From: Candidatus Bathyarchaeota archaeon | GTDB lineage: Archaea > Thermoproteota > Bathyarchaeia > Bathyarchaeales > Bathycorpusculaceae | Assembly: GCA_963707955.1 (NCBI GenBank) | Contig: OY970176.1 | Coordinates: 640,001 to 704,000, forward strand | DNA length: 64,000 bases | Reading direction: 5' to 3' | Shown here: positions 1-64,000 of the stretch, in pieces | Layout of the letters: each line of letters opens with the position of its first letter | Numbering within the stretch: position 1 is the stretch's first letter | Made by a program: the position numbers and the translations under genes | Notes under the pieces: generated by a model | Databases searched by the model: none | Told to the model about the DNA's origin: nothing | What the model saw: only the letters and a program-made list of their open reading frames with translations

Positions 1-8
1 GTTAACCC

Positions 9-434
9 GTGAGGCTTCTCAAAGACAACAAGGGACAAATGCGCGTCATAGAAGCCTTTTTCGCTTCGATACTTCTGTTTTCAATCTTGACCCTAGTACC
101 GGCACCGAGAAACGCCGGAGACACGAGCGACCAGACCCTTATTTCGATGGGGCAAAATGCTCTGATGACCCTGGACAACAATGGCTACCTGTCAAGATTA
201 ATAGAGAACCAGAGTTGGATCACGCTCAGAGAGTGCATACAATCAGCCTTTCCTCCAACCGTCTGGTTCAACCTTACAGTTTTCGACGAAAACAACACGG
301 CTCTGAACAACATTCCTATAAGCAGCGGTAGCCCTGTCAATGAAGAAATCGTATCTCTGGACTACGTTTGCGTCAGTCAAAGCCCAAACTACAGCATCTA
401 CCTAATTCGCTTGCAACTGGCGGTGGTGAGTTGA
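9..434 (+). CDS. Pilin-like protein with archaeal class III signal peptide
   Basis: N-terminal KG|QM followed by hydrophobic helix (RVIEAFFASILLFSILTLV), fitting a PibD/FlaK-type cleavage motif. Confidence 0.55.
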   Translation: MRLLKDNKGQMRVIEAFFASILLFSILTLVPAPRNAGDTSDQTLISMGQNALMTLDNNGYLSRLIENQSWITLRECIQSAFPPTVWFNLTVFDENNTALNNIPISSGSPVNEEIVSLDYVCVSQSPNYSIYLIRLQLAVVS

Positions 435-435
435 C

Positions 436-1200
436 ATGAATGACAGGAATGGGAACCGACGGAACAGGGGCCAAGCCTTGATAATAACCGCCCTCATCAT
501 AACCCTGATGCTGATGTCAACAGTGTACTACGTCCTTGAAACTGAGAACGAAACGATAAGCATACAGAGCACTGCAGACTCTTACTTCTCAGTCGCAAAG
601 ATCAGCACCAGAAATACGGTCATAAGCGCGCTGGCAAACGTCTCCAACGGCGGAGACACGGAAGCTTTGACGACGAGCCTGGAAGAACTGTCCTCCATGC
701 TGCACGCTCATTCCTACGATGCCGAGTTTGACCTTTCATTTACACCCCTGAACGCCACGCCCTACCAAGACGGAACGTGGATTTCCTCGGGAGAAGACGG
801 TTCCGGAGTGTCAAGTGCATACGCTTCCTTCGTCATTAACGTCTTAGGGTCCTCCGAAAACTACTCCTCAACGTACGAAACGAACGTAACCACGTCCCTG
901 TACGTCAACGGAACGTACACGGTGGAAGGCAGCGAGGAAACCGTGAACGTGACGTGCACGGTCTACGACGAAAACGGGCCGACCCTCGCGAACAGAATTG
1001 CGATATTCTATCAGAACCAGACGGATGAATCATGGTTGAGCGTTGATCAGCAAAACAACCTTACAACAGTCGACTTTGGTAACGGCACGTACGACATTTC
1101 CTTCTCAGCTTATTCTCAAGGACCAGTGAACGTTTCAGTCCAGATCAACGATCTGCGAGACATATTCGTCATGGCAAACGCAACGTGCGTTCAAGTCTAG
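436..1200 (+). CDS. Pilin-like/secreted protein with class III signal peptide and Ig-like C-terminus
   Basis: RNRG|QALIITALIITLMLM; many N-x-S/T sequons; beta-rich C-terminus; starts 1 nt after the previous stop. Confidence 0.55.
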   Translation: MNDRNGNRRNRGQALIITALIITLMLMSTVYYVLETENETISIQSTADSYFSVAKISTRNTVISALANVSNGGDTEALTTSLEELSSMLHAHSYDAEFDLSFTPLNATPYQDGTWISSGEDGSGVSSAYASFVINVLGSSENYSSTYETNVTTSLYVNGTYTVEGSEETVNVTCTVYDENGPTLANRIAIFYQNQTDESWLSVDQQNNLTTVDFGNGTYDISFSAYSQGPVNVSVQINDLRDIFVMANATCVQV

Positions 1201-1230
1201 ATCAGAAAGACCGCCGATTACCGCGCGCGC

Positions 1231-1900
1231 TAACTCGACGGTAGAAGGAGAATGCGAATTCTGGCTCTTCAAAATAGACAAAGAAGGAACCTAGCTGTGG
1301 AATAAAACATACGGCGAGTCAGAAAGCAAGAAAGCCCTCGCACTGGCAAAAGCAGGTGACGGGTATCTAATCGTCGGCGACACGTATCTATCCTCAGGAG
1401 CTGTCAACGCTCTAATGGTCAAGACAGATCTGGATGGGAACCGCCTATGGCAGAAGACTTTTGGTGGAGACGTATTCGACAGCCCCACCGACGTGATTCG
1501 TCTAAGTTCAGGCGGATACGCCATCACGGGGTTCACGTTCTCTTGGGGCAATGGCCAAAGAGATTTTTGGCTGTTCAAAAATGACGAGTCTGGAAACATT
1601 CTGTGGAGTTGCACCCAAGGTAGAGAAAACTTTGAAGAAACCTACTACGTTTACGAAGTTGGCGAATCAGAATTTGTCTTGATTGGATGGACAAACTCGA
1701 TTGGGAATGGTCTTTACGACGTTTACGCCGTGAAAATCAAAGTCGAACCACAAAGCAACGATTTTCTGACAAACGTCCTCCCCTACGCAGTCGGTGGGTA
1801 AGTTGCAATCGCCATTTTATCCGTGGGGTTTCTAGGGCTACGTTTCAATAGGAGGAGAAAGGTTAAGGCCGACAGGAAAACACGCAAAAAGCAGTGGGAT
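1231..1900 (+). pseudogene. Remnant of a membrane-anchored beta-propeller repeat protein
   Basis: Repeats of the type FWLFKID..G..LW.KT(Y/F)GG in one frame; in-frame TAG at 1292-1294; TAA at 1799-1801 inside the C-terminal TM helix (VGG*VAIAILSVGFLGLRFNRRRK); no 5' start. Confidence 0.7.
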
Positions 1901-1909
1901 CGAGATCTG

Positions 1910-2836
1910 TCAATTTGACCGTCTTACGCAGATTTCGTGGACTGTTTTTCCTGTTTCAAGAAGTTTTGACAGAAGTGTCTGCAAAGTCAAGACGAAAGCG
2001 TTGTAGTTTGTCCACAGAGCCACTGTCTTCGATTTCTTCTTGTCGGAATCCTCGCCAGACACGTCGTTCTCTTCAACCGCTATCAACAGTTCTTTCCTGT
2101 CTGAAATCATGAAGCAAGGCAAGTCTTCAGCGTCTACTATACGATAATTCTGTTGTGGCCACTTCATCTGTTCAAGGAAGAATTTGCTTTTCGGCGAGTT
2201 CTCTGTCAGCAACGTGACGTTCAATTTGCTTAAATGCTTCGCGAGTTTGTCAGTGAAGTCGCCGTGATACAACTGTGACAAATAATCGCTGGGAACGAAG
2301 ATCTGAAACTCGTTTTTTGACCTCTCCAAGAGTTCGTTGGCCTTGAGGAGTATCTGCTGCCCGCCCTCAAGGATCTGGAAGATCTGTTTCTTGACTTTTT
2401 CAACTTTCGGCTGTGGCATTGACTGCCAGATGTTGACGAGTCCCGCCTTTTCCTTTTCTAGAAGTTGAATTTTCATTTTCTCTGCTTCAATCAGAAGATC
2501 AATCGCCTTGTCCAAAGGAACCGCTGTGAACTTCAAAGGTTTTTCGAAGACTGAGAATACGATGCCCTTCTTTTCCAAGTCCCGCAGTATCCTGTAAGTC
2601 TCGGTTCTGTGAAGAGAAATAGATTCTGCGACCTCTCCTGCTTTTCTTTCCCCGAAGCGTGCAAGGTAAAGGTACACTCGGATCTCGTTCTTCAGGAGTC
2701 CATATCTTGAAAGCGTTTCCTCAATCATCATCAACTGTCCGCTGACGCCCTTGTCTCTTTTTATGAACTTCCATACCTCGCTCTTGTCGTCATAGACTCT
2801 AACGAGATCGTCGGTTTGTTCCAATGCCAATTTCAT
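1910..2836 (-). CDS. TrmB-family transcriptional regulator
   Basis: N-terminal TrmB wHTH (YGLLKNEIRVYLYL...HRTETYRILRDLEKKGIV...KPLKFTAV) plus effector domain (FMISDRKELL, ALWTN). Confidence 0.85.
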   Translation of the reverse strand: MKLALEQTDDLVRVYDDKSEVWKFIKRDKGVSGQLMMIEETLSRYGLLKNEIRVYLYLARFGERKAGEVAESISLHRTETYRILRDLEKKGIVFSVFEKPLKFTAVPLDKAIDLLIEAEKMKIQLLEKEKAGLVNIWQSMPQPKVEKVKKQIFQILEGGQQILLKANELLERSKNEFQIFVPSDYLSQLYHGDFTDKLAKHLSKLNVTLLTENSPKSKFFLEQMKWPQQNYRIVDAEDLPCFMISDRKELLIAVEENDVSGEDSDKKKSKTVALWTNYNAFVLTLQTLLSKLLETGKTVHEICVRRSN

Positions 2837-2968
2837 TCAAGTGTTCTCCTGTCGGCCTTCTCGGGGGAACCGAGGCTTCCGAATTTGGATTGACTATATA
2901 TTTCATCGTTACGACTTCAAAATCTGAATTAGTAATTCAGGTTCCAGCCACGGCGACAAGACTAAATC

Positions 2969-4690
2969 CTACCTTTCAAGCGCCGACGCTGAAGCATCAG
3001 TGTAAATCTTTGAAAACCGGTTTATCAGATCCTTCTGGGAATAAACCGGAGAACTCAACCTAAACAAGTCGCCCATTCTCTCGGTCTCGACTCCTATTCC
3101 AATAACGATTATTCCTTTCTTCTGCACCGACTCGATACTTTCCTTCAAGGCATCCGACATGTTCTCATAGCCGTAAGGCCAACCGTCAGAAATGACGATT
3201 AGGAATCGTTGTTCGTCATACCTTTTTGTCAATATCTGACCGCCAACTTGGATAGCGTCAGGCATGTACGTCAGTCCCTCAAACCTGAGCCCGCCGATTC
3301 TAGCCCTTACCTTCTGAGTGTAAGCTTCTGAAGCATCTTTCAACACGTAGAAACGGTCACTAAAAGCAGACAGTGTCCAAGAACCAGGATCCATTAAGAG
3401 CTCCTTCGTAGCTTCTGCCACAACTATCGCGAGCGCTCTGGCGAAATCGGCCTTCAGTTTCATGCTTGCGCTCGCATCAAACAGTATGGACCAAGCAAAA
3501 CTCTTGCTTAAATATTCGTCTTTAAAGAAGACGTCTGTGGCCGGCTTTTTGCTCAAGATTGCCTGAATGACCGAAGTGAGATCCAGCTGACCCATTTCTT
3601 TTCCAGGGTCCTCGTCCAACGCGTCCTGAGCAACCCTCAGACTGTCCAAGAGTCGTCGACTTCCCCCCGCTAGCAGAGTTCGTGTCCTCAGATACTGCGT
3701 GTAATCTTCCTCGGGAAAACTGATGGACTTGAAGTTTGTTCCTGCCGCGTACGGATTGAGTTTCAGCAGGATCTTTTCCTCTCGATCTCTCTCGTGAACC
3801 TCTGAATCAAAAGCCTGCAAGGCTTCAATGTCCGTTTCTTTCTTCCAATACGATTCCATCGATCCCTCCACGGGATGCGTGCAGCCGAGATTCTCAAGAG
3901 ATTTTCTGAATATGCTTTCCGTCTCAGTTTCAGATGGCATTTCACGATTGAGAAAGACGCTGCACGGGCCTATGTTTTCAGTGTAGGGCAGCGAGGGAGC
4001 CTCGAGAAAAGGACCATATGGCTCTAGCTCTTCGGCGATGTTCTGAGCAGCTTCAGTCATTGCTGCTGTAAGATCAATCTGCTTGTCTGAAAATGAAGTG
4101 AATATGGTTTTTTTCAATGCGCCGAGAATCATGTTGAGGCGATTCAGTGTCTTCTTCTCGTCAAATGAAACATCGCCCTTAACGATTCCTATGCTGAATC
4201 TAGCCAAAAGAGCAGCCATTATCTTCGTCGCGGGACTGAAAATTCTTTCAACAGACTTCATTCTAGCAAATGCGAGTGAATTGGCATAGGCAAGGTCAGG
4301 CAGTCTGTCTGGATAGAGTGCAGAGATGTACGCGTTCACGAAGAGATCGCCAACAATAGATTCTGAGAAGCAATCCAGAATTGGCCCGTTCGATGCGAGT
4401 AGCGCTATTTTTCCGCTGGATATTGGGGCCAAAGTGTGCGTCGTCAAGTGAAAAGCAGAGGCCCTGAACAGACGTCCAACCTTGGTTTTTCCCAGTTGGT
4501 CTCTTGGGAATTCGTAGTTCAGAAAGGACATCTTCTCTTCGTCGATTATGCGTGGCACTGGTAGGTTGATTGTGAACCCTGCCGTGTCCAACGTGAACCT
4601 GGGCTGTTCAAGGCTTGTGTCCATGTGAAGTCTTACTTTCAGATCATCTTTTTGAACAGACAGAGTCCAGGCGTATTCTTGGAAACCCAT
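2969..4690 (-). CDS. VWA-domain protein (CbbO/NorD-like MoxR partner)
   Basis: C-terminal MIDAS motif DASAS, T(YMPDA), VISDGWP, IGIGV; directly downstream of MoxR ATPase. Confidence 0.85.
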   Translation of the reverse strand: MGFQEYAWTLSVQKDDLKVRLHMDTSLEQPRFTLDTAGFTINLPVPRIIDEEKMSFLNYEFPRDQLGKTKVGRLFRASAFHLTTHTLAPISSGKIALLASNGPILDCFSESIVGDLFVNAYISALYPDRLPDLAYANSLAFARMKSVERIFSPATKIMAALLARFSIGIVKGDVSFDEKKTLNRLNMILGALKKTIFTSFSDKQIDLTAAMTEAAQNIAEELEPYGPFLEAPSLPYTENIGPCSVFLNREMPSETETESIFRKSLENLGCTHPVEGSMESYWKKETDIEALQAFDSEVHERDREEKILLKLNPYAAGTNFKSISFPEEDYTQYLRTRTLLAGGSRRLLDSLRVAQDALDEDPGKEMGQLDLTSVIQAILSKKPATDVFFKDEYLSKSFAWSILFDASASMKLKADFARALAIVVAEATKELLMDPGSWTLSAFSDRFYVLKDASEAYTQKVRARIGGLRFEGLTYMPDAIQVGGQILTKRYDEQRFLIVISDGWPYGYENMSDALKESIESVQKKGIIVIGIGVETERMGDLFRLSSPVYSQKDLINRFSKIYTDASASALER

Positions 4691-4722
4691 AAGCAGATCA
4701 CTAATGTTTCCATTCCCTCAAG

Positions 4723-5787
4723 TCACTGAGACCTAGGAAAGACCGATTCAATGATCCTTCTGACATCGTTCTGAACCTCAACGTTGTCGCTCGTCAAGGC
4801 GATTATCGTCTCTTCAGCAGCAACGTTAGCCGTGTTCCCATCGTGCATTATCGTGGCCCAGTTTATCAGGTCACCGAGAGACGGGCCGTACGGGAGATCG
4901 CCTGCTTTGTATTGTCTTCGCAGTTCAGCACCCACTTGGACAACTTTGTAAGCAATGTCTTCATCAACCTTGGCTCTTTTCATGAGCATCTTCACCTCAA
5001 GAGGGGATATTTTTTCACCTACACTGGTATAATCAAAGTTTATCCAAACTGCCATTCTCCGTCTCATGGCAGCGTTCAAAGGTTTGGTTCCCGCGAACTC
5101 GGCTGAGTATGGGTTCATGCTGATGATCAAGTACCCGTATTTATGCCTCTCAATCACCTCGTTGTCTTTCTCGTTCAGAACGAGGTGACCTCTCGTGTCG
5201 AGCACCGGGTTAAGCCTCGTAGCAACATCCTGTTTCATCATGTTTGCCTCGTCAAGGTACATTATTCCGCCGAGTCTAAGCCACTGTGTGAGTAATCCGT
5301 CAATCCAGTTCTCCTTTCCTAAACCAATGAAGCGTCCAATTAGGTCATAAGAGGACGTTTGGAGACCGCAGTTCACTTCCCATATGGGCAACCCGCAGAG
5401 TTCGGCGACGAGGTAGACTATGTGTGTCTTGCCGGTTCCTGAGGGTCCGATTAAGGAACATTGTTTAAAGTAGTAAAGTGCACGCACTATGCGTTCCACG
5501 TAGTGTTGCCCACTGTCAATGAATTCGGGAGTATTCTTGGGAATCATGTCGTCCAGATGTTGGAAACTGTAATTCGGATGAAGATCGTACCTTTGAATCT
5601 CGTACTTGTCATAAAGCGGAGACTTGGACATCGAACGCTCCTTGTTCAGAGACACTGTAACTCTGAACCTGTCACGCCTGAGAGACGTTACCTCTTGTTC
5701 TCTACTGGCTTCTGCCTCGTCCTTTAGGCCCTGATGTCCATAACTCAAGAGAAGGTCGCCCTTGCAATAGTATAGATTTGGGAACAA
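4723..5787 (-). CDS. MoxR-family AAA+ ATPase (CbbQ/NirQ/NorQ/GvpN type)
   Basis: Walker A GPSGTGKT, Walker B YLDEAN, SMNP, LNAAMRRR; true start probably downstream of the ORF start. Confidence 0.9.
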   Translation of the reverse strand: MFPNLYYCKGDLLLSYGHQGLKDEAEASREQEVTSLRRDRFRVTVSLNKERSMSKSPLYDKYEIQRYDLHPNYSFQHLDDMIPKNTPEFIDSGQHYVERIVRALYYFKQCSLIGPSGTGKTHIVYLVAELCGLPIWEVNCGLQTSSYDLIGRFIGLGKENWIDGLLTQWLRLGGIMYLDEANMMKQDVATRLNPVLDTRGHLVLNEKDNEVIERHKYGYLIISMNPYSAEFAGTKPLNAAMRRRMAVWINFDYTSVGEKISPLEVKMLMKRAKVDEDIAYKVVQVGAELRRQYKAGDLPYGPSLGDLINWATIMHDGNTANVAAEETIIALTSDNVEVQNDVRRIIESVFPRSQ

Positions 5788-5877
5788 GATATAAATATTA
5801 CGTATTAAGACTTGCGATAGTCTCTCCTATTGCAAACACGTTTTTGCATCAAAGCATGTTGGACGCCTAAATAATGA

Positions 5878-6477
5878 GTGTGTGTCACAGTCTTCAACAT
5901 ACAAGTACTTTTCTTTTCCAAGCGTGCTAAGCATCGTTTGACCAACATGAGCGAAGGAACTAGCACTGCTGAGCAAGAATTGGGCGTTCAGATCAAAGCA
6001 GACGCTAAATCAGGCAAGAAGCCCCAAGTCTCCATCCAAGACTTAGTTGACTCGCTCAAGAGCGTGCAAGATGACATTGGCCAAATCAGTGAACTGACAT
6101 CTGAAGAAGAACTGCTAACCGCCGAGTTCTTCGCTTCACTCTTAAGACTCATGCGGCCGTTTACTTCATCAATACAGGTCTCAACCTCTATTCTCCCAGA
6201 AGAAATGGGAACGGTTGCTCAAGCAAGCCTCGATGAGACGGGCCAACTTACTCTGTTGTACGAGGATGGACGAATGGAACTGAAGAACCTGAGTGAACAG
6301 AGATATCGTGACCTGATGATCACTGTCATCGAAGACGTAATGCCAAAATTCAAACAGCTGACTGGCGCTCAGAAACGAAAAGTCGAGAGCAGAATCAAAT
6401 TCCTATCTGCAATCACGAAAGAGATGCAGAAAATATCCAAAGTGCTCTTGCCTACGTCGTCAGGATCGCAGAAATGA
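5878..6477 (+). CDS. Hypothetical helical/coiled-coil protein (likely start ATG 5948)
   Basis: Long ORF with heptad-like segments, divergent from MoxR. Confidence 0.65.
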   Translation: MCVTVFNIQVLFFSKRAKHRLTNMSEGTSTAEQELGVQIKADAKSGKKPQVSIQDLVDSLKSVQDDIGQISELTSEEELLTAEFFASLLRLMRPFTSSIQVSTSILPEEMGTVAQASLDETGQLTLLYEDGRMELKNLSEQRYRDLMITVIEDVMPKFKQLTGAQKRKVESRIKFLSAITKEMQKISKVLLPTSSGSQK

Positions 6478-6768
6478 AGCCTCATTGTTCGCGATTCAAG
6501 AATGAAATCATTGTTAATCAACCTTTTCTTCTATCGAATTTTCATCGAACTTCAACGGCCCCGTGCTCAAGAATAGATAGGCCTTCTGGCGAGAACTATG
6601 AGCGAGCTGTTTCGAGTGTCAAATCCGTACGTAGCAAATATGATATACAAATTCTATTATGGCAAGAAGCATCTCATTTCTCATGGAGAAGCAGTGCAAG
6701 ACTTAGAAGCAGCCATCCTGTCGAGTCGCACCCTCGGGAAATTCAGGCTGGCTGCATGAGAAGCACTA

Positions 6769-7356
6769 GTGAGGTGTAACGTGATGGGAACAGAGATCAG
6801 AACATTCAGCACTCTGAAGGAAATGAATGATTACGTGACAGACCAGATCAGTCAGTACCGAGCCTTGTTCGAAGACTACAGTCAATGGCTCGGCTCCTTG
6901 CTTCGCAGTTGCGAGGACAACTGTAAGAGTGAAGAGTGGTATCAGAAATCTGCGGCCATGCAAAAGAACCTTCGAGCAGGTCCGAAGAAGATGACAGAAG
7001 CTCAAAACGGTAGGAAAGGTGGAGGTGGAAAAGGCAAGAACTCTACAGATTCTTGCTGGGTTCATTCCGGAGACATACTGCTCTGTTCGACTGAGCAAGG
7101 TCAGGCTGAAATTCTCTTTGAAGCCGTTGAGCAGATCGGCATTGCAATCCAGGGTTTAGAGAAGTTCAAGGCTGGAATCCAGCAGCTTGAACGAATTGGA
7201 TTTGGAAAGAACGTCAACTACATAACCCTGATCAAAGATGACATCCCAACTAAAATAGTCGTCCGGGAAAAGAGCAACACTCAAGGCAACGAAAGCTTCA
7301 GTTTTGCGACGGACATTTCGGTTTCAGCCTTGTTCAGCGAGGTAGACGCGGAATAA
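6769..7356 (+). CDS. Hypothetical coiled-coil hairpin protein
   Basis: ORF with two long amphipathic helices and terminal beta-strands (TFSTLKEM...YITLIKDDIPTKIVVR). Confidence 0.65.
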   Translation: MRCNVMGTEIRTFSTLKEMNDYVTDQISQYRALFEDYSQWLGSLLRSCEDNCKSEEWYQKSAAMQKNLRAGPKKMTEAQNGRKGGGGKGKNSTDSCWVHSGDILLCSTEQGQAEILFEAVEQIGIAIQGLEKFKAGIQQLERIGFGKNVNYITLIKDDIPTKIVVREKSNTQGNESFSFATDISVSALFSEVDAE

Positions 7357-7482
7357 GACAAACGCTTGGACTATTTGCCGTTGAAAGCACAGGTACATCT
7401 GGAAAAGTTATATACGAAGAACAGCTGAAAAAGTGTAGGGGAATTAACCATCTGCCCGAAATATTCTGTTTCCGGCGTAATA

Positions 7483-7959
7483 GTGACAATTCGCCTGGAT
7501 AGTGTACAAGCAGAAAGAACAGCTCAGCGTGTCTCATCTGAAGAACTCTTTTTCGATATCAACGCGAAACTTGAGGAACAGAAGAAGGGCAGTGATCAAG
7601 CCGTGCTGTCTTTTGAGCTTACCATAACGACGAAGCCCAATGTCGTGAAGTACACTGTGATGGGCACTGTCACTTTGGAAGGCAGCACGCTGGACATTAA
7701 GAAAAGACTGGAAGTAAACCCCAAGACCAAGATTCCCCAAATTCTGTTCACAGTCTACCAGCACGTTTTCAGCTCCATCTACATACTCTCCTCGATACTG
7801 AACACGCCTTATCCGCCCCCGGATCTTCTTCATCCCATGCAAGAAAAGATTCAGATCCTCCCTGCAACCAGCAAGAATGAAGACATGCAAGCGGCGAAAG
7901 TGCAGGAGACGCCCGCGGAGAAGCCACCTGCGCAGACAACGACCGCTCCCCCCGCATAA
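7483..7959 (+). CDS. Hypothetical protein, possibly SecB-like fold
   Basis: Four beta-strand-like segments, then a helix ending in PYPPP; low-complexity tail. Confidence 0.55.
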   Translation: MTIRLDSVQAERTAQRVSSEELFFDINAKLEEQKKGSDQAVLSFELTITTKPNVVKYTVMGTVTLEGSTLDIKKRLEVNPKTKIPQILFTVYQHVFSSIYILSSILNTPYPPPDLLHPMQEKIQILPATSKNEDMQAAKVQETPAEKPPAQTTTAPPA

Positions 7960-8141
7960 ACGTGGAAAAGAGTTTTGACTCATGAAGAGAAGGGCAGGAC
8001 AAACTTAGTTCTGGTTTTGATTGAGAATTCATAACTGATTTATTCGGCGAGCACTCAGCGTTAGCCAAGAGGAACCTTGTTGCAAGCGCACTCCGAGTTA
8101 ACGTGCAGAGACAAGAGACGTTCCTTTGAAGATGATGATGA

Positions 8142-9440
8142 TTGAGAATTGCCTTCTTCGTTTGGGAATATCCTCCGGCGCTCGTCGGTGGACTAGGCAC
8201 CTACGCAGAGTACATAACTCGCGAATATGTTTCTATGGGCAACGACGTGACTGTTTTCACCCTCAACCCTGGAAACCTGAAAACGAGAGAGATCATGAAG
8301 GGCGTTGAAGTTCATCGGCCTTTGGTTGCAGATGCGAGTAACGTGTTTCCAATGTTTGTCGTTGACGACTTGAAGAAATGGGGCACAAACATCCGCTTGT
8401 TTAACAACATATTCATCTACAACGTCCTCAGTGCTTCAAAATTCATCAATAGCATGTTGAAAAAAGAAGGGTTGAACTACGATGTCGTCTGCGTTCACGA
8501 CTGGTTAAGCAGCGTTTCAGGATTAATGGTCAAGAACGAAACACAGATACCCGTTGCTTTCCATGTCCACAGCACAGAATGGGGAAGAACCGGGGGACCT
8601 GGCTCAGAAGTGGTATCTCACCTCGAGTGGGCTACATCAGAAAAAGTCGACAAAATAGTGACCGTGAGCCACGCAATGCAGGAAGACCTCGCAAGACATG
8701 GATGGCCAAAATCAAAGATAAGCGTCGTTTGGAACGGTGTAGACCCCGACGAGTACAGCGCGAGCAAGTGCGAACCAGTGGAAGTCGAAGAAATACGCAG
8801 AAAATACGACATAAAACCCGAAGAAAAAATGATCCTTTTCCTGGGAAGACTGACGTGGGTAAAAGGGGTCACGAACCTGGTTCAGGCGATGCCCACCGTG
8901 TTGAGCGAATATCCAAGCGCGAAGCTGGTGATCCTAGGTAAAGGCGAGCAACAGAACGACATACTTGAAACTGCCAGCAGACTCGGAATAAGTGAACGCG
9001 TGGCCTGTCGATTCGAATTCGTTCCTGAAAGGGAGCGCATTCTGCATTACGCCGCTTCAGACGTGTGCATCTTTCCATCGGTCTACGAACCTTTCGGAAT
9101 AGTAAGCTTGGAAGCCATGTCTATGGGCAAACCCATAATCGTCGGAGCTCAAGGCGTAGTGGGATTCAGAGAACAGGTTGTCCCCTTCGGACCAGATCAG
9201 AACGGTGTCCACGTCAACGGTGGAAGTGCAGCTGACATCGCATGGGGAATCAAAGAGGTTCTCTGCGATTCCAACAGGGCCAAGAGATGGGGAGAGAACG
9301 GCAGAAAAAGAGTTCTTCAGTATTTCACGTGGAGAGAAGCCGCAAAACAGACACTGCAGATCTATGAAACTCTTAAACATCCAGAAGAGCAGCAGGAACT
9401 CAGAGTTCTAGACATGGTCGAAAAACTGTCAAAATCGTAA
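8142..9440 (+). CDS. Glycosyltransferase family 4 (glycogen synthase-like)
   Basis: WEYPP..GGLG, HDW, HSTEWGR, GRLTWVKG, EPFGIVSLEAM motifs. Confidence 0.92.
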   Translation: MRIAFFVWEYPPALVGGLGTYAEYITREYVSMGNDVTVFTLNPGNLKTREIMKGVEVHRPLVADASNVFPMFVVDDLKKWGTNIRLFNNIFIYNVLSASKFINSMLKKEGLNYDVVCVHDWLSSVSGLMVKNETQIPVAFHVHSTEWGRTGGPGSEVVSHLEWATSEKVDKIVTVSHAMQEDLARHGWPKSKISVVWNGVDPDEYSASKCEPVEVEEIRRKYDIKPEEKMILFLGRLTWVKGVTNLVQAMPTVLSEYPSAKLVILGKGEQQNDILETASRLGISERVACRFEFVPERERILHYAASDVCIFPSVYEPFGIVSLEAMSMGKPIIVGAQGVVGFREQVVPFGPDQNGVHVNGGSAADIAWGIKEVLCDSNRAKRWGENGRKRVLQYFTWREAAKQTLQIYETLKHPEEQQELRVLDMVEKLSKS

Positions 9441-9497
9441 CACGAACAACTAATGTTTTGTGGTGCACGCCCAAGAAACAGACTCTTTGTTGGCCGT

Positions 9498-9872
9498 CTA
9501 GAATCCGACCATTTTTAGAACGAAAGTCAAGAGCACGTGAACGGCCGCTGCAATACCGAATATGATTAGTACGAGCTTGGGAGAAATCGTGGCAGAGGAG
9601 GACTCTTCGGCCTTTGGTTGGATCTCGTATCCTCTGATTTCATGAGACGTTGAGTCCACTCGGACGACTGCTGAAAACTTTCTCATTTCCACTTCGACAA
9701 CGTACGAGTTTTCTTCGAGTGTGACTCTCTTGGGTTTGAGACCGCTTTTGTTTCCGATCCTCTTGAGAAAGCTGAGCGCTATGTTGGTCACGTTCTCGGC
9801 GTTCAGTGCTTTCGCTTGAGCAGAAGCAGATATGATGGGTCTGATATTCCTGTTCTCCAGCGTTTCGGCCAA
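9498..9872 (-). CDS. Small membrane-anchored hypothetical protein (PepSY-like soluble part)
   Basis: Helix plus beta-meander, then C-terminal TM helix. Confidence 0.6.
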   Translation of the reverse strand: MAETLENRNIRPIISASAQAKALNAENVTNIALSFLKRIGNKSGLKPKRVTLEENSYVVEVEMRKFSAVVRVDSTSHEIRGYEIQPKAEESSSATISPKLVLIIFGIAAAVHVLLTFVLKMVGF

Positions 9873-10147
9873 CTATTCTTTCTCCTCTGACTGTGTGAAG
9901 CAACCTTCATCCATCGAACGTGAGAGAGATGGATGCCAATTCTTCTAGGTTGTTTCTTTTTCAGATGTTGCTACTTACTTCTTGTTGGCATAGAATCGGA
10001 AGCTTAGGTTTATAGTCTTAATGAATCCAGAATAAGTATCACAAATATCTGTTACCATTGGGTGTAAGAAAAGGCGCAGCTTTCGAGAAGAGCCATTGCA
10101 GAGGTGCCACTCGAGTTTTCAATGTGCCTCATCATCTTGTCGGCCAA

Positions 10148-12880
10148 TTATGTTCTCAACTTTCTGACGTAGAAGACTATTCCCACCGTAGCCACTGCGC
10201 CGATTCCTCCGAGAATGTAGAGTAAAAACTTTGCAAGTAGTGTTTCCTCCACTTGGACCGTTACCATCGACGTATTGGATTCATATATGGTTGCGGTGCC
10301 GTTAAAGCTCGCGTAGACCATCCAGGTTCCTGTCGTGCTGAACTTGAAGCTTCCTGAAAAAGTCCCATCATCGAGGGTTGTGCACACAGCCTCCTCCGTG
10401 TCGTTTGCCGAGACAAAATAAATCGTGACAAGCATGTCTTTCGCCTTTGGTGCCAACACTCCTGTTATTGTTACGTTATCTCCGGGTTTTGCTCCTGTTG
10501 GAATGGACGTGAAGTTCAGAGTAGAAGGATACTTCACTGTGTAGCTTCCATTGGCGCCCAGAGCGTTCTCAAGCGCATCAACAGCCGTGACCGAGTACTG
10601 AACCGTTGTGCCCGCTTCCTGTCCCGGTATGATCGCCGTGCAGGTTCTGTTGGAGATCTCCATCGGCGTAGTGTTAATGCTTGCCCAGTTGTCGATCGAG
10701 TACTGAAGAGTGGCGTTCTGCAGGTTGGCCATCGTTGAAACGTACGCGACAGTCGCGTTACTGCCTGGATACACCCTTGAAGGAATTAAACTGGGTGCCA
10801 GAGAGCTCTCGTTGAAATCTGTTTTGATCAGGAATTGGATAGTTCCGTTGCCGACTTCGCCTATGAAGACTAGTTGATACAGTGTTGTCTGGTTCGTAGG
10901 CGAAGTGAAGCTGAGGTGCATTTCCTGTCCGTAGAATTCGCAGTTTGCCCACGAAACACCACGATATTCTGTGGTCTCAAGGTTATAGCCTCCTACGACC
11001 GGGTCTCCTTCGGTCAAGTTGCCATACAGCCCTGGTTCCCATGCAAGAGGAACGCCGTTCAAGAGCGTCTGGTTGTTAGAGGTTGGATCAGTCATCAGGT
11101 AAAGCCTTGCTTCGTACATGTCCAGCGTTTCGGGGACCTTCACGTACACGTCTACCTGAGGGCTGTCAGTCACAAATTCGTAAGCCCAAGACGTGTTTAG
11201 ACTCTGCGTGTATTGGCTGTTCATTCCTTCTAAGTAGCGTTGATTCCAAACGTTGCACTCTATATCTTCGATTATCATGAACGTGGCCTGTTGTGCGCCT
11301 TTGCTAGCAAACGGGTTGTTTGAAATGACGAAAGTGTAGTTTCCCGTTAGTTTCGGAACGAAGAAAGGGTCACCGACCGTCACTCCGAGGTGCTCAGGCA
11401 TACCACTCGACTGGGTGTGATAACCCACCATTTGTCCATTGGGGTCGTAGACGTAAATGTCATAATCTGTCGTTGGCTCGCTGCCAGTATCGATCCATTG
11501 ACCGTAACAGTAAACATGGTAGCTGTGATCAGCTTCGAGTGGGCAGATCACGCTCCATTCTCTTCCTATTGCGATCTGAGATTCATTGAAATATACTGGC
11601 AACATCGGTTTGTCCAGAATGGTTACCTCGAGCTGTCCGACGCTATACGTTCCGTTGGCGACCAGAATTTGGCCGAGAACGTCCGTTGCCTCAACCGTGT
11701 AGTAAACCTGTGAGCCTGGTTCTTGAGCAGGAATTGTTGCTTTGCACGTTCTGTTATCGGGCAAAATGGCCATTGTCAAAGTGGCGTTGTTTTCCCAATC
11801 ATCGATTGAGTAATACAGCGCCGCATTCACCAAGTCCGTGGATGTGGAAACATACGAGATGTTTGCGCAGTCCCCTGGAAAGATTCTGTCTGGATTTCCA
11901 GCGGGCGATAGGCCTTCGTTGAAAGAGGTTTTAACCAAGAAACTGATCGTGCCTGTCCCCTTTTCGCCTATGAAGACGAGGTGGTAAAGACTCTGTCCAG
12001 ACGTTGCGTTGAGGCTGATTAGCATGTCCTGGCCGAAGTTATCGCACGTAGCGTAGGCTATTCCTTCATATCCTTGGCTGTCGGTGTCGTAGCCGCCTAT
12101 GTTGCCCATCTTGTTTCCGTAAAGCCCAGGCTCCCAGGCCAGTGGGACACCGCCCAAGGTCATATAGCCTGCGGAGGCATTGTTGGCCATCAGGAAGAGT
12201 CTGGCTTCATACATGTTCAACGAGTCTGGAACCTTAACTTGAACTTCAACGCGAGAACTGTTCGTCATGAACTCGTACGCCCAACTGGTCTGGTATTGGG
12301 GCAGATCGTTGCTGTCTTTTCCTTCAATCTGACAGTCATACCAAGCGTTGGGTTCGACGTTTTCTATTATCATGAAGGTTGCCTGATCAGCTCCGTTGCT
12401 TTCTCCGGCGTCATTGGATATCGTGAAGGTGTAGTTTCCTGTTTGTTGGGGGATGAAGAAAGGCTGGTTTGGGCTTGATCCCAGGTCTATAGGCGATGCC
12501 GTGTGGTAGCCTTCAATCGTGCCGTTGGGGCCGTAAATGTACATGTCGTAGTCCGTTCTGTTCACCGAGTCGGTGAGCCACTCGCCGTAGAGGTAGGCAT
12601 GATACTCATGGTCTGCTTGAAGAGGAACGACTATGCTATAGTTTTCACCTATGGGTATTTGTGATGCGTTTAGAAAGACGGGGAAAAAGGGTTTTTCCAT
12701 GTAGGTCCAGTTTCCGAGTGGTCCCGTGTTGATGAAGTTGTGCACGTACATCTGATTTTCAGGCGTGTATTCAGCATTGACTTTGATCATGGGATTGGCG
12801 AGCAGGGCATAAGCTATGGTGATCATGACTAGAACTAAGAGTAATCTCTCCGCCTTTGGAGCAATTCTCAAGTGCATCAC
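10148..12880 (-). CDS. Large secreted cell-surface glycoprotein with internal tandem duplication and C-terminal TM anchor
   Basis: Signal peptide; two ~360-aa homologous halves (TDYD.Y.Y.PNG, SWAYEF, MYEARL.LM, GVPLAWEPGLYGN, YSID.W); Ig-like domain; TM + RKLR. Confidence 0.85.
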   Translation of the reverse strand: MMHLRIAPKAERLLLVLVMITIAYALLANPMIKVNAEYTPENQMYVHNFINTGPLGNWTYMEKPFFPVFLNASQIPIGENYSIVVPLQADHEYHAYLYGEWLTDSVNRTDYDMYIYGPNGTIEGYHTASPIDLGSSPNQPFFIPQQTGNYTFTISNDAGESNGADQATFMIIENVEPNAWYDCQIEGKDSNDLPQYQTSWAYEFMTNSSRVEVQVKVPDSLNMYEARLFLMANNASAGYMTLGGVPLAWEPGLYGNKMGNIGGYDTDSQGYEGIAYATCDNFGQDMLISLNATSGQSLYHLVFIGEKGTGTISFLVKTSFNEGLSPAGNPDRIFPGDCANISYVSTSTDLVNAALYYSIDDWENNATLTMAILPDNRTCKATIPAQEPGSQVYYTVEATDVLGQILVANGTYSVGQLEVTILDKPMLPVYFNESQIAIGREWSVICPLEADHSYHVYCYGQWIDTGSEPTTDYDIYVYDPNGQMVGYHTQSSGMPEHLGVTVGDPFFVPKLTGNYTFVISNNPFASKGAQQATFMIIEDIECNVWNQRYLEGMNSQYTQSLNTSWAYEFVTDSPQVDVYVKVPETLDMYEARLYLMTDPTSNNQTLLNGVPLAWEPGLYGNLTEGDPVVGGYNLETTEYRGVSWANCEFYGQEMHLSFTSPTNQTTLYQLVFIGEVGNGTIQFLIKTDFNESSLAPSLIPSRVYPGSNATVAYVSTMANLQNATLQYSIDNWASINTTPMEISNRTCTAIIPGQEAGTTVQYSVTAVDALENALGANGSYTVKYPSTLNFTSIPTGAKPGDNVTITGVLAPKAKDMLVTIYFVSANDTEEAVCTTLDDGTFSGSFKFSTTGTWMVYASFNGTATIYESNTSMVTVQVEETLLAKFLLYILGGIGAVATVGIVFYVRKLRT

Positions 12881-13518
12881 TGTTATGTGTTAGTTTGTTT
12901 GGATTCTTGGAGAGATATCTGTTATGAACAGGGGGTCATGATCGAGAATTAGGATGATAGTTCATGTTATAGATGCCAAAATCGCAGGACACCCTTGCGC
13001 GTGCTGCAGGCGAATGAGAAAAAGAGTCTGAACAGAATTGAAGTCACTTTTTTATGACGTGGAACAAAGAGCAAGGAATAGTGTTTTTCTAACATGCGCG
13101 CGCACAAATTCCTAGCTTTTTTACAAATGCTGAAGACGGAGCGCCTTCATTAGACATGCATACTAGTCCATCCATCTTGTGATTTCGCTTACGCTCGACC
13201 GTTTAGGGGAAGCGAGCGCTAGCGCCAGACGAGGGTTACAGAGGCCTCTGTCTCATTCCAAGAACGGACTCAACAATGTTTTTTCTCGACCATTCGCCTT
13301 CGCTCATTTCCTCCATCAAAAAACTTTTTTCGGCACCTCTGCAAAAATTCTTCCAACTATCTGCTCAGTATCTAGCCCCATGTCCCAAAGCATACCTATT
13401 CTCTCCTTCAGTTTCAACATGTTGCGCGCGCGTCACTTGAATCTGCGCCAGCCTGAATGCTTATTCAGGGAAGGTCTTAAATATCCGTTGAAAACATACG
13501 CTTAAACGGTCGTTTGCG

Positions 13519-14100
13519 TTGAAGGAAAAAATTCTGATACTCTTAGTGGTTTTGGCTGCCGCATCATTGGCTTTCTCACCTCTTTGTAGGGCAACCGCAA
13601 GCCTTGAGATCACCGGCTATACGGACCAGACTTACTACAAGCCTGGTGACACTGGGACGCTCAAATTCTGGGTATACAATAGCGGAACTGAGGATCTGAT
13701 TCTGAAGAACGTCACCATATACTATCCATGGTATAACTCCGTGGGACTATGGGGAGGAAACGAAACCATCACACCTTCAACTTCCACGGTAATCGCAGCG
13801 GGTGGAAACTGGAGCGGCACGTCTTCCTTCACGGTGCCGAATGACGGAAGGGTCGTTGGAGTAAGCAGTTCAATCAGCATCAATGTTGTCACCGATAAGA
13901 CCACGGGGTTCTCATCTATTTCGATCAGCTTGGCAAGCGTGCCTCTCTACTTCTCTCTTCAAAACATAGACCAGCTTATGACGTGGCTCATGGTTCTAGT
14001 GGTTGTAATCGTAGTTTGCACTTTGATAATAGCAGGAGCAATATTCCTCTCATTGCGTAGACGACAGATGATGTGGAAACAAGAAGTGAAAGCGCCGTAA
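13519..14100 (+). CDS. Secreted Ig-like domain protein with C-terminal TM anchor
   Basis: Signal peptide, YKPGDTGTLKFWVYNSG, TM helix followed by RRR. Confidence 0.8.
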   Translation: MKEKILILLVVLAAASLAFSPLCRATASLEITGYTDQTYYKPGDTGTLKFWVYNSGTEDLILKNVTIYYPWYNSVGLWGGNETITPSTSTVIAAGGNWSGTSSFTVPNDGRVVGVSSSISINVVTDKTTGFSSISISLASVPLYFSLQNIDQLMTWLMVLVVVIVVCTLIIAGAIFLSLRRRQMMWKQEVKAP

Positions 14101-14329
14101 GCCGAAACCTCCAATCCCACTTTTTCTATCCAAATTAACAAGAAATTTCCCTGATGGCGTGCGAGCCTCCTGCGACAAAAGTCTCTATTTCTCGACTTAA
14201 AAAACCTCCCATGCTTTCATCTTTCGAAAACACAGTATGCAATGGAGGCGTATACTCGATTCGTATACTACCCCCTACAATGCTCTCACTTTCCACTATG
14301 GTCTGAATCCCGTATACGCCCTGCCAAGC

Positions 14330-14594
14330 TCATTTTTCCAAAGCAGGGCATAGTCGTTTTTGGTTGGTTGGACAAAACTTTACCCGCATATGCAACACTT
14401 CCTGGGCCACAAGAAACTCATTTTCAACCAAGATTTACACAAACATCGAACACACCCTATTCGAAGCAGGAGCCAACGATGAATTCACAGTGAAAGTAGC
14501 AGAAAAACCCAATGAAGTTAAAGCGCTGCTAGAAGTCGGGTTCGAATACGTCCTTCAAAAAGATAACCTAATATTCCTGAGGAAACGCAAATGA
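14330..14594 (+). pseudogene. C-terminal remnant of a tyrosine integrase
   Basis: MQHFLGHKK, frameshift, then STKIYT (catalytic H and Y region) and tail EFTVKVAEKPNEVKALLEVGFEYVLQKDNLIFLRKRK, which I recall as typical of Bathyarchaeia integrases. Confidence 0.7.
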
Positions 14595-14664
14595 CTAGGA
14601 AAGCTTCGCTCGCCAGAAACATCGCCAGGCACCAAGAAAAAATACCAAGTCAGTCAAAATCAGG

Positions 14665-14753
14665 GCGGGGTTGCCCTAACCTGGTAGGGGGCAGGCCTGC
14701 TAAGTCTGTGGCTGGAAACGGCCGCGTGGGTTCAAATCCCACACCCCGCGCCA
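14665..14753 (+). tRNA. tRNA-Ser(GCT), integration target
   Basis: GCGGGGT/ACCCCGC acceptor stem, anticodon arm CAGGC-CTGCTAA-GTCTG, long variable arm, GTGGG-TTCAAAT-CCCAC T arm, G73, encoded CCA. Confidence 0.95.
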
Positions 14754-14754
14754 A
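14734..14754 (+). repeat. attL core (tRNA 3' end)
   Basis: AAATCCCACACCCCGCGCCAA matches 29285-29305 at 20/21 positions. Confidence 0.9.
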
Positions 14755-14804
14755 CAAAAACTTCAAATCGGGAAGACCTCCCAACATGTTTTAAGGAGAC
14801 AACT

Positions 14805-16136
14805 TTGGGAATCTACCGCTACGAAAGGCGCCTATGGCTCGCCGTTGAAGGACCTGAAGGAATCAAGAAGTCAAAGACGATCATCCCCCAGAACAAGAAG
14901 CTGCTGCTTAATTATGCTGAGTATCTCAAGGCCACCGGAAAGAGCCTTCCACGTCGAGACAAGCTAGTCAGAACCCTGAAGATCTTCGCAACTCTTCTAG
15001 GCCCAATACCCTTCAAACTTGCAACTAAAGAGAACATGATTCAGATCCTGGCGAAAGCTGAAGATCACTGGATGTCCGAGTTAAGCAAGAAGGGCAGACC
15101 TGGACCAGCTTCAGACTACACGCGCAGAGACTTCCAGGAAATAATCAAACAGTTCTACGCATGGCTCTTTGATGTCGAGGATCCACGCCACGAGGGATAT
15201 CCCAAGGTTGTTAGCTGGATACGCTCCAAGGCGCCGAAACAGAAGCTCAAGGCCTCCGATCTACTCACTCCCGCAGAAGTGAAGAAACTAATCAGCGTCA
15301 CACTGGACATGCGGCTCAAGGCTCTGATAGCCGTGTGCTATGAATGCGGTCTAAGGGTTGGCGAGGCTCTTCAGATGCACATAGGAGACGTCGAGTTACA
15401 AGAACAGTGCGGAACACTGACGGTGAGCGGAAAAACAGGACCGCGCGTAGCCTACTCAATCGAATCGTTACCATTGCTCATGCAGTGGTTAGATCAGCAC
15501 CCAACCCGAAACAACCGTGAAGCCTGGCTCTGGACAGATGACACGGAACCCTTAACCTACGATAGGGCCCGCTTCAAACTTCTAGAATGCAAACGAAAGG
15601 CAAACATACACAAAAGAATATTCTTCCATCTTTTCAGACACAGCTCGGCCACTTCTAACGCACAATTAGGCGAGTCCATGCTGCGTAGCATCTACGGCTG
15701 GAGCAAAAACAGCGATGAACCGAGCACCTACGTCCATCTCTCAGGAGAGACAGTTAAGAAAGCCTTACTCGAGAAAGCCGGCCTGAAGCAGAAAGCCCAA
15801 GAGGAGCCGGCAGTCATCATGTGCCCTCGCTGTGGAAATCCTAACCAACCGAACGCAAGTCTATGCATAAAATGCAAGGGTGTCTTGAAAATCCAGGATG
15901 CGGTTTCAATGAGCGGGCTCCTGGAGCAGGTTCAAAGACTGAATGAGAAAATCGAGAGAATGACTCCGGAATTCGCTCGGCATGAAGAACTATTCAGGAT
16001 CATGAAGAAGAAAGGTCTCGTCACAGAGATTAAGGACAAACCGGCTTCAGGGTCGGGCCAACTCTACACACCTTTTCGAATTCGCAGAGATACTAAAGAT
16101 GGAAAGAAGCAAGGTTTCTGCATCACTTTAGGTTAG
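14805..16136 (+). CDS. Tyrosine recombinase/integrase with C-terminal zinc ribbon
   Basis: GLRVGE (R), GKTG (K), HLFRH (HxxR), YGW, YVHL (Y); CPRC...CIKC ribbon and coiled coil. Confidence 0.93.
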   Translation: MGIYRYERRLWLAVEGPEGIKKSKTIIPQNKKLLLNYAEYLKATGKSLPRRDKLVRTLKIFATLLGPIPFKLATKENMIQILAKAEDHWMSELSKKGRPGPASDYTRRDFQEIIKQFYAWLFDVEDPRHEGYPKVVSWIRSKAPKQKLKASDLLTPAEVKKLISVTLDMRLKALIAVCYECGLRVGEALQMHIGDVELQEQCGTLTVSGKTGPRVAYSIESLPLLMQWLDQHPTRNNREAWLWTDDTEPLTYDRARFKLLECKRKANIHKRIFFHLFRHSSATSNAQLGESMLRSIYGWSKNSDEPSTYVHLSGETVKKALLEKAGLKQKAQEEPAVIMCPRCGNPNQPNASLCIKCKGVLKIQDAVSMSGLLEQVQRLNEKIERMTPEFARHEELFRIMKKKGLVTEIKDKPASGSGQLYTPFRIRRDTKDGKKQGFCITLG

Positions 16137-16334
16137 GGCTAAACCCTTGAAACTAGGCCTCTTCTCTTCTATAGGCCTCGTTCTTTGATTCTGCATTCTG
16201 CCACCTTGGCAGATTCGCTGAAAAGAAGACTTCACAGAACCCTTAGGGATAAAACTTATACTATCAAAGACGCCTATTAGCGAGGCAGAATATCTCCAGT
16301 ATTTTCACTGGCCATTGAAAAAGGAGGTTATGGA

Positions 16335-18896
16335 ATGGTCGATTTCAACAAGTTGCTCGGTAAGAAGAAACTGAGCAAAGTCTTGGATCCAATATTGATT
16401 TTCAAGGATCTCGATAAGGAAATTGGCAAGGAGGATCTCAGACTCCCCCAGGCTGCAGTTCTGAAAGACTGGCATGAGAAATGGAGAAGTAAGCGTGATA
16501 TCATTGTGAAACTGCATACAGGTCAAGGGAAGACTCTCATAGGATTGCTCATTCTCCAGTCATCCTTGAATGAAGGGTTTGGACCAGCTCTTTATGTCTG
16601 CCCAAATAAGTATCTCGTGAATCAAACCATCGAACAAGCTCGAGAATTTGGAATTCATACAGTTCAGTTCGCTCCAGACGTAACAAGGCCTCCCCAAACC
16701 TTCCTCAATTCGAACTCTATCTTGGTAACAAACTGCAAGAAACTTTTCAATGGAAAGTCAGTATTTGGAATTGCTGGGTCAGGCAGAGAGCCGATAAGCC
16801 TCGGCGCGATTGTGATGGATGACGCTCACAAGTGTCTTGACATAATTCGCGAGGCATTTTCAGTAACGGTTGATAGAACAGATGCTGATGGAAAACCCAA
16901 TCCGATGTACTCAGAGATTTGGGATTTGTTTAGGGAGTCTCTGGGAAGGCAGGCACCTGGAACCTGTTCAGATATTGAATCTGGCGAACCGAATAGCTTG
17001 ATGGCTGTTCCATTCTGGGCATGGCATAACAAACAAAAAGAAGTGCTGCAGACGCTTCGAACGCATAAAGAAGGAAAAGAACTACTATTCGTCTGGGATC
17101 TACTCAAAAACAGAATCGAACAATCGCTTTGTCTTTTCTCCGGAACGAGGCTTGAAATCGCTCCCCGAATTCTTCCAATTGATCTTGTACCAAGTTTTTC
17201 TCAGGCAAAGAGGCGCATCTTTCTTTCTGCAACGTTGACTGAAGATTCATTCCTAGTGAGAGATCTATTGATAGACCCAGAGAGCGTTTCTGAGCCATTG
17301 TCATCTGGTGACGTCAGCTATTGCGGAGAGCGGTTGATAATCATACCCTCTTTGGTTGATCTAAACCTCAGACGCGAACAGCTGATAAGATGGGTTTCCG
17401 CAATCGCAAGAAAACATGGGAGTTTTGGTGTAGCAGCAATAACCCCCTCCTTTGAGCACGCAAAGCATTGGGAAAAATACGGTGCCAAGGTGACGAATGT
17501 AGAGAATCTTGAGGAGGAAATAAGCAATCTTCAGGGAAGGATCAAGAAAAGGGAAGCTAAGGAAGTAATGATAATCGTAAACGAGTACGACGGCGTGGAC
17601 CTGCCAGACAACACTTGCAGGATTCTGACACTGGATTCTCTTCCGACCTATAGCTCTCTTATCGAAAGATTTGCTCAAGAAATGAGACCGACATCAGGGA
17701 TAATCAGAAGACATCTTGCGCAAAGAGTCGAACAAGGGATGGGTCGAGCGATTCGTGGGAGTAGCGATTGGTGTATAGTAGTCGTTGTTGGAAACAACCT
17801 GACTAATTTCCTGTCCGAGCATTCAAAGAGACAATTCCTCTCGAAGGAAGCCCAGATGCAGATCAAGATAGGAGAGGAACTCGCAAGTGAAATGAAACAA
17901 GAGGGAGCGGAAGTGGGAGTTGTCGAGAGACTCATTAATCAGGTTTTGAACAGGGAACCTGGGTGGAAGGAGTACTACAAGAAAGGAATGTCAGAAATTG
18001 GTGTCGAAACCATAAGCTCTGAAAATCTCAAACGTGCCATTTTGGAAAGAGATGCAGAGACATTCTACATTCAAGGGAATTTCAAAAAGGCAAAAGATAC
18101 AATTCAAGAACTAATCCAAATGTCGGAACAGACCGACAAAGGCTGGTATTTCCAGCTTATGGCTACCTACTTGTTCCCAATAGACAGCACAACCTCCATG
18201 GATATTCAGGTCAAAGCTCACAGCGAAAACAACCGACTTTTCCGCCCTGAAGCTGGGATAACCTACTCTAAGGTGACGGCAACTGGAAGCAACCGCGCTT
18301 CACTTATCCTAAGCTGGATGCGCACGTATGACTCCTACAATGCGCTCTTGATTAATCTTGGGAGTATTCTGGATAGAGTAGCGTTTACGGCACCTTCTGA
18401 GTCTTTCGAAGAAGGGATGAATGAATTAGGCAAAGCTCTTGGATTCTTGACTGATCGACCAGAGAAGGCTTCTGGAAGCGGACCCGACGATCTATGGAAC
18501 ATAGACGGTAAGAGATACTGGATAATCGAATGCAAAAACATGATTTCGTCGCAACGCAAAGAAATCACTAAGAAAGAAGCTGGGCAACTTGGCAATGCTA
18601 TCGGATGGTTCAAAACTAACTACAAGGATTGTGATGGAACCTATGTCTTTGTTCATCCAGCAGATGTGTACGCAAAAGATGCATATCCGCCGGAGCAGAT
18701 ATGGTGTCTAAACCCTCAAGGTCTTGACAAATTGAAGAAGAACGTTATGGCCTTCTATGTTTCCATGCAAAGTACGCCTCTTGCAGATGTCTCCGAAAAT
18801 TTGATTCGCAAAAAGCTGACCGAGTTTAGTCTGGAAACGAGTGTTGTGGCGACATCCTACCTAAAACGTGCAGAAAAGGGTCAGGCTTCAAAATAG
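16335..18896 (+). CDS. SF2 (DinG/XPD-like) helicase fused to C-terminal PD-(D/E)xK nuclease; Hna-like anti-viral candidate
   Basis: Q motif LRLPQ, HTGQGKT, MDDAH, FLSAT, YDGVDLPD, QGMGRAIRG; C-terminal GPDDLW...IIECK; SD AGGAGGT upstream. Confidence 0.75.
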   Translation: MVDFNKLLGKKKLSKVLDPILIFKDLDKEIGKEDLRLPQAAVLKDWHEKWRSKRDIIVKLHTGQGKTLIGLLILQSSLNEGFGPALYVCPNKYLVNQTIEQAREFGIHTVQFAPDVTRPPQTFLNSNSILVTNCKKLFNGKSVFGIAGSGREPISLGAIVMDDAHKCLDIIREAFSVTVDRTDADGKPNPMYSEIWDLFRESLGRQAPGTCSDIESGEPNSLMAVPFWAWHNKQKEVLQTLRTHKEGKELLFVWDLLKNRIEQSLCLFSGTRLEIAPRILPIDLVPSFSQAKRRIFLSATLTEDSFLVRDLLIDPESVSEPLSSGDVSYCGERLIIIPSLVDLNLRREQLIRWVSAIARKHGSFGVAAITPSFEHAKHWEKYGAKVTNVENLEEEISNLQGRIKKREAKEVMIIVNEYDGVDLPDNTCRILTLDSLPTYSSLIERFAQEMRPTSGIIRRHLAQRVEQGMGRAIRGSSDWCIVVVVGNNLTNFLSEHSKRQFLSKEAQMQIKIGEELASEMKQEGAEVGVVERLINQVLNREPGWKEYYKKGMSEIGVETISSENLKRAILERDAETFYIQGNFKKAKDTIQELIQMSEQTDKGWYFQLMATYLFPIDSTTSMDIQVKAHSENNRLFRPEAGITYSKVTATGSNRASLILSWMRTYDSYNALLINLGSILDRVAFTAPSESFEEGMNELGKALGFLTDRPEKASGSGPDDLWNIDGKRYWIIECKNMISSQRKEITKKEAGQLGNAIGWFKTNYKDCDGTYVFVHPADVYAKDAYPPEQIWCLNPQGLDKLKKNVMAFYVSMQSTPLADVSENLIRKKLTEFSLETSVVATSYLKRAEKGQASK

Positions 18897-19140
18897 CCGG
18901 TCTCGTGTGCGAGCCCTCTGGATAGACATGTCTAGATACGTCAATAGTAGTATCGCTATTCCTTAAACCCGAAGCGAATTGGTATTTATGGGAGATATCC
19001 GTTTGAGTGTAAATACGTCACCTCAACCAGGGTCCATTTGCAGCCAAGCTGGCTGCAATAGGCATGGTTTCCTCAGGCTAGCGGCACTATTCATTTTATC
19101 TGAGAAAGACTCTTACATAAGATCGTATATACGGTTACTC

Positions 19141-19224
19141 GGAGGGGGTTCCCCAGTGGTCACGGGGGCTCGCTTGTCAACCGAGTGCCGTAGGGCTGCG
19201 CGGGTTCGACTCCCGCCTCCTATT
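19141..19224 (+). ncRNA. Aberrant class-II tRNA-like gene (GTC anticodon position, long variable arm)
   Basis: D arm CCCC-AGTGGTCAC-GGGG, anticodon arm CTCG(C)-TTGTCAA-(C)CGAG, variable arm GCC-GTAG-GGC, T arm GCGGG-TTCGACT-CCCGC; imperfect acceptor stem; TATA-like TTACATAA ~25 nt upstream and T-rich tail. Confidence 0.7.
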
Positions 19225-19549
19225 TTGTATATTTTGGTCAGGCTATGAAGAGAGTACGCGCGCTAGATGGTTATAAGCAAAATTCGTGAACCAAATTAGG
19301 AAGGTTAGCCTCTTCATGCAAACAATGCTTTGCCTCTTTTTTTCAGTCACAGAGGTCACTCTCATTTTTCGAGGACATTTCAACTCGTGACTGCGGGCTG
19401 ACAAATGAGTTGACACGATGTATATATAATACTCGAAGACTCCATCCCCTTGAACAGCCTCTATGTCAAAGCAGTGACAATTCTGGAGAACATCAGGCCA
19501 GCTCTCGAGAGTTCATGGGTTTCTAGCGTCTTTAGGCCTCTAGAGCCTC

Positions 19550-19735
19550 GAGGACTTGCGAGCGCCCCCGAGACATCTCGAGATGATTCTCACATATTTC
19601 GAAAGCGTCGAGTTCTGCATACCCTCTGATACAGAGGTTTCCCCGAGCCTTTTTTGCTTCGAGAATTCTGCAGGCCTTCTGCAGGAGGTCTCGTCAAGTC
19701 CTCTTGATGTCGGGAGTGATACTCAAGATGTCTCG
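19550..19735. ncRNA. Putative structured non-coding element
   Basis: ~25-bp imperfect stem 19569-19595/19707-19735, 13-bp stem 19550-19562/19690-19703, internal hairpins 19623-19637 and 19666-19687; no convincing ORF. Confidence 0.45.
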
Positions 19736-19760
19736 ACAGTCTGGAACAAGAATGCCTTGC

Positions 19761-19784
19761 TTCGTTTTCTTTGCATAAAACGAA
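19761..19784. repeat. Island palindrome copy 1
   Basis: TTCGTTTTCT-TTGC-ATAAAACGAA. Confidence 0.8.
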
Positions 19785-19825
19785 AGTAGACTTTAGCTAA
19801 TCTGTGTGCTCTGAGAACCTGCTTT

Positions 19826-19904
19826 CCATGGTGACACCACGGTATCAGTGACCCCCATTCTTCTAGGGGTCCAAACGTGGGCATTGACCCGAGCGACCCC
19901 ACCA
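19826..19904. ncRNA. Unknown structured motif, copy A
   Basis: Hairpins CCATGGT-GAC-ACCACGG and GACCCC-N10-GGGGTC, then CAAACGTGGGC...AGCGACCCCACCA; paralogue at 24912-25005. Confidence 0.5.
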
Positions 19905-20240
19905 ATAGCTTATTATACAGAATAAAGCTAGATCAGCCGACTATTTTTAAGAAGCAACGTCGGACACGGGTTTGTTCCTGAGGGTCGGGTGGCGTTGCCT
20001 TCACAGGTTCATGCAATGCGTTTTTTCGCATCGTGATGCAGCGGATGAAGTTGGCACTATTATCGTCTTAAGTTGTAGACCTGGTTGGTTCTGTCGGAGT
20101 TTGAACGCAGCTTTGTTACCGCATTCTGAATCGTTCTCGCATTATGCCAGAGTACCTCGATCTGATATTGTGCTGCCGATTTCTCAACTGCGGCCATTTT
20201 CGAACGAGGCGTATGAACTCTCGATGTACGCTTATGCCAT

Positions 20241-21176
20241 CTAGGGATTCAGTGTGGGAGTCAGAGACAACTTCAGGTTTCTAAGGAACTCATTTACCTC
20301 CTTGATTAGGCCAGTGCTTGCTAATGAAGGGAGAGACACTATTCCAGTAAGAAAGGAGACAATCTGTATCAAGTCGGCCGCCGTACTGATGGTCTTGTTC
20401 AAATAACGTTTTGCTTCTTTCGCTTTGGTTGAACCCTGTTCTTCCAGTCTTGTTGCGACAGCTGCCACTATTTGTCTGATTTCGTCCTGCCTATTCAATA
20501 TTGTCTTAATCTGTCCTGGAGTCTTGGAAATTTCCGCCAGGATAGCACTCCCCATTTCCTTGATTTCTCTGATGCCTTCTTCTGCTCTCCCTGCGCTTCC
20601 AGCGAGTACCTTCTGTTTTTCAGAGACGTCTTCGATTACGTCTATTATTCTGTCTAGTCTTTCTAATATCAGTAAATCGTTGGCACGAGTCATATTCAAT
20701 AGATGCAATTCACGCTTGGTTTCATTGAAAGATGTCTGTTGCCCAACCAGTACATAGCATTTGCAGCCTGAAATGTCAAATGCATACTTGTCAGTAGATT
20801 TTTCCGAGACAATTCTATCTTCACAATCCATCAGGCTTCGCGACTTATCATCGCTGATGATCTCTCTTTTCAGAAACGTCAGATAGGTGTCCATCTGAAG
20901 TCTTTCTTCTGTGCTGAGATCCTCGAGTTCTCCAAAGTAGATGTTAGCTTCTGTGGCAGATAGCACGCTATGAAGGCCACTTGCGAGATGAACTACAGGC
21001 TTGTTGCGTTTGATTACTGGATCTGACCATATTAGGAAGCAGAAGTCTTGGAACATGCTGAAAACTATCGGCTTGTAACCTGATCTTTGTTTGATCTGGA
21101 TAGGTGCGATAGTTAGTGATTCGTCCACTGCCGATCGAAAGATGAAGTATTGGGTCCCCTTTAAACCGACAACCAC
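20241..21176 (-). CDS. Hypothetical protein with C-terminal coiled coil and hydrophobic helix
   Basis: 311-aa ORF; heptads from LERLDRIIDVIEDV; tail ADLIQIVSFLTGIVSL. Confidence 0.7.
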   Translation of the reverse strand: MVVGLKGTQYFIFRSAVDESLTIAPIQIKQRSGYKPIVFSMFQDFCFLIWSDPVIKRNKPVVHLASGLHSVLSATEANIYFGELEDLSTEERLQMDTYLTFLKREIISDDKSRSLMDCEDRIVSEKSTDKYAFDISGCKCYVLVGQQTSFNETKRELHLLNMTRANDLLILERLDRIIDVIEDVSEKQKVLAGSAGRAEEGIREIKEMGSAILAEISKTPGQIKTILNRQDEIRQIVAAVATRLEEQGSTKAKEAKRYLNKTISTAADLIQIVSFLTGIVSLPSLASTGLIKEVNEFLRNLKLSLTPTLNP

Positions 21177-21205
21177 TTTCTCTGGACTATTCCCAGTTAT
21201 CCAAA

Positions 21206-21886
21206 CTATCTCACGCGATATATTGGTTGCCCCCTCTCGTCTTTTCCGAGTTCTTCAAGATCCAGTGGCGTTTTGTGCAGACCTTCCTGCGCGATTATTC
21301 TGTTCGTCTTCTGCATTGATCTTAACAAATCACAAGCTCTTTGGAGAAGTTTCTTTCCCGCATCTCGAGTTTGTTTGAATGGTGAAAAGAATAGAGACGT
21401 CCCAGTCCTGAGTAGAGATGCTAGTTCACTGAAGACTCTGTGTTCAACAGTTCCCTCAAAATATCTGTTTGTAGCGGTTGTGAACGCATCAGCCAATGCT
21501 TGGAGTCTGGAGTAGGACGGTTGTGTGTCACTTTCTATGGTTCCTACCAGTCCCTCAAAATACTCGTCTGGGTCAACGTTGCCATCAAGAACATGGTTGG
21601 TGGCAGCCACCATCACTTCCTGAATTTGATCGCCAATAGGCTGAAGATCCGCATGCAATATCATGAGGTACATTTTAGCTTTTGGAGTTAAGTTGAATCT
21701 CTCACTGCGTCCCTCGAAGGAAATGTTCGCAAGACCGTAACTGACACACGACTTGAGTATGGCGGACGCAACATTTCGGCTAATACCAGTGCTATTCACG
21801 ACTTCGGTTATGTTCCGAGGCTCTTTCTCGTCGAGCGCACCAAGACATTCAACGAACTCGTCAAGCCATGGTTTTGTTCGACTCAT
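21206..21886 (-). CDS. Winged-HTH protein
   Basis: Start re-placed at ATG 21886 behind SD GGAGGTGA; NITEVVNSTGISRNVASAILKSCVSYGL...FNLTPKA is a wHTH pattern. Confidence 0.7.
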   Translation of the reverse strand: MSRTKPWLDEFVECLGALDEKEPRNITEVVNSTGISRNVASAILKSCVSYGLANISFEGRSERFNLTPKAKMYLMILHADLQPIGDQIQEVMVAATNHVLDGNVDPDEYFEGLVGTIESDTQPSYSRLQALADAFTTATNRYFEGTVEHRVFSELASLLRTGTSLFFSPFKQTRDAGKKLLQRACDLLRSMQKTNRIIAQEGLHKTPLDLEELGKDERGQPIYRVR

Positions 21887-21944
21887 CTGCCATTTCACCT
21901 CCTGATTTGTATTACTTGAACGCAAGCATTCGCAAAGGGCAAAT

Positions 21945-21969
21945 GCAATGCATGCATTGTATGCATTGC
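21945..21969. promoter_or_regulatory. Inverted repeat, candidate operator of the wHTH gene
   Basis: GCAATGCAT-N7-ATGCATTGC just downstream (minus strand) of the AT-rich TATA-like tract at ~21975-21985. Confidence 0.45.
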
Positions 21970-22074
21970 GCCCATAAATATAAATGTTTCCCTCACCCAA
22001 AAGCACAGTATGTTACAATGAGCTACTTCTCACCAATTGCTTCAAGTTGAAGTCTCGCCAGAACCCCAACCCGA

Positions 22075-23604
22075 TTAGTTTTGATAGTAATTGAACGCTA
22101 ATGAGTACAATGCTCCAGGACTGGAAGCGCTTTGGTCTGTTCTTATCAGTTTGCATGCGCTGTCTAATATTTTCCTCGGTTCAGCTTTGACAGTAACCTT
22201 ATTTTGAGAGAGTGTATCCATGGTTTCCGTGTCTGTTGGAAACGATGGGTTTCTTTCTTTTTTGAAGATTCCCCCGAGAATTCGGTCATTATTCTCTGCT
22301 ATTCGAGTCCCAATGTGAAGAGCAGCATTTGAGATGCAGTCCATGCACTGTATGTGTGATTCGTAGATGTCCTCTTCTACTCGTTTATGTTCAAGAAGAT
22401 ACTTCAGTAACGATGTGCTTTCATTTTCGATTTCGGAAAAACAGCTAGCTGCCTCTTCGGCATATTCTCTAGGAAGACTCGACAACTTCTGAATGGAGTT
22501 GTCTGAGTTAGCGTTTACGTAGGCGAGGACAATTGAGATTCTCAAGAGAACACCTGTGAAAAATCTCGAATTCCATCTCAGCCTCTGCGAATCGGGCCGC
22601 ACTCTGGCAACTGCTGGTTCAAATACATAGTCTTTCATAGCTCGAATATATGAGGTGCCTGCAATTCGCAAGGCGATAATATCCATAAGCGATTCGTAGA
22701 GGTGTCTCGTAAAAGGTTTGTTTGTTGCATATTCAACAAAACTCTGTGGGGTTGGGGCGTTCAGAGTATCCTGCCATTTCTTGAAAGGACAGAAACTCAT
22801 GTTTTTGTTGAGTTTGGTATTGCAGCCTCCCATTATTTCCAACAACTTCTGTCGCAGACCAAAGATACATTCGAGTGTATCACTTAGTACAGTCACAGAC
22901 TCTGGAGCGAGCGAGCGTGGTCTTCCAAGCTCATCAAAGCTTGTCTGACATGCTGCGTGCGAGATCTCATGTGCGAGTATTAAAAGTCCCTGAAGATTAT
23001 ATTTAACATCCATAGCAAGATTCAGATGAAAAGTCTTGTGAAGAAGTGTGTACCGGCCCCCCGGAAGTGATTGTTGCAGTTGAAGTTCAGACCAGGAAAC
23101 AAACTTGTCCCATCTCACTCCTGACATGTTCAGGTATGAGAGATAGTTGTTAACTAGTTTATCAGCAGCTACCAAGTAGAGTTCGTTTCCGCAACTTCTT
23201 TCAGGGCTGAATGGAATGCCAGCTATTATGTACGGAAGCTCCACACTATCTGTTCTCTGGAAAAAGCCCGATTTTATGAACGACACGATTCTTGCTATTT
23301 TCTCTATTGCATATTTTGCATCTGCGATGGCGATCATTTTATCGCTGTCGCTTTGTTCAGATTCATTCTCCTCGCTTCCTGCGTATCTTGTAACCTGACT
23401 TGAGAAAAATCTAATCTCGTCATCCAACCCTCCCTGACCAAAAATATCAGGGAGGATATCGCTATTTTCAAATGCCTTGCTGGCGAATTTCCATCGGTCT
23501 TTAAGTGTTAGATATTCACTCAGAAGACCTCTGTACTTGCGGAGAACGTCTCGGAAGACTTCATCAGAGCATGCATATCTGTCAGTCTTTATCAAGGATC
23601 TCAT
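22075..23604 (-). CDS. HEXXH (gluzincin-like) metallopeptidase-domain protein
   Basis: LAHEISHAAC plus downstream YESLMDIIALRIAGTSY (E...D..A....G..Y). Confidence 0.6.
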   Translation of the reverse strand: MRSLIKTDRYACSDEVFRDVLRKYRGLLSEYLTLKDRWKFASKAFENSDILPDIFGQGGLDDEIRFFSSQVTRYAGSEENESEQSDSDKMIAIADAKYAIEKIARIVSFIKSGFFQRTDSVELPYIIAGIPFSPERSCGNELYLVAADKLVNNYLSYLNMSGVRWDKFVSWSELQLQQSLPGGRYTLLHKTFHLNLAMDVKYNLQGLLILAHEISHAACQTSFDELGRPRSLAPESVTVLSDTLECIFGLRQKLLEIMGGCNTKLNKNMSFCPFKKWQDTLNAPTPQSFVEYATNKPFTRHLYESLMDIIALRIAGTSYIRAMKDYVFEPAVARVRPDSQRLRWNSRFFTGVLLRISIVLAYVNANSDNSIQKLSSLPREYAEEAASCFSEIENESTSLLKYLLEHKRVEEDIYESHIQCMDCISNAALHIGTRIAENNDRILGGIFKKERNPSFPTDTETMDTLSQNKVTVKAEPRKILDSACKLIRTDQSASSPGALYSLAFNYYQN

Positions 23605-24451
23605 CCAAAACTATCTGTTTTTCGAACTTCAATACAGTCCCAGTCCAATTGGGTGGTCCCGAAGATCTGAAGTTCTTTCGCATTTGCTTTATTACTTTTA
23701 GCAGGGCTTGTGGCGAGGATCTTTTGGTGTCTCTTGCGAGATCAAAGTATCCAAGCCGATATCTTGTGCCGCGATATCGAATCATTTTTTTAAGTAGCGC
23801 ATTGTCACCAAGCTTTACGTTAATGGTTCCAGAAACAACATCCTTTTTAGGTGCCTCTGTATGCTGATTACATATTATCATGAAAGTGCAAAAATCTCTT
23901 GCAAACTTGGTTCTCGCCCTGACAGCGATAATAGACCTAGATAGAGCGTCATAACTTTCACCCTCGAGTTTCAACAGGTAGGATACAAAACTCGGATTCC
24001 ACATGAAATGATAGCCGATGTTTGGATGCTTCTTCTCTATATGTTTCAGTGCTTCCAGAATGTCTGAGAGGTCGTTATTAGCAATCCTAAAAACCGAATA
24101 CGCTCTATATGGCGGGAGAGATTTCGGCCTTTCTCCTGACCATTTATGGCTTCGCATCGGAAAACAAAGCAGTGATAGAAAGGAGCCTTCGAAAGAACGA
24201 GCCCTGAAGAATTCTTTCCGAATCGTATTTAGTAACTCAAAACCGGCTTCAGGGGACGCAGGTTGGATGTCAAAAACGTAGTCAAATCTTCCAAAGCATA
24301 CGCCAAAAAAGCTGGGCACACTAGAATTCTCTTCTAGGATTCTTAAAATCCTTGACTCCACCATGCGCAAATTCCTAGTGAGAACGAAGGTGACTATTTC
24401 TGGGACTGGCGAGATTAGAAGTTCTTGCGTACCTTCTTGCGCGTTGCTCAA
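23582..24451 (-). CDS. Protein with repeated Lrp/AsnC ligand-binding-like (ferredoxin-fold) units
   Basis: CFGRFDYVFDI and YRLGYFDLA resemble the GxxD motif of AsnC/RAM domains; overlaps the HEXXH gene. Confidence 0.5.
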   Translation of the reverse strand: MSNAQEGTQELLISPVPEIVTFVLTRNLRMVESRILRILEENSSVPSFFGVCFGRFDYVFDIQPASPEAGFELLNTIRKEFFRARSFEGSFLSLLCFPMRSHKWSGERPKSLPPYRAYSVFRIANNDLSDILEALKHIEKKHPNIGYHFMWNPSFVSYLLKLEGESYDALSRSIIAVRARTKFARDFCTFMIICNQHTEAPKKDVVSGTINVKLGDNALLKKMIRYRGTRYRLGYFDLARDTKRSSPQALLKVIKQMRKNFRSSGPPNWTGTVLKFEKQIVLDEILDKD

Positions 24452-24911
24452 GAGACATGCACCATGCCAAAAACTCGAGATAGCTCAGTTCCTCTTACTT
24501 GCGGTTTCTTACAGATCGACGTGGTCTATCAAAATCCCCTCATTCACCTTCATATGAAGGAGAGAAAAACGACTCGCCTATCCGTGGATCCCTTGATTTT
24601 GCCACGAGTCTTGTACGCCTATCCAGCTCACCCTTGGGAGGGGGTAGAGTGACCACATACTCACGGATGCGTTCAAGACGAATTCTTAGTTTGCGATCCA
24701 CGCATAGTCCCACGGCTCCCTTATCCGGTGATACTGTATTATGTCTTGTGAAACCAGAATAATGATTCCTGACCATCTCTAGCACCAAAGAGCTGTTTTC
24801 TTACTAGAAAACTAGCAAGTTAACTTAAAGCTTTCTACGACGCGGTCACCTCGGTCATCTACTCCACAGCCACTGTTCCAGTTCGGGCACCAACACAGCG
24901 CCGATTAATAG

Positions 24912-25005
24912 GATTTTCCGGAACGCGTAACGGAGTAATCTTCAAGGAGCCCTATAGCATAATGAGGGTTCAAACGCGGGCTCTGGACGCCAAGCGACCC
25001 CACCA
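24912..25005. ncRNA. Unknown structured motif, copy B
   Basis: Hairpins GATTTTCCG-N10-CGGAGTAATC and GAGCCCT-N11-AGGGTTC, then AAACGCGGGC...AGCGACCCCACCA. Confidence 0.5.
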
Positions 25006-25035
25006 TAACTACAAAGGTTTTGTCACAGCTACTTC

Positions 25036-25059
25036 TGCGTTTTATGTTTATAAAACGAA
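25036..25059. repeat. Island palindrome copy 2
   Basis: TGCGTTTTAT-GTTT-ATAAAACGAA. Confidence 0.8.
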
Positions 25060-25233
25060 GCTCAACAGGTTGTCCTAGAAAGTCCAAAATGAGAAAAAGT
25101 ACTGAAGAGAATACTTCGAAGTTGTCCTTCAGAATGGTTGATGGGAAGACGCGAAATCTTCAGACCTTTCGCTCTGAAGCTTTCCTGCTTCCTCATGTGC
25201 AAAGTAGCGTTTCCGTTTTCTGACAAGATTAAT

Positions 25234-26292
25234 CTATGACAAGGTTCGTTGTTCCAGAAAACCCAAGACGCGTCCAATGGTTTCACTGTAGGAAAGAGTT
25301 GTCCTCGCACCTGCCGCTCTGGAATTAGGACCTCCGCCTCCGAGGAATTTCGCAAGAGGTCTAACATCGTATGGAGCAAAAAGACATCGAAAAACGACTT
25401 TCCCGTTTTTATAAGCAACATAGAGAGCATGGTCTTTTTCTCGTTCGCATACGTCACTAATGAAATTGATACTTGAAAAATAGAGATTGCAAAACTTGAC
25501 TTTCAACCCGCTTCTGAAAAACACATCATACTTATCCTTGAGGAACTCCTCTATTCTTGAAAGGTCTTCTTGATATTTTTGTAAAGCGAACGATAACTTG
25601 GTATCTTCGTGCAATAGTTTGTTTATGTTGTTTGCCAGACATGCATCAAGAAAAGAGTCATAGGTATATTCAGGGCCTGCTGTAGCAATCGAAGCTCTAA
25701 CAACCTTGGCTAAGGACATTAGCTTTGATGTTATTACGGATTCCAAATCGAATCGGTCAATTAATCCCATTTTCTTTATGAGATCGAACATCTCAAAGCT
25801 ATCTTCTATGCAGTAATCTTGGGCAGCGCCTATTCCTCCCACCCAGCACCTTTGACTAAAAAAGTCGCGGTCGATATTCATGAGGATTTTCCATACTAGA
25901 GCTGAGGAGTTGAGGAAGTCAACATTGTCTAAGTGGGGATTGCAATCAATGAAATTCCTATCATTAATATGGAGAATATCATGGTGATCAAGATTCATTA
26001 TTCTTGTTTCTTTTAAGATATCTGAAAGATAGTTTGTATACTGCTGCAAGGGGCTGTCTACTATAATCAAGTACTTAGGTTGGCGGTCCTTGATGGACTT
26101 TAGAATTTCATAGTATTGACAAAATCTAGATGGATATGAAATCTCTGCACGAACACCATATTTCGATACAAAATAGGCATTCAATAAAACGCTCGCACTG
26201 AACCCGTCGTGGTCAGCATGTGACATTATCATGCAATCACGAGGCGAGATTTCCTGCAAAATAGCAACAACATTTTTGAGATTTTCAGTCAT
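25234..26292 (-). CDS. DHH-family phosphoesterase with DHHA1-like C-terminus
   Basis: SHADHDG, IVDS, LDHH, GGGGP..AAGA motifs. Confidence 0.85.
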   Translation of the reverse strand: MTENLKNVVAILQEISPRDCMIMSHADHDGFSASVLLNAYFVSKYGVRAEISYPSRFCQYYEILKSIKDRQPKYLIIVDSPLQQYTNYLSDILKETRIMNLDHHDILHINDRNFIDCNPHLDNVDFLNSSALVWKILMNIDRDFFSQRCWVGGIGAAQDYCIEDSFEMFDLIKKMGLIDRFDLESVITSKLMSLAKVVRASIATAGPEYTYDSFLDACLANNINKLLHEDTKLSFALQKYQEDLSRIEEFLKDKYDVFFRSGLKVKFCNLYFSSINFISDVCEREKDHALYVAYKNGKVVFRCLFAPYDVRPLAKFLGGGGPNSRAAGARTTLSYSETIGRVLGFLEQRTLS

Positions 26293-26307
26293 AAGACAAG
26301 CCTCGCA

Positions 26308-27993
26308 TTAGAAGGCATCGTCCACACACGCGAAGTTCGATGCACTTACTTGTCGATGCAAACCTAGTCTGGCAACATAAGAATAATGAGCCATTCGTTT
26401 TTCAACTTTAGTCATTAGAACCTCTTTTTTGAATTCGTTGGGATTTCTAATGAGATCAATGATTTCTGGAAGTGTTAAAAAGTATATGTCTTTCTCATGG
26501 ATCAGTTTACTTGAGGTAAATTGCTTGCCTGCTAGAGTGAAGAAAGGTCGAATAATAGACAGGTTACGGATCCAATGGTGATGATGATTATCTCTTTCCT
26601 GAGAAAGTTTCCTAGCTGCATTCAACGTGAACGTAAAGCTTTCATTATCAGAAACACCAAGTTTACCCTCAACAAAATCAACTGTTTGTCCAAACTTAAG
26701 CTTGTTCTCCTTAAGAGATACATGTTCTTTAGTTTCGTGATCAGACTTTCTAATTGCAGAAAGCATACCAATTGCATTCGATATGGGATCGAAATAAGGA
26801 TCTCTTGTCCGTATCCACCACCAATTGTTAGTGTGGTTTTGTAACCGCTCTAGCCAATCGCGACCATCTGGTATTTTGGCAATGCTACCCATTATTGTTC
26901 TTTCATCCTGCGCTGAAAAGATCTGATCCTTGATTTCCTCTGAAGCACTTTCAAGCAGGCGTGACGTTTCGATTGCAAACCTATTAGAAATTACTATCTC
27001 CTTCACGTCAACTGGCCTTAATAGAATGCTCATGCAATCGGCAACAGTTGCATTATCCCTACAAGCCTTTGCTACCAGTTCACGTAGACGCGGACCGACG
27101 ATGTCATCGCCCATTGATTGTATTAGATATGTGTGGGAAAAGAACTCGTTATGTACTGCCCACCAAGAGATAAAATGCTCAACAAGCTCAGGAGAGACTG
27201 CCTGTTCGCTGGTTAATACACTCTCAAATCTTGCGGTCGCCTTGTCGAAGCTTTCGTATACTTCTTGAAGCCGGTGCAGAAACCAACCCCAGTAAAGGCT
27301 ATCATTTTGGATAAATTTCTGAGAAAGTCGCTTAAGTAACCGGCTTGTCGTTTGAAACTCGATACAAACATTTTGGTGATACCTGACATACAGGGGCGAC
27401 AAATCTTCGAAGCCAAGAGCATGGGGAACCCTTTCAATTCCGCCTCCTATCAGAGAGCGCTGAACAAAAGATCCGTATATCTCTGGCCTTGGCGTAATCC
27501 ACTGGTACTCTTTTTCCTTGTCCGGGGCTTTCCAAGCATAATCTATCCGTTCACACAAAGGCAGAGTGAGGAACACTTTCTGTGCAAAAACTGGGACGCT
27601 ATTTCCAAATATCGTAAACCTGGTAAGAGCGTCATTTTTGTTTTCCGTGCTCAAGAGTCCTTCCAAAATATGTACCTGGCCGTTTGTTCCATCTACTTTG
27701 ACCAACATACCATCTTTCAGCAATATCGTAGCATTTTGCGTTCCTGTGACACAGGGAATAGCTCTCTCCCTCGAAATAACAGCCGCATGGCAAGTAAGAC
27801 CACCACTGTCAGTAATGATTGCTGAGCATTTTCCCATAGCAAGGACCATATCGGGATTTGTCATTCGAGCGACAATGATATCTCCCCTTTCAACCTTTTT
27901 CAAGTCAGCATTGCTAAAAACTATTCTTACTCTTCCCTCCGCACTCCCACCACTTGCCGGAATGCCTGTTATGATTTGCGTTGGTTTGCTCAT
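26308..27993 (-). CDS. PEP-utilising phospho-His swivel domain (N-terminal) fused to a helical domain resembling the rifampin phosphotransferase substrate domain
   Basis: GIPASGG.AEGRV, MTNPD, DSGGLTCHAAVISRE, VDGTNG; C-terminal WWWIRTRDPY, ERDNHHH, DIYFLTLPEI. Confidence 0.75.
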   Translation of the reverse strand: MSKPTQIITGIPASGGSAEGRVRIVFSNADLKKVERGDIIVARMTNPDMVLAMGKCSAIITDSGGLTCHAAVISRERAIPCVTGTQNATILLKDGMLVKVDGTNGQVHILEGLLSTENKNDALTRFTIFGNSVPVFAQKVFLTLPLCERIDYAWKAPDKEKEYQWITPRPEIYGSFVQRSLIGGGIERVPHALGFEDLSPLYVRYHQNVCIEFQTTSRLLKRLSQKFIQNDSLYWGWFLHRLQEVYESFDKATARFESVLTSEQAVSPELVEHFISWWAVHNEFFSHTYLIQSMGDDIVGPRLRELVAKACRDNATVADCMSILLRPVDVKEIVISNRFAIETSRLLESASEEIKDQIFSAQDERTIMGSIAKIPDGRDWLERLQNHTNNWWWIRTRDPYFDPISNAIGMLSAIRKSDHETKEHVSLKENKLKFGQTVDFVEGKLGVSDNESFTFTLNAARKLSQERDNHHHHWIRNLSIIRPFFTLAGKQFTSSKLIHEKDIYFLTLPEIIDLIRNPNEFKKEVLMTKVEKRMAHYSYVARLGLHRQVSASNFACVDDAF

Positions 27994-28117
27994 GTGGATG
28001 ATTCCAATTGATCTATTAGTTTATTTGCAAGAAGCTAATATTTGTATTTTGCCTGGTCACTTACGTGAGGCAGATTCTAGGATTAACATATAAGGCACAG
28101 ATAATCCTTCATTATTT

Positions 28118-28861
28118 ATGGCATTTCCAGTGGAGTTTGAAAGCTATGAAGTTTTCAGGATTATTCTACCTGGATATTTAGCATTGGGTGCTATCTTGCT
28201 CTCTTTGTACAGCTTCTCAATTACTCAACCGTTTTTAATTGACTTCTCAATAGCCTTAGGTCCGACTGTATTATTAGCGTCTATGATTGGATTGGGCTTG
28301 TTCCTGGGTCTAGTACTGTATGATTATGATCACCCACGACGCACCGGTTTCTATAAGACTCGTATAAGGACATCTCTGCCTTCCTTGCATTTGAAAAATA
28401 TCCTTTGTGATTCGTGCAATCACAAATGTAGGAATGCAATTGGGGATTCAGATACTGCAAGCTCGACGTATTTCTATTTATTCTACGGCTATTTTGATTC
28501 TAGTTCGCAAAAGACTGCGAATTTCTTTGGATCCATTTATAGAATATTCGCAGACATGCGGGCTATATTTGGATTAATATGGGTAACTCAGCTGTCATTT
28601 GGTCTTTTTGATTTGGTTCCGCTGATTATGAATGGTGCAATTGTGAGTCCTTCTCTCACTGCGGTTAATCTGACACTCTTTGTGGTTTTCCTACCATTGT
28701 GGCTACGTTTACATCCTGAATTCTATTCTAACCGATTGAGCAAAGGTGACCAATATATGCTCAATGCGATTAATTTCCAGAAGAGGTATCTCGATTTGAA
28801 GATTAACGATTTTAGAGGCTTGATATGTCTTCCGCCGACAAACAAGATGGCGGAGTATTAG
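28118..28861 (+). CDS. Multi-pass membrane protein with CxxCxxxC loop
   Basis: About four TM segments; FRIILPGY N-terminus; CDSCNHKC; AT-rich codon usage. Confidence 0.7.
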   Translation: MAFPVEFESYEVFRIILPGYLALGAILLSLYSFSITQPFLIDFSIALGPTVLLASMIGLGLFLGLVLYDYDHPRRTGFYKTRIRTSLPSLHLKNILCDSCNHKCRNAIGDSDTASSTYFYLFYGYFDSSSQKTANFFGSIYRIFADMRAIFGLIWVTQLSFGLFDLVPLIMNGAIVSPSLTAVNLTLFVVFLPLWLRLHPEFYSNRLSKGDQYMLNAINFQKRYLDLKINDFRGLICLPPTNKMAEY

Positions 28862-29036
28862 AGATCTTAACACCACGATATCTCCAGCGTGCGCTAAATG
28901 AGGATTTGTCTTGGTAAGCTATTGATATTGAAGTCTCAAATAGTTCGTAATCCAGCCTTAATCATGTTGCCATCTACACTGGTTTTTACTGCGTGCGCAT
29001 GCGAGAGAACGCTGGTAACGCGCTTTTGATTTGTCT

Positions 29037-29087
29037 TTCGTTTTATTGGAAAAAAACGAAAGCTTCAGTTTCTTCGCATAAAACGAA
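29037..29087. repeat. Island palindrome copies 3 and 4 (tandem)
   Basis: TTCGTTTTAT-TGGA-AAAAAACGAA (29037-29060) and TTCAGTTTCT-TCGC-ATAAAACGAA (29064-29087). Confidence 0.75.
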
Positions 29088-29167
29088 AAGATACCAAGGA
29101 AGTACAGAAAAACAGAACTTGAGAAGAAAAACACGCTTCGCCCCTCTCTCGTTTCTTTTGATTTCTG

Positions 29168-29214
29168 GACAAACATATATGTTTGTCATGTTCGTTTTAT
29201 GTAAATAAAACGAA
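29168..29214. repeat. Perfect 20-bp palindrome plus island palindrome copy 5
   Basis: GACAAACATATATGTTTGTC (29168-29187) and TTCGTTTTAT-GTAA-ATAAAACGAA (29191-29214). Confidence 0.85.
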
Positions 29215-29284
29215 AACGTTATAACTACTTATCGGCGACAAAAATCGTTTTCACAGAAGAAAATCCAGATTTGGAGATTGGACA

Positions 29285-29305
29285 AAATCTCACACCCCGC
29301 GCCAA
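29285..29305 (+). repeat. attR core
   Basis: AAATCTCACACCCCGCGCCAA duplicates the tRNA-Ser 3' end. Confidence 0.9.
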
Positions 29306-29751
29306 TTCCGCGTGTTATTTGAAATCTTTCTTTAGCGCGCTGCCTTGTCGCTTTATTATGCGTGCACACTTGAACAGCCACGTAGCCCCGCATCCAACAT
29401 GAACGGCTTCATCGTTTTCAACGATGCTCGTCGACTGTATATGCAAAATGTATATGCTTTTTGTATATGCTCTTACGTGCGCGCTATTGGCGAATTCAGG
29501 GACAAGCCAGCGCGCGGGCTAAACAGCTAGAAGAGGAAATGCCAGAAGAAGAGGAATGAAAGTGAAAGATTGGGAAAAGCGAACTATTCGCAAATATGCT
29601 AATATGGGAGTCCTTGACCACCGCGTTGACTGTGATTATTTTGTAACGGGAAAGTCTGATATACATTACGGTCATTTCATATTCAGAATTAGCGCGCGCG
29701 ACAACAACCGCGTAGATGAATCAAACAGTGATTTAGGAAAGTGAGAGCATC

Positions 29752-31026
29752 ATGGAAGGAAAATCGATTGATGTTGACAAGACCGTGATGGAACTGGTTA
29801 TGACCGATGATCCAGCGAAGAAGAAGCAACTAGCCAAAACAATCTTTGACATCGCGTACGAAGAAGGGAGTTACCCATCGAGCATCCATGAATTCTACAT
29901 GGCCCGCGGCAGAGGCGAATTCGGCGGTTTCACAGTCCCCGCGATAAACCTGAGAAGCCTGACTTATGATCTGGCTCGCAGAATATTCAGAGTAGCCAAA
30001 AGAAACAACTCTGGCGCATTCATCTTTGAGATAGCCAGGTCCGAGGTGGGCTACACAAATCAGTCGCCGACAGAATATGCAGCCATGGTCATGGCGGCTG
30101 CGGTAAAGGAAGGCTATTCCGGTCCGATCTTCATCCAAGGAGACCATTTTCAGGTCAACGCCGCCAAATACAGAGAGAAGCCAGATAAAGAGATAGAAAG
30201 CTTGCAAGCTTTGATCACCGACGCAATCAGCTCAGGCTTCTACAACATCGACATCGACTCGTCGACGCTAGTGGACCTGTCCAAGCCTGACCCGAAAGAA
30301 CAACAGCTTCTCAATTTTGAGATCTGCGCAAAATTGACACAGTTCATTCGCCACATTGAGCCAAAGGGGATTACAGTTTCCGTGGGTGGCGAGATTGGGG
30401 AAATTGGACATCAGAATTCAACGCCCGAAGACCTGAGTACATTCATGGCAGGCCTAAAAGACATGTTACCCAGGGGACTGGCTGGAATAAGCAAAATCTC
30501 AGTCCAGACTGGAACAACTCACGGAGGAGTAGTACTCCCCGACGGCTCAATCGCGCAAATAGACCTCGACTTCAACGCTCTAAGGACCCTTTCGGAGATC
30601 GCCCGCAAAGAGTACGGGTTGGCAGGGGCCGTGCAGCACGGCGCATCAACCCTTCCGCTTCAGGCATTCCACAATTTCGTTGAGTGCGAGACAGCTGAAG
30701 TCCATCTGGCGACAGAGTTCCAGAACATGATCTATGAATCAAAACACTTTCCGGCTGATCTAAAGAAGAAAATCTACGAATGGCTGAAAACCAACGCCGC
30801 AAACGAAGCCAAACAAGGCGAAACAGAGGAGCAATTCCTCTATAAAACCCGAAAAAAAGCCCTTGGACCATTCAAGAAAGAGTTCAACGGTCTGCCACAA
30901 GAGACGCGAGATGTAATCGCAGCAGAAATAGAGAACAAATTCGACCTGCTCTTCAGACAACTTAACGCCGTAAACAAAACGGACTTAGTCAACAAGTACG
31001 CGCATGCGCGCTCTTCCCTTGCATAG
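29752..31026 (+). CDS. Class II fructose/tagatose-bisphosphate aldolase-family protein (long form)
   Basis: VPAIN, IQGDH, DIDSS, GGEIGEIG, GTTHGG, QHGAS. Confidence 0.85.
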   Translation: MEGKSIDVDKTVMELVMTDDPAKKKQLAKTIFDIAYEEGSYPSSIHEFYMARGRGEFGGFTVPAINLRSLTYDLARRIFRVAKRNNSGAFIFEIARSEVGYTNQSPTEYAAMVMAAAVKEGYSGPIFIQGDHFQVNAAKYREKPDKEIESLQALITDAISSGFYNIDIDSSTLVDLSKPDPKEQQLLNFEICAKLTQFIRHIEPKGITVSVGGEIGEIGHQNSTPEDLSTFMAGLKDMLPRGLAGISKISVQTGTTHGGVVLPDGSIAQIDLDFNALRTLSEIARKEYGLAGAVQHGASTLPLQAFHNFVECETAEVHLATEFQNMIYESKHFPADLKKKIYEWLKTNAANEAKQGETEEQFLYKTRKKALGPFKKEFNGLPQETRDVIAAEIENKFDLLFRQLNAVNKTDLVNKYAHARSSLA

Positions 31027-31352
31027 TGCACGCTGGAACCCGTCAGTTGACAAGTATAAGACAACGCGGCCGCTCGTCAAGAGTATCTTCGTGTACTTAC
31101 TTCTTTTCAGCATCTACGGTTCTCCAACACTACACTTTGCCATGATGTGACAGTGATCGTGGTCACCATGCAACCACAAGCCACAGCGTTCTCTGAATAT
31201 TATCCCGCGCGCACTATTGAATGGTCTGTGAACCGTGGGAGTTGCAGAAGCGTACAAACCTTCCAAGAAACGCAGATAAAAGAGGAGCACAATCTTCTAG
31301 CACAGAACGCGGTATTGGCGCGTGGTGCCGACCTGAATGAGGTAGGAGTGAG

Positions 31353-32051
31353 ATGAGCAGAAGAACAGTCTATTTCCCTCACAGCATGCTGGTTCTCGCA
31401 ATCCTTTTGTTGATACTGGTCGCCGTCGTCGGATTAGTTTTTGTCGGGGTGGTAGGGGTTGCCTTCGCAGACGTCGGGTTCAGCCCCATCGTCATAGTTC
31501 TCATCCTTGTTGCCACTTTCGTCGGAAGTTTTCTCAACATCCCAATTCTGAAACTCAAAGCCTCGGTGCCAATCGTAACGGAAGAATACGTAAGCTTTTT
31601 TGGAGTTATGTACCGAATCCCACAAGTCGAGTACGGTCAAACTGTTACCCTGGTCGCCGTCAACGCTGGAGGGGCTTTGATACCTGCTGCCGTCTCCATT
31701 TACCTGCTCAGCAGAACAGCGCCTGCAACAATTTTGTACAGCATAGTCGGCGTAGCCATCGTCGGATTGATAACTCATGCAGTAGCCAGACCCGTGAAAG
31801 GAGTAGGCATAGTTACTCCAGCGTTCATTCCGCCAATAGCCGCAGCTATAATAGCCATCATTCTCCAACCAGGTTCCGCACGAACAATCGCGTACGTTGC
31901 CGGCGTCCTCGGAACCCTGATAGGCGCAGATCTTACAAACCTCCACGTTATTCCGAAACTCGGCGCGCCCGTCGCCAGCATAGGCGGAGCAGGAACCTTC
32001 GACGGCGTCTTCCTAAGCGGCATAATCGCCGTACTCCTCGCTGGACTGTAA
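31353..32051 (+). CDS. DUF1614-family membrane protein
   Basis: GSFLNIP, AVNAGGALIP, GTLIGADL, SIGGAGTFDGVFL. Confidence 0.85.
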   Translation: MSRRTVYFPHSMLVLAILLLILVAVVGLVFVGVVGVAFADVGFSPIVIVLILVATFVGSFLNIPILKLKASVPIVTEEYVSFFGVMYRIPQVEYGQTVTLVAVNAGGALIPAAVSIYLLSRTAPATILYSIVGVAIVGLITHAVARPVKGVGIVTPAFIPPIAAAIIAIILQPGSARTIAYVAGVLGTLIGADLTNLHVIPKLGAPVASIGGAGTFDGVFLSGIIAVLLAGL

Positions 32052-32150
32052 GGCTTGACTTACCAAGGTTGACTTCAGATCACAAGTGTACCTAGCACGT
32101 ACTGGCGAATTCTCTCAGCTGCTTTTCGGTGAGTCCTTCTCCGCGCGCGC

Positions 32151-32497
32151 TATAACTACTTGATTTTTGTCCGCTATTTGATGGGCACTGCTATCTGGTT
32201 TCTCCATTTCATCGAATCGCGTAATATTTCTTTGCTTCTTTTGTGCCGAAATCAGATTTGATGTTCTTCCTAGATATTAGACCTCAAGAAGCCTTCAGAA
32301 GAATACTGCAGACACGCAGAAAAAGGGAAATGTTTGAAAGCATGAATGAACTCCGCAAAGTCAGGGCAAAAGGGCTCTTGCTTCCGTTGATTGGCAAATG
32401 GAAGATCATTGATGCAAACAAGTCAATAGAGGAAGTCGGAACGGAGATCCGCAAAAAGCTTGCGCTAGGAGATACCGCGCGCGCTCTCGTCCGCTGA
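32151..32497 (+). pseudogene. Thymidylate-kinase-like C-terminal remnant
   Basis: YLIFVRYLMGTA, frameshift, then PKSDLMFFLDIRPQEAFRRI...EMFES...IIDANKSIEEV; P-loop absent. Confidence 0.6.
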
Positions 32498-33625
32498 TTC
32501 GAAGCTGATTGCATTCTGTTTTCTATGTGACGCTTGGTAGTGAAGAGCCTGCACATGCTGTGAGTGGTTGTAGATCCAAGCTCCATTCTTGAAGAACTGG
32601 TAAGGGATCGTCTCTCTTGACCATTTGCCCACTCGCAAGTCTTGAAGTACGTAGTCGTAACTCTCTAGGAGGTGTGCTCTCGCGAGGCTCGATAGGGCAT
32701 CAATGAAGTTTCTGAATTCTTGTCGTGGAAGATAAATCTGTGAGACCAGCGAGTTTTCGTTCAATATCTTGCCCAGGATGAACACGAAGGGTTTGTTCAG
32801 CAGAGATCGGGCAAACTTGCTCATTTTTTGTTTGTCGCTGAACTTGAAAGTGAAAAAGAGCATGTCGGAAGTTGCTCTATCAAACGGCAGTATGGCCATT
32901 TGGAAAGTCTCGATCAGTCCATGTTTGACAACGTGTGTTTTGTAATGATAGCGTACATTCTGCAACGATGTTCCAAGTTTCCTGGCGATAGAGGCCAAGC
33001 TCACGGTTGCGTCTTTCTCCAGTTCCCCTATTATGAACATGTCAGTTTCATCAGCTCTCAAAGGAAAATCTCCAGGGTCCTTCAACGTGTAGGGCAATTC
33101 ATCATCCGCTGAAGAAACCTCCTCCAACCATTCTTTCCACCGAAAGAGCCAAGTCTCTCCTTCACCGTCAAACCAGTTTCTCGTAAGGTTAACCGTGTGA
33201 AAACAGGTAGACCAGGATAATTCAATGCTCTGTGTCACTCCCATTCTTTCTACCTCTTCGACGAAATCCTTGAATTCAGCCGTGTGCTCCACGGGAATCA
33301 CATAGATTCCCACGCATCCTTCAAACAGGCCGAAGCATCGGCTTAGGTAGATATAGAACTTGTTCACCTTCAGGCAGTTGAAAAGGAGATCCTCCTGCCC
33401 GGGAGTCGCTTTCGCAAAGACCACTGCCTTTTTCAGCCCGAGATTTGTGTGATAAACGGTCGTACCCAGATTCAGGAAAAAAAGCGAGGACATGCGTTCT
33501 ATCCTTGATACCACCGTTCCTCTCGGCATGTCGAGTTCTCTTGCGACCTTTGAGATGTTTCTTGGACCGTATTCTGCAAGACCCTCGAGGACTTTGATGT
33601 CACGGCTGTCAAGGTTAGCGGGCAT
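32465..33625 (-). CDS. Lrp/AsnC-like regulator with duplicated wHTH
   Basis: LDSRDIKVLEGL...NISKVARELDMPRGTV and DETDMFIIGELEKDATVSLASIARKLGTS. Confidence 0.85.
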   Translation of the reverse strand: MPANLDSRDIKVLEGLAEYGPRNISKVARELDMPRGTVVSRIERMSSLFFLNLGTTVYHTNLGLKKAVVFAKATPGQEDLLFNCLKVNKFYIYLSRCFGLFEGCVGIYVIPVEHTAEFKDFVEEVERMGVTQSIELSWSTCFHTVNLTRNWFDGEGETWLFRWKEWLEEVSSADDELPYTLKDPGDFPLRADETDMFIIGELEKDATVSLASIARKLGTSLQNVRYHYKTHVVKHGLIETFQMAILPFDRATSDMLFFTFKFSDKQKMSKFARSLLNKPFVFILGKILNENSLVSQIYLPRQEFRNFIDALSSLARAHLLESYDYVLQDLRVGKWSRETIPYQFFKNGAWIYNHSQHVQALHYQASHRKQNAISFESADESARGIS

Positions 33626-33641
33626 TCTTTCCTCGCCTCTA

Positions 33642-33806
33642 TCAAGCTCGTTTGGACTTCGTTATTAACTTTATGGTCCAACTGGTGTGTTGATCGGATC
33701 TGCGTGTGCCTTCACAGAGGCAAGAGACAAGGCAACCAAGCCTATTTGAAGCACTATCACGATTGCCTTCCAGTGTCGAGTTACAAACGTTCTCCAGTTC
33801 AAGCAT
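33642..33806 (-). CDS. Small Cys-containing peptide upstream of the regulator
   Basis: Strong SD AGGAGGTGAT just before ATG 33806; 54 aa. Confidence 0.45.
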   Translation of the reverse strand: MLELENVCNSTLEGNRDSASNRLGCLVSCLCEGTRRSDQHTSWTIKLITKSKRA

Positions 33807-33816
33807 ATCACCTCCT

Positions 33817-33860
33817 TTTATTTTTGTCGACAAATAAGCCTTAGCTTCGACAAAAATAAA
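33817..33860. promoter_or_regulatory. Perfect 14-bp inverted repeat (candidate operator) in a divergent promoter region
   Basis: TTTATTTTTGTCGA-N16-TCGACAAAAATAAA next to TTATATAT. Confidence 0.65.
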
Positions 33861-33893
33861 GCTTATATATGTTCTATTCTAGAACTAAACTCC

Positions 33894-34232
33894 ATGTCCG
33901 CCGACCCAGACGTCGAACAGAGAATTCTGCAGTGTGTTGATGAGGCCCTAGGGACACTTGGAAAGAGTGGAAGAAAGGCCCTCCTCCTCCATCTTGAAAA
34001 GAGCGCGGGTATCAAGAGAAAAGAGATTTCTACAAAGCCGGAACTGTTCTGCAATGAGTTGAACCTGATTCTGGGAAGACAGGGAGCAGTTCTGATCAGC
34101 AAGTTAATTGTCAAGAAACTACTCACAGGCTTTGGACTGCGACAGAAGTCAGACCTGACTGTTACCGAAACCATCAAATTGATCAAAGCAACGCAGGAGA
34201 AACCTCGCCATGTTGCAGGAAGCGGTCTTTAG
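33894..34232 (+). CDS. Small helical archaeal hypothetical protein (DUF3227-like)
   Basis: CVDEALGTLGKSGRKALLLHLE...KPELF...LILG pattern. Confidence 0.6.
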   Translation: MSADPDVEQRILQCVDEALGTLGKSGRKALLLHLEKSAGIKRKEISTKPELFCNELNLILGRQGAVLISKLIVKKLLTGFGLRQKSDLTVTETIKLIKATQEKPRHVAGSGL

Positions 34233-34417
34233 GAAAATAAAGCCTTCTCTTTCAAGAGAGGCCACGTAACCGCCCGGCTTCGAATGTTATACAGACCAAC
34301 ACTTCTTGGCCGCCCCTGCCTGCTCTGAACCAGAGAGTCTTTGTGATGAAAAACGATAACTTTGCAGAAGACGTATTTAGATTCAGCGTATTGGTTTTGG
34401 AGACAAGGTGAACATCT

Positions 34418-35149
34418 CTGAAGCATAAAAGAGGGTATAAGCGCGGCTATCCTGTGGCAATCCTAGGAGGATTAGAAGACGACCGAGCGGTCTTATGGAA
34501 GGTATTCAGCAATGTTGTCAAGCCTGAAAAGACCGTCTGGCTTGACGGAACCAGGAACGACCCGAAAGCCGTGTACAACTTTCATGAATCAATCGTCAAC
34601 GCGCTGAGACCCACGCTGAAAGAAGGCGTCAGAAGCGTCATCCTTGCATCCCCCGCGAGGACCAATTACGCCCAAAGATTCATCGATCACATTCACGGGC
34701 ACCACGCATGGCTAGTCCAAGGCCCAAACAAAGCAACATTCTCTGAGATAACTGGATCCGCTGGCACACTGCCTGAAGTAGCCGCCCTAACAAGGACTCC
34801 CACGTTCCACCGACTGATCTCCGAAACCACGTCAGAGGAGACCGAAGACCTCATTGACATGCTGGAAAAACATCTCAACTCTTCAAATCAGGACAAAGTT
34901 GCACTGTATTCGCTTATGGAAATAGAAGACCTGATCCTTGGGCCGCAGAAGCCCAGCAGATTTACGGCTGAATACCTAATGCTTACCGACGAGTACCTTT
35001 CAAACAGCCACGAAAAGAACAGAATACACAGGCTGATGCAGATCGCCACTAACAGAAATGTTAAAACAAGGATAGTTGACGCAGAATCAACAGCAGGTCT
35101 ACGCCTTAAGCAACTGGGCGGAATGGTCTGTCTTGCACACCTCAAATAA
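34418..35149 (+). CDS. Pelota/eRF1 domain 2-3-like protein (probable CTG start)
   Basis: VILASP, ALYS..EIE, LMLTDEYL, IVDAESTAGLRLKQLGGMV; SD AGGTGA before CTG 34418. Confidence 0.7.
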   Translation: MKHKRGYKRGYPVAILGGLEDDRAVLWKVFSNVVKPEKTVWLDGTRNDPKAVYNFHESIVNALRPTLKEGVRSVILASPARTNYAQRFIDHIHGHHAWLVQGPNKATFSEITGSAGTLPEVAALTRTPTFHRLISETTSEETEDLIDMLEKHLNSSNQDKVALYSLMEIEDLILGPQKPSRFTAEYLMLTDEYLSNSHEKNRIHRLMQIATNRNVKTRIVDAESTAGLRLKQLGGMVCLAHLK

Positions 35150-35625
35150 GCAGGCGTGGAATGTGCACATGCTCAAGTGCTTCAAGATTAGCCGCCTGCC
35201 ACCAATTGCACTTCTCTTGCCCCGTCGACGAATTCCGCTCCACAATCAATACGCTTCTGAGCGTACCAATGCATCTCTTGCTTCAACTTCCATTGGAGCC
35301 TCCCCCAATAATTAGCTTTACAGTCGTGCAGTTGCTAATAGTAATTATCCACGAATCGAGTGTTAAGGCCAACGTTTCTGGTAGGCGCCTCTTCTGCGGC
35401 AGAAGCAAAACAGACTTTCTCGACTTTGGCAAGAATGCTAGGTTGAAGAGTACTAGAGGTCAGAAAGCTCAATACAAATAGCAACATGTACTGGCGCGTG
35501 GCTGTTTTTCCGGCAAAAAGCTGAATAAGTCTTATCTCAAGTGTGCTCATTGAGTTACGAGCTGGCGTGCCGGTGAGGCTTATCGGCAACCACCAACACT
35601 GGAATACAGTTCGGCGGAGAGAGAA

Positions 35626-36605
35626 ATGTCAGACTGGGTCCGACAGCTGAGGTTCAACCCTATTCCCATCTTGATCAAATCTGAAAACAAGGCGATTTCC
35701 TACTTTGCAGGGCGAGACCTTTTGGAGCAGCCTGCAGAACCTGTTTATGCGCTCTGGAGGCTTCCAGAAGTGACTGAGCTACTTGACAAGCAGAAGATAA
35801 ACGGCTCATGGAAATATCACGGCGGAAAAGAAGCCATTCGTTCGCAGGAAAACTATGATCAACTTGAAACATACAGAACACTCGGAATACTCGTGGAAAA
35901 GTACGGTTTCACTTCCGAACATCTGCCATACAGGAAGCCGCCGATTTCCTCTTCAGCTTTCAAACTGCAGAAGGAGACTTCAGAGGAATCTACGCAAACC
36001 AGTACACTCCCAACTACTCAGCGGCGATAATGGAGCTTCTCATCAAAGCAGGATATTATGGTGATGAACAAATAGAAAAGGGATTCAAATGGTTGCTGGA
36101 CATGCGGCAGAACGACGGCGGATGGGCAATACCGACCAGAACGCTACGCGGAGAAGACGCTCCAACCCTCACGCAGGCCATGAGAAAGCGAGAACCGATT
36201 CAGCCAGACAAGTCAAAACCCTTCTCACACCTAGTAACGGGCATAGTCCTGCGCGCTCTCGCTGCACACCCAAGATACCGAAATACAGAAGAAGCCAGAC
36301 GCGCCGGGGAACTCCTGAAGTCGAGATTCTTTAAACCAGACACTTACCCAGACCGAAAAGCCCCAAGCTTCTGGACCAAGTTCACGTATCCCTTCTGGTT
36401 CACAGATTTGCTGTCTTCACTCGACTCGCTCTCCCTAATGGGGTTCACAAGCGAAGACCCACATGTAGAAGAAGCCGTCCGATGGCTCATTGACAGACAG
36501 CAAGAAGACAGCCTCTGGAGAGTCAAACTGCAAAAATCAGGGGGAGACAAAAACCTGAAACTCTGGGTCAGCCTGGCCATCTGCAGAGTCTTCAAAAGGC
36601 TCTAA
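35626..36605 (+). pseudogene. Prenyltransferase/squalene-cyclase repeat protein, frameshifted
   Basis: QxxxGxW repeats (QKINGSW, QNDGGW); frame switch near 35922 restores AIQEAADFLFSFQTAEGDFRG joined to the ORF at 36030. Confidence 0.75.
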
Positions 36606-36832
36606 AAAGTCCTCCGGACTGGTCGTGGACGCTGAAAACCGAAGAGAGTAGGCGTGTTAGAGGAGGCAAAACACGAAACACAGGCGCTGTTAAACAGCGC
36701 GAGTATCGTCTGCGTTTGAGACAAGATTCTATTTGAGGCAGTTTTCAAGCCATTTTACGTTGTCTTTAACACGGACAGACTTTTATCTCCTAAAACCGCA
36801 TAAGAGATGCAGAACAAAATCACTCGCAGAGG

Positions 36833-37807
36833 ATGATAAGTCCGTTGAAAACCATAGGTGTTGTAACGAGCGGCGGTGACGCGCCGGGCATGAACGCTGC
36901 CATCCGGGCTATAACTCGCATAGCCTATTCGAAGAACCTTCAGGTTCTAGGTTTTGAGAGAGGCTGGGAAGGCTTGATAACGAACAGCTCTAGACCACTG
37001 ACCCCCAGATCCGTCGGCGGCATAATACAGCTCGGCGGCACGATTCTGCACACGTCAAGATCCTTAGAGTTCAAGACGCCAGAAGGCATCAACAAGGCCG
37101 CCGAAACTCTTGCTTCAAGAAGCATTGACGCACTCGTGGTCATCGGAGGAAACGGCTCCCTTCACGGAGCATTGGACTTGAGCAGGGAAACAGACAGTCT
37201 CATAGTCGGAGTGCCAGCGTCGATCGACAACGATGTCTTTGGAACAGACGAAACGATAGGCTTCGACACGGCTTTGAACACCGCAGTCAATGAAATCGAC
37301 AAGATAAGAGACACAGCCATCTCACACGAGAGGATCTTCATAGTTGAGGTCATGGGGCGAGCAAGAGGCTTCCTCGCAGCAACCGTGGGGCTGACGGTCG
37401 GAGCAGAGATAATCTTGGTTCCGGAGGTTAAGGTTGAAACGAAAAAAATCGTCGAAAGACTAGAAGAGAACAGCGCCAAAGGAAAAAAATCGGGCATAAT
37501 AGTTGCAGCAGAGGGAATCGGAGACACACGCAAGCTCGGAGAAGACATCGAGAAAGAAACGCGAACAGAGGTCAGGCTGACCGTCCTAGGCTACGCTCAA
37601 AGAGGAGGAAGCCCTTCGGCCAGAAGCCGACTTCTAGCTAGCCTCTTTGCAAACGAGGCCGTTGAGCTGGCCACGAAAAATCGAGGAAACAGAATAGTCG
37701 GACTCCAAAACGGCAACGTAACGAGCATGGACCTCGAAAAATCATGCAGCAAAGAGAAGCCTCTAGACTTGAACCTGTTGAGTCTGGCAAACGTGCTGGC
37801 AACTTAA
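36833..37807 (+). CDS. pfkA: 6-phosphofructokinase (ATP-type signature)
   Basis: TSGGDAPGMN, GGNGS, PASIDND, EVMGR, LGYAQRGG. Confidence 0.92.
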   Translation: MISPLKTIGVVTSGGDAPGMNAAIRAITRIAYSKNLQVLGFERGWEGLITNSSRPLTPRSVGGIIQLGGTILHTSRSLEFKTPEGINKAAETLASRSIDALVVIGGNGSLHGALDLSRETDSLIVGVPASIDNDVFGTDETIGFDTALNTAVNEIDKIRDTAISHERIFIVEVMGRARGFLAATVGLTVGAEIILVPEVKVETKKIVERLEENSAKGKKSGIIVAAEGIGDTRKLGEDIEKETRTEVRLTVLGYAQRGGSPSARSRLLASLFANEAVELATKNRGNRIVGLQNGNVTSMDLEKSCSKEKPLDLNLLSLANVLAT

Positions 37808-37908
37808 GACCTCACGAAATTTGCATCGACGCACAGTGTACAACGTTCGTCTGTGCCATCGAAGCTGCATGCTGTGGAAAGCAGCGTTGAGCACGAGTTG
37901 GCAAATTC

Positions 37909-38937
37909 TTAGCCAAAAAACAGGCTTGCTATGTCGTAGAGTTCCAGATCCACCGGTTTCCTCTTTCCGACGACTTCCTTAAGCGGAACGGACACTATCT
38001 TGTTTCCTTTGATGGCGACCATACGGTCAAACTTTCCCTCATGAACCAGGTCTATAGCTGCGATTCCGAATCTCGTGGCCAATATCCTGTCGAAGGCTGT
38101 CGGGGAGCCGCCCCGCTGAAGATGGCCCAGAACGACGACCCGTGTTTCGATGTTCAAGCATTTTTCGATTTCCTTGCCGAGGTAGTAGCCAACGCCTCCC
38201 AAGCGGATGTGGCCGAACTCGTCGACGCTTTCGCTGTAGACAATTTCAACGCCGCCTTTAGGTTTGGCTCCTTCGGCAACGACTATTAGGCTGAAGTTTC
38301 TGCCTCTCCTCTGTCTCTGTCTGATGCACTCACACACTTCGTCTATGTCGAAGGGTTTCTCAGGGATCAGTATGACGTCTGCGCCGCCGGCTAATCCAGC
38401 TTCTAACGCTATCCACCCGGTGTATCTGCCCATGACTTCGAGGATAATCACCCTGTGATGTGTCTCGGCCGTCGTGTGAAGCCTGTCCAGCGCCTCGGTG
38501 GCAACGCCGACCGCCGTCATGAAGCCAAACGTGTAGTCCGTCCCAGCCAAGTCGTTGTCGATGGTTTTGGGCACGCCGACACACTTGAGTCCAAGCTCGC
38601 CCATCTTCTGGGCTACGCTCAGAGTGTCGTCCCCACCGATGACAACAAGGGCTCCGATGCCAGCCGTTCTCGCGTTCTCCATAATTCTTTCAAATCCCTT
38701 TTCTCTCTTGAAGGGGTTCGTTCTAGAAGTGCCCAGAATTGATCCTCCCCTAGGGAGAATGCCTGAAGCTGCCTTAAGATCTAACGACAAGTATTCGCCT
38801 TCGATGAGTCCAGCCCAGCCGTCCTTTATGCCGATTATCTCGTAGCCGTAGTTCTGTATGCCCTTCTTGACCACGGCTCTTATGACGGCGTTGATTCCGG
38901 GAGCGTCACCGCCTCCGCTTAAGACTCCAACCTTCAT
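37909..38937 (-). CDS. pfkA: 6-phosphofructokinase (PPi-type signature)
   Basis: Start MKVGVLSGGGDAPG at 38937; GGDDT, PKTIDND, EVMGR, LGHLQRGG. Confidence 0.92.
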   Translation of the reverse strand: MKVGVLSGGGDAPGINAVIRAVVKKGIQNYGYEIIGIKDGWAGLIEGEYLSLDLKAASGILPRGGSILGTSRTNPFKREKGFERIMENARTAGIGALVVIGGDDTLSVAQKMGELGLKCVGVPKTIDNDLAGTDYTFGFMTAVGVATEALDRLHTTAETHHRVIILEVMGRYTGWIALEAGLAGGADVILIPEKPFDIDEVCECIRQRQRRGRNFSLIVVAEGAKPKGGVEIVYSESVDEFGHIRLGGVGYYLGKEIEKCLNIETRVVVLGHLQRGGSPTAFDRILATRFGIAAIDLVHEGKFDRMVAIKGNKIVSVPLKEVVGKRKPVDLELYDIASLFFG

Positions 38938-38953
38938 TCGGGCGGTTCTCCAT

Positions 38954-39871
38954 TCAAGCTCTCCCAGAGCTTCCGAACAAGCGCATCTTGCCCCTGACAA
39001 CCTCTTTCATAGCTTCTTTCGCTGGACCCAAGATCTTCCTCGGGTCAAACTCTTTCGGCAAGTTTGCGAGCACCTCGCGAACTGTTGCCGTGAAAGCGAG
39101 ACGCAAGTCCGTGTCGATGTTTATCTTCGCGATTCCCATCGAAATGGCCTTTTTTATCTGGTCTTCAGGGATGCCCTTCGCTCCGGCAAGCTCCGCCCCG
39201 TACTTACTCGCCTTCTCAATGAGCCAAGCTGGAACGCTCGAAGCTCCATGGAGAACGAGCGGTACGTACACCCTGTCGCTTATGGCTTTAAGTCTTTCAA
39301 AGTCAAGTTTGGGTTCAGCCTTGAACTTGTAAGCTCCATGAGACGTGCCGACTGCCACTGCCAGAGCGTCGACGCCGGTGCGCTCCACGAATTCTCTAGC
39401 TGAGTCAGGGTCCGTTAGAATAGCCTCTTTTTCCTCAACGGTTTTCTCCTCAACTCCAGCCAGTCTTCCAAGTTCCGCCTCAACCGCAACTCCTCTTGGA
39501 TGCGCAAGGTCAACCACACGCTTGGTCAATGCGATGTTTTCTTCAAACTTCAGATGAGAACCGTCGATCATGACCGACGTGAACCCTGCTCCTATACACT
39601 TGGAGACCGTGTCGAAGTCTTCGCCATGGTCAAGGTGAAGCGACATTGGAACTGCACACAATTCTGCTGCTGTTTTGACTATTTTTGAAACGTAAGGCAG
39701 GCCAGCGTATTTGACGGCGCTTGGCGTCACAGCAACTATGGCGGGTGATTTTTCTTCGACAGCTGCTTCCGAAACTGCCAGCAACGTTTCTAAGTTGTTT
39801 ATGTTAAAGGCCCCCACTGCATAGGCTCTCTGGCGTGCTGGAACCAGCAGGTCCTTGTTTGTGACAAGCAG
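38954..39871 (-). CDS. fba: Class II fructose-1,6-bisphosphate aldolase (probable CTG start)
   Basis: AVGAFNINN, LHLDHG, SVMIDGS, EAELG, GTSHGAYK, LVLHGAS, KINIDTD, FDPRK. Confidence 0.93.
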   Translation of the reverse strand: MLVTNKDLLVPARQRAYAVGAFNINNLETLLAVSEAAVEEKSPAIVAVTPSAVKYAGLPYVSKIVKTAAELCAVPMSLHLDHGEDFDTVSKCIGAGFTSVMIDGSHLKFEENIALTKRVVDLAHPRGVAVEAELGRLAGVEEKTVEEKEAILTDPDSAREFVERTGVDALAVAVGTSHGAYKFKAEPKLDFERLKAISDRVYVPLVLHGASSVPAWLIEKASKYGAELAGAKGIPEDQIKKAISMGIAKINIDTDLRLAFTATVREVLANLPKEFDPRKILGPAKEAMKEVVRGKMRLFGSSGRA

Positions 39872-40000
39872 GACTTTCCACCGTTGATGGAATATTGATT
39901 GCGAACGGTATAAATGGTTTGCACGTACAAACAGGTTAGTTTGGCCTTGCATTTCTTTTTAAACTCAAGAACACAACAAAACAATGTGCTCGACAAGAAC

Positions 40001-40909
40001 ATGGAGCGAACGGTTGTGAAAACAGTTAGCAGAGACAGAGTAATCTACAGCTTCAATCCTCAACACGACCCAGCTGAGCACGTAACTCCCGGCGAAATTA
40101 TTCTGATCGAAACCGAGGATGCCTTCAGCGGTCAGATCAGGAGCGAGAAAGATTCAGTAAATGTGCTCGACTGGTCCAGAGTTGATGGAGCTACGGGCCC
40201 CATATTCGTTGAAGACGCAAGACGAGGGGACACTCTTGTCGTTGAGATACTTGAAATAAAGGTTCCGAAGAAAGGCGTGATAGTCACCGTTCCCAAGTGT
40301 GGAATTCTGGCAGAAAAAAGGTTCAGACCTTCATCCAGAATCGTCAAGATAAGCAGGAATCACGTGAGTTTCGAAAGCGTTCAGGTCAGAGCAAACCCAA
40401 TGATAGGCACTATAGGTGTGACTCCTGAAAGCGGTGAAATCCCCTGTGGTTCTCTAGGCAAGCACGGAGGCAACATGGATGTTAAGGAGATGACCGCCGG
40501 CACCAAGCTGTACCTACCAGTTTTTGTCGAAGGCGCCCTGTTCGCACTTGGCGATGTTCACGCGGTCCAAGCAGATGGGGAGCTGTGTGTCTCAGCAGTT
40601 GAAGTGCCCGGAGAGATTCTGTTAAGGTTTAAACTCATAAAGCGAAAGAAGCCCCAATGGCCGATACTCGAAACAAAGGATTCGTACGCTTTTCTGGCGT
40701 GTGGAGAAACGCTGGATGAGGCGGCAAGGTTTGCAGCTGAGGTTGCGGTGGAGGCTTTCATGCGCGAGCACCATTGGTCCTTCGAGACTGCTTACATGTT
40801 TGGCAGTCTTGCCATAGATCTGAAGATAAGTCAGGTTGTTGATCCGAAGAAGGGTGTCAGAGCGGTGGTTTCGAAAGATCTCATAGACCTGAACAGCTTG
40901 CTCGTCTGA
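40001..40909 (+). CDS. Acetamidase/formamidase family protein
   Basis: TGPIFVE, PMIGTIGV, HGGNMD, GDVHAVQADGE. Confidence 0.9.
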   Translation: MERTVVKTVSRDRVIYSFNPQHDPAEHVTPGEIILIETEDAFSGQIRSEKDSVNVLDWSRVDGATGPIFVEDARRGDTLVVEILEIKVPKKGVIVTVPKCGILAEKRFRPSSRIVKISRNHVSFESVQVRANPMIGTIGVTPESGEIPCGSLGKHGGNMDVKEMTAGTKLYLPVFVEGALFALGDVHAVQADGELCVSAVEVPGEILLRFKLIKRKKPQWPILETKDSYAFLACGETLDEAARFAAEVAVEAFMREHHWSFETAYMFGSLAIDLKISQVVDPKKGVRAVVSKDLIDLNSLLV

Positions 40910-40972
40910 GGAATGTATGTTGTCAGAAAATCTTGAACTCACGAAAGATCATTTAGGCTTTGGGGATTTGTT

Positions 40973-41176
40973 GTGACCTGCTATTTTAGGCATCTTCAAG
41001 AGGTTTTCAAGAAGGCAGGGATAAGAGTTACTGAAGAGAACAAGAGAGAAGTTGACAAGATTATTCATAGAATTGTAGGTGTCAAATACAAGGATTGTCC
41101 TGCAACTTGGAAAGAAGTGAAAAGGAGAGTCAGCGAAGACGAGGAAGGCTTCGCTTCACGGCTCAGGGATGAATGA
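40973..41176 (+). CDS. Small conserved hypothetical protein
   Basis: MTCYFRHL...VGVKYKDCPATWKEVK. Confidence 0.7.
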   Translation: MTCYFRHLQEVFKKAGIRVTEENKREVDKIIHRIVGVKYKDCPATWKEVKRRVSEDEEGFASRLRDE

Positions 41177-41244
41177 ACAAGCATGGATAATCGAGCGCAG
41201 TCAAGAAAAAGCAAGCGCGCGACGAGCGCGCCGACGATCAAGTT

Positions 41245-41385
41245 CTACTTGCTTTTTACCTTTTTCATCGGTTGTTCGCAGCACATCAGCTCGCACGTTG
41301 GTTCGCATCCACATGGCTGATCAACGAGGACAACCAGACCGCACTCCTCGCACTTGTACTTCTCACCTTTAGCTTTCTTCGCCAT
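41245..41385 (-). CDS. 46-aa Cys-rich desulforedoxin-like metal-binding protein (absent from ORF track)
   Basis: MAKKAKGEKYKCEECGLVVLVDQPCGCEPTCELMCCEQPMKKVKSK; SD GGAGGTG. Confidence 0.8.
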   Translation of the reverse strand: MAKKAKGEKYKCEECGLVVLVDQPCGCEPTCELMCCEQPMKKVKSK

Positions 41386-41571
41386 TCAAACCCACCTCCC
41401 GCCTCTTTTCTACGTATGAACCCATACATTTTTTGAGGTATAAAACTATTTTCAAAACGTGTCGTTCGGCTGGGCTCTCTGCTTCAACAAGTAAAGTCAA
41501 ATTCTAGCGCGCGCGCTTGCACCAAATAACGCTCTGGACCGCGCGCGCCCCCTTGAGCTGCAGAACAAGAA

Positions 41572-41874
41572 CTACATCTGCGCAGAATCTTGATCTTGGC
41601 CCGCCTTTTTTGCGTGCCTAGTTTTCGTGCTTTGGTTGGCCAGTTCGAGTTTCTGCGTGTGGTTCAGTCTCTTGATTCTTTTCTCCCTCTTCATGGCCTC
41701 TGCCCTTGAGCTGTGCTTCTCGAAGTAGATGAGCTTTTGTGGCTTATGCATCCTCGTGTACCTGGCACCCTTGCCTTTCATGTGAAGGTTGATTCGCCTG
41801 TTCAGGTTTTTCGTGTAGCCTGTGTAGATGTTGTTGCCTTCGCAGAGAATGACGTAAACGTAAAAAGGCCTCAT
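41572..41874 (-). CDS. GIY-YIG nuclease (UPF0213/YazA-like)
   Basis: YVYVI..C...YTGYT.NL.RR...H..GKGARYT...EAMKRE..IK. Confidence 0.9.
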   Translation of the reverse strand: MRPFYVYVILCEGNNIYTGYTKNLNRRINLHMKGKGARYTRMHKPQKLIYFEKHSSRAEAMKREKRIKRLNHTQKLELANQSTKTRHAKKAGQDQDSAQM

Positions 41875-42003
41875 ACTTGATCGTTGCTTTTCAGCAGGGC
41901 AGTTTTCCTTTTCAGTTAAGATATGATTTGCTTCCTGATCAAGGATAAAAACTTATAAGAAAATCTTGATGATAGGCTGTAAAATCGGTCTAACTGCTTT
42001 AGG

Positions 42004-42204
42004 ATGGTTCATGTGACGAAGCTGAACAAGGTAGATGAGCTTGTGGTTTCGACGTTGAAAGACGCTGGCAAGGGTTTAACGCTTGCGGAGATCGCTGAGA
42101 AAACTGGCGAGTCTCCGAAGAAGGTCTACAAGTCTCTGCGGAAGCTTTTTGAGAACGAGATGGTCGACTGTTTGAACCGCCAGTACAGACTCTTAAAGAC
42201 GTAG
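42004..42204 (+). CDS. Small winged-HTH protein
   Basis: LTLAEIAEKTGESPKKVYKSLRKLFE. Confidence 0.75.
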   Translation: MVHVTKLNKVDELVVSTLKDAGKGLTLAEIAEKTGESPKKVYKSLRKLFENEMVDCLNRQYRLLKT

Positions 42205-42221
42205 ACCGCGGGTTTCGTTGA

Positions 42222-42389
42222 CTATTTTTCTTCTTTCTTTTTCTCGGTGACGGCTTCTTTTGCCCCTTTTCCGAACGCTTTAACAACGCCGAATCCTTTC
42301 TTAATCCCTTTTCCGACGGTTTCGCCTGCTTTGCCGGCTGCTTCTTCGGCTTTTCCCTTCTTCTCTTCCTCTTTGGTTATGATGTCCAC
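42222..42389 (-). CDS. Small Lys/Glu/Gly/Ala-rich amphipathic protein (absent from ORF track)
   Basis: GTG start; MDIITKEEEKKGKAEEAAGKAGETVGKGIKKGFGVVKAFGKGAKEAVTEKKKEEK. Confidence 0.6.
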   Translation of the reverse strand: MDIITKEEEKKGKAEEAAGKAGETVGKGIKKGFGVVKAFGKGAKEAVTEKKKEEK

Positions 42390-42790
42390 TTCTTGTAACA
42401 CCTTTTAATGGTTGGGGCTCAATTTTAATGTTTTTGGAGATCGTCTCCAGCTTGCTTAAGTAGTGTGGACGTTACTTGAGAGGTTACAATATTCCCTGTT
42501 TCGTGTTTCTCCTAGTCTAACAGGCTTACCTCCCCGGGTTTTTCGCGGCAGGTGCCGTTAGCGAGTCTTTGGCGGATAATGCTGAGGTGTTGCCGCTGGT
42601 TGGCACGCCGTTTCCAACATATAGTTAAGAGCGAGTTGATGCATCTGCGTCCAGTCAAAACATTTTCCTGGCGAAAGTTGTTTCACGGAGACTCCTGGTG
42701 GGGTGTTTGCGGAGTGAAGTTGGATTTCATGTCCAAGGAGAATTTTTAAAGCTTAATGATGCATAGAACTCGTTTGCAAGAGGGACAAAT

Positions 42791-43597
42791 GTGTCTTCTT
42801 CTCATGAAAATTCGGTGAAGAAGTATTATGATGATAAAGGTTCGACGTATGATGATTATTCCAAACAGTTGTGGAGCAGAGTGTATGATGCCGTAACGTG
42901 GAAGATTACAGAACCTTATGTTCCTAAGAATTCTGGAGCTCTTGTCTTTGATGCCGCCGGTGGAACTGGAAAATGGACTATTCCTATCGCAAAGTGCGGT
43001 CCAAGAGTGGTCTTAGGAGACATTTCTCGAGGGATGCTGAAGGTTGCGGAAGAGAAGATAGTCCAGCAGGGGCTGCAAGACCGAGTGCAAGTCAAAGAAT
43101 GCGATGTGCGTAAACTCGATTTTAGAGACGAGACGTTTGACCTCGTGTTCTGTGAACACGCTCTTTGTTTCATCAAGGAACAGGAAACTGTCATAAAGGA
43201 ACTGGTTAGAGTTCTGAAGAAAGGTCATCCCTTAATCTTGACCGGTCAGAACTGCTACGTGTTGGCGCTTTCATTAGTCTCGGAAGACGCTGATTATGCA
43301 TCCAAGGTGTTGTCAAAGGAAACCCCGTTTATCATGCGTAACAGTCTGGAAGTCTATGCCCTGTCACCTCAGGAGTTCATGCAGATGCTGGAGAACAACG
43401 GGTTGAGAGTAGACAGGATCGTGGGAAAACTCTTCACTATGCCCCTCGGTTTTTCCTGGGAGAGGTTGACAAGTGAAGAATTCACTGAGGAGCTCTTCGA
43501 CAAAATAGTGCGCGTTGAACTTGAGTTAGCTAACAGACCAGACACAGTCTGTCTCGGCTCACATTTTCAAGCAATAGGACACAAAAACCGTTCTTAG
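42791..43597 (+). CDS. Class I SAM-dependent methyltransferase
   Basis: VFDAAGGTG, DISRGML, FDLVFC, RVLKKG. Confidence 0.9.
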   Translation: MSSSHENSVKKYYDDKGSTYDDYSKQLWSRVYDAVTWKITEPYVPKNSGALVFDAAGGTGKWTIPIAKCGPRVVLGDISRGMLKVAEEKIVQQGLQDRVQVKECDVRKLDFRDETFDLVFCEHALCFIKEQETVIKELVRVLKKGHPLILTGQNCYVLALSLVSEDADYASKVLSKETPFIMRNSLEVYALSPQEFMQMLENNGLRVDRIVGKLFTMPLGFSWERLTSEEFTEELFDKIVRVELELANRPDTVCLGSHFQAIGHKNRS

Positions 43598-43945
43598 TCA
43601 TACGTAAAATCCCCTTTGGGACGCTGAGCGCGCGCGCAAATGTAGGCTGCGAAGCGAATGGTGACAGACAGCATGTCATCGATCACTATTTTGGTGCCGC
43701 CGCCTACTTTAGCTATTCTGGCGATCTTGACCTGTCTTCCAATAGTGCTTATTGAATTCAATGCTTTCAATTTCATTGCTGTAGCCGTTGGCATTATGAT
43801 TATGGGGTTATGTTTTTGGAGGCTGGCACTGAAGATTAAGCAATACGTATGTCGAGACTGATAGCGTGGCCATTGTTTTTCAAAAAAAGAATAGCCAGTG
43901 TGTGGGGTAAAGTTTTTTCCCGACGCAACAACGCGAATGCGAGGC

Positions 43946-44371
43946 TTAGATCAATCGGACTTCCGCGCTTGTCGGCAGATTAGTTTGTTTTCGTTTCTTT
44001 GCGGCTTGCCAAAGGTTTTGAATGGTGTTCTGAAAGATCTCCCTTTCCTTGGTAAGGATTTCGACAGAATCTACGAGTTCCTCCTTTTGAACACGCAACT
44101 TTTTCGTTTCTTCTCGAAGCTGCCAGATTCTTCGTTTGGACGCTTTCGTCTCCTTTCTTAACTCTGCAACCTCTCTTCGAAGCGTCTCCACCTGGCCAGT
44201 CAAGACATTCATGTACGCCTTTAACTCATCGTTCTGCTTCTGCAACTCTTCGTATTTGGACTTCCGAGCTAGACCGAAGACCAAAGCAGGTTCCCCCGAC
44301 ACGTAAGCATTGCAGCAAAAGATATAAAAATAGCGGGAGGGGGCTTTTGAGCAGAGTTTTATCTCAAACAC
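43946..44371 (-). CDS. Small coiled-coil protein (start likely downstream of ORF start)
   Basis: Continuous heptads from KYEELQKQNDELK. Confidence 0.55.
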   Translation of the reverse strand: MFEIKLCSKAPSRYFYIFCCNAYVSGEPALVFGLARKSKYEELQKQNDELKAYMNVLTGQVETLRREVAELRKETKASKRRIWQLREETKKLRVQKEELVDSVEILTKEREIFQNTIQNLWQAAKKRKQTNLPTSAEVRLI

Positions 44372-44492
44372 GCACTTCTTTCTTTCCTTCTCACATTGTC
44401 TCTTTCTCTTTCCTTCTTTTCCTTACTACATACAAATAAACAAAAACAAAAAAGCGCGTGCAGAAAGTTTTAATCTCAAAAACTTTTTAGCT

Positions 44493-45305
44493 GTGAACGA
44501 TGCCCTGGGTTTTTGTATGCCTGTGCGGGGATGTGAAACAACGAGAGGAAAACCAGCGTTTGGACTGCTTGTGCTATTTACAGTACTGATAATCTCTGCC
44601 GGAGCAGCTTCAATCCGAGCGCAGGGGGTGACGGCGGGTGTTCAAGCCGGAAACTACTTCACGTACAAGGTTAACTATGCATCAAGCAGTAGCACCCTGT
44701 ATGGTGTCGATAATTTCACGGAAACCGTAACCCAAGTAAACGAGACACTAGGTTATCATGTCGTCTGGTACAGTGAACTTTTACACTTCAGCAACGGAGC
44801 CAAGGAAACAAATTCAGGCAGCGTGATCCTAGAAAACGGGGGTAATATGGAAAGCAGTGATACGGCCCAAGAAGGCCTGTTCTTCAGTGCCAACCTGCAA
44901 GTCGGCGACCCAATCACCCCGGTCTCGACATTCGGCGTAAATGAAACGATATCTGTAAACGGAAGGCCGACGAATCATGCGAGCGGAGACTTGAACTATT
45001 CCGTCTCCAATACAATAATAACTGATACATATGAGTACTACATTGATCAAGTCACTGGAGCGGTAGTCAACGAAACGGGGAGCGCCGCAGTCACTGGACA
45101 ACCGACGACGTCTTACAGCTTCAGCCTGATAGCGACGAACGTGTGGAACGTCGTACCTGAATTTTCCCCGATAGCTTTGACGCTCACTATGCTACTGCTA
45201 ACCGCAAGCGCCGCAATAATTGTCTCCCGCAGAAAGGCAAAACAACCCTTCTGCAACCCGACAACATCCAAAGAAACGAAACGCGCGCGTCTCATTGCTA
45301 CCTAG
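44493..45305 (+). CDS. Secreted glycoprotein with PEF-CTERM-like sorting signal
   Basis: Signal peptide, GVQAGNYFTY, C-terminal VPEF + TM + RRK. Confidence 0.8.
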   Translation: MNDALGFCMPVRGCETTRGKPAFGLLVLFTVLIISAGAASIRAQGVTAGVQAGNYFTYKVNYASSSSTLYGVDNFTETVTQVNETLGYHVVWYSELLHFSNGAKETNSGSVILENGGNMESSDTAQEGLFFSANLQVGDPITPVSTFGVNETISVNGRPTNHASGDLNYSVSNTIITDTYEYYIDQVTGAVVNETGSAAVTGQPTTSYSFSLIATNVWNVVPEFSPIALTLTMLLLTASAAIIVSRRKAKQPFCNPTTSKETKRARLIAT

Positions 45306-45420
45306 TATCATCAGTAATTGTCTCTCAGACAATAACCTTTTCTCAGTAGCTGTTGCCGTGCCGATTTAAGTGTGTGTTTGAGGGCAAAGTTTTATAGTTC
45401 TGAAATGGTTGAGTCCTCTT

Positions 45421-45737
45421 GCGGTGGGTCTTAGGCGGGGGGCTAGGGGTCCCCTGTACCGTAAACCCTCTATAGGACGGGCCGAAAGCTGGGGCTGAGG
45501 CGTTTAAGGCTGCTGAGGCCTTCATTTCCGAAGCGAAGACTATCCGTCCCTTGGGGCTGGCGGTCATTAGGCGGGTTCCCGTAGGGGAGCTGTCTTTAGT
45601 GTTGACCAGGCGAACTTGGCCAGGACCGGGAGGGAGCAACCTAAGTCTGGGCGTTCAGCGCTCAGGGGGGTGCGGGTACGAGTGTAGGGTCTGAGGGTTC
45701 AGCGGAGTCTGAGCGTCGATCTCCTGTGGCCCACCGC
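45421..45737 (+). ncRNA. ffs: Archaeal SRP (7S) RNA
   Basis: Terminal helix GCGGTGGGTC/GGCCCACCGC; Alu domain GGGGG...CCCCTGTA; helix 6 CCC-GTAG-GGG; helix 8 CCAGGACCGGGAGGGAGCAAC; TATA TTTTATAG at 45390-45397. Confidence 0.92.
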
Positions 45738-45850
45738 TCTTTTCTGTGAAACGATTCCGAATCCGTAATCAATCAAACTCGTTTCCATCGGCATCTAGAA
45801 AATGATAAATGCCGTGAAGGTTTATTCTGGTGTTAACAGGAAGCTTAGGC

Positions 45851-46888
45851 ATGCCTTTCAACGAGGTTCGCAAGGATTATCTGCTTGACCGCTGGGTTGT
45901 TATCGCCACTGGACGCGGCCGCAGGCCGACCGACTTTGTAAAGCAGCAAACACGGCCAGCCAAGGTCGGTGTTTGCCCGATGTGCCCGGGCAACGAGCAC
46001 ATGACTCCACCAGCCTTTCTGGTTTACCTCAGGTCAGGCAGTGGTATAAAGAAGACTGAGGACAGAGATGACCAGAAACACAAGAACTGGCTGATCCGCG
46101 TGATCCCAAACCTTTATCCCGCTTTTTCCCCTCCGCAGGGCAAAGTCGACTCAACGCTGATCAGCAAGAGTCAAAATCTAACCATGGCTGTAGGACATCA
46201 CGAAGTCCTCGTTGAATCGCCAATTCACGATGAACACCCAGCGAACGCAAGAATCACACAACTAGCACTAGTCATCAACGGCTATGTTGACAGGCTGTGT
46301 CAGCTCTCGTCGAAACCTTATATTCAGTATGTTTCAATCTTTCGCAACCACGGGCTAGAAGCGGGAGCCTCTCTCTCGCACGCTCACAGTCAGATAATTG
46401 CAACTCCATTTGTGCCAACGATCGTCAAAGAGGAGATTAAAGCGGCAAAGAAATTCTGGAAGGAAAACAGGAAATGTGTCTTCTGCGACATAATTGAGAA
46501 AGAAAGCAAAGGGCCAAGACTCGTCTTGGAGAACGCAAAGTTTGCGGTTTTCACGCCTTATGCGAGTATAAATCCTATGGAGTTCTGGATGTTTCCGAAA
46601 AACCACCAAGGCTCGCTGCTCGAGATGCAAAAAGGCGAAGTGAAAACGTTAGCAGAGACATTAAAAGAGTGCCTTGGCAGGCTGAAATGCCTAGTGAACG
46701 ATCCTCCGTACAATTTTGGTTTCCACCAGACCACGAGCAAGGAAGCGTCTGGCTACTATCATTGGCATTTGGAGGTCTACCCCAAGCTGGCAACATGGGC
46801 TGGATTCGAAAAAAGCACAGGTGTGTACATAAACACTATGACTCCCGAAACAGCCGCAGAAAGCATGAGAGAAGCCTCTTCACATTGA
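45851..46888 (+). CDS. galT: Galactose-1-phosphate uridylyltransferase
   Basis: RGRRP, CPMCPGNE, NLYPA, GASLSHAHSQ, YHWHLE. Confidence 0.92.
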   Translation: MPFNEVRKDYLLDRWVVIATGRGRRPTDFVKQQTRPAKVGVCPMCPGNEHMTPPAFLVYLRSGSGIKKTEDRDDQKHKNWLIRVIPNLYPAFSPPQGKVDSTLISKSQNLTMAVGHHEVLVESPIHDEHPANARITQLALVINGYVDRLCQLSSKPYIQYVSIFRNHGLEAGASLSHAHSQIIATPFVPTIVKEEIKAAKKFWKENRKCVFCDIIEKESKGPRLVLENAKFAVFTPYASINPMEFWMFPKNHQGSLLEMQKGEVKTLAETLKECLGRLKCLVNDPPYNFGFHQTTSKEASGYYHWHLEVYPKLATWAGFEKSTGVYINTMTPETAAESMREASSH

Positions 46889-48961
46889 ACTCTGCAAGAC
46901 CTTCTTCTCGTATTTCGGCCTGACTTGCAGGAAATCTTCTGCATAAGCTCTGAGAGGTTCTGCCACGCTCCACGCTTGAGCGATGCATCCTCTAGGCGTG
47001 TACGGCGGTTCGCCATCAAAGATTTCTCCGAGGGTTCCAAGCCCTGCCTCAAAAACCTTCTGTGTAAACAACGGTTTCAGAAAGTTTTGAAACGCGTATT
47101 CGCGCTGCAATTCTGCATATCCGTTAACCTTAAGAAAAGCTGTCGTTAGCGGGCCCAGCAGCCAGGGCCAAACCGTGCCGTTGTGGTATGCTCTGTCTCT
47201 GCTTGCTCTGTCACCCGAATAGACTCCAACGTAGCGCGGGTCATTCCTTGCAAGAGTTCTCAAACCGCAGGGAGTTAGAAGCTCATTGTGAACAACGTCA
47301 ACGACTCTATGATCCTTAGCATCGTCGAGCATCGTGAAATCCAATGCGACCGCAATGATCTGGTTGGGCCTCAGAGAAGCGTCTATTTCATGCTCATCAA
47401 CCACATCGTACAAGCAGCCTCTTTCCAAATTCCAGAATTTGCTAACGAAACTTTTCTGGGCCGCTTCAGCCATTTGCCCGTATTCTTCAGCTCTGCTGCT
47501 CTCCCCGAACCTGGTTGCCAGCGCCTCCATGGTCTTCAGGGAATTAAACCACAAGGCTTGCACCTCAACAGCCTTTCCAGGCCTAGGCGTCACTGGCTTA
47601 TCATTAACTGCCGCGTCCATCCAAGTCAACTGTGGACCATGGCAGAGCAAGCCATCAGCATCCACGTGAATGCCGAAGAGAGTTCCTTCAACGTGGTTTT
47701 CGATGAAGGCTTTCAGATCTTGCCAGAGGTGTTGTTTAACAAATCCAAAATCGCCGGTGTACTTAACATATTGCAACACTGCGTTTATGTACCAAAGTGT
47801 AGCGTCAACCGTGTTGTAAGCTGGCGGTCCAACACCGTCTGGAAGAAAGTTCGGAATAAGCCCCCTATCGTAGTATTTTGCAAACTGAAGGAAAACTGCT
47901 CTCGCTTCTTCAAACCTTCCGGTCACAAGCATCAATCCGGGCAGGGAAACAAACGTGTCCCTCCCCCATGCACTGAACCAATGATAGCCCGCGATCACGG
48001 ACCTCTGCGTATCGTCCATACCTTTCGTTATGAATGCCCCAGTCGCTAGGACAAGCCAGTCTAGCCAATTGCTTGCAGGGCTGTTTTCATGGGAACCGTA
48101 GAATCCTGTTATTGCATCCTCACATCTTCCCGTTTCTTTTTCGAACAAGACCCTGAGGTCACTAACGGTCAAAGGGATTTCTTTCAAAACTTTTCCTGCC
48201 CGATCTTCATCTTCTTCTGCTACCGCAACTATTGCAAAGTCCTTGGTCTTGCCCGTGCTTACGCTTGTTTCGAAGTATCCAGGTTGGAAACAGTCGTCGA
48301 AGCAACTTTCTCCACGACTTGCTTCTTCACGAAAGTACAGTCTTTCAACCCATTTGCCTGCATCAAAGTACCCTCCGTCTGTAGCCCTCAGTAGAAGGGT
48401 CGCCTTAGGATTCTTGAAACTCAATTTGACCACGTTGCCTTCCTGCTTTTGGCTGAAATCGGAGGCCTTCGATCTATCAGTGACCGAGTGAAAATGTCTC
48501 CAGTTAACCAATGACGACACGCGCATTTTGGCTTCAAGACTACCCTTGTTTGAAACACTGTAAATTGCTATTACACAGTTCTTTTCGTATGGCATGCGAA
48601 TTGCTTTTTGAACGATCACGTTGTTTGCAACGTAAACATATTTTGGGAATGGCGAAATAGAAAATTCTTTCAGAAAATCAAATCCTCGAGGCAGAATTCC
48701 ACTCTGAAATTCGTTTGCACCAAGCTGGTAGGCATCGTCTCCCAAAACTATTTCCTCATCCAGCTTTGACAAGAACACTCTTCGGTCTTTCGGCGGGTGC
48801 ACAGTTCCTATCAGCAATCCATGGTATTTCCTCGTGTTTATGCCTAGGACAGTGGAAGACGCGTAGCCGCCTAAACCGTTTGTTATGAGCCACTCTTTCC
48901 GAATCGAGTTCTCAAAGTTGGAAAGACCTGCTCGGTCAAAGCTTATAGATGGCAGTCTCAT
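46880..48961 (-). CDS. Glycogen debranching enzyme (amylo-alpha-1,6-glucosidase)
   Basis: EWLITNGLGGY, AGYHWF..WGRD, LTWMDA, YHNGTVWPW, AQAWS. Confidence 0.92.
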   Translation of the reverse strand: MRLPSISFDRAGLSNFENSIRKEWLITNGLGGYASSTVLGINTRKYHGLLIGTVHPPKDRRVFLSKLDEEIVLGDDAYQLGANEFQSGILPRGFDFLKEFSISPFPKYVYVANNVIVQKAIRMPYEKNCVIAIYSVSNKGSLEAKMRVSSLVNWRHFHSVTDRSKASDFSQKQEGNVVKLSFKNPKATLLLRATDGGYFDAGKWVERLYFREEASRGESCFDDCFQPGYFETSVSTGKTKDFAIVAVAEEDEDRAGKVLKEIPLTVSDLRVLFEKETGRCEDAITGFYGSHENSPASNWLDWLVLATGAFITKGMDDTQRSVIAGYHWFSAWGRDTFVSLPGLMLVTGRFEEARAVFLQFAKYYDRGLIPNFLPDGVGPPAYNTVDATLWYINAVLQYVKYTGDFGFVKQHLWQDLKAFIENHVEGTLFGIHVDADGLLCHGPQLTWMDAAVNDKPVTPRPGKAVEVQALWFNSLKTMEALATRFGESSRAEEYGQMAEAAQKSFVSKFWNLERGCLYDVVDEHEIDASLRPNQIIAVALDFTMLDDAKDHRVVDVVHNELLTPCGLRTLARNDPRYVGVYSGDRASRDRAYHNGTVWPWLLGPLTTAFLKVNGYAELQREYAFQNFLKPLFTQKVFEAGLGTLGEIFDGEPPYTPRGCIAQAWSVAEPLRAYAEDFLQVRPKYEKKVLQSSM

Positions 48962-49843
48962 CTAGGGCATCAGCTTGGCGACGTTCTTTTCTCTTGCCAC
49001 ACCGAAGAAGTCTGCCACTGGAGTGCATTTAGCTCTGAAAAGCAAAAAGTGCGGTTTCTCGAGTTTGCATTCAGTCAAGGTTTCAGCGTAACCCATACCT
49101 TTGGCAAAGACGATGTCAACTGAATCGTACGCGCTGATAAACTCTGCCGAAACCTCTTTTAGTGCTAGTCCCACAGAATCTGTTCCCGTAGTAATCACCC
49201 TGTCAGCGACCTTGCTCATTCCAGAAGCCTCAGCATCTTCCAGAGTCGCATCGTTGATAACCGGCACACCTTTGACAGCGATTGTCACTGTTAAACCCAT
49301 GTTTTTCAATTGTTCAACAAGCAGCGTGTCAAAGACGATTTCGCCAGCGTTGTCCGTCAAGTAGAGAACCGTACGAGCCTTCTTTGCCAGCTCGTAAGCG
49401 TTGTTGATGTCGTCGACAGCCAGGTCTTTTGACGCCTCTCTGAAATTCTTCTTCAGACTGCTGAACAAGGCCTTGTGGCCTGGAATGTCGAATTCAATGA
49501 TGTTGCCAACGATGGCACAGAGGCAGGCTCTCTTAAACCGATCCTCCTGCGCGTAGCCCTCTTCGACCAGTTTTCTCGCGTAGGACAAGAGTTTCAGAGC
49601 CTTCTCATTGCTTATCCTCTTGCTTCTCTTGTACGGATCATTGTTGCCAGTGACCCTTCTTATCACCCGGTCTCTTTTTGTGCCCAATTCTGCCGGAACC
49701 GCCGTCGGTCTAAACTCTTTTGTCAACAATCGCATCAGGTCGCTCATCGCTCTGAAACGCAACGCGGGGTTCGTTGTGGCCTCCTTAGCCTCTGCTGCGC
49801 CCCTGCTAACGATGCACGCTGCACATTCAGCTTCGACTTTCAA
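48962..49843 (-). CDS. DUF89/ARMT1-like damage-control phosphatase
   Basis: CAAC, DPY, GNIIEF, DNAGEIVFD, INDAT, KGMGYAE, AKC. Confidence 0.88.
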   Translation of the reverse strand: MKVEAECAACIVSRGAAEAKEATTNPALRFRAMSDLMRLLTKEFRPTAVPAELGTKRDRVIRRVTGNNDPYKRSKRISNEKALKLLSYARKLVEEGYAQEDRFKRACLCAIVGNIIEFDIPGHKALFSSLKKNFREASKDLAVDDINNAYELAKKARTVLYLTDNAGEIVFDTLLVEQLKNMGLTVTIAVKGVPVINDATLEDAEASGMSKVADRVITTGTDSVGLALKEVSAEFISAYDSVDIVFAKGMGYAETLTECKLEKPHFLLFRAKCTPVADFFGVAREKNVAKLMP

Positions 49844-49859
49844 ATGTTCTCAGACTCAC

Positions 49860-50582
<723 letters not shown>

Positions 50583-50623
50583 TTAATATCGTTTTGGAAT
50601 AGAAAAAGGGTTTGTGGATCTTG

Positions 50624-51220
50624 TTATGTCAGCGCAGTGTGTGAACTTCTGCTCTTTTTCGATGGCCGCTCATCTGTTCCTCTAACGAAGACCGCTGCTG
50701 CGATGGCCGTCGTCCATAAGCCGCCTTTGTCTCCGGTTGCAGACTGTGTCACGTTTGCCGTCTTGATAATCATGCCGCTGGTTTTGAAAAGCTGTTCTTT
50801 TTCGTGCCAATCGGTTTCTGGGTCAAACTGGATTCCCATGGTCGTGGCAAGCATCGTTGCAGCAAGGTCTTCTGAGTAGTCTCCAGCCTTATCGTCAGGC
50901 TGCCCGAAAGAGTGGTGTTCTGAAAGGTAACCGTAGTTGTGCTTGCCCGATGGAATGGCGACGCCTATGGATGATGCGATCAACCTGTGCGGTTCATTCG
51001 TCGAGTTTCTGGCAAGGACAACGAAAGTTATCTCTCCAGGCCTTATCATCTCCAACCCCCGCTCTCTTGAAATCATCTTGCAGCCTGGCGGTATGATGCT
51101 TGAGACACTGACTATGTTGCAATGCTGTATCCCTGCGTCCCTCAGGGCCAACTCAAAAGACTGCAGTTGTTCCTTGTGTGCTCCATTGCCCTTTGTTAGG
51201 AAGAAATATCTCGGGATCAT
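50624..51220 (-). CDS. pdaD: Pyruvoyl-dependent arginine decarboxylase
   Basis: Start [11 protein letters not shown] at 51220; [22 protein letters not shown] (Ser-Ser cleavage), GYLSEHH. Confidence 0.9.
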
Positions 51221-51336
51221 TTTGCGAATAGATTGACATGTCCGCTTATTAGTCTTTTGTTTTTCCAGGAACACTTTCGTTTTGTTAGGGAAAAGGATAA
51301 CAGAGCTTTGCACGTAGTAGTTTTGAGGAAGACTAT

Positions 51337-52527
51337 TTGTCGCAGGGTCGAAGCGTGTTTAGGGACGAAACAAAACTCGACATCAACTACGTTCCCCGAA
51401 GGCTCCCTCACAGGGAACATGAACTAGGTCTGCTTAGAGAATTCCTTGGTTTTGCCCTGCAGTCTCCAGGAAGAATGGCCCAGAGAGTTATGATAACTGG
51501 AGACGTGGGAACCGGCAAGACGGCGCTTTCCCAGCGCTTCGGAGCTGACATCGGTCACGAAGCCAGCACGCGTGGAATAAACCTGCGTTACGTTCACGTT
51601 AATTGCCGAGAGTATAGTGGAAGCCTTTTTCTCATCCTTCAGCACGTAGTCTCGGTTTTTCATCCAAACTTTCCCAAGCGTGGCTACTCGGCCGAAGAAC
51701 TCCTGCGCACGCTTATGCAGATTCTGGACGAAGAAAATGCTTACATAATCCTGAGCTTAGACGAGTTTGAAAGCCTCGTTGAAAGAGAAGGCTCTGAAGC
51801 TGTATACAAGCTTACGCGACTCCAGGAGACGAGGCAAAACAAGCCTCAACGGCTGTCGCTCGTGTGCATCCTGCGAAATTTGGACGCAGTCAAACAGCTA
51901 GATGCCAGCACAAGAAGCACCCTGCAGTCCAACATCATAAGCCTTGACAGATACGCAAAACAGCAACTCGTCGACATTCTGAATGCCAGGGTTTCCCTTG
52001 CCTTCGAGCCCTTAGCCGTGCCTGAAGGAACCGTGGCGCTTATTGCAGAGCTTGCTTTTTCCGAAAGTGGGAATGCCCGTTTTGGAATTGAGCTGCTCTG
52101 GCGCGCTGGAAAATATGCAGACGCTGAGGACTTTGACACTGTAACACCAGAATGCGTGCGAGAAGCCGTTTCAAGCATATTCCCAGCTATGCGGAGAGGC
52201 GACCTTGCCACTCTCGGCCTGCATGAGAAACTTTTCCTGTTGGCTATAGCCAGAATCTTCAAGGAAAACCAAGTGGCCAGCGTCTCGCTGTCTGAAGCGG
52301 AGCAAACGTATACCGTTGTATGTGAAGAATTTGATGCGTCGCCAATTAGCCACACGCAGTTGTGGAAATACCTTAAGGACTTTTCAAACCTCGGCATAGT
52401 TGAAACACAGGTCTCCGGGACCGGCGGTCGCGGCAGGTCAACAACCATTTCTTTGCCCAGAATCCCTGCGCACGAACTGGAGAAAGAGTTGAGAAGCTTG
52501 TTCGAAAAGAGGCTTGAGAAGTCATGA
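51337..52527 (+). CDS. cdc6: Orc1/Cdc6 replication initiation protein
   Basis: [35 protein letters not shown]-terminal wHTH with GRGRST. Confidence 0.92.
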
Positions 52528-52796
52528 ACGTAGAAGACGTTTTCTCTTCAAGGCTTCGCATGAAGATCTTAAAGATCCTGTTCAACGTCGGCGAGCTTAA
52601 CGTTTCCGAAATTGCTCGCAGGCTAAGAATCAACTACATTTCGGCAAGCAAACACTTGAAGATCTTGGAAGACGAAGGCATCTTGCAACGCAAGATGTTC
52701 GGCAGAATCCGCCTTTACAGAGTCAACGAGCAATCACCCAAGACTAAAGCGTTGCAAAACCTCATTGACGCTTGGGAACACCAAAACGAAAAATAG
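52524..52796 (+). CDS. ArsR-family wHTH protein
   Basis: FSSRLRMKIL...LNVSEIARRL...SKHLKILE; overlaps cdc6 stop. Confidence 0.85.
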   Translation: MNVEDVFSSRLRMKILKILFNVGELNVSEIARRLRINYISASKHLKILEDEGILQRKMFGRIRLYRVNEQSPKTKALQNLIDAWEHQNEK

Positions 52797-52832
52797 ACCT
52801 CCAAACAGAACACAATATGGAGACAGTCTAGA

Positions 52833-53273
52833 ATGTCGATGGTTGACGTGTCTGATAAGCCCGAAATTCTTCGCGAAGCAACGGCAACGGGAACTGTTAA
52901 GTTGAAAAACGAGACTATACGGCTAATCAAAGAAGGAAGAGTTGCAAAGGGAGACGCGTTTCACACTGCGAAGATTGCCGGAATCCTAGCGGCTAAGAAA
53001 ACCAGCACCCTGATTCCTCTGTGCCACACTTTGCCTTTGACTAGCGTTGAAATCGACGTGAAAATTGAGGGCAAAACGAGAGTTAAAGTCACCGCAACCG
53101 TCAAGGCGAAAGCCCCAACGGGAGTTGAAATGGAAGCCTTAGCGGCCACTGCCACGAGTCTTCTCACGATATGGGACATGGTAAAACAGTACGAGAAGGA
53201 TGCTCAGGGTCAATATCCATCAACAACCATAGAAAACATTCATGTCGTGAAAAAAGTGAAGAAGACCAGTTAA
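52833..53273 (+). CDS. moaC: Cyclic pyranopterin monophosphate synthase
   Basis: MVDVSDK, LIPLCH, TGVEMEAL, IWDMVK. Confidence 0.95.
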   Translation: MSMVDVSDKPEILREATATGTVKLKNETIRLIKEGRVAKGDAFHTAKIAGILAAKKTSTLIPLCHTLPLTSVEIDVKIEGKTRVKVTATVKAKAPTGVEMEALAATATSLLTIWDMVKQYEKDAQGQYPSTTIENIHVVKKVKKTS

Positions 53274-53290
53274 GAGAAGGGATTCAAAAA

Positions 53291-53821
53291 ATGAGCGAAA
53301 GTGCAAGGAAGCACAAGGCTGAGGCACCAGCAAGACTGAGATTTGGCATTTTCACCTGCAGCACATCGCGTTATCTCCAATCGAAGAAAGGAGAAAAGTT
53401 TGAAGATGCTTCAGGAGACTTGATTGAGAAATCGTTGAAAAACGCAGGGCACCAAGTGAGTTTAAGGAAGCTGATTCCGGACGATAGAGTCCTGATCAGG
53501 CAAAGTGTGAAACGTGCACTAGCCTCGCCTGACCTGGACGCTGCGGTGTTCTGCGGAGGCACAGGAATCGCCCCATCAGACGTGACCATTGAAACGGTCT
53601 CAGCTCTTCTCGAAAAAACGCTTCCAGGGTTTGGGGAGATATTTAGGCGTCTGAGCTTTGACGAAATCGGATCCGCAGCAGTATTGTCCCGCGCAGTAGC
53701 TGGAGTGGCTAAAGGCAAAGCCCTTTTCTGTATTCCAGGCTCACCGGACGCTGTGAGAGTCTGCATGGAGAAACTGATCCTGCCCGAGACACCGCATGTA
53801 GTAAAGCATGCACGCGAGTAG
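53291..53821 (+). CDS. moaB: Molybdenum cofactor biosynthesis protein MoaB/MogA family
   Basis: DASG, IPDD, GGTGIAPSDVT, PGFGEIFR, SRA, PGS. Confidence 0.9.
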   Translation: MSESARKHKAEAPARLRFGIFTCSTSRYLQSKKGEKFEDASGDLIEKSLKNAGHQVSLRKLIPDDRVLIRQSVKRALASPDLDAAVFCGGTGIAPSDVTIETVSALLEKTLPGFGEIFRRLSFDEIGSAAVLSRAVAGVAKGKALFCIPGSPDAVRVCMEKLILPETPHVVKHARE

Positions 53822-53825
53822 AGCC

Positions 53826-54092
53826 TCAAGGATTCGGTTTGCTCGCAATCACCTGCGAGATTTCATTCAGACCTTGGTACAATTCACGATTCGTGATTGC
53901 AGCTGGGGTTTTCAAAATCCCACGTCTCAATGCTTTCATTCTGTCGCCCACGCGTGAGGTATCATAAACTTTCACTTCCCGGCCTTCTTTTTTCGCCATC
54001 TCCAAAACTTGACGCAAAACCTCGACATCTTCCTCACAGAGTATACGACCCTTAAACTGGCCCTCCAGTTCATTATATGCCTGTTGAGCCAA
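53826..54092 (-). CDS. Hypothetical thioredoxin-like small protein or fragment
   Basis: VKVYDTS...GILKTPAAI; weak evidence. Confidence 0.4.
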   Translation of the reverse strand: MAQQAYNELEGQFKGRILCEEDVEVLRQVLEMAKKEGREVKVYDTSRVGDRMKALRRGILKTPAAITNRELYQGLNEISQVIASKPNP

Positions 54093-54135
54093 ACCGCATT
54101 CCTAGTAATAAGGCATCTCTCGGTAGCGCGCGCTG

Positions 54136-54657
54136 CTACCCGGTAGCATCAAACGTCCTATGGAGAAAGTCAACCCTCATCTGTTGACCCCCACCATATT
54201 TGACCCACTTCTCACGCAAATCATCGACATCAACAAAAGGCAAAGTCGTAAGAATGTGCAAATGAGGTCGGTCTTTCTTGGTAATCTCTAAGACACAAAC
54301 ATAGAAGAACGCACCATACTTCTTTCTGAACCATCTATGTAAGGTTGCCCACCTTTCCTTCACGAAATAATACTCGTGATGCAATAAGGCAAACTTTGGA
54401 TCAACCGTGAACGTAATCAGAGTTTTGAAATCAACGAAATGCAACCACTTCGGTTTATCATTTAGCCGTTCTTTATAGACAGACTAAAAGCGATTAAACT
54501 GTCGAATCAGAAGCCACTTGTTTTCAGTCTTATGCTTGAGAACAACGTACTTGCCATGAACATAGGACACAACCCACCTGCGACACTGATCTTCTAAAAA
54601 GTTGAAATAGAATCTGTCCTTTCCACAATCAACAATCTTGCAGAACTCGATTGGCAT
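54136..54657 (-). pseudogene. Rolling-circle replication initiator (HUH Rep) remnant
   Basis: Motif I ITFTVDP, motif II PHLHIL; in-frame TAG at 54484-54486; terminal TAG where the motif III Tyr would be expected; truncated at GCGCGCGC 54126-54133. Confidence 0.75.
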
Positions 54658-54834
54658 TCAAAGTAAAGGCTTCTTGACCGCAAATCCGAAGACATGCCAT
54701 GGGCAAGCAGTAGACCCTCAAACCGTCACAGCAAAGAAAGAAAAAGGGGACTTGTGCGGGAGATATCGCCAAGAGAATCACCTAAGGCTTTATAAAGGGT
54801 ATATAAGCACTTCAGTAGTGAGAAGTGGGTTTCC

Positions 54835-55395
54835 ATGCCGAAGAGCAAGGCCATAATAAAGATTGAGAACGTTGTTGCTTCTGCCACGTTGAACCAGAAG
54901 GTTGACTTGAACGCTGTCGTCAAGAGTTATCCGGGTGTCGAGTACCGTCCAGAACAGTTTCCCGGGCTAGTGTTTAGGCTCAAGAGGCCGAAGACGGCTA
55001 CTCTGATCTTCAACTCTGGGAAAATGGTCTGCACAGGCGCAAAATCGGAGCAGGAATCGCGCAGGGCAGTCATGAAAGTGATTAAAGAGTTGAAGAAGGG
55101 CGGAATAATCATCATCAGCAAGCCGGAGTTGAAGATTCAGAACATCGTTGCTTCAGGAATCCTCGGAGGAATGATAGACTTGGAGAAGGCTGCGTACAGT
55201 CTTGGAAAGACGATGTACGAGCCGGAGCAGTTTCCAGGCCTGATATACAGGATGGACGAGCCCAAAGTTGTCATACTGTTGTTTGCAAGCGGGAAGCTTG
55301 TCTGCACTGGAGCGAAGAAAGAACAGGATGTTTACGACGCTGTGTACAAGCTCCATGGGATATTGGAGGAGCAAACCCTAATTTTCTATGAATAG
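54835..55395 (+). CDS. tbp: TATA-box binding protein
   Basis: Two repeats: IENVVAS..YRPEQFPGL..LIFNSGKMVCTG and IQNIVAS..YEPEQFPGL..LLFASGKLVCTG. Confidence 0.98.
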   Translation: MPKSKAIIKIENVVASATLNQKVDLNAVVKSYPGVEYRPEQFPGLVFRLKRPKTATLIFNSGKMVCTGAKSEQESRRAVMKVIKELKKGGIIIISKPELKIQNIVASGILGGMIDLEKAAYSLGKTMYEPEQFPGLIYRMDEPKVVILLFASGKLVCTGAKKEQDVYDAVYKLHGILEEQTLIFYE

Positions 55396-56066
55396 ACTTC
55401 TTTCCTTCCATTCTGACCTATGTATCTGTCTTTCTCTGTCCTTTCTTGACCTGCTTCAACATGGTTTTCAGCTGATCCTGATCGATCGTTCCTGAGCTCG
55501 TGCAGGGTGCTGACTATTTCAGTGATGTTGAGCAGCGCATGAAGCTTCACGCCGGTCTTTGCAAGCTTTTCTCTTCCGCCTTCCTGCCTGTCTATGAGCA
55601 CAACAGCGTCGGTTACCACGCCGCCTTCTGCCATTATGGCCTTTGCCGCCTTCTGTAAAGACAAGCCGGTTGTCACAAGGTCGTCCATCAACAGAACGCG
55701 GTTTCCAGGAGCAATTATTCCTTCTATCCTCCTTTCTCTTCCGTGAAACCGCGCACCTTTTCGAGCGTACAGAAACGGTTTCTTCAAGTTGAAGGCAACT
55801 ACTGACGCGAAAGGTATCCCTGCAACGGGTATTCCTGCTATCCTATCGACATCCGCCGTTCCGATCTCACTCTTTATGAACTCCACACAATAATCGCAGA
55901 TTCTCTCAAAGGCGTCGGGAAAGCTTGGGACGACTCTGAGGTCTATGTAGTACGGGCTCATCTTTCCGCTTGTGAGCTTGAAGGCGCCAAACTTCAAGGC
56001 CCCTATTCTGTCCAGAACCTTGCTGATCTCAGCCTTCATTCCTTCGCTCTTTCTTTCAGTAAGCAA
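55386..56066 (-). CDS. pyrE: Orotate phosphoribosyltransferase (probable 3' frameshift)
   Basis: FKLTSGKMSPYYIDLR, VLLMDDLVTTG, IDRQEGG. Confidence 0.92.
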   Translation of the reverse strand: MLTERKSEGMKAEISKVLDRIGALKFGAFKLTSGKMSPYYIDLRVVPSFPDAFERICDYCVEFIKSEIGTADVDRIAGIPVAGIPFASVVAFNLKKPFLYARKGARFHGRERRIEGIIAPGNRVLLMDDLVTTGLSLQKAAKAIMAEGGVVTDAVVLIDRQEGGREKLAKTGVKLHALLNITEIVSTLHELRNDRSGSAENHVEAGQERTEKDRYIGQNGRKEVYS

Positions 56067-56070
56067 TGTT

Positions 56071-56769
56071 TCACACCTTCTTAGTAACCTGATAGATCTT
56101 CCCCGTCTCAGGTATCAGACACGTCGTCTTTGGCATTTCTTTTTTCAGAAGCTCAGCGAACTTGTTCTGCTCCGATGCTGAGCTGGTGTGGTAGGGCGCT
56201 GCCACTTTAGGCTTGGTCAACCTGACGATGTCAACGCCGCTTGCAGGCGAAGCACCGGGCGCGATGCCCACGGTGCAGAACACCAGGTCCAACTTCTCTC
56301 TGTCGCCGATTGCCACCATCTCAGGAAAAGGCAGACTGTCCGCTGTGTGGAAAACTTTCACGCCGTCCTCACTTGATATTACAAAGGACACTGGCGTCGC
56401 CGCCGGAGGATGATTGCTTCTCTCAACCTTCACAGAGACGTCGCCAAGCTTAACTTCAGAGCCCGGTTGCACTTCGTGGAGCTTTTCTGGGGGAATAGCG
56501 TTTCGCAGTCTTCTGGCAGACGTAGGGTCAGCGATTACCATGCACTGCGTCAGCTTGTGGATCTCTGCCACCAGCGATTGGTCTAGGTGGTCGTAGTGCT
56601 CGTGGGTAACTAGGATTGCATCAACATTCCTGAAGTCTCGCGCCTTAACATCAACAGGGTCTACGACAAGCGTCTTAGAAGGCGTCTTAACAGTGACCCC
56701 AGAGTATCGGTTGAACCACACAAACAAGATCTCGCTTTTAGACGGGTTCTCCGCGATCGACATTCTCAT
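56071..56769 (-). CDS. MBL-fold metallo-hydrolase
   Basis: VVDP, THEHYDH, FHTADS, PYH. Confidence 0.88.
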   Translation of the reverse strand: MRMSIAENPSKSEILFVWFNRYSGVTVKTPSKTLVVDPVDVKARDFRNVDAILVTHEHYDHLDQSLVAEIHKLTQCMVIADPTSARRLRNAIPPEKLHEVQPGSEVKLGDVSVKVERSNHPPAATPVSFVISSEDGVKVFHTADSLPFPEMVAIGDREKLDLVFCTVGIAPGASPASGVDIVRLTKPKVAAPYHTSSASEQNKFAELLKKEMPKTTCLIPETGKIYQVTKKV

Positions 56770-56944
56770 TTCCTCAAAGCTGATAATTACGACGTTTGAG
56801 TCTTAAGAATCTATGCTAATGCCAAATTATCAGGAGGGCCTGCGCGCAGACTTTGCGTGAGAGAATGGGCCTGCCAAATTTTTCTTGTCCTTAACAAGGC
56901 TTAATAGCTTCTGCCTAGGTTTTTCAGTATTCGAGTGATGCTGC

Positions 56945-58228
56945 ATGGTTGACGCTTGGCTGCCTTATGGAAAATCGATGGTCTGCGTGAGGATTCCGGC
57001 ACAGAATTTTTTAGGTTCTATAGAACCGAGAGAGAAACCGAGTGTATCAGACGCTCAAGCTGAGGTTGAGGGGGCACTGAAACAGCCTATTGGTTCGAAG
57101 AGGCTCGTTGAAATCGCTAAACCCGAAAGCCACGTGGCAATAGTTGTAGATGACGTGACTAGGCCGGCTCCAAGTTACCTCATCGTTCCATCGATACTTG
57201 ACGAGTTGAACGCTGCGGGAGTGAAACCCGAGAACGTGACGGTTGTTTTTGCCTGCGGGTCCCACAGGCCTGTCACGCGTGAAGAAGCGCTCAGGCTCCT
57301 AGGTGAAACCGTCCTCAACCGTGTAAAGACGGTGAGTCACGACTGCAAGGCTCAAGACTTGGTTCACGTCGGAACAACTCAAAAGCACGGAACAAAGGTG
57401 TACTTAAACCGGACTTTCGCGGAGGCGGATGTCAGAATCTTGACAGGAGACGTGTGTCTCCATTACTTTGCTGGCTACGGCGGTGGGAGAAAAAGCATCC
57501 TGCCGGGACTTTCGGGTGAGGAAACGATTAAGCACAATCATGCTATGCTCTTGGACGCCCGGGCAAAAACCGGCGTACTTAATGAAAACCCAGTCAGCGA
57601 GGACATGGCTGAGGCTGCAAAGATGGTTAGAGTCGATTTTGCGTTGAACGTTGTCATCAACAGCAAGCACGAGATTGTCAAGGCTTTTTCCGGAGACCTC
57701 GATCAAGTGTTTTCTGAGGGTGTTAAGCTTGTCGACGAGATGTACCGCGTGCAGGTGGAGCGCCGCGCAGACATCGTTGTTGTCAGCCCGGGGGGGAACC
57801 CTGCAGACCTGAACCTTTTCCAAGCCTACAAGGCGGTGGACAACGCTTTGGAAGCCGTTAAGCGGGGCGGCGTCATCGTTTTGGTCGCTGAACTTCCAGA
57901 AGGTCATGGAAACCAGGATTTCTACGATTGGATGGTTAAGTTTAAGGATTTGAAAGCCTTAGAGGGCGAGGTTAAGCGCAACTTTGTTATGGGCGGGGCC
58001 AAGGCGTACTACTACACGAAGGCTTTGCAGAAGGCTCAGATAATTCTCGTTTCCTCAATGCCAGACTATTATGCTGCGACGGTTTTCAGACTGAAGACGG
58101 CAAGGGCGGTGAACGATGCGCTCAATCAAGCCTTGACGATTGCTGGGAAGAATGCCAAGGTTTGGACCATGCCTCACGGAAATTACACGTTGCCAGAGGT
58201 CAGAGCGGTCGCCGAAGAGGGCCATTAG
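56945..58228 (+). CDS. larA: Nickel-dependent lactate racemase (LarA) family
   Basis: DDVTRP, GSHR, HYFAGYGGGRKSILPG, NH, NLFQAYK. Confidence 0.88.
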   Translation: MVDAWLPYGKSMVCVRIPAQNFLGSIEPREKPSVSDAQAEVEGALKQPIGSKRLVEIAKPESHVAIVVDDVTRPAPSYLIVPSILDELNAAGVKPENVTVVFACGSHRPVTREEALRLLGETVLNRVKTVSHDCKAQDLVHVGTTQKHGTKVYLNRTFAEADVRILTGDVCLHYFAGYGGGRKSILPGLSGEETIKHNHAMLLDARAKTGVLNENPVSEDMAEAAKMVRVDFALNVVINSKHEIVKAFSGDLDQVFSEGVKLVDEMYRVQVERRADIVVVSPGGNPADLNLFQAYKAVDNALEAVKRGGVIVLVAELPEGHGNQDFYDWMVKFKDLKALEGEVKRNFVMGGAKAYYYTKALQKAQIILVSSMPDYYAATVFRLKTARAVNDALNQALTIAGKNAKVWTMPHGNYTLPEVRAVAEEGH

Positions 58229-58229
58229 G

Positions 58230-59201
58230 ATGAGATTGTTGAAGCCGCCAAGGCTTAGTGGCGGCGACACCGTTGGCGTAGTTGCTCCTTCTTATCCTGT
58301 TGCACCTTTTCAGAAGCTCTACGATCAGGGAATCAGAAATCTGAAGGGCTTTGGCTTCAAAGTGAAGGAAGGCAAGACTGTGAAGCTTGAGCGCATGGGT
58401 TACATGGCGGGAACAGACGTTGAAAGAGCCGAGGACATCAACAAGATGTTTGGGGACAAAGAGGTCAAAGCGATCGTCTGTGCCATGGGAGGACAGGTTG
58501 CGATTCGAACTCTGCGCTATCTGGATTTTGATTTGATAAGGGCCAACCCCAAGATTTTCTCAGGCATGAGCGACATCACAACCTTTCACGTTGCCTTTCT
58601 TGCAAAGACAGGTCTCAGCGGTCTGCATCAGTCAGACGTCATTTTTGGCTTCGGAGCAGACCGGAAAAGCTTGGAAGCCAGTTACGAAATGGGGCTTTTC
58701 TTGAAAATCACCGAAAACGCGGAGCCTCTGGGGCTGTTGCCCAAGTTCACGCCGTGGGAGGTTTGGCGCGAGGGTGAGGCTGAAGCTAGGCTTTTCGGCG
58801 GAAACATCCCGTCATTGCAGACGTTGCTCTCGACGCCTTACTTCCCCAAAATCGATGAGCAGGTTATCTTCTTCTGGGAGTGCACGGCGAAGCCGCTTGA
58901 CAAGATAGACCAGGACCTGACTCAGTTCGGGGAAGTCGGCTTGTTTGACAAGACAAGTGGCATGCTCATCGGTAAGATCAGGGGCGAGGAGCCCGACCAA
59001 CCTGGCACGATAAGGGACATGACCGAAGAAGTCAAGAAAGTGATCTTGGAGATAGCTGAAGAATTTGATTTTCCCATCATCGCAAGCATGGATTTCGGTC
59101 ACTACACGCCTAATCTGCCGTTGCCGTTCGGGCTCAGGGTGAACATGAACACGGAAGGGGCAAGAGTCCGGATAGACGAGTCCTACGTGAACCTGCTTTA
59201 A
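58230..59201 (+). CDS. S66 LD-carboxypeptidase/MccF-like peptidase
   Basis: KPPRL..GDTVGVVAPS, GMSDIT, GGNI, FFWE, DFGHY. Confidence 0.9.
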   Translation: MRLLKPPRLSGGDTVGVVAPSYPVAPFQKLYDQGIRNLKGFGFKVKEGKTVKLERMGYMAGTDVERAEDINKMFGDKEVKAIVCAMGGQVAIRTLRYLDFDLIRANPKIFSGMSDITTFHVAFLAKTGLSGLHQSDVIFGFGADRKSLEASYEMGLFLKITENAEPLGLLPKFTPWEVWREGEAEARLFGGNIPSLQTLLSTPYFPKIDEQVIFFWECTAKPLDKIDQDLTQFGEVGLFDKTSGMLIGKIRGEEPDQPGTIRDMTEEVKKVILEIAEEFDFPIIASMDFGHYTPNLPLPFGLRVNMNTEGARVRIDESYVNLL

Positions 59202-59246
59202 CGTGGGAAAAGCGTTTAAGCTACGTTGGATTTTAGGCTTTAAGGT

Positions 59247-59756
59247 TTGCTGGAGTCGAAGGACTTGCAGGGCATGTACAAACTGCGGAAATTCGGTGTG
59301 AACGACCTGGCAAGCGTCACGCACATCAATGAGCTGTGTCTGCCAGAAAACTACACCGACATCTTCTTCGTAGAGTTGTACCGCAAGTTCCCTGAGACTT
59401 TTATCGTGGCAGAAGAAGATGACAGAGTCGTTGGTTACATCATGTGCAGGGTTGAGGTTGGCTTTTCAAACTTCGGCCTCAGTGGCCTCGTCAAGAAGGG
59501 ACACGTCGTTTCCGTTGCCGTTCTGCTTGAACACAGGCGCAAGGGCATAGGAGAGGCTCTGGTAGCCCAAGCCATGGAGGGCATGCGAGCTTACAGCGCG
59601 AAGCAGTGCTATTTGGAAGTCAGAGTGACCAATGAAGAGGCAGTTGCTCTGTACAAGAAGCTGGGTTTCGAGGTCACCCGCACTGTTCACGGATACTACG
59701 CAGACGGAGAAGACGCCTTCGTGATGAGCCGAGACCTACAATCGAAAAACAAGTGA
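59247..59756 (+). CDS. N-alpha-acetyltransferase (Ard1/RimI family)
   Basis: CLPENY, GHVVSVAV..RRKGIG, LEVRVTN, YYADGEDA. Confidence 0.92.
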   Translation: MLESKDLQGMYKLRKFGVNDLASVTHINELCLPENYTDIFFVELYRKFPETFIVAEEDDRVVGYIMCRVEVGFSNFGLSGLVKKGHVVSVAVLLEHRRKGIGEALVAQAMEGMRAYSAKQCYLEVRVTNEEAVALYKKLGFEVTRTVHGYYADGEDAFVMSRDLQSKNK

Positions 59757-59762
59757 GCAGGC

Positions 59763-60212
59763 CTAGACGAGCACGGGCTCCGCTCTTTCACTTACGTAGT
59801 TAATTGCCTGCAGAACAGACTTTGCTAGTCCTAACAGCCCCAGCATCATCGAAATGACGAGAAACAGTCGAAGGTCAACCGTCAGACTTAGGCTTCCAGA
59901 GGTGTACTCGAAGATTCCTGCGTTCAGGAAGAAGACCAGATAAATCATGACAAACAGGGCTTTTGCCGCGTTGAAAACATGCTGAAAAAGTGTGCCTGAA
60001 GCCAGATCGCTAATGATCATCAGCACGACGTAGACTATGGTGAAAGTTTGGATCATCTGCTGCAAGCTGGGGATTATCGATGAAACCGGCGCTAGAAACT
60101 GGATCAGAATGGCATAAATCACAATCACTATCGTGGCCTTGACTGCCGCTTTGACGACTTTGAGCACGTTTTTCCGCATTTTTCCTTTGGGACGGTTTTC
60201 TTCAGTCACCAT
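59763..60212 (-). CDS. Membrane protein (about 4 TM)
   Basis: Hydrophobic helices; start likely at 60212 or 60179. Confidence 0.7.
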   Translation of the reverse strand: MVTEENRPKGKMRKNVLKVVKAAVKATIVIVIYAILIQFLAPVSSIIPSLQQMIQTFTIVYVVLMIISDLASGTLFQHVFNAAKALFVMIYLVFFLNAGIFEYTSGSLSLTVDLRLFLVISMMLGLLGLAKSVLQAINYVSERAEPVLV

Positions 60213-61020
60213 GAACGGCGATCTCCTGTTCATAATTGAAAAAAGTGGTGACGAAATAGACTTCAAGACGTGCGATGGGCCCTGCTCCAGATGGGACATA
60301 GACTTCAAGGTTTCCATCGTACGGTGAATGTTGAGCCACTTGGATGCTAGTCTGACCTTGGCCAATGAGCTCATTAGCATTGCTGTAGGCGCGTAGCCAT
60401 ACTGTACCTGACAGGTCAAAGAATGCGTGGTTCTCAAAGGTTAGTTGAACAGTGGCAACGGAATAAGTGGCGTTGAACATGGCGAGTTGAGGCGTTCCCA
60501 GGGTCAGATTGTAAAGCGGTGCTCCCCATTGCATAGAAGAGTTCGATGAGGCCTGTACTGGGATCACTCCTGCGGCCAGCATGCTTATCCTCGTGTTTGT
60601 TGTGAGGTCAGTGTCGTTGTTCAAGAGGCTTTGATGAGTTTGCAGCAGGTCGGTGACGTTCAGCTTTACGTTTTGGGTGACGTTTATCGTTTGGCCTTGA
60701 CCTATTACAGGTATGAATATGGATGCTCCTGCGACCGCTGAGCCCTCTTCGTCTAGGAAACTTCTGGAGATGTTGAAATCAGCTATCTCGTAGAGACCGG
60801 TGTTGACGACAGACACTGGAAAAGAAAACAGCAATTCATGGTCTTCTGTCGTGCTGGTCTGCGGCTGTCCGAGGTTAACCTGAAAGTCTTTCATAGAATA
60901 GATTGCGGATGCAGAGAAGATGAGGAGAAAAATCCAGAAGGCGGAGGTAGCTATGCTTATGATTCGGATAGGTACTCTCATGGCTGGTTGTTCTCCCGTG
61001 TTAGGCAATCTGTTAGACAA
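60202..61020 (-). CDS. Membrane-anchored beta-sandwich (LEA_2-like) protein
   Basis: N-terminal TM, then VSVVNTG-type strands, WGAP. Confidence 0.65.
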   Translation of the reverse strand: MSNRLPNTGEQPAMRVPIRIISIATSAFWIFLLIFSASAIYSMKDFQVNLGQPQTSTTEDHELLFSFPVSVVNTGLYEIADFNISRSFLDEEGSAVAGASIFIPVIGQGQTINVTQNVKLNVTDLLQTHQSLLNNDTDLTTNTRISMLAAGVIPVQASSNSSMQWGAPLYNLTLGTPQLAMFNATYSVATVQLTFENHAFFDLSGTVWLRAYSNANELIGQGQTSIQVAQHSPYDGNLEVYVPSGAGPIARLEVYFVTTFFNYEQEIAVHGD

Positions 61021-61039
61021 AGGATGCTGTTGGAGAAAC

Positions 61040-61558
61040 TCACTTCTTCTCTTTCTGATCCTGCTGTGACTCTTGCTTTGGTTCTTGTGGCTTTTGCTGT
61101 GTCTGTGGCACTTTTTCCGGGGTTAGGGCCACGATCTCTGGTTCGTACGGCTTGGCTTCAGCTTTAGGTTCTAGCGTAGTTTCCTGCTGCTTAATTTCAG
61201 CCTGCGATTTTTCTGTCTTGGGTTTCGCAGCAGGCTGTGGCGCTTCTTTAACTATTGTCGGTTCTTCCCTGAGAACTGCTGGTGTTTGACGCGCTTGGGA
61301 AATTATTGTAACTCCTCTTATGGTCAGAAGTGAGCCTACCCAGCCCATCACGCCTAGGTACATTATGCGTATGCACGTTGAGATCAGTGGAGCAAGAGTT
61401 GCGCCGAATGTGCTTGCAAGGTCGCTGGAAGTCAGTATTGACAAGTTTTGAGTTAGGAAGGCGTAAGCGCTGACGAAGGTGAATATCAGTAGGGCTACCC
61501 CTATCATAAGCACGGTTATCGCGGACAGGGCAATCTTATCCCTGAAAGTCTTGAACAT
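61040..61558 (-). CDS. Two-TM protein with low-complexity tail
   Basis: Two hydrophobic helices, YLGVMGWVGS, Q/E/K/P-rich C-terminus. Confidence 0.7.
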   Translation of the reverse strand: MFKTFRDKIALSAITVLMIGVALLIFTFVSAYAFLTQNLSILTSSDLASTFGATLAPLISTCIRIMYLGVMGWVGSLLTIRGVTIISQARQTPAVLREEPTIVKEAPQPAAKPKTEKSQAEIKQQETTLEPKAEAKPYEPEIVALTPEKVPQTQQKPQEPKQESQQDQKEKK

Positions 61559-61594
61559 TTCTTGTTTCCCGTTTTTAGTCGGGCCTGTGTAATA

Positions 61595-62299
61595 TTAAAT
61601 CTTCTTATACACGAAACACGATCTTGAATCCATATCAAACAAACTGAACAGCGTCATAAATGAGTAGAAAAATGATGGTTGAAACTGCGGCGTTATGCCG
61701 AGTTTCTGATAGATTCTCTGCTTGCTCTCTTCCACGCTCTTCTGCACGTCCGCGAACAGGTTGTTTCCGTGTGAGTCGATGGCGACTGCCAGCGGGCCGA
61801 ATTCTTCAGCTTCGAAGATCCACATGGCTTCGGGCATTCCCAAGTCGAACCATTCCACGCTTTTAATGTTCTTTATTGCCCTAGCGGCTAGCACTGCAGC
61901 TCCACCAGTGAACGCACCGTAAACGGCTCCGTACTTTGCCATCGCGTCTGTTGTCCTTTTTCCCATGCCGCCCTTGCCGATGACCACTCTGACTTTGAAG
62001 TCTTTGATGAACTCGTCTTCGAATATGTCCATCCGTGTGCTCGTCGTCGGGCCCGCGGCAACTGCGACCCACTTGTCCCCTTCTTTAGCCACAACCGGGC
62101 CGCAGTGAAACACAGCCAAGCCTTCAAGGCTGACTGGCAGGGGTTTGCCTTCCTTAAAGTATTCCAACGCTCTTCTGTGAGCCTGATCTCTGGCGGTCAC
62201 TATGGTTCCAGTCACGTAGAGCACGTCGTTGACTTTGAGTTTGCGAATTTGCTCCTCCGAGATCGGAGTCTTAAGCTTGTAAACTGTCATCTTTTTCAC
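61595..62299 (-). CDS. Fe-S fumarate/tartrate hydratase beta subunit
   Basis: TARDQAH, HCGP, AGPTTSTRM, IGKGG, IDSHGN. Confidence 0.92.
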   Translation of the reverse strand: MKKMTVYKLKTPISEEQIRKLKVNDVLYVTGTIVTARDQAHRRALEYFKEGKPLPVSLEGLAVFHCGPVVAKEGDKWVAVAAGPTTSTRMDIFEDEFIKDFKVRVVIGKGGMGKRTTDAMAKYGAVYGAFTGGAAVLAARAIKNIKSVEWFDLGMPEAMWIFEAEEFGPLAVAIDSHGNNLFADVQKSVEESKQRIYQKLGITPQFQPSFFYSFMTLFSLFDMDSRSCFVYKKI

Positions 62300-62300
62300 C

Positions 62301-63185
62301 TCACCACTCCAGCTTATGCGTTAAATACTCGACGTTTCCATCTGCGCCTATTCTTGCCGTCGCGTGTCTTGCTGCCCAGCAGTTGAAAGCGACGGCCGCT
62401 GGGAAAGACGCTGGGTGTCTGAAAGCGTAGTCGATGTGCACGCCGAGGACTGTTGTTTTTCCACCGAGGCCCATCGGACCTATCCCTGTCATGTTTGCGG
62501 CCTCGAAGATCTCTTTCTCAAGCTTGGCGATTTCTGGGTCCGGGTTGTGTTCAGTGAGAGGTCTGAGCAGGGCTTTCTTGGCCAGTTTCATCGACGTGTC
62601 GGCTCCGCCGCCCATCGCGACTCCCAGTATGTTCGGGGGACAGGGCTGAGCTCCAGCCTTGATCACGGCGTCCACCACAAACTTCTTCAAACCCTTGATT
62701 CCTTCGCCGGGAACGATCATTCCGCCGATGCAGACGTTTTCGGACCCTCCTCCCTTGGTCATCACCGTCATTTCCAAACCGTCTCCTCGAACGATTTCCC
62801 AGTTTAGAACAGGTATGTATCTTCCGGTGTTGTCTCCGCTGTTCTTTCCTGTGAACGGGTCAACCGCGTTCGGTCTCAGCGGAACTTCCTTCGTGGCCCT
62901 CTTCGTAGCGTTTATCAGCGCGGTCTCAACTCTGTCAAGGTTTTTTGCTTTGGCGCCCGCCTTGATGTAGAAGATAATTGTGCCCGTGTCTTGGCACACT
63001 GGAGCCTGGTATTTTTCCGCCAGTTCAATGTTGTCCAAGATCGCTTTCAACTGCGTTTTGCCCGTCTCGCTCGTCTCTTCAGCGTACGCTTTCTTCAAAG
63101 CCTGCTTTACGTCGTCTGGCAGGTAGATGACCGCTTGTTTCAGAATGTTGAAGGCAACGTTTTCCGCGACTTTTTCTGTTTCCAA
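62301..63185 (-). CDS. Fe-S fumarate/tartrate hydratase alpha subunit
   Basis: CQDTG, LRPN, KGGGSEN, QPCPP, GIGPMGLGG, HPAS, NCWAAR; start probably TTG ~63185. Confidence 0.92.
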   Translation of the reverse strand: METEKVAENVAFNILKQAVIYLPDDVKQALKKAYAEETSETGKTQLKAILDNIELAEKYQAPVCQDTGTIIFYIKAGAKAKNLDRVETALINATKRATKEVPLRPNAVDPFTGKNSGDNTGRYIPVLNWEIVRGDGLEMTVMTKGGGSENVCIGGMIVPGEGIKGLKKFVVDAVIKAGAQPCPPNILGVAMGGGADTSMKLAKKALLRPLTEHNPDPEIAKLEKEIFEAANMTGIGPMGLGGKTTVLGVHIDYAFRHPASFPAAVAFNCWAARHATARIGADGNVEYLTHKLEW

Positions 63186-63385
63186 GGTTTCTTCCCCTTT
63201 TTGGCTTGTTTTATGGAAGAAGCGCGTACTTATACCTTGTCTTGCTCGTCGCAGATAGTGAAGAGGACTGTTTCGATTGTTCACTTTAACCTATCTCTCC
63301 GTGGAATGTGGGCTGTTAAGCTTCGCGTGTTTTAAATACGGCGTGTCTATCTGTTCTATCAACTGTGGAAGGAGACAAGGGTTTT

Positions 63386-64000
63386 ATGGCCTCGGAAGAA
63401 ACACCGGAAACATCTGAGGAAACCACTGAGGAAACCTCTAAGGAAACCACTAAGAAGAAGTACGAGTTTTTAGAGGACTTGCCAGGAGTCGGTCCTGCTA
63501 CTGCCCAGAAGATGCGAGAGATGGGTTTTCACACGATCGAGTCTCTGGCCATGGCGACCGCCCGGGAACTGGAGCCCGCCGGAATAAGCGAGAAGAAAGC
63601 CTTTTCGATAATCGAGACTGCGCGTGCAAATATCGGCGTCTCTTTCATTCGAGCAGACGAGCTCCTGAGGATGCGCAAGGACGTTTTGCGTCTGACGAGT
63701 GGAAGCAAGATTGTGGATAGGCTGCTTAATGGCGGAATGGAGACGCAGACCATAACGGAGTTTTACGGCGAGTACGGAAGTGGAAAAAGCCAGATCTGCC
63801 ACCAGCTCTGCGTGAACGTTCAGCTGCCTCCTGAGAGAGGCGGTCTAGGCGGTTCAGCGTTGTACGTTGACACTGAGAACACTTTCCGCACCGAACGCAT
63901 CGTTTCGATGTCCAAGCATTTGGGGCTTGACCCTCTTCAGGTCGTGAAGAACATAATCTACGCGGAAGCTTACACTTCTGACCATCAGATGTTCCTGCTT
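63386..64000 (+). CDS. radA: DNA repair and recombination protein RadA (runs off window; absent from ORF track)
   Basis: LEDLPGVGPATA, TEFYGEYGSGKSQICHQLCVNVQLP, YVDTENTFR, AYTSDHQ. Confidence 0.97.
   Translation, partial: MASEETPETSEETTEETSKETTKKKYEFLEDLPGVGPATAQKMREMGFHTIESLAMATARELEPAGISEKKAFSIIETARANIGVSFIRADELLRMRKDVLRLTSGSKIVDRLLNGGMETQTITEFYGEYGSGKSQICHQLCVNVQLPPERGGLGGSALYVDTENTFRTERIVSMSKHLGLDPLQVVKNIIYAEAYTSDHQMFLL

Follow-up and report, generated by a model that had tools for sequence, protein, structure and literature searches.

A 24-bp palindrome (P24, TTCGTTTTAT-N4-ATAAAACGAA) found in a tRNA-integrated island of a Candidatus Bathyarchaeota genome appears, from comparison of sequences, to be the hallmark by which a family of integrative elements in Bathyarchaeia is recognised and to form a junction common to this family, at which neighbouring gene modules seem to be re-assorted. 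With a probability of roughly 45 per cent, P24 would be a protein-binding accessory or operator site that marks the ends of modules; it is probably not the point of strand exchange.

P24 is confined to a tRNA-Ser island

The window, i.e. the whole stretch of 64,000 nucleotides that was analysed, carries an island integrated at a tRNA-Ser gene (Table 1). In the initial annotation five palindromes had been placed between genes of this island and none elsewhere, with copies 1-2 and 2-3 bracketing gene modules and copies 3-5 clustered near attR. All of this was borne out. Scanning with the pattern TTCGTTTTATNNNNATAAAACGAA at a tolerance of up to three mismatches recovered the five copies, sites 1, 2 and 3 with one mismatch each, site 4 with three and site 5 with none, whereas no match was obtained in any of 100 dinucleotide-preserving shuffles. 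The sites lie between the att repeats and outside long open reading frames, modules A and B are enclosed as described, and sites 3-5 are confined to 180 bp, the end of site 5 being 70 bp from attR. The whole genome (2,346,764 bases) contains the same five copies and no others at this tolerance, and its mismatch spectrum is gapped (five sites with 0-3 mismatches, one with 4 and 17 with 5). Site specificity and positions are direct observations, and the P24 sites are element-specific and not ordinary promoter sequences.

Variation at positions 9-10, at 15-16 and at the last but one base of the arm leaves CGTTTT-N8-AAAACG as the invariant part of P24. Among 400 other genomes of the class six had a match with at most two mismatches, the same number as with the reversed pattern used as control.

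Table 1. Features of the island in window coordinates
Feature	Coordinates	Strand	Evidence or remark
tRNA-Ser(GCT), integration target, 3' end = attL	14665..14753	+	ARAGORN; Rfam tRNA, 54.4 bits
attL, copy of the 21-bp att repeat	14734..14754	+	Direct repeat
Tyrosine integrase (int) with C-terminal CxxC...CxxC zinc ribbon	14805..16136	+	Pfam Phage_integrase, 1.2e-18; phrog_1
79-bp non-coding segment after the int stop	16137..16215	+	blastn, 89.9% over 79 bp, G062 tRNA-His island
Cargo, candidate defence helicase PDC-S28	16335..18896	+	PADLOC PDC-S28, 9.5e-288
P24 site 1, spacer TTGC	19761..19784	.	Pattern scan
tRNA-3'-end-like 40-nt motif, copy 1 (att relic)	19867..19904	+	82 nt right of site 1
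Cargo module A, four genes	20241..24451	-	No significant Pfam or PADLOC family
tRNA-3'-end-like 40-nt motif, copy 2	24966..25005	+	Ends 30 nt before site 2; same orientation as copy 1
P24 site 2, spacer GTTT	25036..25059	.	Pattern scan
Cargo module B: DHH-like (-), PEP-utilizer swivel-domain (-) and membrane (+) proteins	25234..28861	.	Pfam; translations
P24 site 3, spacer TGGA (same in G062 site 3)	29037..29060	.	Pattern scan
P24 site 4, degenerate	29064..29087	.	3 bp past site 3
P18, second palindrome, ACAAAsATATATsTTTGT	29169..29186	.	4 nt left of site 5
P24 site 5, perfect copy, in conserved right end P18-CATG-P24	29191..29214	.	Pattern scan
TATA-like octamer TTATAACT	29219..29226	+	4 nt past site 5, toward attR
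attR, copy of the att repeat	29285..29305	+	20/21 identical to attL

Related elements share the order of sites and differ in cargo

Four further MAGs and over 100 metagenome contigs also carry P24, the conservation of the arms in the metagenome loci being partly forced by the search pattern. Besides a tyrosine integrase, the elements of the family encode variable cargo and usually also a D5-type primase-helicase, and they target tRNA genes. The integrase (ORF cluster 2, 17 loci) was the only protein family common to the window island and the related islands. Matches of a degenerate pattern in 17 viral contigs, a single site in each and with unrelated flanks, were taken as chance.

In an island located at a tRNA-His gene (G062) the spacers TTGC, GTTT and TGGA follow in this order and precede a P18-linked site, as they do in the window. 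Sites 1 and 2 of the two islands are each identical in 24 of 24 positions even though the integrases share only 33% identity (374 aa), which points to constraint or to very recent exchange. No similarity was found between the cargo of the two islands by tblastx. G062 has a D5-type primase-helicase (phrog_864, 9.4e-93) in the position of PDC-S28, its slot between sites 4 and 5 holds 5.9 kb compared with an almost empty slot of about 100 bp in the window, and no counterpart of the module A genes was found in related loci. Around site 1 about 30 bp of the left flank are conserved in G062, L045 and L152; around site 2 the flanks are unrelated on either side, and the right flank of site 4 is the beginning of a recurrent flank type, F01. 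Cargo boundaries in related islands, as in G062, coincide with P24.

It is improbable that the P24 copies of the window island are functionless relics, left by complete family members after loss of the regulator or recombinase genes. The backbone genes that are common in the family (cluster 1, cluster 3, and ORFs of about 100 and about 160 aa) have no copy in the window and survive only as fragments in G062 and G027, site 4 has degenerated, and in the assembly of the source run the island occupies one contig (14682-29446) free of variant joints. Contigs drop rare variants, so this intact island is not proof of stability. Against functionless relics speak the four copies with at most one mismatch and the identity of sites 1 and 2 to those of an island with so divergent an integrase.

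The right end combines P24 with a second palindrome

The P18-CATG-P24 unit is followed after 64-70 bp by attR in all four islands in which att is defined by a tRNA repeat, three of them (window, G027 and G063) at tRNA-Ser and one (G062) at tRNA-His. A fixed short distance to the att core, as expected of an arm-type or accessory site, was thus found with two tRNA targets; it applies to site 5 only, sites 1-4 being 0.1-9.5 kb away. In contigs L066 and L136 a tRNA-Ser-type core likewise follows P18-P24. The palindromy of P18 is kept by compensatory changes: of 40 copies, 15 have G:C and 16 have C:G at pair 6/13. A TATA-like octamer starts 0-5 nt past P24 at 26 of 38 P18-type sites, compared with a background of 2.5% per flank. 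The octamer of the window, with three mismatches to TTTATATA, is outside these 26 cases; after excision it would read toward int. At P24 sites of the family that lack P18, only 12 of 90 adjoin such an octamer and 78 do not, and TATA adjacency as a general property of P24 was dropped in favour of one confined to P18-type sites.

Arm-type sites of the integrase, or operators of the winged-helix protein (wHTH) encoded in the island, had been named in the initial annotation as alternatives to recombination sites. The P18-P24-TATA setting, which is the best conserved context of P24, fits an integrase-arm or accessory site or an operator at least as well. The island wHTH is not conserved in the family and is thus unlikely to be a family-wide binder of P24.

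A palindrome of this kind could also act as an RNA or ssDNA hairpin, serving as a bidirectional terminator, a stabiliser of transcript ends or an insulator between modules, a role that we consider very improbable. P24 does lie in non-coding DNA and its palindromy is perfect or nearly so, its half-sites face gene ends more often than gene starts (103 and 81, by a crude ORF call in which contexts were mixed and not decisive, with 32 end/start, 15 end/end and 11 start/start), and the composite P18 + P24 region folds better than 200 of 200 shuffles (z = -4.1). A single P24, however, is weak as a hairpin (-5.8 to -8 kcal/mol, z from -1.9 to -2.6), the sequence that follows is A-rich instead of T-rich, and the copies of the window lie 175-540 nt past the nearest gene ends. 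Moreover, arm positions 9/10 and 15/16 vary in an uncompensated way (TTCGTTTTCT with ATAAAACGAA, TTCGTTTTAC with CTAAAACGAA), which indicates that the sequence is conserved rather than the pairing. An intrinsic terminator was rejected on account of the weak hairpin, the A-rich 3' side and the distance of at least 175 nt from gene ends.

Flanks are re-assorted at the edges of P24

Re-assortment of flanks was observed directly. In metagenome contigs the edges of the palindrome are the exact points at which recurrent flanks meet in many combinations, F01 having six named partners and three singletons, and F00 nine and ten. Over 855 discordant pairs identity was 0.90 where the flank is shared; on the other side it was 0.40 from the first bases past the arm. 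Internal homology ends fell within 15 bp of the P24 centre in 83 of 887 cases (0.68% expected, an enrichment of about 14-fold). The central four nucleotides travel with one arm: the spacer was kept with the flank of the ...CGCA arm in 8/8 (F06), 5/5 (F09) and 7/9 (F04) cases, whereas flanks of the ...CGAA arm were found with three to six different spacers. Not one of 49 within-locus site pairs shared a spacer, compared with 3.96 expected (P ~0.012, an optimistic value because related contigs are not independent). For the stop of homology at the arm edge, the linkage of the spacer and the unshared spacers, exchange at a fixed point in P24 is the more natural explanation.

These observations are the main strength of a competing explanation, to which we give tentative credence, in which P24 is itself a crossover (core-type) site, used by the island integrase as a second class of sites, by an enzyme of a helper element or by a host enzyme. 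Elements would then capture, lose and swap modules bounded by P24, and the central tetranucleotides, each specific to its slot, would render the sites heterospecific, so that deletions within an element are prevented and exchange between the same slots of different elements is allowed. The common order of site types in the window and in G062, with identical sites 1 and 2, divergent integrases and unrelated cargo, agrees with such exchange, as does the slot that is near-empty in one island and filled in the other. Core sites of tyrosine recombinases usually consist of inverted arms around a short centre, a layout which P24 matches. The more specific proposal, that P24 copies are the heterospecific sites of a natural archaeal cassette exchange, each slot having its own tetranucleotide and strand exchange being fixed between the spacer and one arm, seems to us rather unlikely.

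Other data argue against a crossover in P24. By strict criteria 23 of 129 distinct abrupt breakpoints were within 40 bp of P24 and 83 were more than 300 bp away; most breakpoints are away from P24, often 60-100 bp off at tRNA-half-like att relics. None of the 893 HSPs was bounded by P24 at both ends, and 127 passed straight through a P24, which shows that P24 is also a stable internal feature of the conserved backbone. The att site of the integrase is the tRNA repeat and has no resemblance to P24. No second recombinase was found in the window island, nor any recombinase beyond an IS-type DDE transposase among the ten G061 proteins scanned. The optimistic P of the spacer test and the partly search-imposed arm conservation in metagenome loci also weigh on this side. 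Of the earlier proposal that cassette modules are shuffled at these sites, the re-assortment of flanks at the palindrome has stood; the role of P24 as the strand-exchange point and the involvement of a recombinase were not supported. Excised circles or inversions between sites had been suggested as a check, and no circle, deletion or inversion joint was found in assembled contigs. Four runs, all of one study, contain the island, none of those listed being of RNA, and the contig of the source run shows no joint at any P24.

Other ideas were discarded. Contig ends within 150 bp of P24, which would point to assemblies breaking there, were not significantly in excess (8 observed, 5.5 expected). 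Modules flanked by P24 halves as terminal repeats of transposons would not have different left and right spacers (TTGC/GTTT and GTTT/TGGA). An array of tandem copies of one element, whose relic right ends sites 1-4 would represent, was rejected in this simple form since these sites lack P18, the arm and the tRNA-Ser core.

tRNA-end-like relics near P24 sites

The two tRNA-3'-end-like motifs lie just inside sites 1 and 2, and the first of them has a further match downstream of a tRNA-like gene, in its flank at about 550.5 kb. The recurrent P24 flanks of metagenome contigs are short, homology stopping where tRNA-half-like sequences begin to appear; F01 typically extends over about 83-93 bp, F02 over 65-75, F08 over 90-100 and F09 over 92. 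A strictly defined att-like feature was present within 160 nt of 22 of 128 family P24 sites, compared with a background of 1.9%.

Candidate binding proteins

The integrase is the sole family protein in the window island, and Pfam recognised in it the catalytic domain and the zinc ribbon, with no arm-binding domain. No Xis-like gene was recognised in a non-exhaustive survey of small ORFs. Candidate regulators are encoded in complete relatives and are all missing from the window: the cluster 1 protein, a PadR-like wHTH, and a protein of about 100 aa with a CxxC/HxxxxH motif whose gene directly follows the P24 promoter. The cluster 1 protein had no Pfam or PHROG family and no Atlas match, and one weak match in 401 genomes of the class.

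In weighing the accessory-site reading, we counted in its favour the restriction to the island, the conserved right end, the TATA-like octamers, P18, the relics, the short flanks, the distinctness of att and the read-through of HSPs; counted against it were the lack of a family binder in the window, the 78 of 90 sites without TATA, the stop of homology at the arm edge, the spacer linkage and the lack of shared spacers within a locus.

Comparison with known systems

Archaeal dif sites have two inverted arms of 11 nt and a 6-nt spacer (PMC8371274). In Acinetobacter plasmids short inverted-repeat pdif sites, several per element, bound accessory modules that recur in differing combinations across replicons; pdif copies the dif of the host and uses XerC/D (PMC13141974, PMC6449649, PMC9947245). 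P24 resembles pdif in that several sites per element bound modules and their flanks occur in varied combinations, as seen both in flank re-assortment and in the comparison of the window with G062. It differs in layout. The initial annotation had seen a dif/pdif-like geometry of 9-bp arms and a 6-bp core; we found 10-4-10 with an invariant 6-8-6 core, not the 11-6-11 given for pdif. Furthermore, P24 has no look-alike in the rest of the chromosome and resides in a tRNA-integrated island with its own integrase. P24 as a dif-like site was rejected after a look-alike scan, in which the host dif was not located, gave none outside the island at up to three mismatches, the next best having four.

Tycheposons have an integrase beside a tRNA gene, a replication module and cargo, partial tRNA copies and degenerate remnants, and their cargo differs between related islands (bioRxiv 10.1101/2020.12.28.424599). 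The window and G062 have this layout, which does not imply membership in that clade: the window integrase adjoins the tRNA, a partial tRNA repeat flanks the element, a primase-helicase is present in G062 and a defence-candidate helicase in the window, and there are tRNA-end-like relics at 19867 and 24966. In the passages of the preprint consulted there is no mention of a conserved palindrome at module ends, whereas in the present family no part is more conserved than P24 and P18.

In integron arrays an IntI-type integrase lies beside attI, attC sites are long imperfect palindromes and the cassettes are mostly promoterless and co-oriented. An attC array was rejected for the window island, where the integrase is at a tRNA att, the palindromes are near-perfect and of 24 bp, and multi-gene cargo occupies both strands. 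Dispersed operators are known from prophages: conserved inverted repeats of phiC31, stoperators of mycobacteriophage L5 and C1 operators of P1, in each case with a known repressor gene within the element. P24 is similar in that many copies of a short site occur in non-coding DNA, some beside promoters and others between transcription units, but different in that no cognate regulator was recognised here, and the candidate genes of the family are missing from the window island. In another family of archaeal mobile elements, short conserved intergenic motifs coincide with borders of rearrangement; phylum, element type and motif are all different from those of P24.

Proposed role and significance

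In the accessory- or operator-site reading, P24 would be a cis-acting recognition site for a putative dimeric DNA-binding protein of tRNA-targeting Bathyarchaeia integrative elements. Its conservation is observed; protein binding, promoter activity and the mechanism of exchange are inferred. P24 occurs in two settings. In one it would belong to a composite control region, P18-CATG-P24-TATA, near attR of integrated islands, from which after excision a promoter would read across attP into int, and which in other family members may drive an early operon. In the other it would border accessory modules, with relics of tRNA-type att cores often 30-100 bp away. The window island would be a decayed, cargo-loaded member of the family, built by serial integrase-type integrations in the manner of tycheposons, together with recombination at the short conserved P24 sequences or next to them; such a history would account for the five copies that punctuate its modules.

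The literature searched, supplementary element maps aside, yielded no description of the palindrome or of the elements, and the whole family of mobile elements sharing P24 appears to be undescribed. Bathyarchaeia are abundant uncultured archaea of sediments whose mobile elements are barely charted, and P24 offers a simple sequence handle for locating this family in metagenomes. It marks points of cargo exchange, and much of the cargo is defence-like (PDC-S28, Schlafen/AlbA_2, HD/dGTPase-like). If P24 copies were operators or arm sites, they would define the control region of a new family of integrative elements; if they were true crossover sites, the system would be an archaeal counterpart of the integron and pdif cassette systems. 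Should the sites prove heterospecific, defence and accessory modules could be swapped between elements that have different integrases and different tRNA targets.

Within the genome, P24 is confined to the island

The pattern of the 24-bp palindrome (P24), TTCGTTTTAT-N4-ATAAAACGAA, matched the window at five positions (sites 1-5, see table) and gave no match in 100 shuffles of the window. Positions 9-10 and 15-16 and the penultimate base of the arm vary, so that the invariant part is CGTTTT-N8-AAAACG. The initial annotation had placed five copies, all of them in the att-bounded island, and the genome-wide scan upheld this: in 2,346,764 bases only these five were found, and a clean gap separated them from the background (five sites with 0-3 mismatches, then one with 4 and 17 with 5). 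It had also considered that the motif might be common at ordinary promoters. Among 400 other genomes of the class, taken as a sample, six had a match with at most 2 mismatches and just one had two sites; the reversed pattern, used as control, also scored in six, so that in none of these genomes is P24 a frequent motif of promoters. P24 is real and element-specific.

Features of the island (window positions)
Feature	Position	Strand	Remarks
attL, 21-bp repeat	14734-14754		3' end of tRNA-Ser(GCT); 20/21 identical to attR
Tyrosine integrase (int)	14805-16136		Pfam 1.2e-18
Non-coding segment, 79 bp	16137-16215		directly after the integrase stop codon
PDC-S28 candidate defence helicase			between integrase and tRNA-Asp
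tRNA-Asp(GTC)	19141-19224		weak; Rfam 29.5 bits, gathering score 29
P24 site 1	19761		1 mismatch; between tRNA-Asp and four-gene block
40-nt motif, copy 1	19867-19904		82 nt right of site 1
Four-gene block		-	between sites 1 and 2; no significant family match
40-nt motif, copy 2	24966-25005		30 nt left of site 2
P24 site 2	25036		1 mismatch; right of four-gene block
DHH-like, PEP-utilizer-swivel and membrane proteins			between sites 2 and 3
P24 site 3	29037		1 mismatch
P24 site 4	29064		3 mismatches; just 3 bp from site 3
Partner palindrome (P18), 18 bp	29169-29186		~80 bp beyond site 4; then CATG (4 nt), then site 5
P24 site 5	29191		0 mismatches
TATA-like octamer			4 nt beyond site 5
attR, 21-bp repeat	29285-29305		70 bp beyond site 5

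The tRNA-Asp may have been carried in as cargo, may be a degenerate copy, or may be a further tRNA related to an att site. Assembled contigs from four runs of one study contain the island; in the source run it is a single contig, and no joints at P24 were found in that assembly. Just right of attR (29342-29515) contigs break in all four runs, the summed depth about doubles and several different sequences continue, this segment being a repeat that further genomes in the samples share. Taken as a whole, the island has the same components (integrase, replication module, cargo, partial tRNAs) as tRNA-targeting tyrosine-integrase islands, of which tycheposons are an example.

Related islands

Among 60 relatives scanned, P24 was found only in G027, a genome of the same family and another genus, in which two copies adjoin the tRNA-Ser. 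When one genome per species was searched with the exact pattern, P24 turned up in four Bathyarchaeia MAGs, and also in one weak Methanobacteriota contig and, as a chance match, in Haemophilus. G027 and a further MAG, G063, share with the window ~150 bp at 89-91% identity, made up of P18, CATG, P24 and the 70-bp arm up to attR, and the cargo of their islands is unrelated to that of the window.

In the MAG G062 the island lies at tRNA-His, and its integrase, 33% identical to that of the window over 374 aa, is followed by a D5-type primase-helicase. Its four P24 sites come in the same type order as in the window (spacers TTGC, GTTT and TGGA, then the P18-linked site), and the last ends 64 bp ahead of the 14-bp tRNA-His repeat. 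Sites 1 and 2 are 24/24 identical between the two islands; the interval between sites 4 and 5 is ~100 bp in the window and its equivalent in G062 is 5.9 kb. By blastn the two resemble each other only at the sites, in short flanks and in the 79 bp after int, and by tblastx the integrase was the sole match; the G062 cargo includes Schlafen/AlbA_2, HD/dGTPase-like and resolvase-like proteins. The 79-bp segment is kept at 90% identity in G062 although the integrases share just 33%. The MAG G061 has a more complete element, and ten of its proteins were scanned; they include an IS-type DDE transposase and a methylase, and no site-specific recombinase was found among them.

Flanks are re-assorted at P24

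A metagenome scan with the exact pattern TKCGTTTTAT-N4-ATAAAACGMA yielded at least 120 contigs; since the arm pattern was exact, every contig has at least one site whose arms were imposed by the search. Eleven loci with ATAT as spacer (the central 4 nt) and constant flanks of their own (L039, L043, L047, L061, L079, L080, L103, L107, L118, L143 and L149) were left out, and five more contigs carry the arms with a CATG spacer in GC-rich flanks; both forms appear to be palindromes from other organisms, unrelated to P24, which fit the search pattern by chance. After exclusion the set held 114 loci, namely contigs among the matches listed and five genome islands, with 159 sites.

At least one flank recurs in another locus for 128 of these sites, and both flanks are unique for 31. 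One network of shared flanks, which includes the window, connects 74 loci and 111 sites; 19 loci are isolated. Recurrent flank types (F numbers) are joined at P24 to different partners: F01 to six named types and 3 singletons, the P18 flank (F00) to 9 and 10, F02 to 4 and 4. In 855 pairs of half-sites with one common flank, identity over the first 12 nt was 0.90 on the common side and 0.40 on the other, where it falls from the first bases beyond the P24 arm. Internal ends of blastn HSPs lay at most 15 bp from the P24 centre in 83 of 887 cases (9.4%; 0.68% expected). The core of the initial prediction holds: module boundaries coincide with P24, and flanks are re-assorted there.

Under a strict count, for which alignments had to reach 300 bp and 90% identity, there were 129 distinct abrupt ends, 23 of them at most 40 bp and 83 more than 300 bp from P24. 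In 127 of 893 HSPs the homology continues across a P24 from one side to the other, none of the 893 had P24 at both ends, and contig ends at P24 were not in excess (8, with 5.5 expected).

Flanks on ...CGCA arms hold one spacer across partners (F06 in 8/8, F09 in 5/5, F04 in 7/9), whereas those on ...CGAA arms (F01, F03, F12, F08) have 3-6 different spacers, and the 38 P18-type sites have 21. Within loci, no pair of sites had the same spacer in either orientation (0/49 in 27 loci with at least two sites), against a permutation expectation of 3.96 (P ~0.012, which is optimistic as related contigs are included). The sharp homology edges at P24, a spacer inherited with one side only and the lack of same-spacer pairs all speak for P24 as a true crossover site of cassette exchange, a tentative reading, somewhat less probable than the one favoured below and well alive.

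tRNA-like sequences near P24

Other recurrent P24 flanks are short adapters whose homology typically ends 65-100 bp from P24, at tRNA-3'-half-like sequences or at a 14-bp palindrome that precedes them; ARAGORN found no complete tRNA in 15 adapter-type contigs. A strict scan detected an att-like feature at most 160 nt away for 22 of 128 family sites, compared with 1.9% of random places. The 14-bp palindrome GGGAGA-CA-TCTCCC, absent from the window, lies 58 nt from P24 in metagenome loci such as L068, L132, L049 and L062 (F02, F04) and is followed by varying tRNA-3'-half-like sequences; as contig homology ends there, it may be the real att core for part of the family.

In the window, two directly oriented copies of a 40-nt motif, GGGTyCAAACGyGGGC...AGCGACCCCACCA, flank the four-gene block just inside sites 1 and 2. 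The 3' part of the motif is identical, CCA included, to the 3' terminus of a tRNA-like gene at ~550.5 kb (genome C1; L159:239-362, minus strand), which ARAGORN did not call, and the match of copy 1 extends ~11 nt into the downstream flank of this gene. Further copies occur at C1 716792, in G061, and adjoining P24 in metagenome contigs. The agreement with the tRNA-like 3' end and, in copy 1, with the downstream flank is the ground for reading the motif as an att relic, probably of another tRNA-targeting integrative element. That the P24 copies are themselves mere relics is unlikely.

A putative control region containing P18 and P24

At the 38 sites of the P18-CATG-P24 type, a TATA-like octamer follows P24 after 0-5 nt in 26 cases (background 2.5%), whereas an octamer, to the left or the right, accompanies only 12 of the 90 remaining family sites. 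The TATA-like element is followed in six loci (window, G027, G063, G062, L066, L136) by an arm and a tRNA-type att core. The alternative, commonest in contigs, is a ~480-nt leader and then a ~100-aa CxxC/HxxxxH protein and a ~160-aa coiled-coil protein, both without significant Pfam or PHROG family; the former, conserved in L097 (8280-8579), L133 (7691-8002) and 10 other loci, is a candidate zinc-finger-type regulator. A divergent gene of no recognised family (cluster 1, 18 loci) lies on the P18 side; only fragments of it are present in G062 and G027, and none in the window. Compensatory changes preserve the palindrome in P18 (at pair 6/13, 15/40 copies have G:C and 16/40 have C:G), which by its sequence appears to be either a second site of protein binding or a hairpin within a divergent control region. 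For P24 itself action as a hairpin is very improbable, given that a single P24 forms only a weak RNA hairpin (-5.8 to -8 kcal/mol) and that A-rich sequence follows.

Role of P24

As module boundaries the P24 sites work like pdif sites, but P24 lacks two features that define dif-type sites. The dif-like crossover proposed in the initial annotation is doubtful on four counts: the demonstrable att of the integrase is tRNA-like, the chromosome has no P24 look-alike, most breakpoints lie elsewhere, many at att-like relics tens of bases from P24, and the best-conserved setting is the two-palindrome composite, which includes a TATA box and keeps a fixed distance to attR. The same four points favour P24 as a putative target of a DNA-binding protein, an accessory site or operator by which the ends of modules are marked, and to this we assign a probability of about 0.45. 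After excision, the putative promoter at site 5 would read over attP into int. P24 sites resemble the dispersed operators of prophages and also motifs that are repeated where rearrangements border on each other in Sulfolobus conjugative plasmids. A search of the literature, covering main texts, found no description of the palindrome or of its elements. Judged from the sequence comparisons, these Bathyarchaeia integrative elements form an undescribed family in which nothing is conserved more strongly than P24.

Follow-up and report, generated by a model that had tools for sequence, protein, structure and literature searches.

The 42-nt motif that brackets a 5.1-kb orphan module in the window (the whole 64,000-nt stretch of DNA that was analysed) appears to be an att-type recombination boundary derived from tRNA-Pro and is a candidate integration site, a reading to which we assign a probability of roughly 0.65. 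Because the motif includes sequence derived from the tRNA-Pro 3' end and lies at the edges of inserted cassettes, its copies are most likely integrase attachment repeats rather than a new RNA.

Both copies in the window are on the + strand. Copy A, with a conserved core of 42 nt (19864..19905; covariance-model match G000:C1:659864-659905, 60.5 bits), reads GGGGTCCAAACGTGGGCATTGACCCGAGCGACCCCACCA, the final 13 nt being those at the 3' end of tRNA-Pro(GGG). Copy B (24963..25006; G000:C1:664963-665006, 52.4 bits) is 44 nt long owing to a 2-nt insertion; it ends in the same AGCGACCCCACCA, and its left 29 nt deviate from those of A at several positions. Over the last 16 nt, A and B are identical at 15 positions (direct-repeat family D4). 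The consensus on the + strand of the window is GGGTTCAAACGTGGGC(T/A)(C/T)T(A/G)ACCTA(T/A)(A/G)(C/T)GACCCCACCA, and its most invariant stretch is GGGTTCAAACGTGGGC rather than the shared tRNA end, which argues against an att-type boundary. The similarity of A and B is not due to chance: the 2.35-Mb genome contains the strict A/B pattern twice, the backwards-read control does not contain it at all, and a looser pattern yields no control matches in 41 genomes. The 13-mer alone, with up to two mismatches, is not rare (2 found vs 1.12 expected). A profile search of the same genome identified two more copies (716789-716830 and 548957-548998). Immediately after copy A, there is an AT-rich palindrome, AGCTTATTATACAGAATAAAGCT (19907..19929), that opens a flank family whose members also occur downstream of the genuine tRNA-Pro(GGG) gene and, in other genomes, of several motif copies; flanks similar to that of A are found in family R1 and next to several unclustered motif copies.

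The earlier note located both copies correctly, and they indeed share (C)AAACG(T/C)GGGC along with the terminal sequence; most of the features that it built around them do not extend to the other members of the family. The two hairpins that it included upstream of each copy fall in copy-specific stretches (19826..19863 for A and 24912..24962 for B), the flanks being unrelated among the 39 distinct copies for which they were compared (40 distinct copies were compared altogether). The proposed stems, in which an upstream strand is paired to the beginning of the motif (GACCCC/GGGGTC and GAGCCCT/AGGGTTC), are present in A and B but, by eye and without a count, were not seen in the other printed copies. 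The ACCA end, taken for a tRNA-like feature, is replaced by ACCC, ACCG, GCCA, ACTA or ATCA in relatives, and the TATA-like boxes ascribed to the two copies sit in unrelated flanks, that of A belonging to the AT-rich palindrome family also found after tRNA-Pro and that of B lying inside a different palindrome (25034-25060). The MVGSLG peptide is not a conserved coding N-terminus: the shared blocks are in different frames owing to the 2-nt indel, the triplet preceding GTGGGG is often no start codon, reading frames that leave the motif in the - strand orientation never exceed 85 codons, and on the + strand the motif is not spanned by any long frame.

The terminal 13 nt of the motif are identical to the 3' end of the tRNA-Pro(GGG) gene of the same genome (G000 550538-550563) and are the acceptor strand, discriminator and CCA of this tRNA; the sequence ahead of them resembles a degenerate T-arm with 12 nt too many. 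The view that the motif belongs to no known family is fair with respect to RNA libraries but misses that its end is a tRNA gene's own 3' end. About 45 nt past the ACCA of copy A can be aligned with the 3' flank of the same tRNA-Pro gene; when the last 33 nt are compared without gaps, 23 are identical (counted on the printed sequences). Complete tRNA-Pro(GGG) genes are followed by one to three motif copies on the same strand in 7 genomes, and in G072:C6, a 3' fragment of tRNA-Pro(GGG) takes the place of the complete gene ahead of a motif copy. Altogether, 12 copies are anchored in this manner (one in the genome under study, two in G131, one each in G057 and G067, three in G045, two in G007 and one each in G101 and G072), all located 3' of the tRNA, co-directional with it and 85 nt to 9.8 kb away. 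Terminal copies of the arrays are followed by a ...ccagaggcccc... flank (family R2, compared with loci L053-L055, L058 and L072) which is native after tRNA-Pro in cassette-free genomes. Two observations speak against an att-type boundary here, namely that the exact match to the tRNA is limited to 13 nt and that A and B stand 110 kb from tRNA-Pro. The tRNA-like gene closest to them (19141-19224) bears no relation to the motif.

The search for homologues with a covariance model, which the earlier note had proposed, was productive, with 43 matches in 23 of the 121 family genomes and 18 of the 70 genera. Positive genomes contain 1-6 copies, which frequently form clusters with a shared orientation and a spacing of 0.1-10 kb. 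Within the genus, the motif is present in G000, G001, G003 and G007 but was not found in G002, G004, G005, G008 and G009, a patchy pattern that favors the att-type interpretation.

The tRNA-anchored arrays delimit accessory cassettes of 1-4 genes that encode an FMN reductase, a nucleotidyltransferase and HEPN pair, flavodoxin, methyltransferases, GNAT, PrsW-like and bPH proteins; an integrase was not detected in any of the cassette genes that were scanned. The FMN-reductase cassette occurs in two contexts: in G131 and G077, homology starts with the base after ...CCAC(T/C)A and extends to where the next motif ends, the cassette is bordered on its left by tRNA-Pro in the former and by a motif copy in the latter, and the two sequences diverge past the right motif. 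In addition, the tRNA-Pro flank of G057 recurs after a motif copy in G072, and that of the genome under study recurs after A and after copies of family R1. Seven recurring left-flank and four recurring right-flank families are found among the 39 copies in many combinations (e.g., left family L0 is seen together with right families R0 and R2 as well as five right flanks outside any cluster). The case for module boundaries, consisting of one aligned pair of sequences and two shared flanks, is thin. Furthermore, contrary to the expectation for an att-type site, the homology between copy C of the genome under study and G007 breaks about 47 nt off the motif and not at its edge, and a 'cassette' that recurs consists of a gene conserved in Bathyarchaeia, with 1697 homologues, which fits poorly with mobile cargo.

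The module between A and B consists of four co-directional genes (20241..24451, - strand) encoding proteins of 311, 266, 509 and 289 aa. None of these gave a match above the threshold in Pfam, PADLOC, PHROGs or NCBIfam, no recombinase was found among them, and all atlas leads for this cargo are below 0.9. The 509-aa protein has 11 matches among 5.8 billion proteins; its gene was not found in 200 other genomes of the family and no empty site for the module was found, which again counts against the att-type reading. Both copies are nested within a 14.55-kb island at tRNA-Ser(GCT) (gene at 14665-14753). The left att repeat of this island (14734..14754, + strand) is the 3' end of tRNA-Ser within a 21-nt direct repeat of family D2, the right one (29285..29305, + strand) is identical to it in 20 of 21 positions, and the island encodes a tyrosine integrase (14805..16136, + strand; Pfam Phage_integrase, E = 1.2e-18). 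In two relatives from the same genus (G010:C100 and G003:C126), the sequence from window position ~29286 follows immediately on tRNA-Ser.

If the motif is an att-type boundary, the mobile units would be small modules bounded by the motif on one side and usually by an AT-rich palindrome on the opposite side. Acting in trans, a tyrosine integrase would recombine such a module with the matching 13 nt, the presumed region of crossover, either at the end of tRNA-Pro(GGG) or in an existing motif copy, and such sites might still be active. Every insertion would keep the tRNA intact and add one module, so that repeated events would produce an array of tRNA-Pro, module, motif, module, motif and native flank. 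In the window, the 5.1-kb four-gene module, from the palindrome at 19907-19929 through copy B, was apparently inserted into a pre-existing motif copy; this would account for A and B sharing the terminal 13 nt exactly while differing in the left 29 nt. A candidate for the enzyme is a tyrosine integrase whose ORF overlaps tRNA-Pro in antisense in the genome under study, G045 and G057; the same overlap is present in G046, yet without the motif. Three findings count against this scheme: the scanned cassettes yielded no integrase; in the genome under study, the integrase next to tRNA-Pro appears to target the 5' part of the tRNA, given that this is the part duplicated at 556.4 kb; and in G131, the anchor tRNA is adjoined by purine biosynthesis genes and not by an integrase. 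At four loci (L052, L068, L071 and L078), the flank that follows tRNA-Pro holds ~25-30 codons from the start of the overlapping integrase gene, the rest of which is missing; therefore, such fragments persist beside these sites.

According to passages in published work, archaeal integrases favor the 3' ends of tRNA genes and employ att sites of similar size (PMC8371274, PMC7253208 and PMC6563490), in crenarchaea 29-69 bp (PMC6563490), a range that includes the ~40 bp of the motif. As with the attL/attR of archaeal tRNA-targeting elements (those of SSV-type, pTN3-like, pT26-2-like 'suicidal' and classical integrases), of which the tRNA-Ser island in the window is a textbook case, direct repeats surround inserted DNA, contain the tRNA 3' end with an encoded CCA and leave an intact tRNA at one end. 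The overlap of the integrase ORF with the tRNA is reminiscent of integrases that are described in these sources as carrying att within their own gene (PMC8371274, PMC7253208). Unlike typical attL/attR, however, only 13 of the ~42 nt are tRNA, the remainder being conserved non-tRNA sequence that runs 12 nt beyond the length of the tRNA end, and the motif recurs up to three times per array and also away from tRNA. According to PMC6563490, possession of an integrase is part of the definition of the cryptic integrated elements of Thaumarchaeota, whose median size is 17 kb, whereas the units considered here are mostly 0.7-5 kb and none of those scanned has an integrase. The same source mentions arrays of tyrosine-recombinase elements (PMC6563490). 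Serial insertion at one tRNA likewise gives tRNA, element, att, element, att, but here the repeat is one fixed variant across 18 genera rather than a simple duplicate of the target. The inner units without an integrase resemble cis-mobilisable remnants, a concept from the bacterial literature, that would depend on an integrase in trans.

The leading alternative, albeit an unlikely one, is that the motif is an inert relic, either a decayed tRNA-Pro 3' end or an N-terminal fragment of the overlapping integrase gene, that was passively copied and has no function. The flanks of L007 and L012, from different genera, are in some parts identical over more than 100 nt, which suggests recent spread such that conservation need not mean function; several copies are degenerate (copy C of the genome under study, L031, L032, L033 and the G007 copy 85 nt from the tRNA); integrase-gene fragments persist after tRNA-Pro at the four loci mentioned above; and the motif exceeds the tRNA end by exactly 12 nt, that is, four codons. 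However, the same 42 nt with sharp edges are kept in 40 distinct copies while the flanks reassort around them, which argues against passive copying because the flanks would be brought along as well. Moreover, the best-conserved block differs from the tRNA-identical part, and the commoner variant carries a stop codon in the integrase frame.

Distinctly less probable is a small non-coding or tRNA-like RNA read from the - strand of the window, starting with GGUGGGG and forming the helices GUGGG/CCCAC and GGUCAA/UUGAACC, possibly with a pseudoknot. Both helices can be drawn in 94.2% of the cells, the observed changes (U-A to U-G and C-G/A-U to U-G/G-U) preserve pairing on the - strand only, one copy (L004) is changed on both sides of a pair, and copy A and several relatives have an AT-rich, TATA-like stretch ~22-28 nt upstream. 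Nevertheless, the two-sided change is confined to one cell and is equalled in 223 of 500 shuffles; the covariation score over the 40 distinct copies and the two possible helices is 0.149 compared with a shuffled mean of 0.150; and every measure is within the shuffle control (115, 223, 444 and 189 of 500 shuffles are equal or better). The 3' strands of the helices are nearly invariant (changes in at most 6 of 40 copies per column), so that pairing is barely tested by these alignments. The loop that would cross the first helix is, judging from the sequence, just 2 nt, and the apparent promoter flank is the 3' flank of the real tRNA-Pro gene together with the start of the integrase gene. The motif resembles tRNA 3' fragments, pseudo-tRNAs and split-tRNA halves in having the acceptor 3' strand, discriminator, CCA and a T-loop-like GGGTTCAAA, but it does not adopt the fold of a T-arm with acceptor; it was detected neither by ARAGORN nor by the Rfam tRNA model, no Rfam family matched it even at E<=10, and no partner tRNA half was found. 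Given these results, the unconserved CCA end and a copy number that varies from 0 to 6, with patchy presence within one genus, the novel RNA family (CCA-ended decoy, antitoxin or switch) of the earlier note finds no support.

The recombination site offered in that note as the other option was right in kind, but the evidence favors an ordinary double-stranded att-type site over an attC-like folded single strand. An integron-like system, in which a dedicated integrase would recombine the folded motif with tRNA-Pro serving as attI, is marginally less probable still than the RNA. The attC-type core is GTTRRRY; no such core is present in the consensus, and the sole inverted repeat is 6-7 bp. Arrays of short cassettes with a recurring site and without any integrase found in the scanned genes, cargo typical of integron cassettes (an acetyltransferase, methyltransferases and a toxin-antitoxin-like pair) and an integrase gene at the anchor end, directed away from the array, in three genomes do resemble an integron, and the occurrence of integrons in Archaea is reported (10.1101/2022.02.06.479319). 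In contrast to attC, the motif is conserved in sequence rather than structure, is derived from tRNA and has no long imperfect palindrome, and the orientation of the cassette genes is mixed, the same as the - strand reading of the motif in the window and opposite in G131. The anchor integrases match the integrase of the genome under study, which overlaps tRNA-Pro in antisense in the manner of archaeal SSV/pTN3-type integrases; this would speak against the integron type.

Finally, a protein-binding regulatory site or terminator-like punctuation between genes, for example, an operator upstream of a conserved 180-aa gene, is very improbable: the motif is located ~50-60 nt upstream of the start of this gene at L007, L012, L030, L032 and copy C and 160 nt upstream at L036 (6 loci overall), often with an AT-rich palindrome after it, but the same motif borders unrelated cargo and follows tRNA-Pro, the 180-aa gene is kept in genus relatives that lack the motif, and the orientation of genes relative to the motif is variable.

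The two motif copies in the window, A and B, are found where the earlier note placed them and can be aligned over (C)AAACG(T/C)GGGC and AGCGACCCCACCA, with 15 of the last 16 nucleotides identical. The copies are real, but alignment with relatives delineates a conserved unit shorter than the spans originally proposed, of about 42 nt and sharply bounded at either end (19864-19905 in A and 24963-25006 in B). The two upstream 'hairpins' that had been counted as part of the motif fall outside this unit, and the sequence 5' of it varies from copy to copy. A strict pattern matches only A and B in the focal genome, a looser one extends the set to four further genomes, and for neither pattern are there matches in the backwards-read control. 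A profile search adds two copies in the focal genome outside the window, C (716789-716830) and D (548957-548998), and a covariance model built on nine motif copies has matches in 23 of the 121 sampled family genomes, belonging to 18 of 70 genera, with 1 to 6 matches per genome. Within the genus, the motif is present in the focal genome (G000), G001, G003 and G007, and is not found in G002, G004, G005, G008 and G009, genomes that are 83-97% complete. The motif is a real family, widespread yet patchy. The focal genome is a single contig of 2.35 Mb, and its placement in Bathyarchaeia comes from the names of homologues of a neighbouring gene. In the consensus of the copies, the most invariant block is GGGTTCAAACGTGGGC, which is not the portion shared with tRNA; it holds an imperfect inverted repeat, GGTTCAAA / TTTGACC, with a 7-bp spacer, which by analogy would suit a putative recombinase binding site.

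The relationship of the motif to tRNA emerges from an Rfam scan of related loci, where an intron-bearing tRNA with the 3' end ...CCCAGCGACCCCACCA is tRNA-Pro(GGG). The corresponding gene of the focal genome (550541-550662, minus strand) has its intron in the D-loop. The terminal 13 nt of the motif are identical to the 3' end of tRNA-Pro(GGG), so that the motif end represents the acceptor 3' strand, the discriminator and CCA; the remaining ~29 nt are non-tRNA sequence, and the motif is 12 nt longer than the tRNA end. By hand count, the last 33 motif nucleotides show 23 ungapped matches to the tRNA. The portion 5' of the terminal 13 nt resembles a degenerate T-arm, and the 12 extra nucleotides between GGGTTCAAA and CGACCCC might roughly repeat the T-stem/T-loop segment in imperfect form. 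On the other side of the boundary, about 45 nt past the ACCA at A align with the 3' flank of the tRNA-Pro of the same genome, including the ...aataaagctag... stretch.

According to the hit tables and the inspected loci, seven genomes have motif copies downstream of a complete tRNA-Pro(GGG) gene. Measured from the tRNA 3' end, single copies lie at 1.5 kb in the focal genome, 0.7 kb in G057, 1.0 kb in G067 and 3.8 kb in G101; there are two copies in G131 (0.9 and 2.1 kb) and in G007 (85 nt and 9.8 kb), and three in G045 (4.1, 7.5 and 8.9 kb). On contig C6 of G072, a 3' fragment of the tRNA stands in for the tRNA, 1.2 kb from one copy. All 12 array copies are located 3' of the tRNA and are co-directional with it, and motif pairs or triplets in the same orientation occur in G045, G072, G077, G114, G131 and G007. 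The array-terminal copy is followed by the native tRNA-Pro flank of cassette-free genomes (right-flank family R2; loci L053-L055, L058 and L072). Each array interval contains one to four accessory genes, encoding an FMN reductase, a nucleotidyltransferase and HEPN pair, a flavodoxin, O- and SAM-methyltransferases, a GNAT acetyltransferase, an amidinotransferase-like protein, a PrsW-like protease and a bPH-domain protein. No integrase is found among the 10 cassette ORFs that were scanned.

The boundaries of these intervals appear to be interchangeable. In the FMN-reductase modules of G131 and G077, homology begins at the base following ...CCAC(T/C)A, extends across the gene and stops where the next motif ends, the two sequences diverging directly beyond this right motif; the left edge of the module is formed by tRNA-Pro in G131 and by another motif copy in G077. 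Similarly, the right flank of tRNA-Pro in G057 is found again after a motif copy in G072, and that of the focal genome recurs after A and after the copies of right-flank family R1. Across 39 distinct copies, the recurring flanks fall into 7 families on the left and 4 on the right, and these are combined in many ways. The shared module edges, shared flanks and reassortment are signatures of site recombination that are real but thin, coming as they do from one aligned module and two flanks. We put at roughly two in three the probability that the motif delimits small integrated cassettes as an att-type boundary derived from tRNA-Pro(GGG). The recombination site offered as an alternative in the earlier note is supported in kind but differs in form: it would be derived from tRNA-Pro and of the att type rather than attC-like.

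In the window, A and B bracket 5.1 kb as direct repeats, and a tRNA scan of the window detects no tRNA-Pro near them. Both copies are located within a 14.55-kb island integrated at tRNA-Ser(GCT) (14665-29305), with direct att repeats of 21 nt at 14734-14754 and 29285-29305 and a tyrosine integrase at 14805-16136 (E = 1.2e-18). In two genus relatives, the tRNA-Ser is joined straight to the sequence at ~29286, which represents the empty site of the island. The island also encodes an 853-aa helicase (16335-18896) with a match to PDC-S28, a candidate defence family (E = 9.5e-288), as well as a DHH-family protein and another that has a PEP-utilising domain. The interval between A and B consists of four co-directional orphan genes; Pfam, PADLOC, PHROGs and NCBIfam identify no recombinase among them, and all Atlas leads score below 0.9. 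For the largest cargo protein (509 aa, 22075-23604, minus strand), a search of 5.8 billion proteins yields 11 homologues, none of them named, and there are no matches in 200 other family genomes; a HEISH (HExxH-like) motif was spotted in it by eye. The flank after A belongs to the AT-rich palindrome family that is also found after tRNA-Pro, and the flank after B is unrelated. The terminal 13 nt of A and B are identical, with several differences in the left 29 nt. The island might have contained one motif copy from the outset, with which a module consisting of the palindrome, the four genes and B recombined in the 13 nt common to both, and such an insertion into an existing copy would be the simplest account of the pair. 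No empty allele for this module was found in the 200 other family genomes. Contigs of four DNA runs from one study, compared over 13500-30500, show no joint at A or B, a picture neutral as to excision there, and have loose ends at the tRNA-Ser 3' end (14753/14754) and around a repeat at 29.4 kb.

This repeat of ~180 nt (29336-29516), directly outside the right att repeat of the island, is present in many copies of 73-90% identity in the focal genome and its genus relatives, with more than 20 places each in G001 and G007, and looks like a miniature mobile element. Five AT-rich palindromes of the form TTCGTTTTAT....ATAAAACGAA are found at 19759-19785, 25034-25060, 29035-29061, 29062-29088 and 29189-29215, one by each motif copy, on opposite sides, and three near the right end of the island. 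The island further contains an odd tRNA-like gene (19141-19224, plus strand) that barely reaches the Rfam tRNA cut-off (29.5 bits). Its anticodon is GUC, its D-stem has 5-6 bp, and a long variable arm is combined with an acceptor stem that pairs poorly; the sole other tRNA-Asp call in the focal genome, by ARAGORN, has a 782-nt intron. Elsewhere in the window, an archaeal signal recognition particle RNA is detected at 45422-45736 (plus strand, 152 bits).

The tRNA-Pro(GGG) gene of the focal genome is itself overlapped by an integrase ORF of 353 aa (550490-551551), which runs antisense through the entire gene including the D-loop intron. In comparisons of the anchor integrases among themselves and to the Pfam Phage_integrase family, the 353-aa ORF gave a weak match to the latter (E = 8.4e-6, 26.1 bits, below the 27.1-bit cut-off), and its relatives in G045, G046 and G057 overlap tRNA-Pro likewise; G046 has the overlapping ORF, yet no motif match. 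The overlap resembles the organization described for archaeal integrases whose att site lies within their own gene (PMC8371274, PMC7253208). At a distance of 6 kb (556382-556621), there is a partial copy of the tRNA-Pro 5' part together with a truncated integrase start. Because the tRNA 5' part is duplicated along with this truncated start, the overlapping integrase apparently uses this 5' part, rather than the motif, for attachment. In G131, the anchor tRNA is adjoined by purine biosynthesis genes, with no integrase overlap. No enzyme is assignable to the motif so far.

A bolder extension of the cassette-boundary reading, which we regard as rather improbable, is that Bathyarchaeia possess an integron-like gene-capture platform that is anchored on tRNA-Pro(GGG) and built from different parts. 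Very small integrase-less cassettes, each ending in one fixed 42-bp pseudo-tRNA site, would be inserted serially at the tRNA 3' end or at an existing copy of the site by an integrase acting in trans, possibly the one whose gene overlaps tRNA-Pro; secondary copies of the site, such as A and B, would allow the platform to travel within other mobile islands. The attC sites of integrons consist of inverted core sites (R''/R', of the GTTRRRY type) that end an imperfect palindrome of 55-140 nt. In contrast, the motif consensus has no core of the GTTRRRY type, and its only inverted repeat is of 6-7 bp and lies within the 42-nt unit. Bathyarchaeia are abundant uncultured sediment archaea in which gene acquisition is little understood. 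If the motif is a recombination site common to many tiny integrase-less cassettes, it would provide a simple sequence tag for newly acquired accessory and defence genes, an example of an att site that has evolved away from its tRNA and, possibly, an archaeal counterpart of cassette capture. Were it no more than a relic, the 'novel RNA' lead would still be removed as false and two nested layers of mobile DNA mapped in the window.

The small-RNA interpretation of the earlier note, a CCA-ended decoy, antitoxin or switch, is not supported by the sequence searches and comparisons. Rfam 15 yields no match at A or B, either at gathering scores over the whole window or at E<=10 over 18900-25300. The minus strand could form two helices, GUGGG/CCCAC and GGUCAA/UUGAACC, and the 3' strands of both are nearly invariant; across 40 distinct copies and 11 pairs, no measure exceeds the shuffle control. 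Paired cells amount to 94.2%, compared with 94.0% on average after shuffling (a level reached in 115 of 500 shuffles), a change on both sides of a pair occurs in one cell (equalled in 223 of 500 shuffles), and the covariation score is 0.149 against 0.150 in shuffled alignments (189 of 500 shuffles). The ACCA end is not conserved, being replaced by ACCC, ACCG, GCCA, ACTA or ATCA in relatives. Neither ARAGORN, with and without introns, nor the Rfam tRNA model detects a tRNA at any motif copy. An intron-containing tRNA composed of the motif and downstream T-arm-like pieces was also considered and rejected, since such pieces, where they occur close to a copy, belong to 3' fragments of tRNA-Leu and tRNA-Gln. 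A split tRNA with its 5' half on the minus strand, the trailer of which would be complementary to the leader of the 3' half (GGAGATATCTCC), was rejected because GGAGATATCTCC is also found downstream of a conserved 180-aa gene without the motif, because the supposed 3' half at 213 kb is a fragment of tRNA-Leu(UAG), and because the acceptor strands mismatch.

A coding origin of the conservation, through the shared N-terminus MVGSLG, fares no better, given that a 2-nt indel between A and B puts the shared blocks out of frame. The longest minus-strand frame starting from the motif has 85 codons, the triplet preceding the minus-strand reading is often no start codon across the copies, and there is no long frame across the motif on the plus strand; an integrase gene with its N-terminus running through the motif was ruled out likewise, with no long frames in either orientation. 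A replication-origin recognition box was considered as a further possibility; A and B are direct repeats 5 kb apart. A CRISPR repeat or a solitary CRISPR-like repeat was dismissed since a k-mer scan of the focal genome finds two coding repeat regions only and zero CRISPR arrays.

Several observations fit the cassette-boundary reading of the motif poorly, among them the location of the most invariant block outside the portion shared with tRNA. The conserved gene mentioned in connection with the split tRNA encodes a protein of ~180 aa (focal genome 716998-717549, or L009:8998-9549) that starts with LTIIVDDAGIGDLLFGVV..., belongs to no Pfam family and is very conserved in Bathyarchaeia, with 1697 homologues, of which the best 120 listed are 74-96% identical. 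This gene adjoins the motif in at least eight genomes and is located between two copies in G045 and G114; in G008, the gene and its neighbour are circularly permuted relative to the focal genome. Comparison of the copy C locus with genus relatives reveals a rearrangement near the motif, with a homology break in G007 about 47 nt off it, and no empty site for copy C was established from the relatives compared.

The hairpin sequence GGAGATATCTCC, followed by A(C/T)TTG, abuts eight motif copies (left-flank family L0). It also abuts true 3' fragments of tRNA-Leu and tRNA-Pro (L052, L058 and L063 among the inspected loci), and in the focal genome it occurs at G000:C1:213009 and at four other exact sites. 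GGAGATATCTCC, also present downstream of the 180-aa gene, may be an arm belonging to a different att site, or else a hairpin acting as terminator. As for the tRNA complement of the focal genome, ARAGORN predicts 43 tRNA genes, of which many contain introns; tRNAs for Met, Phe and Tyr are missing from its predictions. The Rfam tRNA model has 40 matches. The finders miss several tRNAs with introns in the D-loop, for example tRNA-Pro(GGG) and tRNA-Gln(UUG).

Follow-up and report, generated by a model that had tools for sequence, protein, structure and literature searches.

Two short stretches of similar sequence, here called A and B, flank a set of four genes in the 64,000 nt of Candidatus Bathyarchaeota DNA that were analysed (the window). 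What are these stretches, and why do they stand on both sides of the same genes? Most likely, A and B are two copies of a ~38-base attachment site that stems from the end of a tRNA-Pro gene, and do not represent a new RNA.

Copies A and B share a core in unrelated flanks

Both copies contain the blocks CAAACG[T/C]GGGC and AGCGACCCCACCA on the + strand and in identical order, with spacers of 11 nt (A) and 13 nt (B) between them. Together they form a long core of ~40 nt, located at 19866-19904 in copy A (GGGGTCCAAACGTGGGCATTGACCCGAGCGACCCCACCA) and at 24965-25005 in the more diverged copy B (AGGGTTCAAACGCGGGCTCTGGACGCCAAGCGACCCCACCA), both on the + strand. The likeness is confined to this core. 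The adjoining 59-60 nt on the left and 60 nt on the right are at shuffle level, with 653 and 314 of 2000 shuffles, respectively, scoring as high as the actual flanks. A sequence-only reading of this DNA had included two upstream hairpins in the shared motif and had taken their differing stems as a sign of kept pairing. Blocks, order and strand are as described there; the hairpins, as the flanks are unrelated, are local to each copy and lie outside the shared motif, and the supposed covariation falls away with stems that sit in non-homologous sequence. Across the family described below, a hairpin of at least 6 bp between flank and core start was found in 9 of 58 members, compared to 11.9 with shuffled flanks. 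The TATA-like boxes noted near both copies are present as letters. In the source genome, a gapped core pattern matches exactly twice, at A and B, and the core occurs again at 62 other loci; hence the repeat is above chance. Copy B departs from the consensus at ~8 positions and may be inactive as a site.

The core is a sharply bounded sequence family

Outside the window, the long core was found on five MAG contigs titled Bathyarchaeia or Bathyarchaeota and at 57 metagenome loci, while a search of viral contigs gave no match. Including the window, the 64 matches comprise 58 distinct sequences with the ~38-bp consensus (R)GGGTTCAAACGTGGGC-WYYRA-CCTAAGCGACCCCACCA. As the collection scans fixed ~25 core columns, part of the invariance of these columns is built in, and the scans under-sample variants, for instance those with decayed right ends.

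The edges of the core are sharp. More than 4 nt outside the searched pattern, the information content is at most 0.2 bit per column upstream and, except for three columns at 0.3, also downstream. Families of left and right flanks occur shuffled across the loci, and homology stops exactly at the core. Loci L033 and L037, for example, agree over at least 962 nt to the left of the core and over 0 nt to its right, and for L019 and L031 only the right flank is common to both. At L007, L012 and L061, one and the same TPR/KaiC gene, together with its left arm, precedes right contexts that differ between all three loci. In an ungapped walk over 2016 pairs, four shared only the left flank, three only the right and seven both. 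The variable pentamer does not track the flank on either side consistently. X, the left and middle portion of the core (GGGTTCAAACGTGGGCWTTGACC), is intact at an orthologous locus in four genomes of the same genus, where the tRNA-like right part has decayed, which hints at a role for X beyond that of a passive scar.

The core derives from the 3' end of tRNA-Pro(GGG)

A short form of the core, GGGTTCAAATCCCAGCGACCCCACCA, is identical to the 3' end of tRNA-Pro(GGG) (CTGGGTTCAAATCCCAGCGACCCCACCA); it starts within the T-stem and matches the end of the gene letter for letter. The pattern GGTTCAAATCCNNNCGACCCCA is present in 99 of 301 genomes of the class, several of which contain 2-4 copies. ARAGORN called a tRNA at the match to this pattern in 21 of 30 fetched loci, namely 19 Pro(GGG), one Pro(TGG) and one unnamed tRNA with an odd four-base GGGA anticodon. 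From tRNA-Pro(GGG), the long core has retained the T-arm start (GGGTTCAAA) and, as AGCGACCCCACCA, the acceptor strand, the discriminator and the CCA, and it has 16 nt in place of the TCCC of the tRNA. A tRNA intron was discarded as an explanation for this replacement, as the T-stem would be unpaired and the acceptor strand one base too long, judging from the sequence.

Short and long cores also have flank families in common. The short core of L068 has the left arm 'a' (GGGAGATGTCTCC) and the right arm R-2. The AT-rich inverted repeat that forms the right arm of copy A (R-1, 19905-19964, + strand) is found after the tRNA-Pro(GGG) of the source genome (C1:550.5 kb) and after the tRNA-Pro of L037. 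The arm of copy A is homologous to this tRNA downstream flank, with an alignment score of 16 compared to -9.1 +/- 3.8 for shuffles, none of 2000 reaching it. At the level of sequence, the long core can thus be shown to descend from the 3' end of tRNA-Pro(GGG). At none of the 64 loci does the long core itself belong to a tRNA: ARAGORN found no tRNA between -400 and +200 nt around any core, and GGGGTCG was absent from the 220 nt upstream of the long core at all 64 loci. The tRNA-like ACCA end on the + strand that had been read from the letters is, like the apparent mini acceptor helix, an inheritance from tRNA-Pro.

Direct arrays of cores enclose diverse gene modules

Cores often repeat in direct orientation, 1.2-5 kb apart, and enclose one to four genes; A and B, likewise direct, are 5.1 kb apart. 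One metagenome contig carries three copies, at ~736, 5134 and 7372, and another carries two. At three metagenome loci and on one MAG contig, a short core is accompanied by a long core of the same orientation. At L037, L051 and L055 the short core lies 1.25-1.35 kb to the left of the long core, at L068 the short core occupies 3723-3748 and the long core 8105-8140, and L042 and L069 each contain one additional decayed copy. Elsewhere, the genes next to cores are accessory genes of diverse kinds, including those for GNAT, NosD, catalase, AIPR and SIR2-like proteins (63 of 89 nearest neighbours were scanned against Pfam), and the biggest neighbour clusters contain 3 of the 89 proteins. The gene to the left points towards the site at 30 of 46 loci. 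By Pfam, no integrase is encoded in those bounded modules whose genes were scanned.

As had been proposed, A and B border one module: between the cores, at 19905-24964, lie four genes on the - strand (20241-24451) for proteins of 311, 266, 509 and 289 aa. Pfam, PADLOC and NCBIfam yielded no significant family and no recombinase domain for them. The 509-aa protein has ten relatives outside its own cluster, which carry neither an informative name nor a Pfam domain. The next module, also on the - strand (25234-27993), encodes a DHH-family protein of 352 aa and a PEP-utilising mobile domain protein of 561 aa, assigned by Pfam and NCBIfam.

Both copies lie within an island at tRNA-Ser

The surrounding DNA is itself an inserted element. 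A tRNA-Ser(GCT) gene (14665-14754, + strand; Rfam tRNA model, 54.4 bits; also called by ARAGORN) ends in a 21-nt attL (14734-14754, + strand), of which a direct repeat with 20 of 21 identical positions forms the attR at 29285-29305 (+ strand), 14.5 kb away. Next to the tRNA lies the gene for the island integrase, a 443-aa tyrosine recombinase whose C-terminus carries a zinc ribbon (14805-16136, + strand; Pfam Phage_integrase, 1.2e-18). With NCBIfam scores of 80 bits for XerA (cut-off 220) and 34 bits for integron integrase (cut-off 265), it is neither of the two. A stretch 74% identical to it also adjoins a tRNA-Ser in another genome of the genus (G459). The following gene encodes an 853-aa helicase (16335-18896, + strand; PADLOC PDC-S28, E 9.5e-288; Pfam DEAD, ResIII and Helicase_C_2), a candidate single-gene defence protein. 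An odd 84-nt tRNA-like gene at 19141-19224 (+ strand), called as Asp GTC, was detected by Rfam and ARAGORN with a borderline Rfam score of 29.5 bits (gathering threshold 29). AT-rich palindromes of family D1, such as CGTTTTAT..ATAAAACG at 25034-25060, occur five times in the island, at 19759, 25034, 29035, 29062 and 29189, and may be arm-type or promoter elements. Of the seven 2-kb bins between 16 and 30 kb, six have a G+C content of 0.41-0.45 and the one at 18-20 kb has 0.465, compared to 0.46-0.52 outside. Five genomes of the same genus that do not have the A-B module miss the whole island cargo. The context of A and B is a mobile, strain-specific island of 14.5 kb, integrated at tRNA-Ser.

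A and B as probable junctions of accreted modules

The probability is roughly 0.7 that A and B represent att-type junctions, at which modules accreted through a tyrosine recombinase, inside the strain-specific defence island at tRNA-Ser. What can be observed directly is a sequence family with sharp edges, shuffled flanks, direct arrays, tRNA-Pro ancestry and the context of an island. Long and short cores would then mark the joints of gene modules that were united by site-specific recombination in Bathyarchaeia. Tyrosine integrases aimed at the 3' end of tRNA-Pro would insert elements beside an existing copy, every insertion leaving one copy per side, and repeated insertions would build arrays of modules parted by direct copies. 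The 5.1-kb four-gene unit at 19905-24964 would be one such module in the tRNA-Ser island.

Integrase genes do stand beside some cores: at L068 a 438-aa ORF with a PF00589 match abuts the short core, and at L037 a 427-aa Phage_integrase follows the long core on the right after 34 nt. Integrases adjoining cores share only 18-23% identity with each other, and no one enzyme can be assigned to the site. The sole integrase of the island, at its tRNA-Ser end, is 22% identical to that of L068 over 189 residues. Several observations speak against accretion at att-type sites. The A-B module contains no recognisable recombinase, the five same-genus genomes miss more than this module alone, the pentamer gives no fix on the crossover point, and X outlasts the decayed right part at the orthologous locus. 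No excised or empty core joint was found in the assembled contigs of four runs. Recombination probably takes place at the core, a tyrosine recombinase presumably acts there, and the sites may still be active. The folded DNA recombination site considered in the sequence-only reading pointed in the right direction, towards a double-stranded att-type site derived from tRNA-Pro; the site is not attC-like, as the core has neither the palindrome nor a GTTRRRY box.

Alternative explanations

The core could instead encode a small structured RNA, read from the + strand with the tRNA-like ACCA end or from the - strand starting with GGUGGGGUCGC, and serve as a decoy, antitoxin or switch. The acceptor and CCA end of the tRNA is kept, X persists at a locus with a decayed right part, and in several right-flank families a run of T follows shortly behind the core on the + strand, with ATTTTT straight after CCCCAC in four distinct loci. 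The helices GGTT/RACC, GTGGG/CCCAC and GGGT/ACCC are possible and paired in 83-99% of cells. Homologues exist at the 62 further loci, and they show no covariation: among 58 sequences and three candidate helices, no compensatory pair with both sides changed was found, as in shuffles. The one-sided changes conflict, Y25/A50 favouring the - strand and T18/R33 the + strand. Folding of the cores gave z-scores of -2.24, -1.10, -0.37, +0.21, +0.35 and +0.16, and the full 79-nt and 94-nt stretches on both strands, at 0.00, -1.06, -1.08 and +0.44, folded no better than shuffles. Rfam, tRNA models included, returned no match for the core motifs at gathering thresholds or at E<=10. RNA genes, moreover, are not distributed as a 38-nt unit with unrelated sides, shuffled flanks and direct arrays spaced by kilobases. 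The proposed novel small RNA is therefore improbable.

Similarly improbable is a cis-acting, non-recombining element that binds a protein, i.e. an operator or promoter module spread via the ends of mobile genes. X contains an imperfect dyad, GGTTCAAA-CGTGGGC-TTTGACC, and, at the orthologous locus of the four same-genus genomes where it is kept, stands ~115 nt ahead of a conserved 203-aa gene, and AT-rich, TATA-like palindromes accompany many copies. However, the variable part of the core coincides with the right arm of the dyad, the genes up- and downstream are unrelated between loci and of diverse Pfam families, and right neighbours lie on either strand (20 on +, 23 on -). Binding would also leave the homology breaks at the exact edges and the tRNA-Pro ancestry unexplained.

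A conserved N-terminus of a small - strand protein, the alternative on which the sequence-only reading would have given way, has a negligible probability: both window copies do read M/L-VGSLG, and ATG, GTG or TTG stands at the start position in 45 of 58 loci, an NTG that follows from the CCA end as the reverse complement of CAN, whereas the frames (7-80 codons, median 27) diverge right after 13 core-encoded residues, the second block is read in differing frames in A and B owing to a 2-nt indel, the three in-frame differences between A and the consensus fall on codon positions 1 and 2, and the aligned variants L025 and L063 contain an in-frame TAG.

Comparison with known systems

The 3' ends of tRNAs are described as preferred sites of integration, and tandem integration as well (PMC8371274). 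The present family resembles the tRNA-gene att sites of archaeal and bacterial tyrosine-integrase elements in its identity block, which covers the tRNA 3' end and closes with the CCA, in the direct repeats bordering inserted DNA, in the integrase genes beside some copies and in the tandem units within a genomic island. It differs in that its common form is a free-standing derivative outside tRNAs, with 16 nt for TCCC, that most bounded modules are small (1.2-5 kb, 1-4 genes) and without integrase, and that the window copies lie in an island integrated at another tRNA, that for Ser. Cis-mobilisable elements of streptococcal ICEs are integrase-less units bordered by att copies beside an integrative element. 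Such modules with direct att copies, mobilisable in trans (putatively so here), are a close parallel, although from another domain of life, with another site and with a conjugative element that is not evident here.

Integron cassettes, including those of archaeal integrons (Ghaly et al. 2022, PMC9668308), likewise are small, integrase-less modules with diverse accessory functions, and a site that recurs in one orientation parts them from each other. The left gene tends to face the site in both. The attC site conserves its fold with variable sequence, whereas the long core conserves its sequence and has no significant fold; it also lacks the GTTRRRY/RYYYAAC boxes and the R''/L''-L'/R' palindrome. 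The modules here reach up to 5 kb and four genes, and no IntI-type integrase was found, integron-integrase models scoring far below their cut-offs. With tRNA genes and tRNA-like RNAs, the long core shares the T-loop start, the 3' acceptor strand, the discriminator A and the CCA of tRNA-Pro(GGG), and differs from them in having no 5' half, no cloverleaf and no match to tRNA models. What it probably marks, in many Bathyarchaeia, are the joints of swappable gene modules, at which the same core recurs.

Two copies of a long core in the window

The site under study is a repeat of ~38 nt, the long core, which occurs in the window as copy A (19866-19904, GGGGTCCAAACGTGGGCATTGACCCGAGCGACCCCACCA) and copy B (24965-25005, AGGGTTCAAACGCGGGCTCTGGACGCCAAGCGACCCCACCA). 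In an alignment of A and B both motifs are present and the similarity is limited to the core; the flanks are no closer to each other than shuffles, which scored as high in 653 of 2000 cases on the left and in 314 of 2000 on the right. The two copies are exactly the matches to the gapped pattern in the genome of origin, and the strict pattern was matched in one of 400 other genomes of the class. A scan with one genome per species gave five contigs with a long core, all from Bathyarchaeia or Bathyarchaeota, and a metagenome scan gave 57 long-core loci, while viral contigs held no match for the long core, its left-middle part (X) or the shorter form of the site.

With the window included, the set comprises 64 matches and 58 distinct sequences. 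As ~25 core columns were fixed by the search pattern, their invariance is built in. Outside these columns, information is confined to ~4 nt on each side (-1 G 1.7, +1 C 1.2 and +2 A 1.3 bits); beyond 4 nt from the core it is at most 0.2 bit upstream, and the same downstream except for three columns at 0.3. Within the unfixed gap of the core, CCTAA is retained and the pentamer WYYRA is variable. The pentamer tracks neither flank consistently, and locus pairs disagree.

The core resembles the 3' end of tRNA-Pro(GGG)

A shorter form, the short core, was found at 3723-3748 of a MAG contig (L068; GGGTTCAAATCCCAGCGACCCCACCA), between left arm 'a' and right arm R-2, which are recurrent flank families. 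It abuts a tyrosine-recombinase ORF of 438 aa, beyond which lie a TPR/KaiC gene and, at 8105-8140, a long core. The pattern GGTTCAAATCCNNNCGACCCCA is present in 99 of 301 class genomes, several of which have 2-4 copies a few kb apart. At 21 of the 30 loci examined an ARAGORN tRNA ends at the match, namely 19 tRNA-Pro(GGG), one tRNA-Pro(TGG) and one unnamed tRNA with the 4-base anticodon GGGA. The tRNA-Pro(GGG) gene ends in ...CTGGGTTCAAATCCCAGCGACCCCACCA, and the short core is identical to this 3' end. The long core agrees with it in its left 9 nt and its right 13 nt, with a 16-for-4 nt replacement between them. In sequence, the long core is thus a tRNA-Pro 3' end that carries CGTGGGCWTTGACCTA in place of TCCC.

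In the genome of origin, the tRNA-Pro 3' end lies on the minus strand at C1:550541-550562 and is followed by right flank family R-1. It belongs to the only tRNA-Pro(GGG)-like gene of this genome, 123 nt in length (C1:550541-550663, minus strand; L101 1541-1663; GGGGTCG...CCTGGGGCG...). The right flank of copy A is homologous to the downstream flank of this gene, with a score of 16 against -9.1 +/- 3.8 for shuffles, none of 2000 being as high. At three metagenome loci the short core stands 1.25-1.35 kb left of the long core in direct orientation, and at L037 the short core is a tRNA-Pro-like gene, with a Phage_integrase gene 34 nt past the long core.

The long core itself does not lie in a tRNA gene. 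GGGGTCG was found within 220 nt upstream of the long core at none of the 64 loci, ARAGORN placed no tRNA between -400 and +200 nt around any of these 64 cores, and the tRNA model gave no match at E<=10 around copy A or B. Readings of the long core as a tRNA, a split tRNA or a tRNA with a T-loop intron were rejected: on inspection the T-stem is unpairable and the acceptor strand would have 8 nt, and ARAGORN made no call.

The 123-nt tRNA-Pro-like gene carries ~46 extra nt in its 5' half and is called by neither ARAGORN nor Rfam. An integrase-like ORF stands upstream of it in divergent orientation, an arrangement also seen in another genome (G403:C1) and on L068. For the genome of origin (G000), ARAGORN lists 26 tRNAs without introns and 43 in intron mode, several of them doubtful. 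No tRNA for Met, Phe or Tyr is among them, and non-canonical introns are probably present in many of this organism's tRNA genes.

Flanks are shuffled at the core and modules are bounded by it

Several flank families recur at the cores, on the left 'a' (GCGGGAGAYATCTCCAT...) and b-e, on the right R-1 (CAAARCCTTATTTTGCGAAATAAAGCTA...) and R-2 to R-6, and left and right families are paired in many combinations. An ungapped walk over 2016 pairs of loci showed homology on the left only in four, on the right only in three and on both sides in seven. For L033 and L037, at least 962 nt of the left flank match and none of the right; for L019 and L031 the homology is limited to the right flank. A gene for a TPR/KaiC-like protein of ~1300 aa is found together with its left arm in three different right contexts (L007, L012, L061), and on one contig it has long cores at both sides (L057, L061). 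Direct repeats bound segments with unrelated flanks and homology breaks at the repeat, as in a tRNA-derived att site.

In the window, copies A and B enclose four genes in a module of 5.1 kb. The three core copies of a metagenome contig delimit two GNAT genes in 2.2 kb and the TPR/KaiC gene in 4.4 kb, on a second contig two cores 2.4 kb apart surround a NosD-like protein, and a 3.8-kb module with one aminotransferase-AAA gene is bounded by a decayed and a full copy (L069); the module at L042 measures 1.18 kb. No integrase was found in the bounded modules whose genes were scanned (Pfam, for the A-B module also NCBIfam). Pfam was also applied to 63 of the 89 ORFs adjoining cores, the 26 shortest or doubtful ones being left out. 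The nearest neighbours are diverse accessory genes, with seven GNATs, three NosD/beta-helix proteins, two catalases, two adenosine deaminases, AIPR, SIR2_2, Nmad3, others and one integrase, and the largest cluster of neighbour proteins has three members. Of 46 left neighbours, 30 are oriented towards the core, and of 43 right neighbours, 20 lie on the plus strand.

In four DNA runs from one study, all of them assembled contigs, neither a joint across the A-B module nor an empty or excised form was found; in one run, contig material shares just 19872-19905 with the window and has other flanks.

The palindrome GGGAGAYATCTCC occurs at ~30 places in the genome of origin (e.g. C1:213009, 559913, 2026995, 2236576) and left of ~12 long cores. 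It is often preceded by AAAAA-GRGGRG-nTTGC and forms left arm 'a' of many cores. With one mismatch allowed, its genome count is far above chance (~3 expected by a rough calculation). At C1:213009 it also stands before another tRNA-like 3' end.

Both copies lie in a strain-specific island

The two cores are held by a 14.5-kb island at tRNA-Ser(GCT) (ARAGORN, about 14665-14754, plus strand), directly downstream of which follows a tyrosine integrase of 443 aa (Pfam, 14805-16136, plus strand). The last 21 nt of the tRNA are repeated at 29285-29305 with 20 of 21 positions identical. Of the seven 2-kb bins over 16-30 kb, six have a G+C content of 0.41-0.45 and one (18-20 kb) of 0.465, against 0.46-0.52 elsewhere. 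When a 14.8-kb stretch over the island was compared with five same-genus genomes, only tRNA-Ser was common to all; one genome has an integrase-sized stretch at 74% identity, and all other hits are short and fall in the core or in a 66-nt repeat. As these five genomes hold little of this stretch beyond tRNA-Ser and the island cargo is missing as a whole at this site, the island is strain-specific.

The island's integrase is followed by a helicase of 853 aa (16335-18896, plus strand) that PADLOC matches over its full length to PDC-S28, a candidate defence protein (E 9.5e-288), here in an archaeon and beside an integrase. The four genes of the A-B module (20241-24451, minus strand) belong to no known family. 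Outside the cluster to which it belongs, its 509-aa protein has ten relatives, all of them lacking an informative name or Pfam domain; for the 289-aa protein the Atlas gave leads below 0.9 only, to Lrp/AsnC-like clusters. Right of copy B, genes follow for a DHH protein and for one with a PEP-utilising domain (Pfam, NCBIfam). For the window cargo and the integrase, tblastn (1e-5) found no homologues in the collected core loci.

A tRNA-like gene of 84 nt at 19141-19224 (plus strand) scores 29.5 bits with the Rfam tRNA model, against a gathering score of 29, and is called Asp(GTC) by ARAGORN. Its 5' end is G-rich and its extra arm unusually long; it may be a pseudo-tRNA or a tRNA carried by the island. 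Five AT-rich palindromes (TTCGTTTTAT....ATAAAACGAA) are confined to the island, one near each core copy (19759-19785, 25034-25060) and three just within its right end (29035-29061, 29062-29088, 29189-29215), and possibly serve as arm-type or promoter elements. The 66-nt stretch at 29333-29398, just outside the right end of the island, recurs, with four copies in the genome of origin and more than 12 in two same-genus genomes. Since conservation continues into the next bases and there is an open frame on the minus strand, this stretch is probably the terminal part of a small multi-copy gene. Elsewhere in the window, Rfam places the Archaea_SRP RNA at 45422-45736, which shows the window to be archaeal.

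Comparison with known site types and with an RNA

The sequence-only reading had proposed either a novel small RNA or a folded, attC-like recombination site. The recombination site is retained, probably as the tRNA-derived att type, and the attC-like part is not: judged by inspection, the core has GTTCAAA against GTTRRRY, with C at a required-purine position, and no conserved R''-L'' partner stands upstream, because the core flanks are not conserved; its folds are not significant. According to one account (PMC9668308), the archaeal integrons reported to date carry IntI and attC sites of the canonical, folded kind, whereas neither attC boxes nor IntI are found here. An integron was also rejected from the window integrase, which reaches 34 bits with TIGR02249 (cut-off 265) and 15.7 bits with NF011946 (cut-off 435).

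In portions of another account (PMC8371274), archaeal tyrosine integrases are described as favouring the 3' ends of tRNA genes, integration as leaving the identity block as a direct repeat at both sides, and tandem integration at a single locus as documented. The long core is like tRNA-derived att sites with tandem accretion in that it matches the 3' part of a tRNA and direct repeats bound the modules. It is unlike integrase-bearing integrative elements in that integrases lie just outside some cores (L037, L068) and none lies in the A-B module. One integrase family for the site was rejected, the pairwise identities being just 18-23%. A limited literature search found no description of such a site in Bathyarchaeia, which is no claim that none is in print.

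A structured RNA finds little in its favour. In the Rfam check, only chance-level matches for the proposed motif were obtained, over the whole window at the gathering threshold and around both copies at E<=10. Fold z-scores of the core on both strands were -2.24, -1.10, -0.37, +0.21, +0.35 and +0.16, two of them from slightly offset coordinates of one locus (L009), and for the full motifs, which had been taken as structured, they were 0.00, -1.06, -1.08 and +0.44. Among the 58 sequences, no pair changed on both sides in the mini acceptor helix, GGTT/RACC or GTGGG/CCCAC, the same as in shuffles, and one-sided changes in the candidate helices are contradictory on the strand. A hairpin between flank and core was present in 9 of 58 sequences against 11.9 in shuffles and is not enriched. 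The reading frame over the core on the minus strand turned out not to be a gene. A candidate "novel RNA" is removed in this way, and a tRNA-end relic is seen to be able to mimic one.

Three other site types were dismissed. A Xer/dif module, in which a 28-bp dif-like site (11-6-11) would be joined by a XerA-type recombinase, fails on a XerA score of 80 bits against a cut-off of 220 and, by inspection, on the lack of an 11-6-11 dyad in the core. A CRISPR repeat, solitary ones included, would have spacers of ~25-50 nt, against core copies 1.2-5 kb apart with genes between them. An IS200/IS605 or TnpB omega-RNA end, to which the large ORFs preceding some copies might point, was rejected because the neighbours are unrelated families.

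A proposed mechanism

In the preferred reading, a tRNA-derived att site, elements with the long form in attP would recombine either at the tRNA-Pro gene or at any copy already present. If exchange took place within the shared right part (GCGACCCCAC), the tRNA would keep its own T-arm and the long form would always be left outside the tRNA, in agreement with its presence in a tRNA at none of the 64 loci. Repeated integration events could build arrays, and small integrase-less modules could arise by integrase loss or by mobilisation in trans. The A-B module would be one such unit, carried by an island that integrated later, or independently, at tRNA-Ser. Several observations do not fit this mechanism: the absence of a recombinase from the A-B module, the lack of one integrase family that goes with the site, the absence of empty or excised forms among the assembled contigs, a 16-nt insert for which it offers no explanation, a pentamer that tracks neither flank, and the retention of X beside a decaying right part.

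X forms an imperfect dyad, GGTTCAAA-CGTGGGC-TTTGACC. At C1:716795-716817, outside the window, the genome of origin reads ...CCTAAGACAATCCACTA, with X retained while the tRNA-like right part decays; at the orthologous sites in three further genomes of the genus, the sequence varies between canonical and heavily changed. The retention of X where the right part decays suggests that X is the part under constraint, which would fit a recombinase binding site; a different role, in DNA binding or as RNA, would fit too.

About 115 nt downstream of this decayed core, C1:716934-717545 (plus strand) and its relatives (L103-L119) encode a conserved protein of ~200 aa of no known family. In 10 of the 17 closest homologues (E<=1e-70, related genomes) an in-frame stop (TAG or TAA) lies inside the match; in the genome of origin codon 21 is such a stop, and a relative has CAG in its place. 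The stop could reflect read-through, a leader ORF upstream or a start set at the wrong codon.

Implications for Bathyarchaeia

A bolder reading, which we put forward tentatively and consider rather unlikely, would make the long core, now detached from its parental tRNA-Pro gene, a portable docking site of a Bathyarchaeia-specific cassette system. Every copy, those on other islands such as the one in the window included, would then take up, release and reshuffle in trans modules that hold 1-4 genes, lack an integrase and are bounded by the 38-bp site, with X as the recombinase binding dyad and the pentamer as the overlap that sets compatibility. Such a system would work much like an integron, with a site defined by its sequence and derived from a tRNA in the place of a folded attC.

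Bathyarchaeia are abundant and mostly uncultured, and to our knowledge almost nothing is known of gene exchange in them. The module cargo includes defence candidates (AIPR, SIR2-like, with PDC-S28 nearby) and adaptive genes such as catalase, GNATs and secreted beta-helix proteins. If the sites are active, a tRNA-derived att sequence would have become independent of its tRNA, and the 38-bp word together with its tRNA-Pro(GGG) parent would give a simple, searchable marker of module boundaries in Bathyarchaeia genomes.
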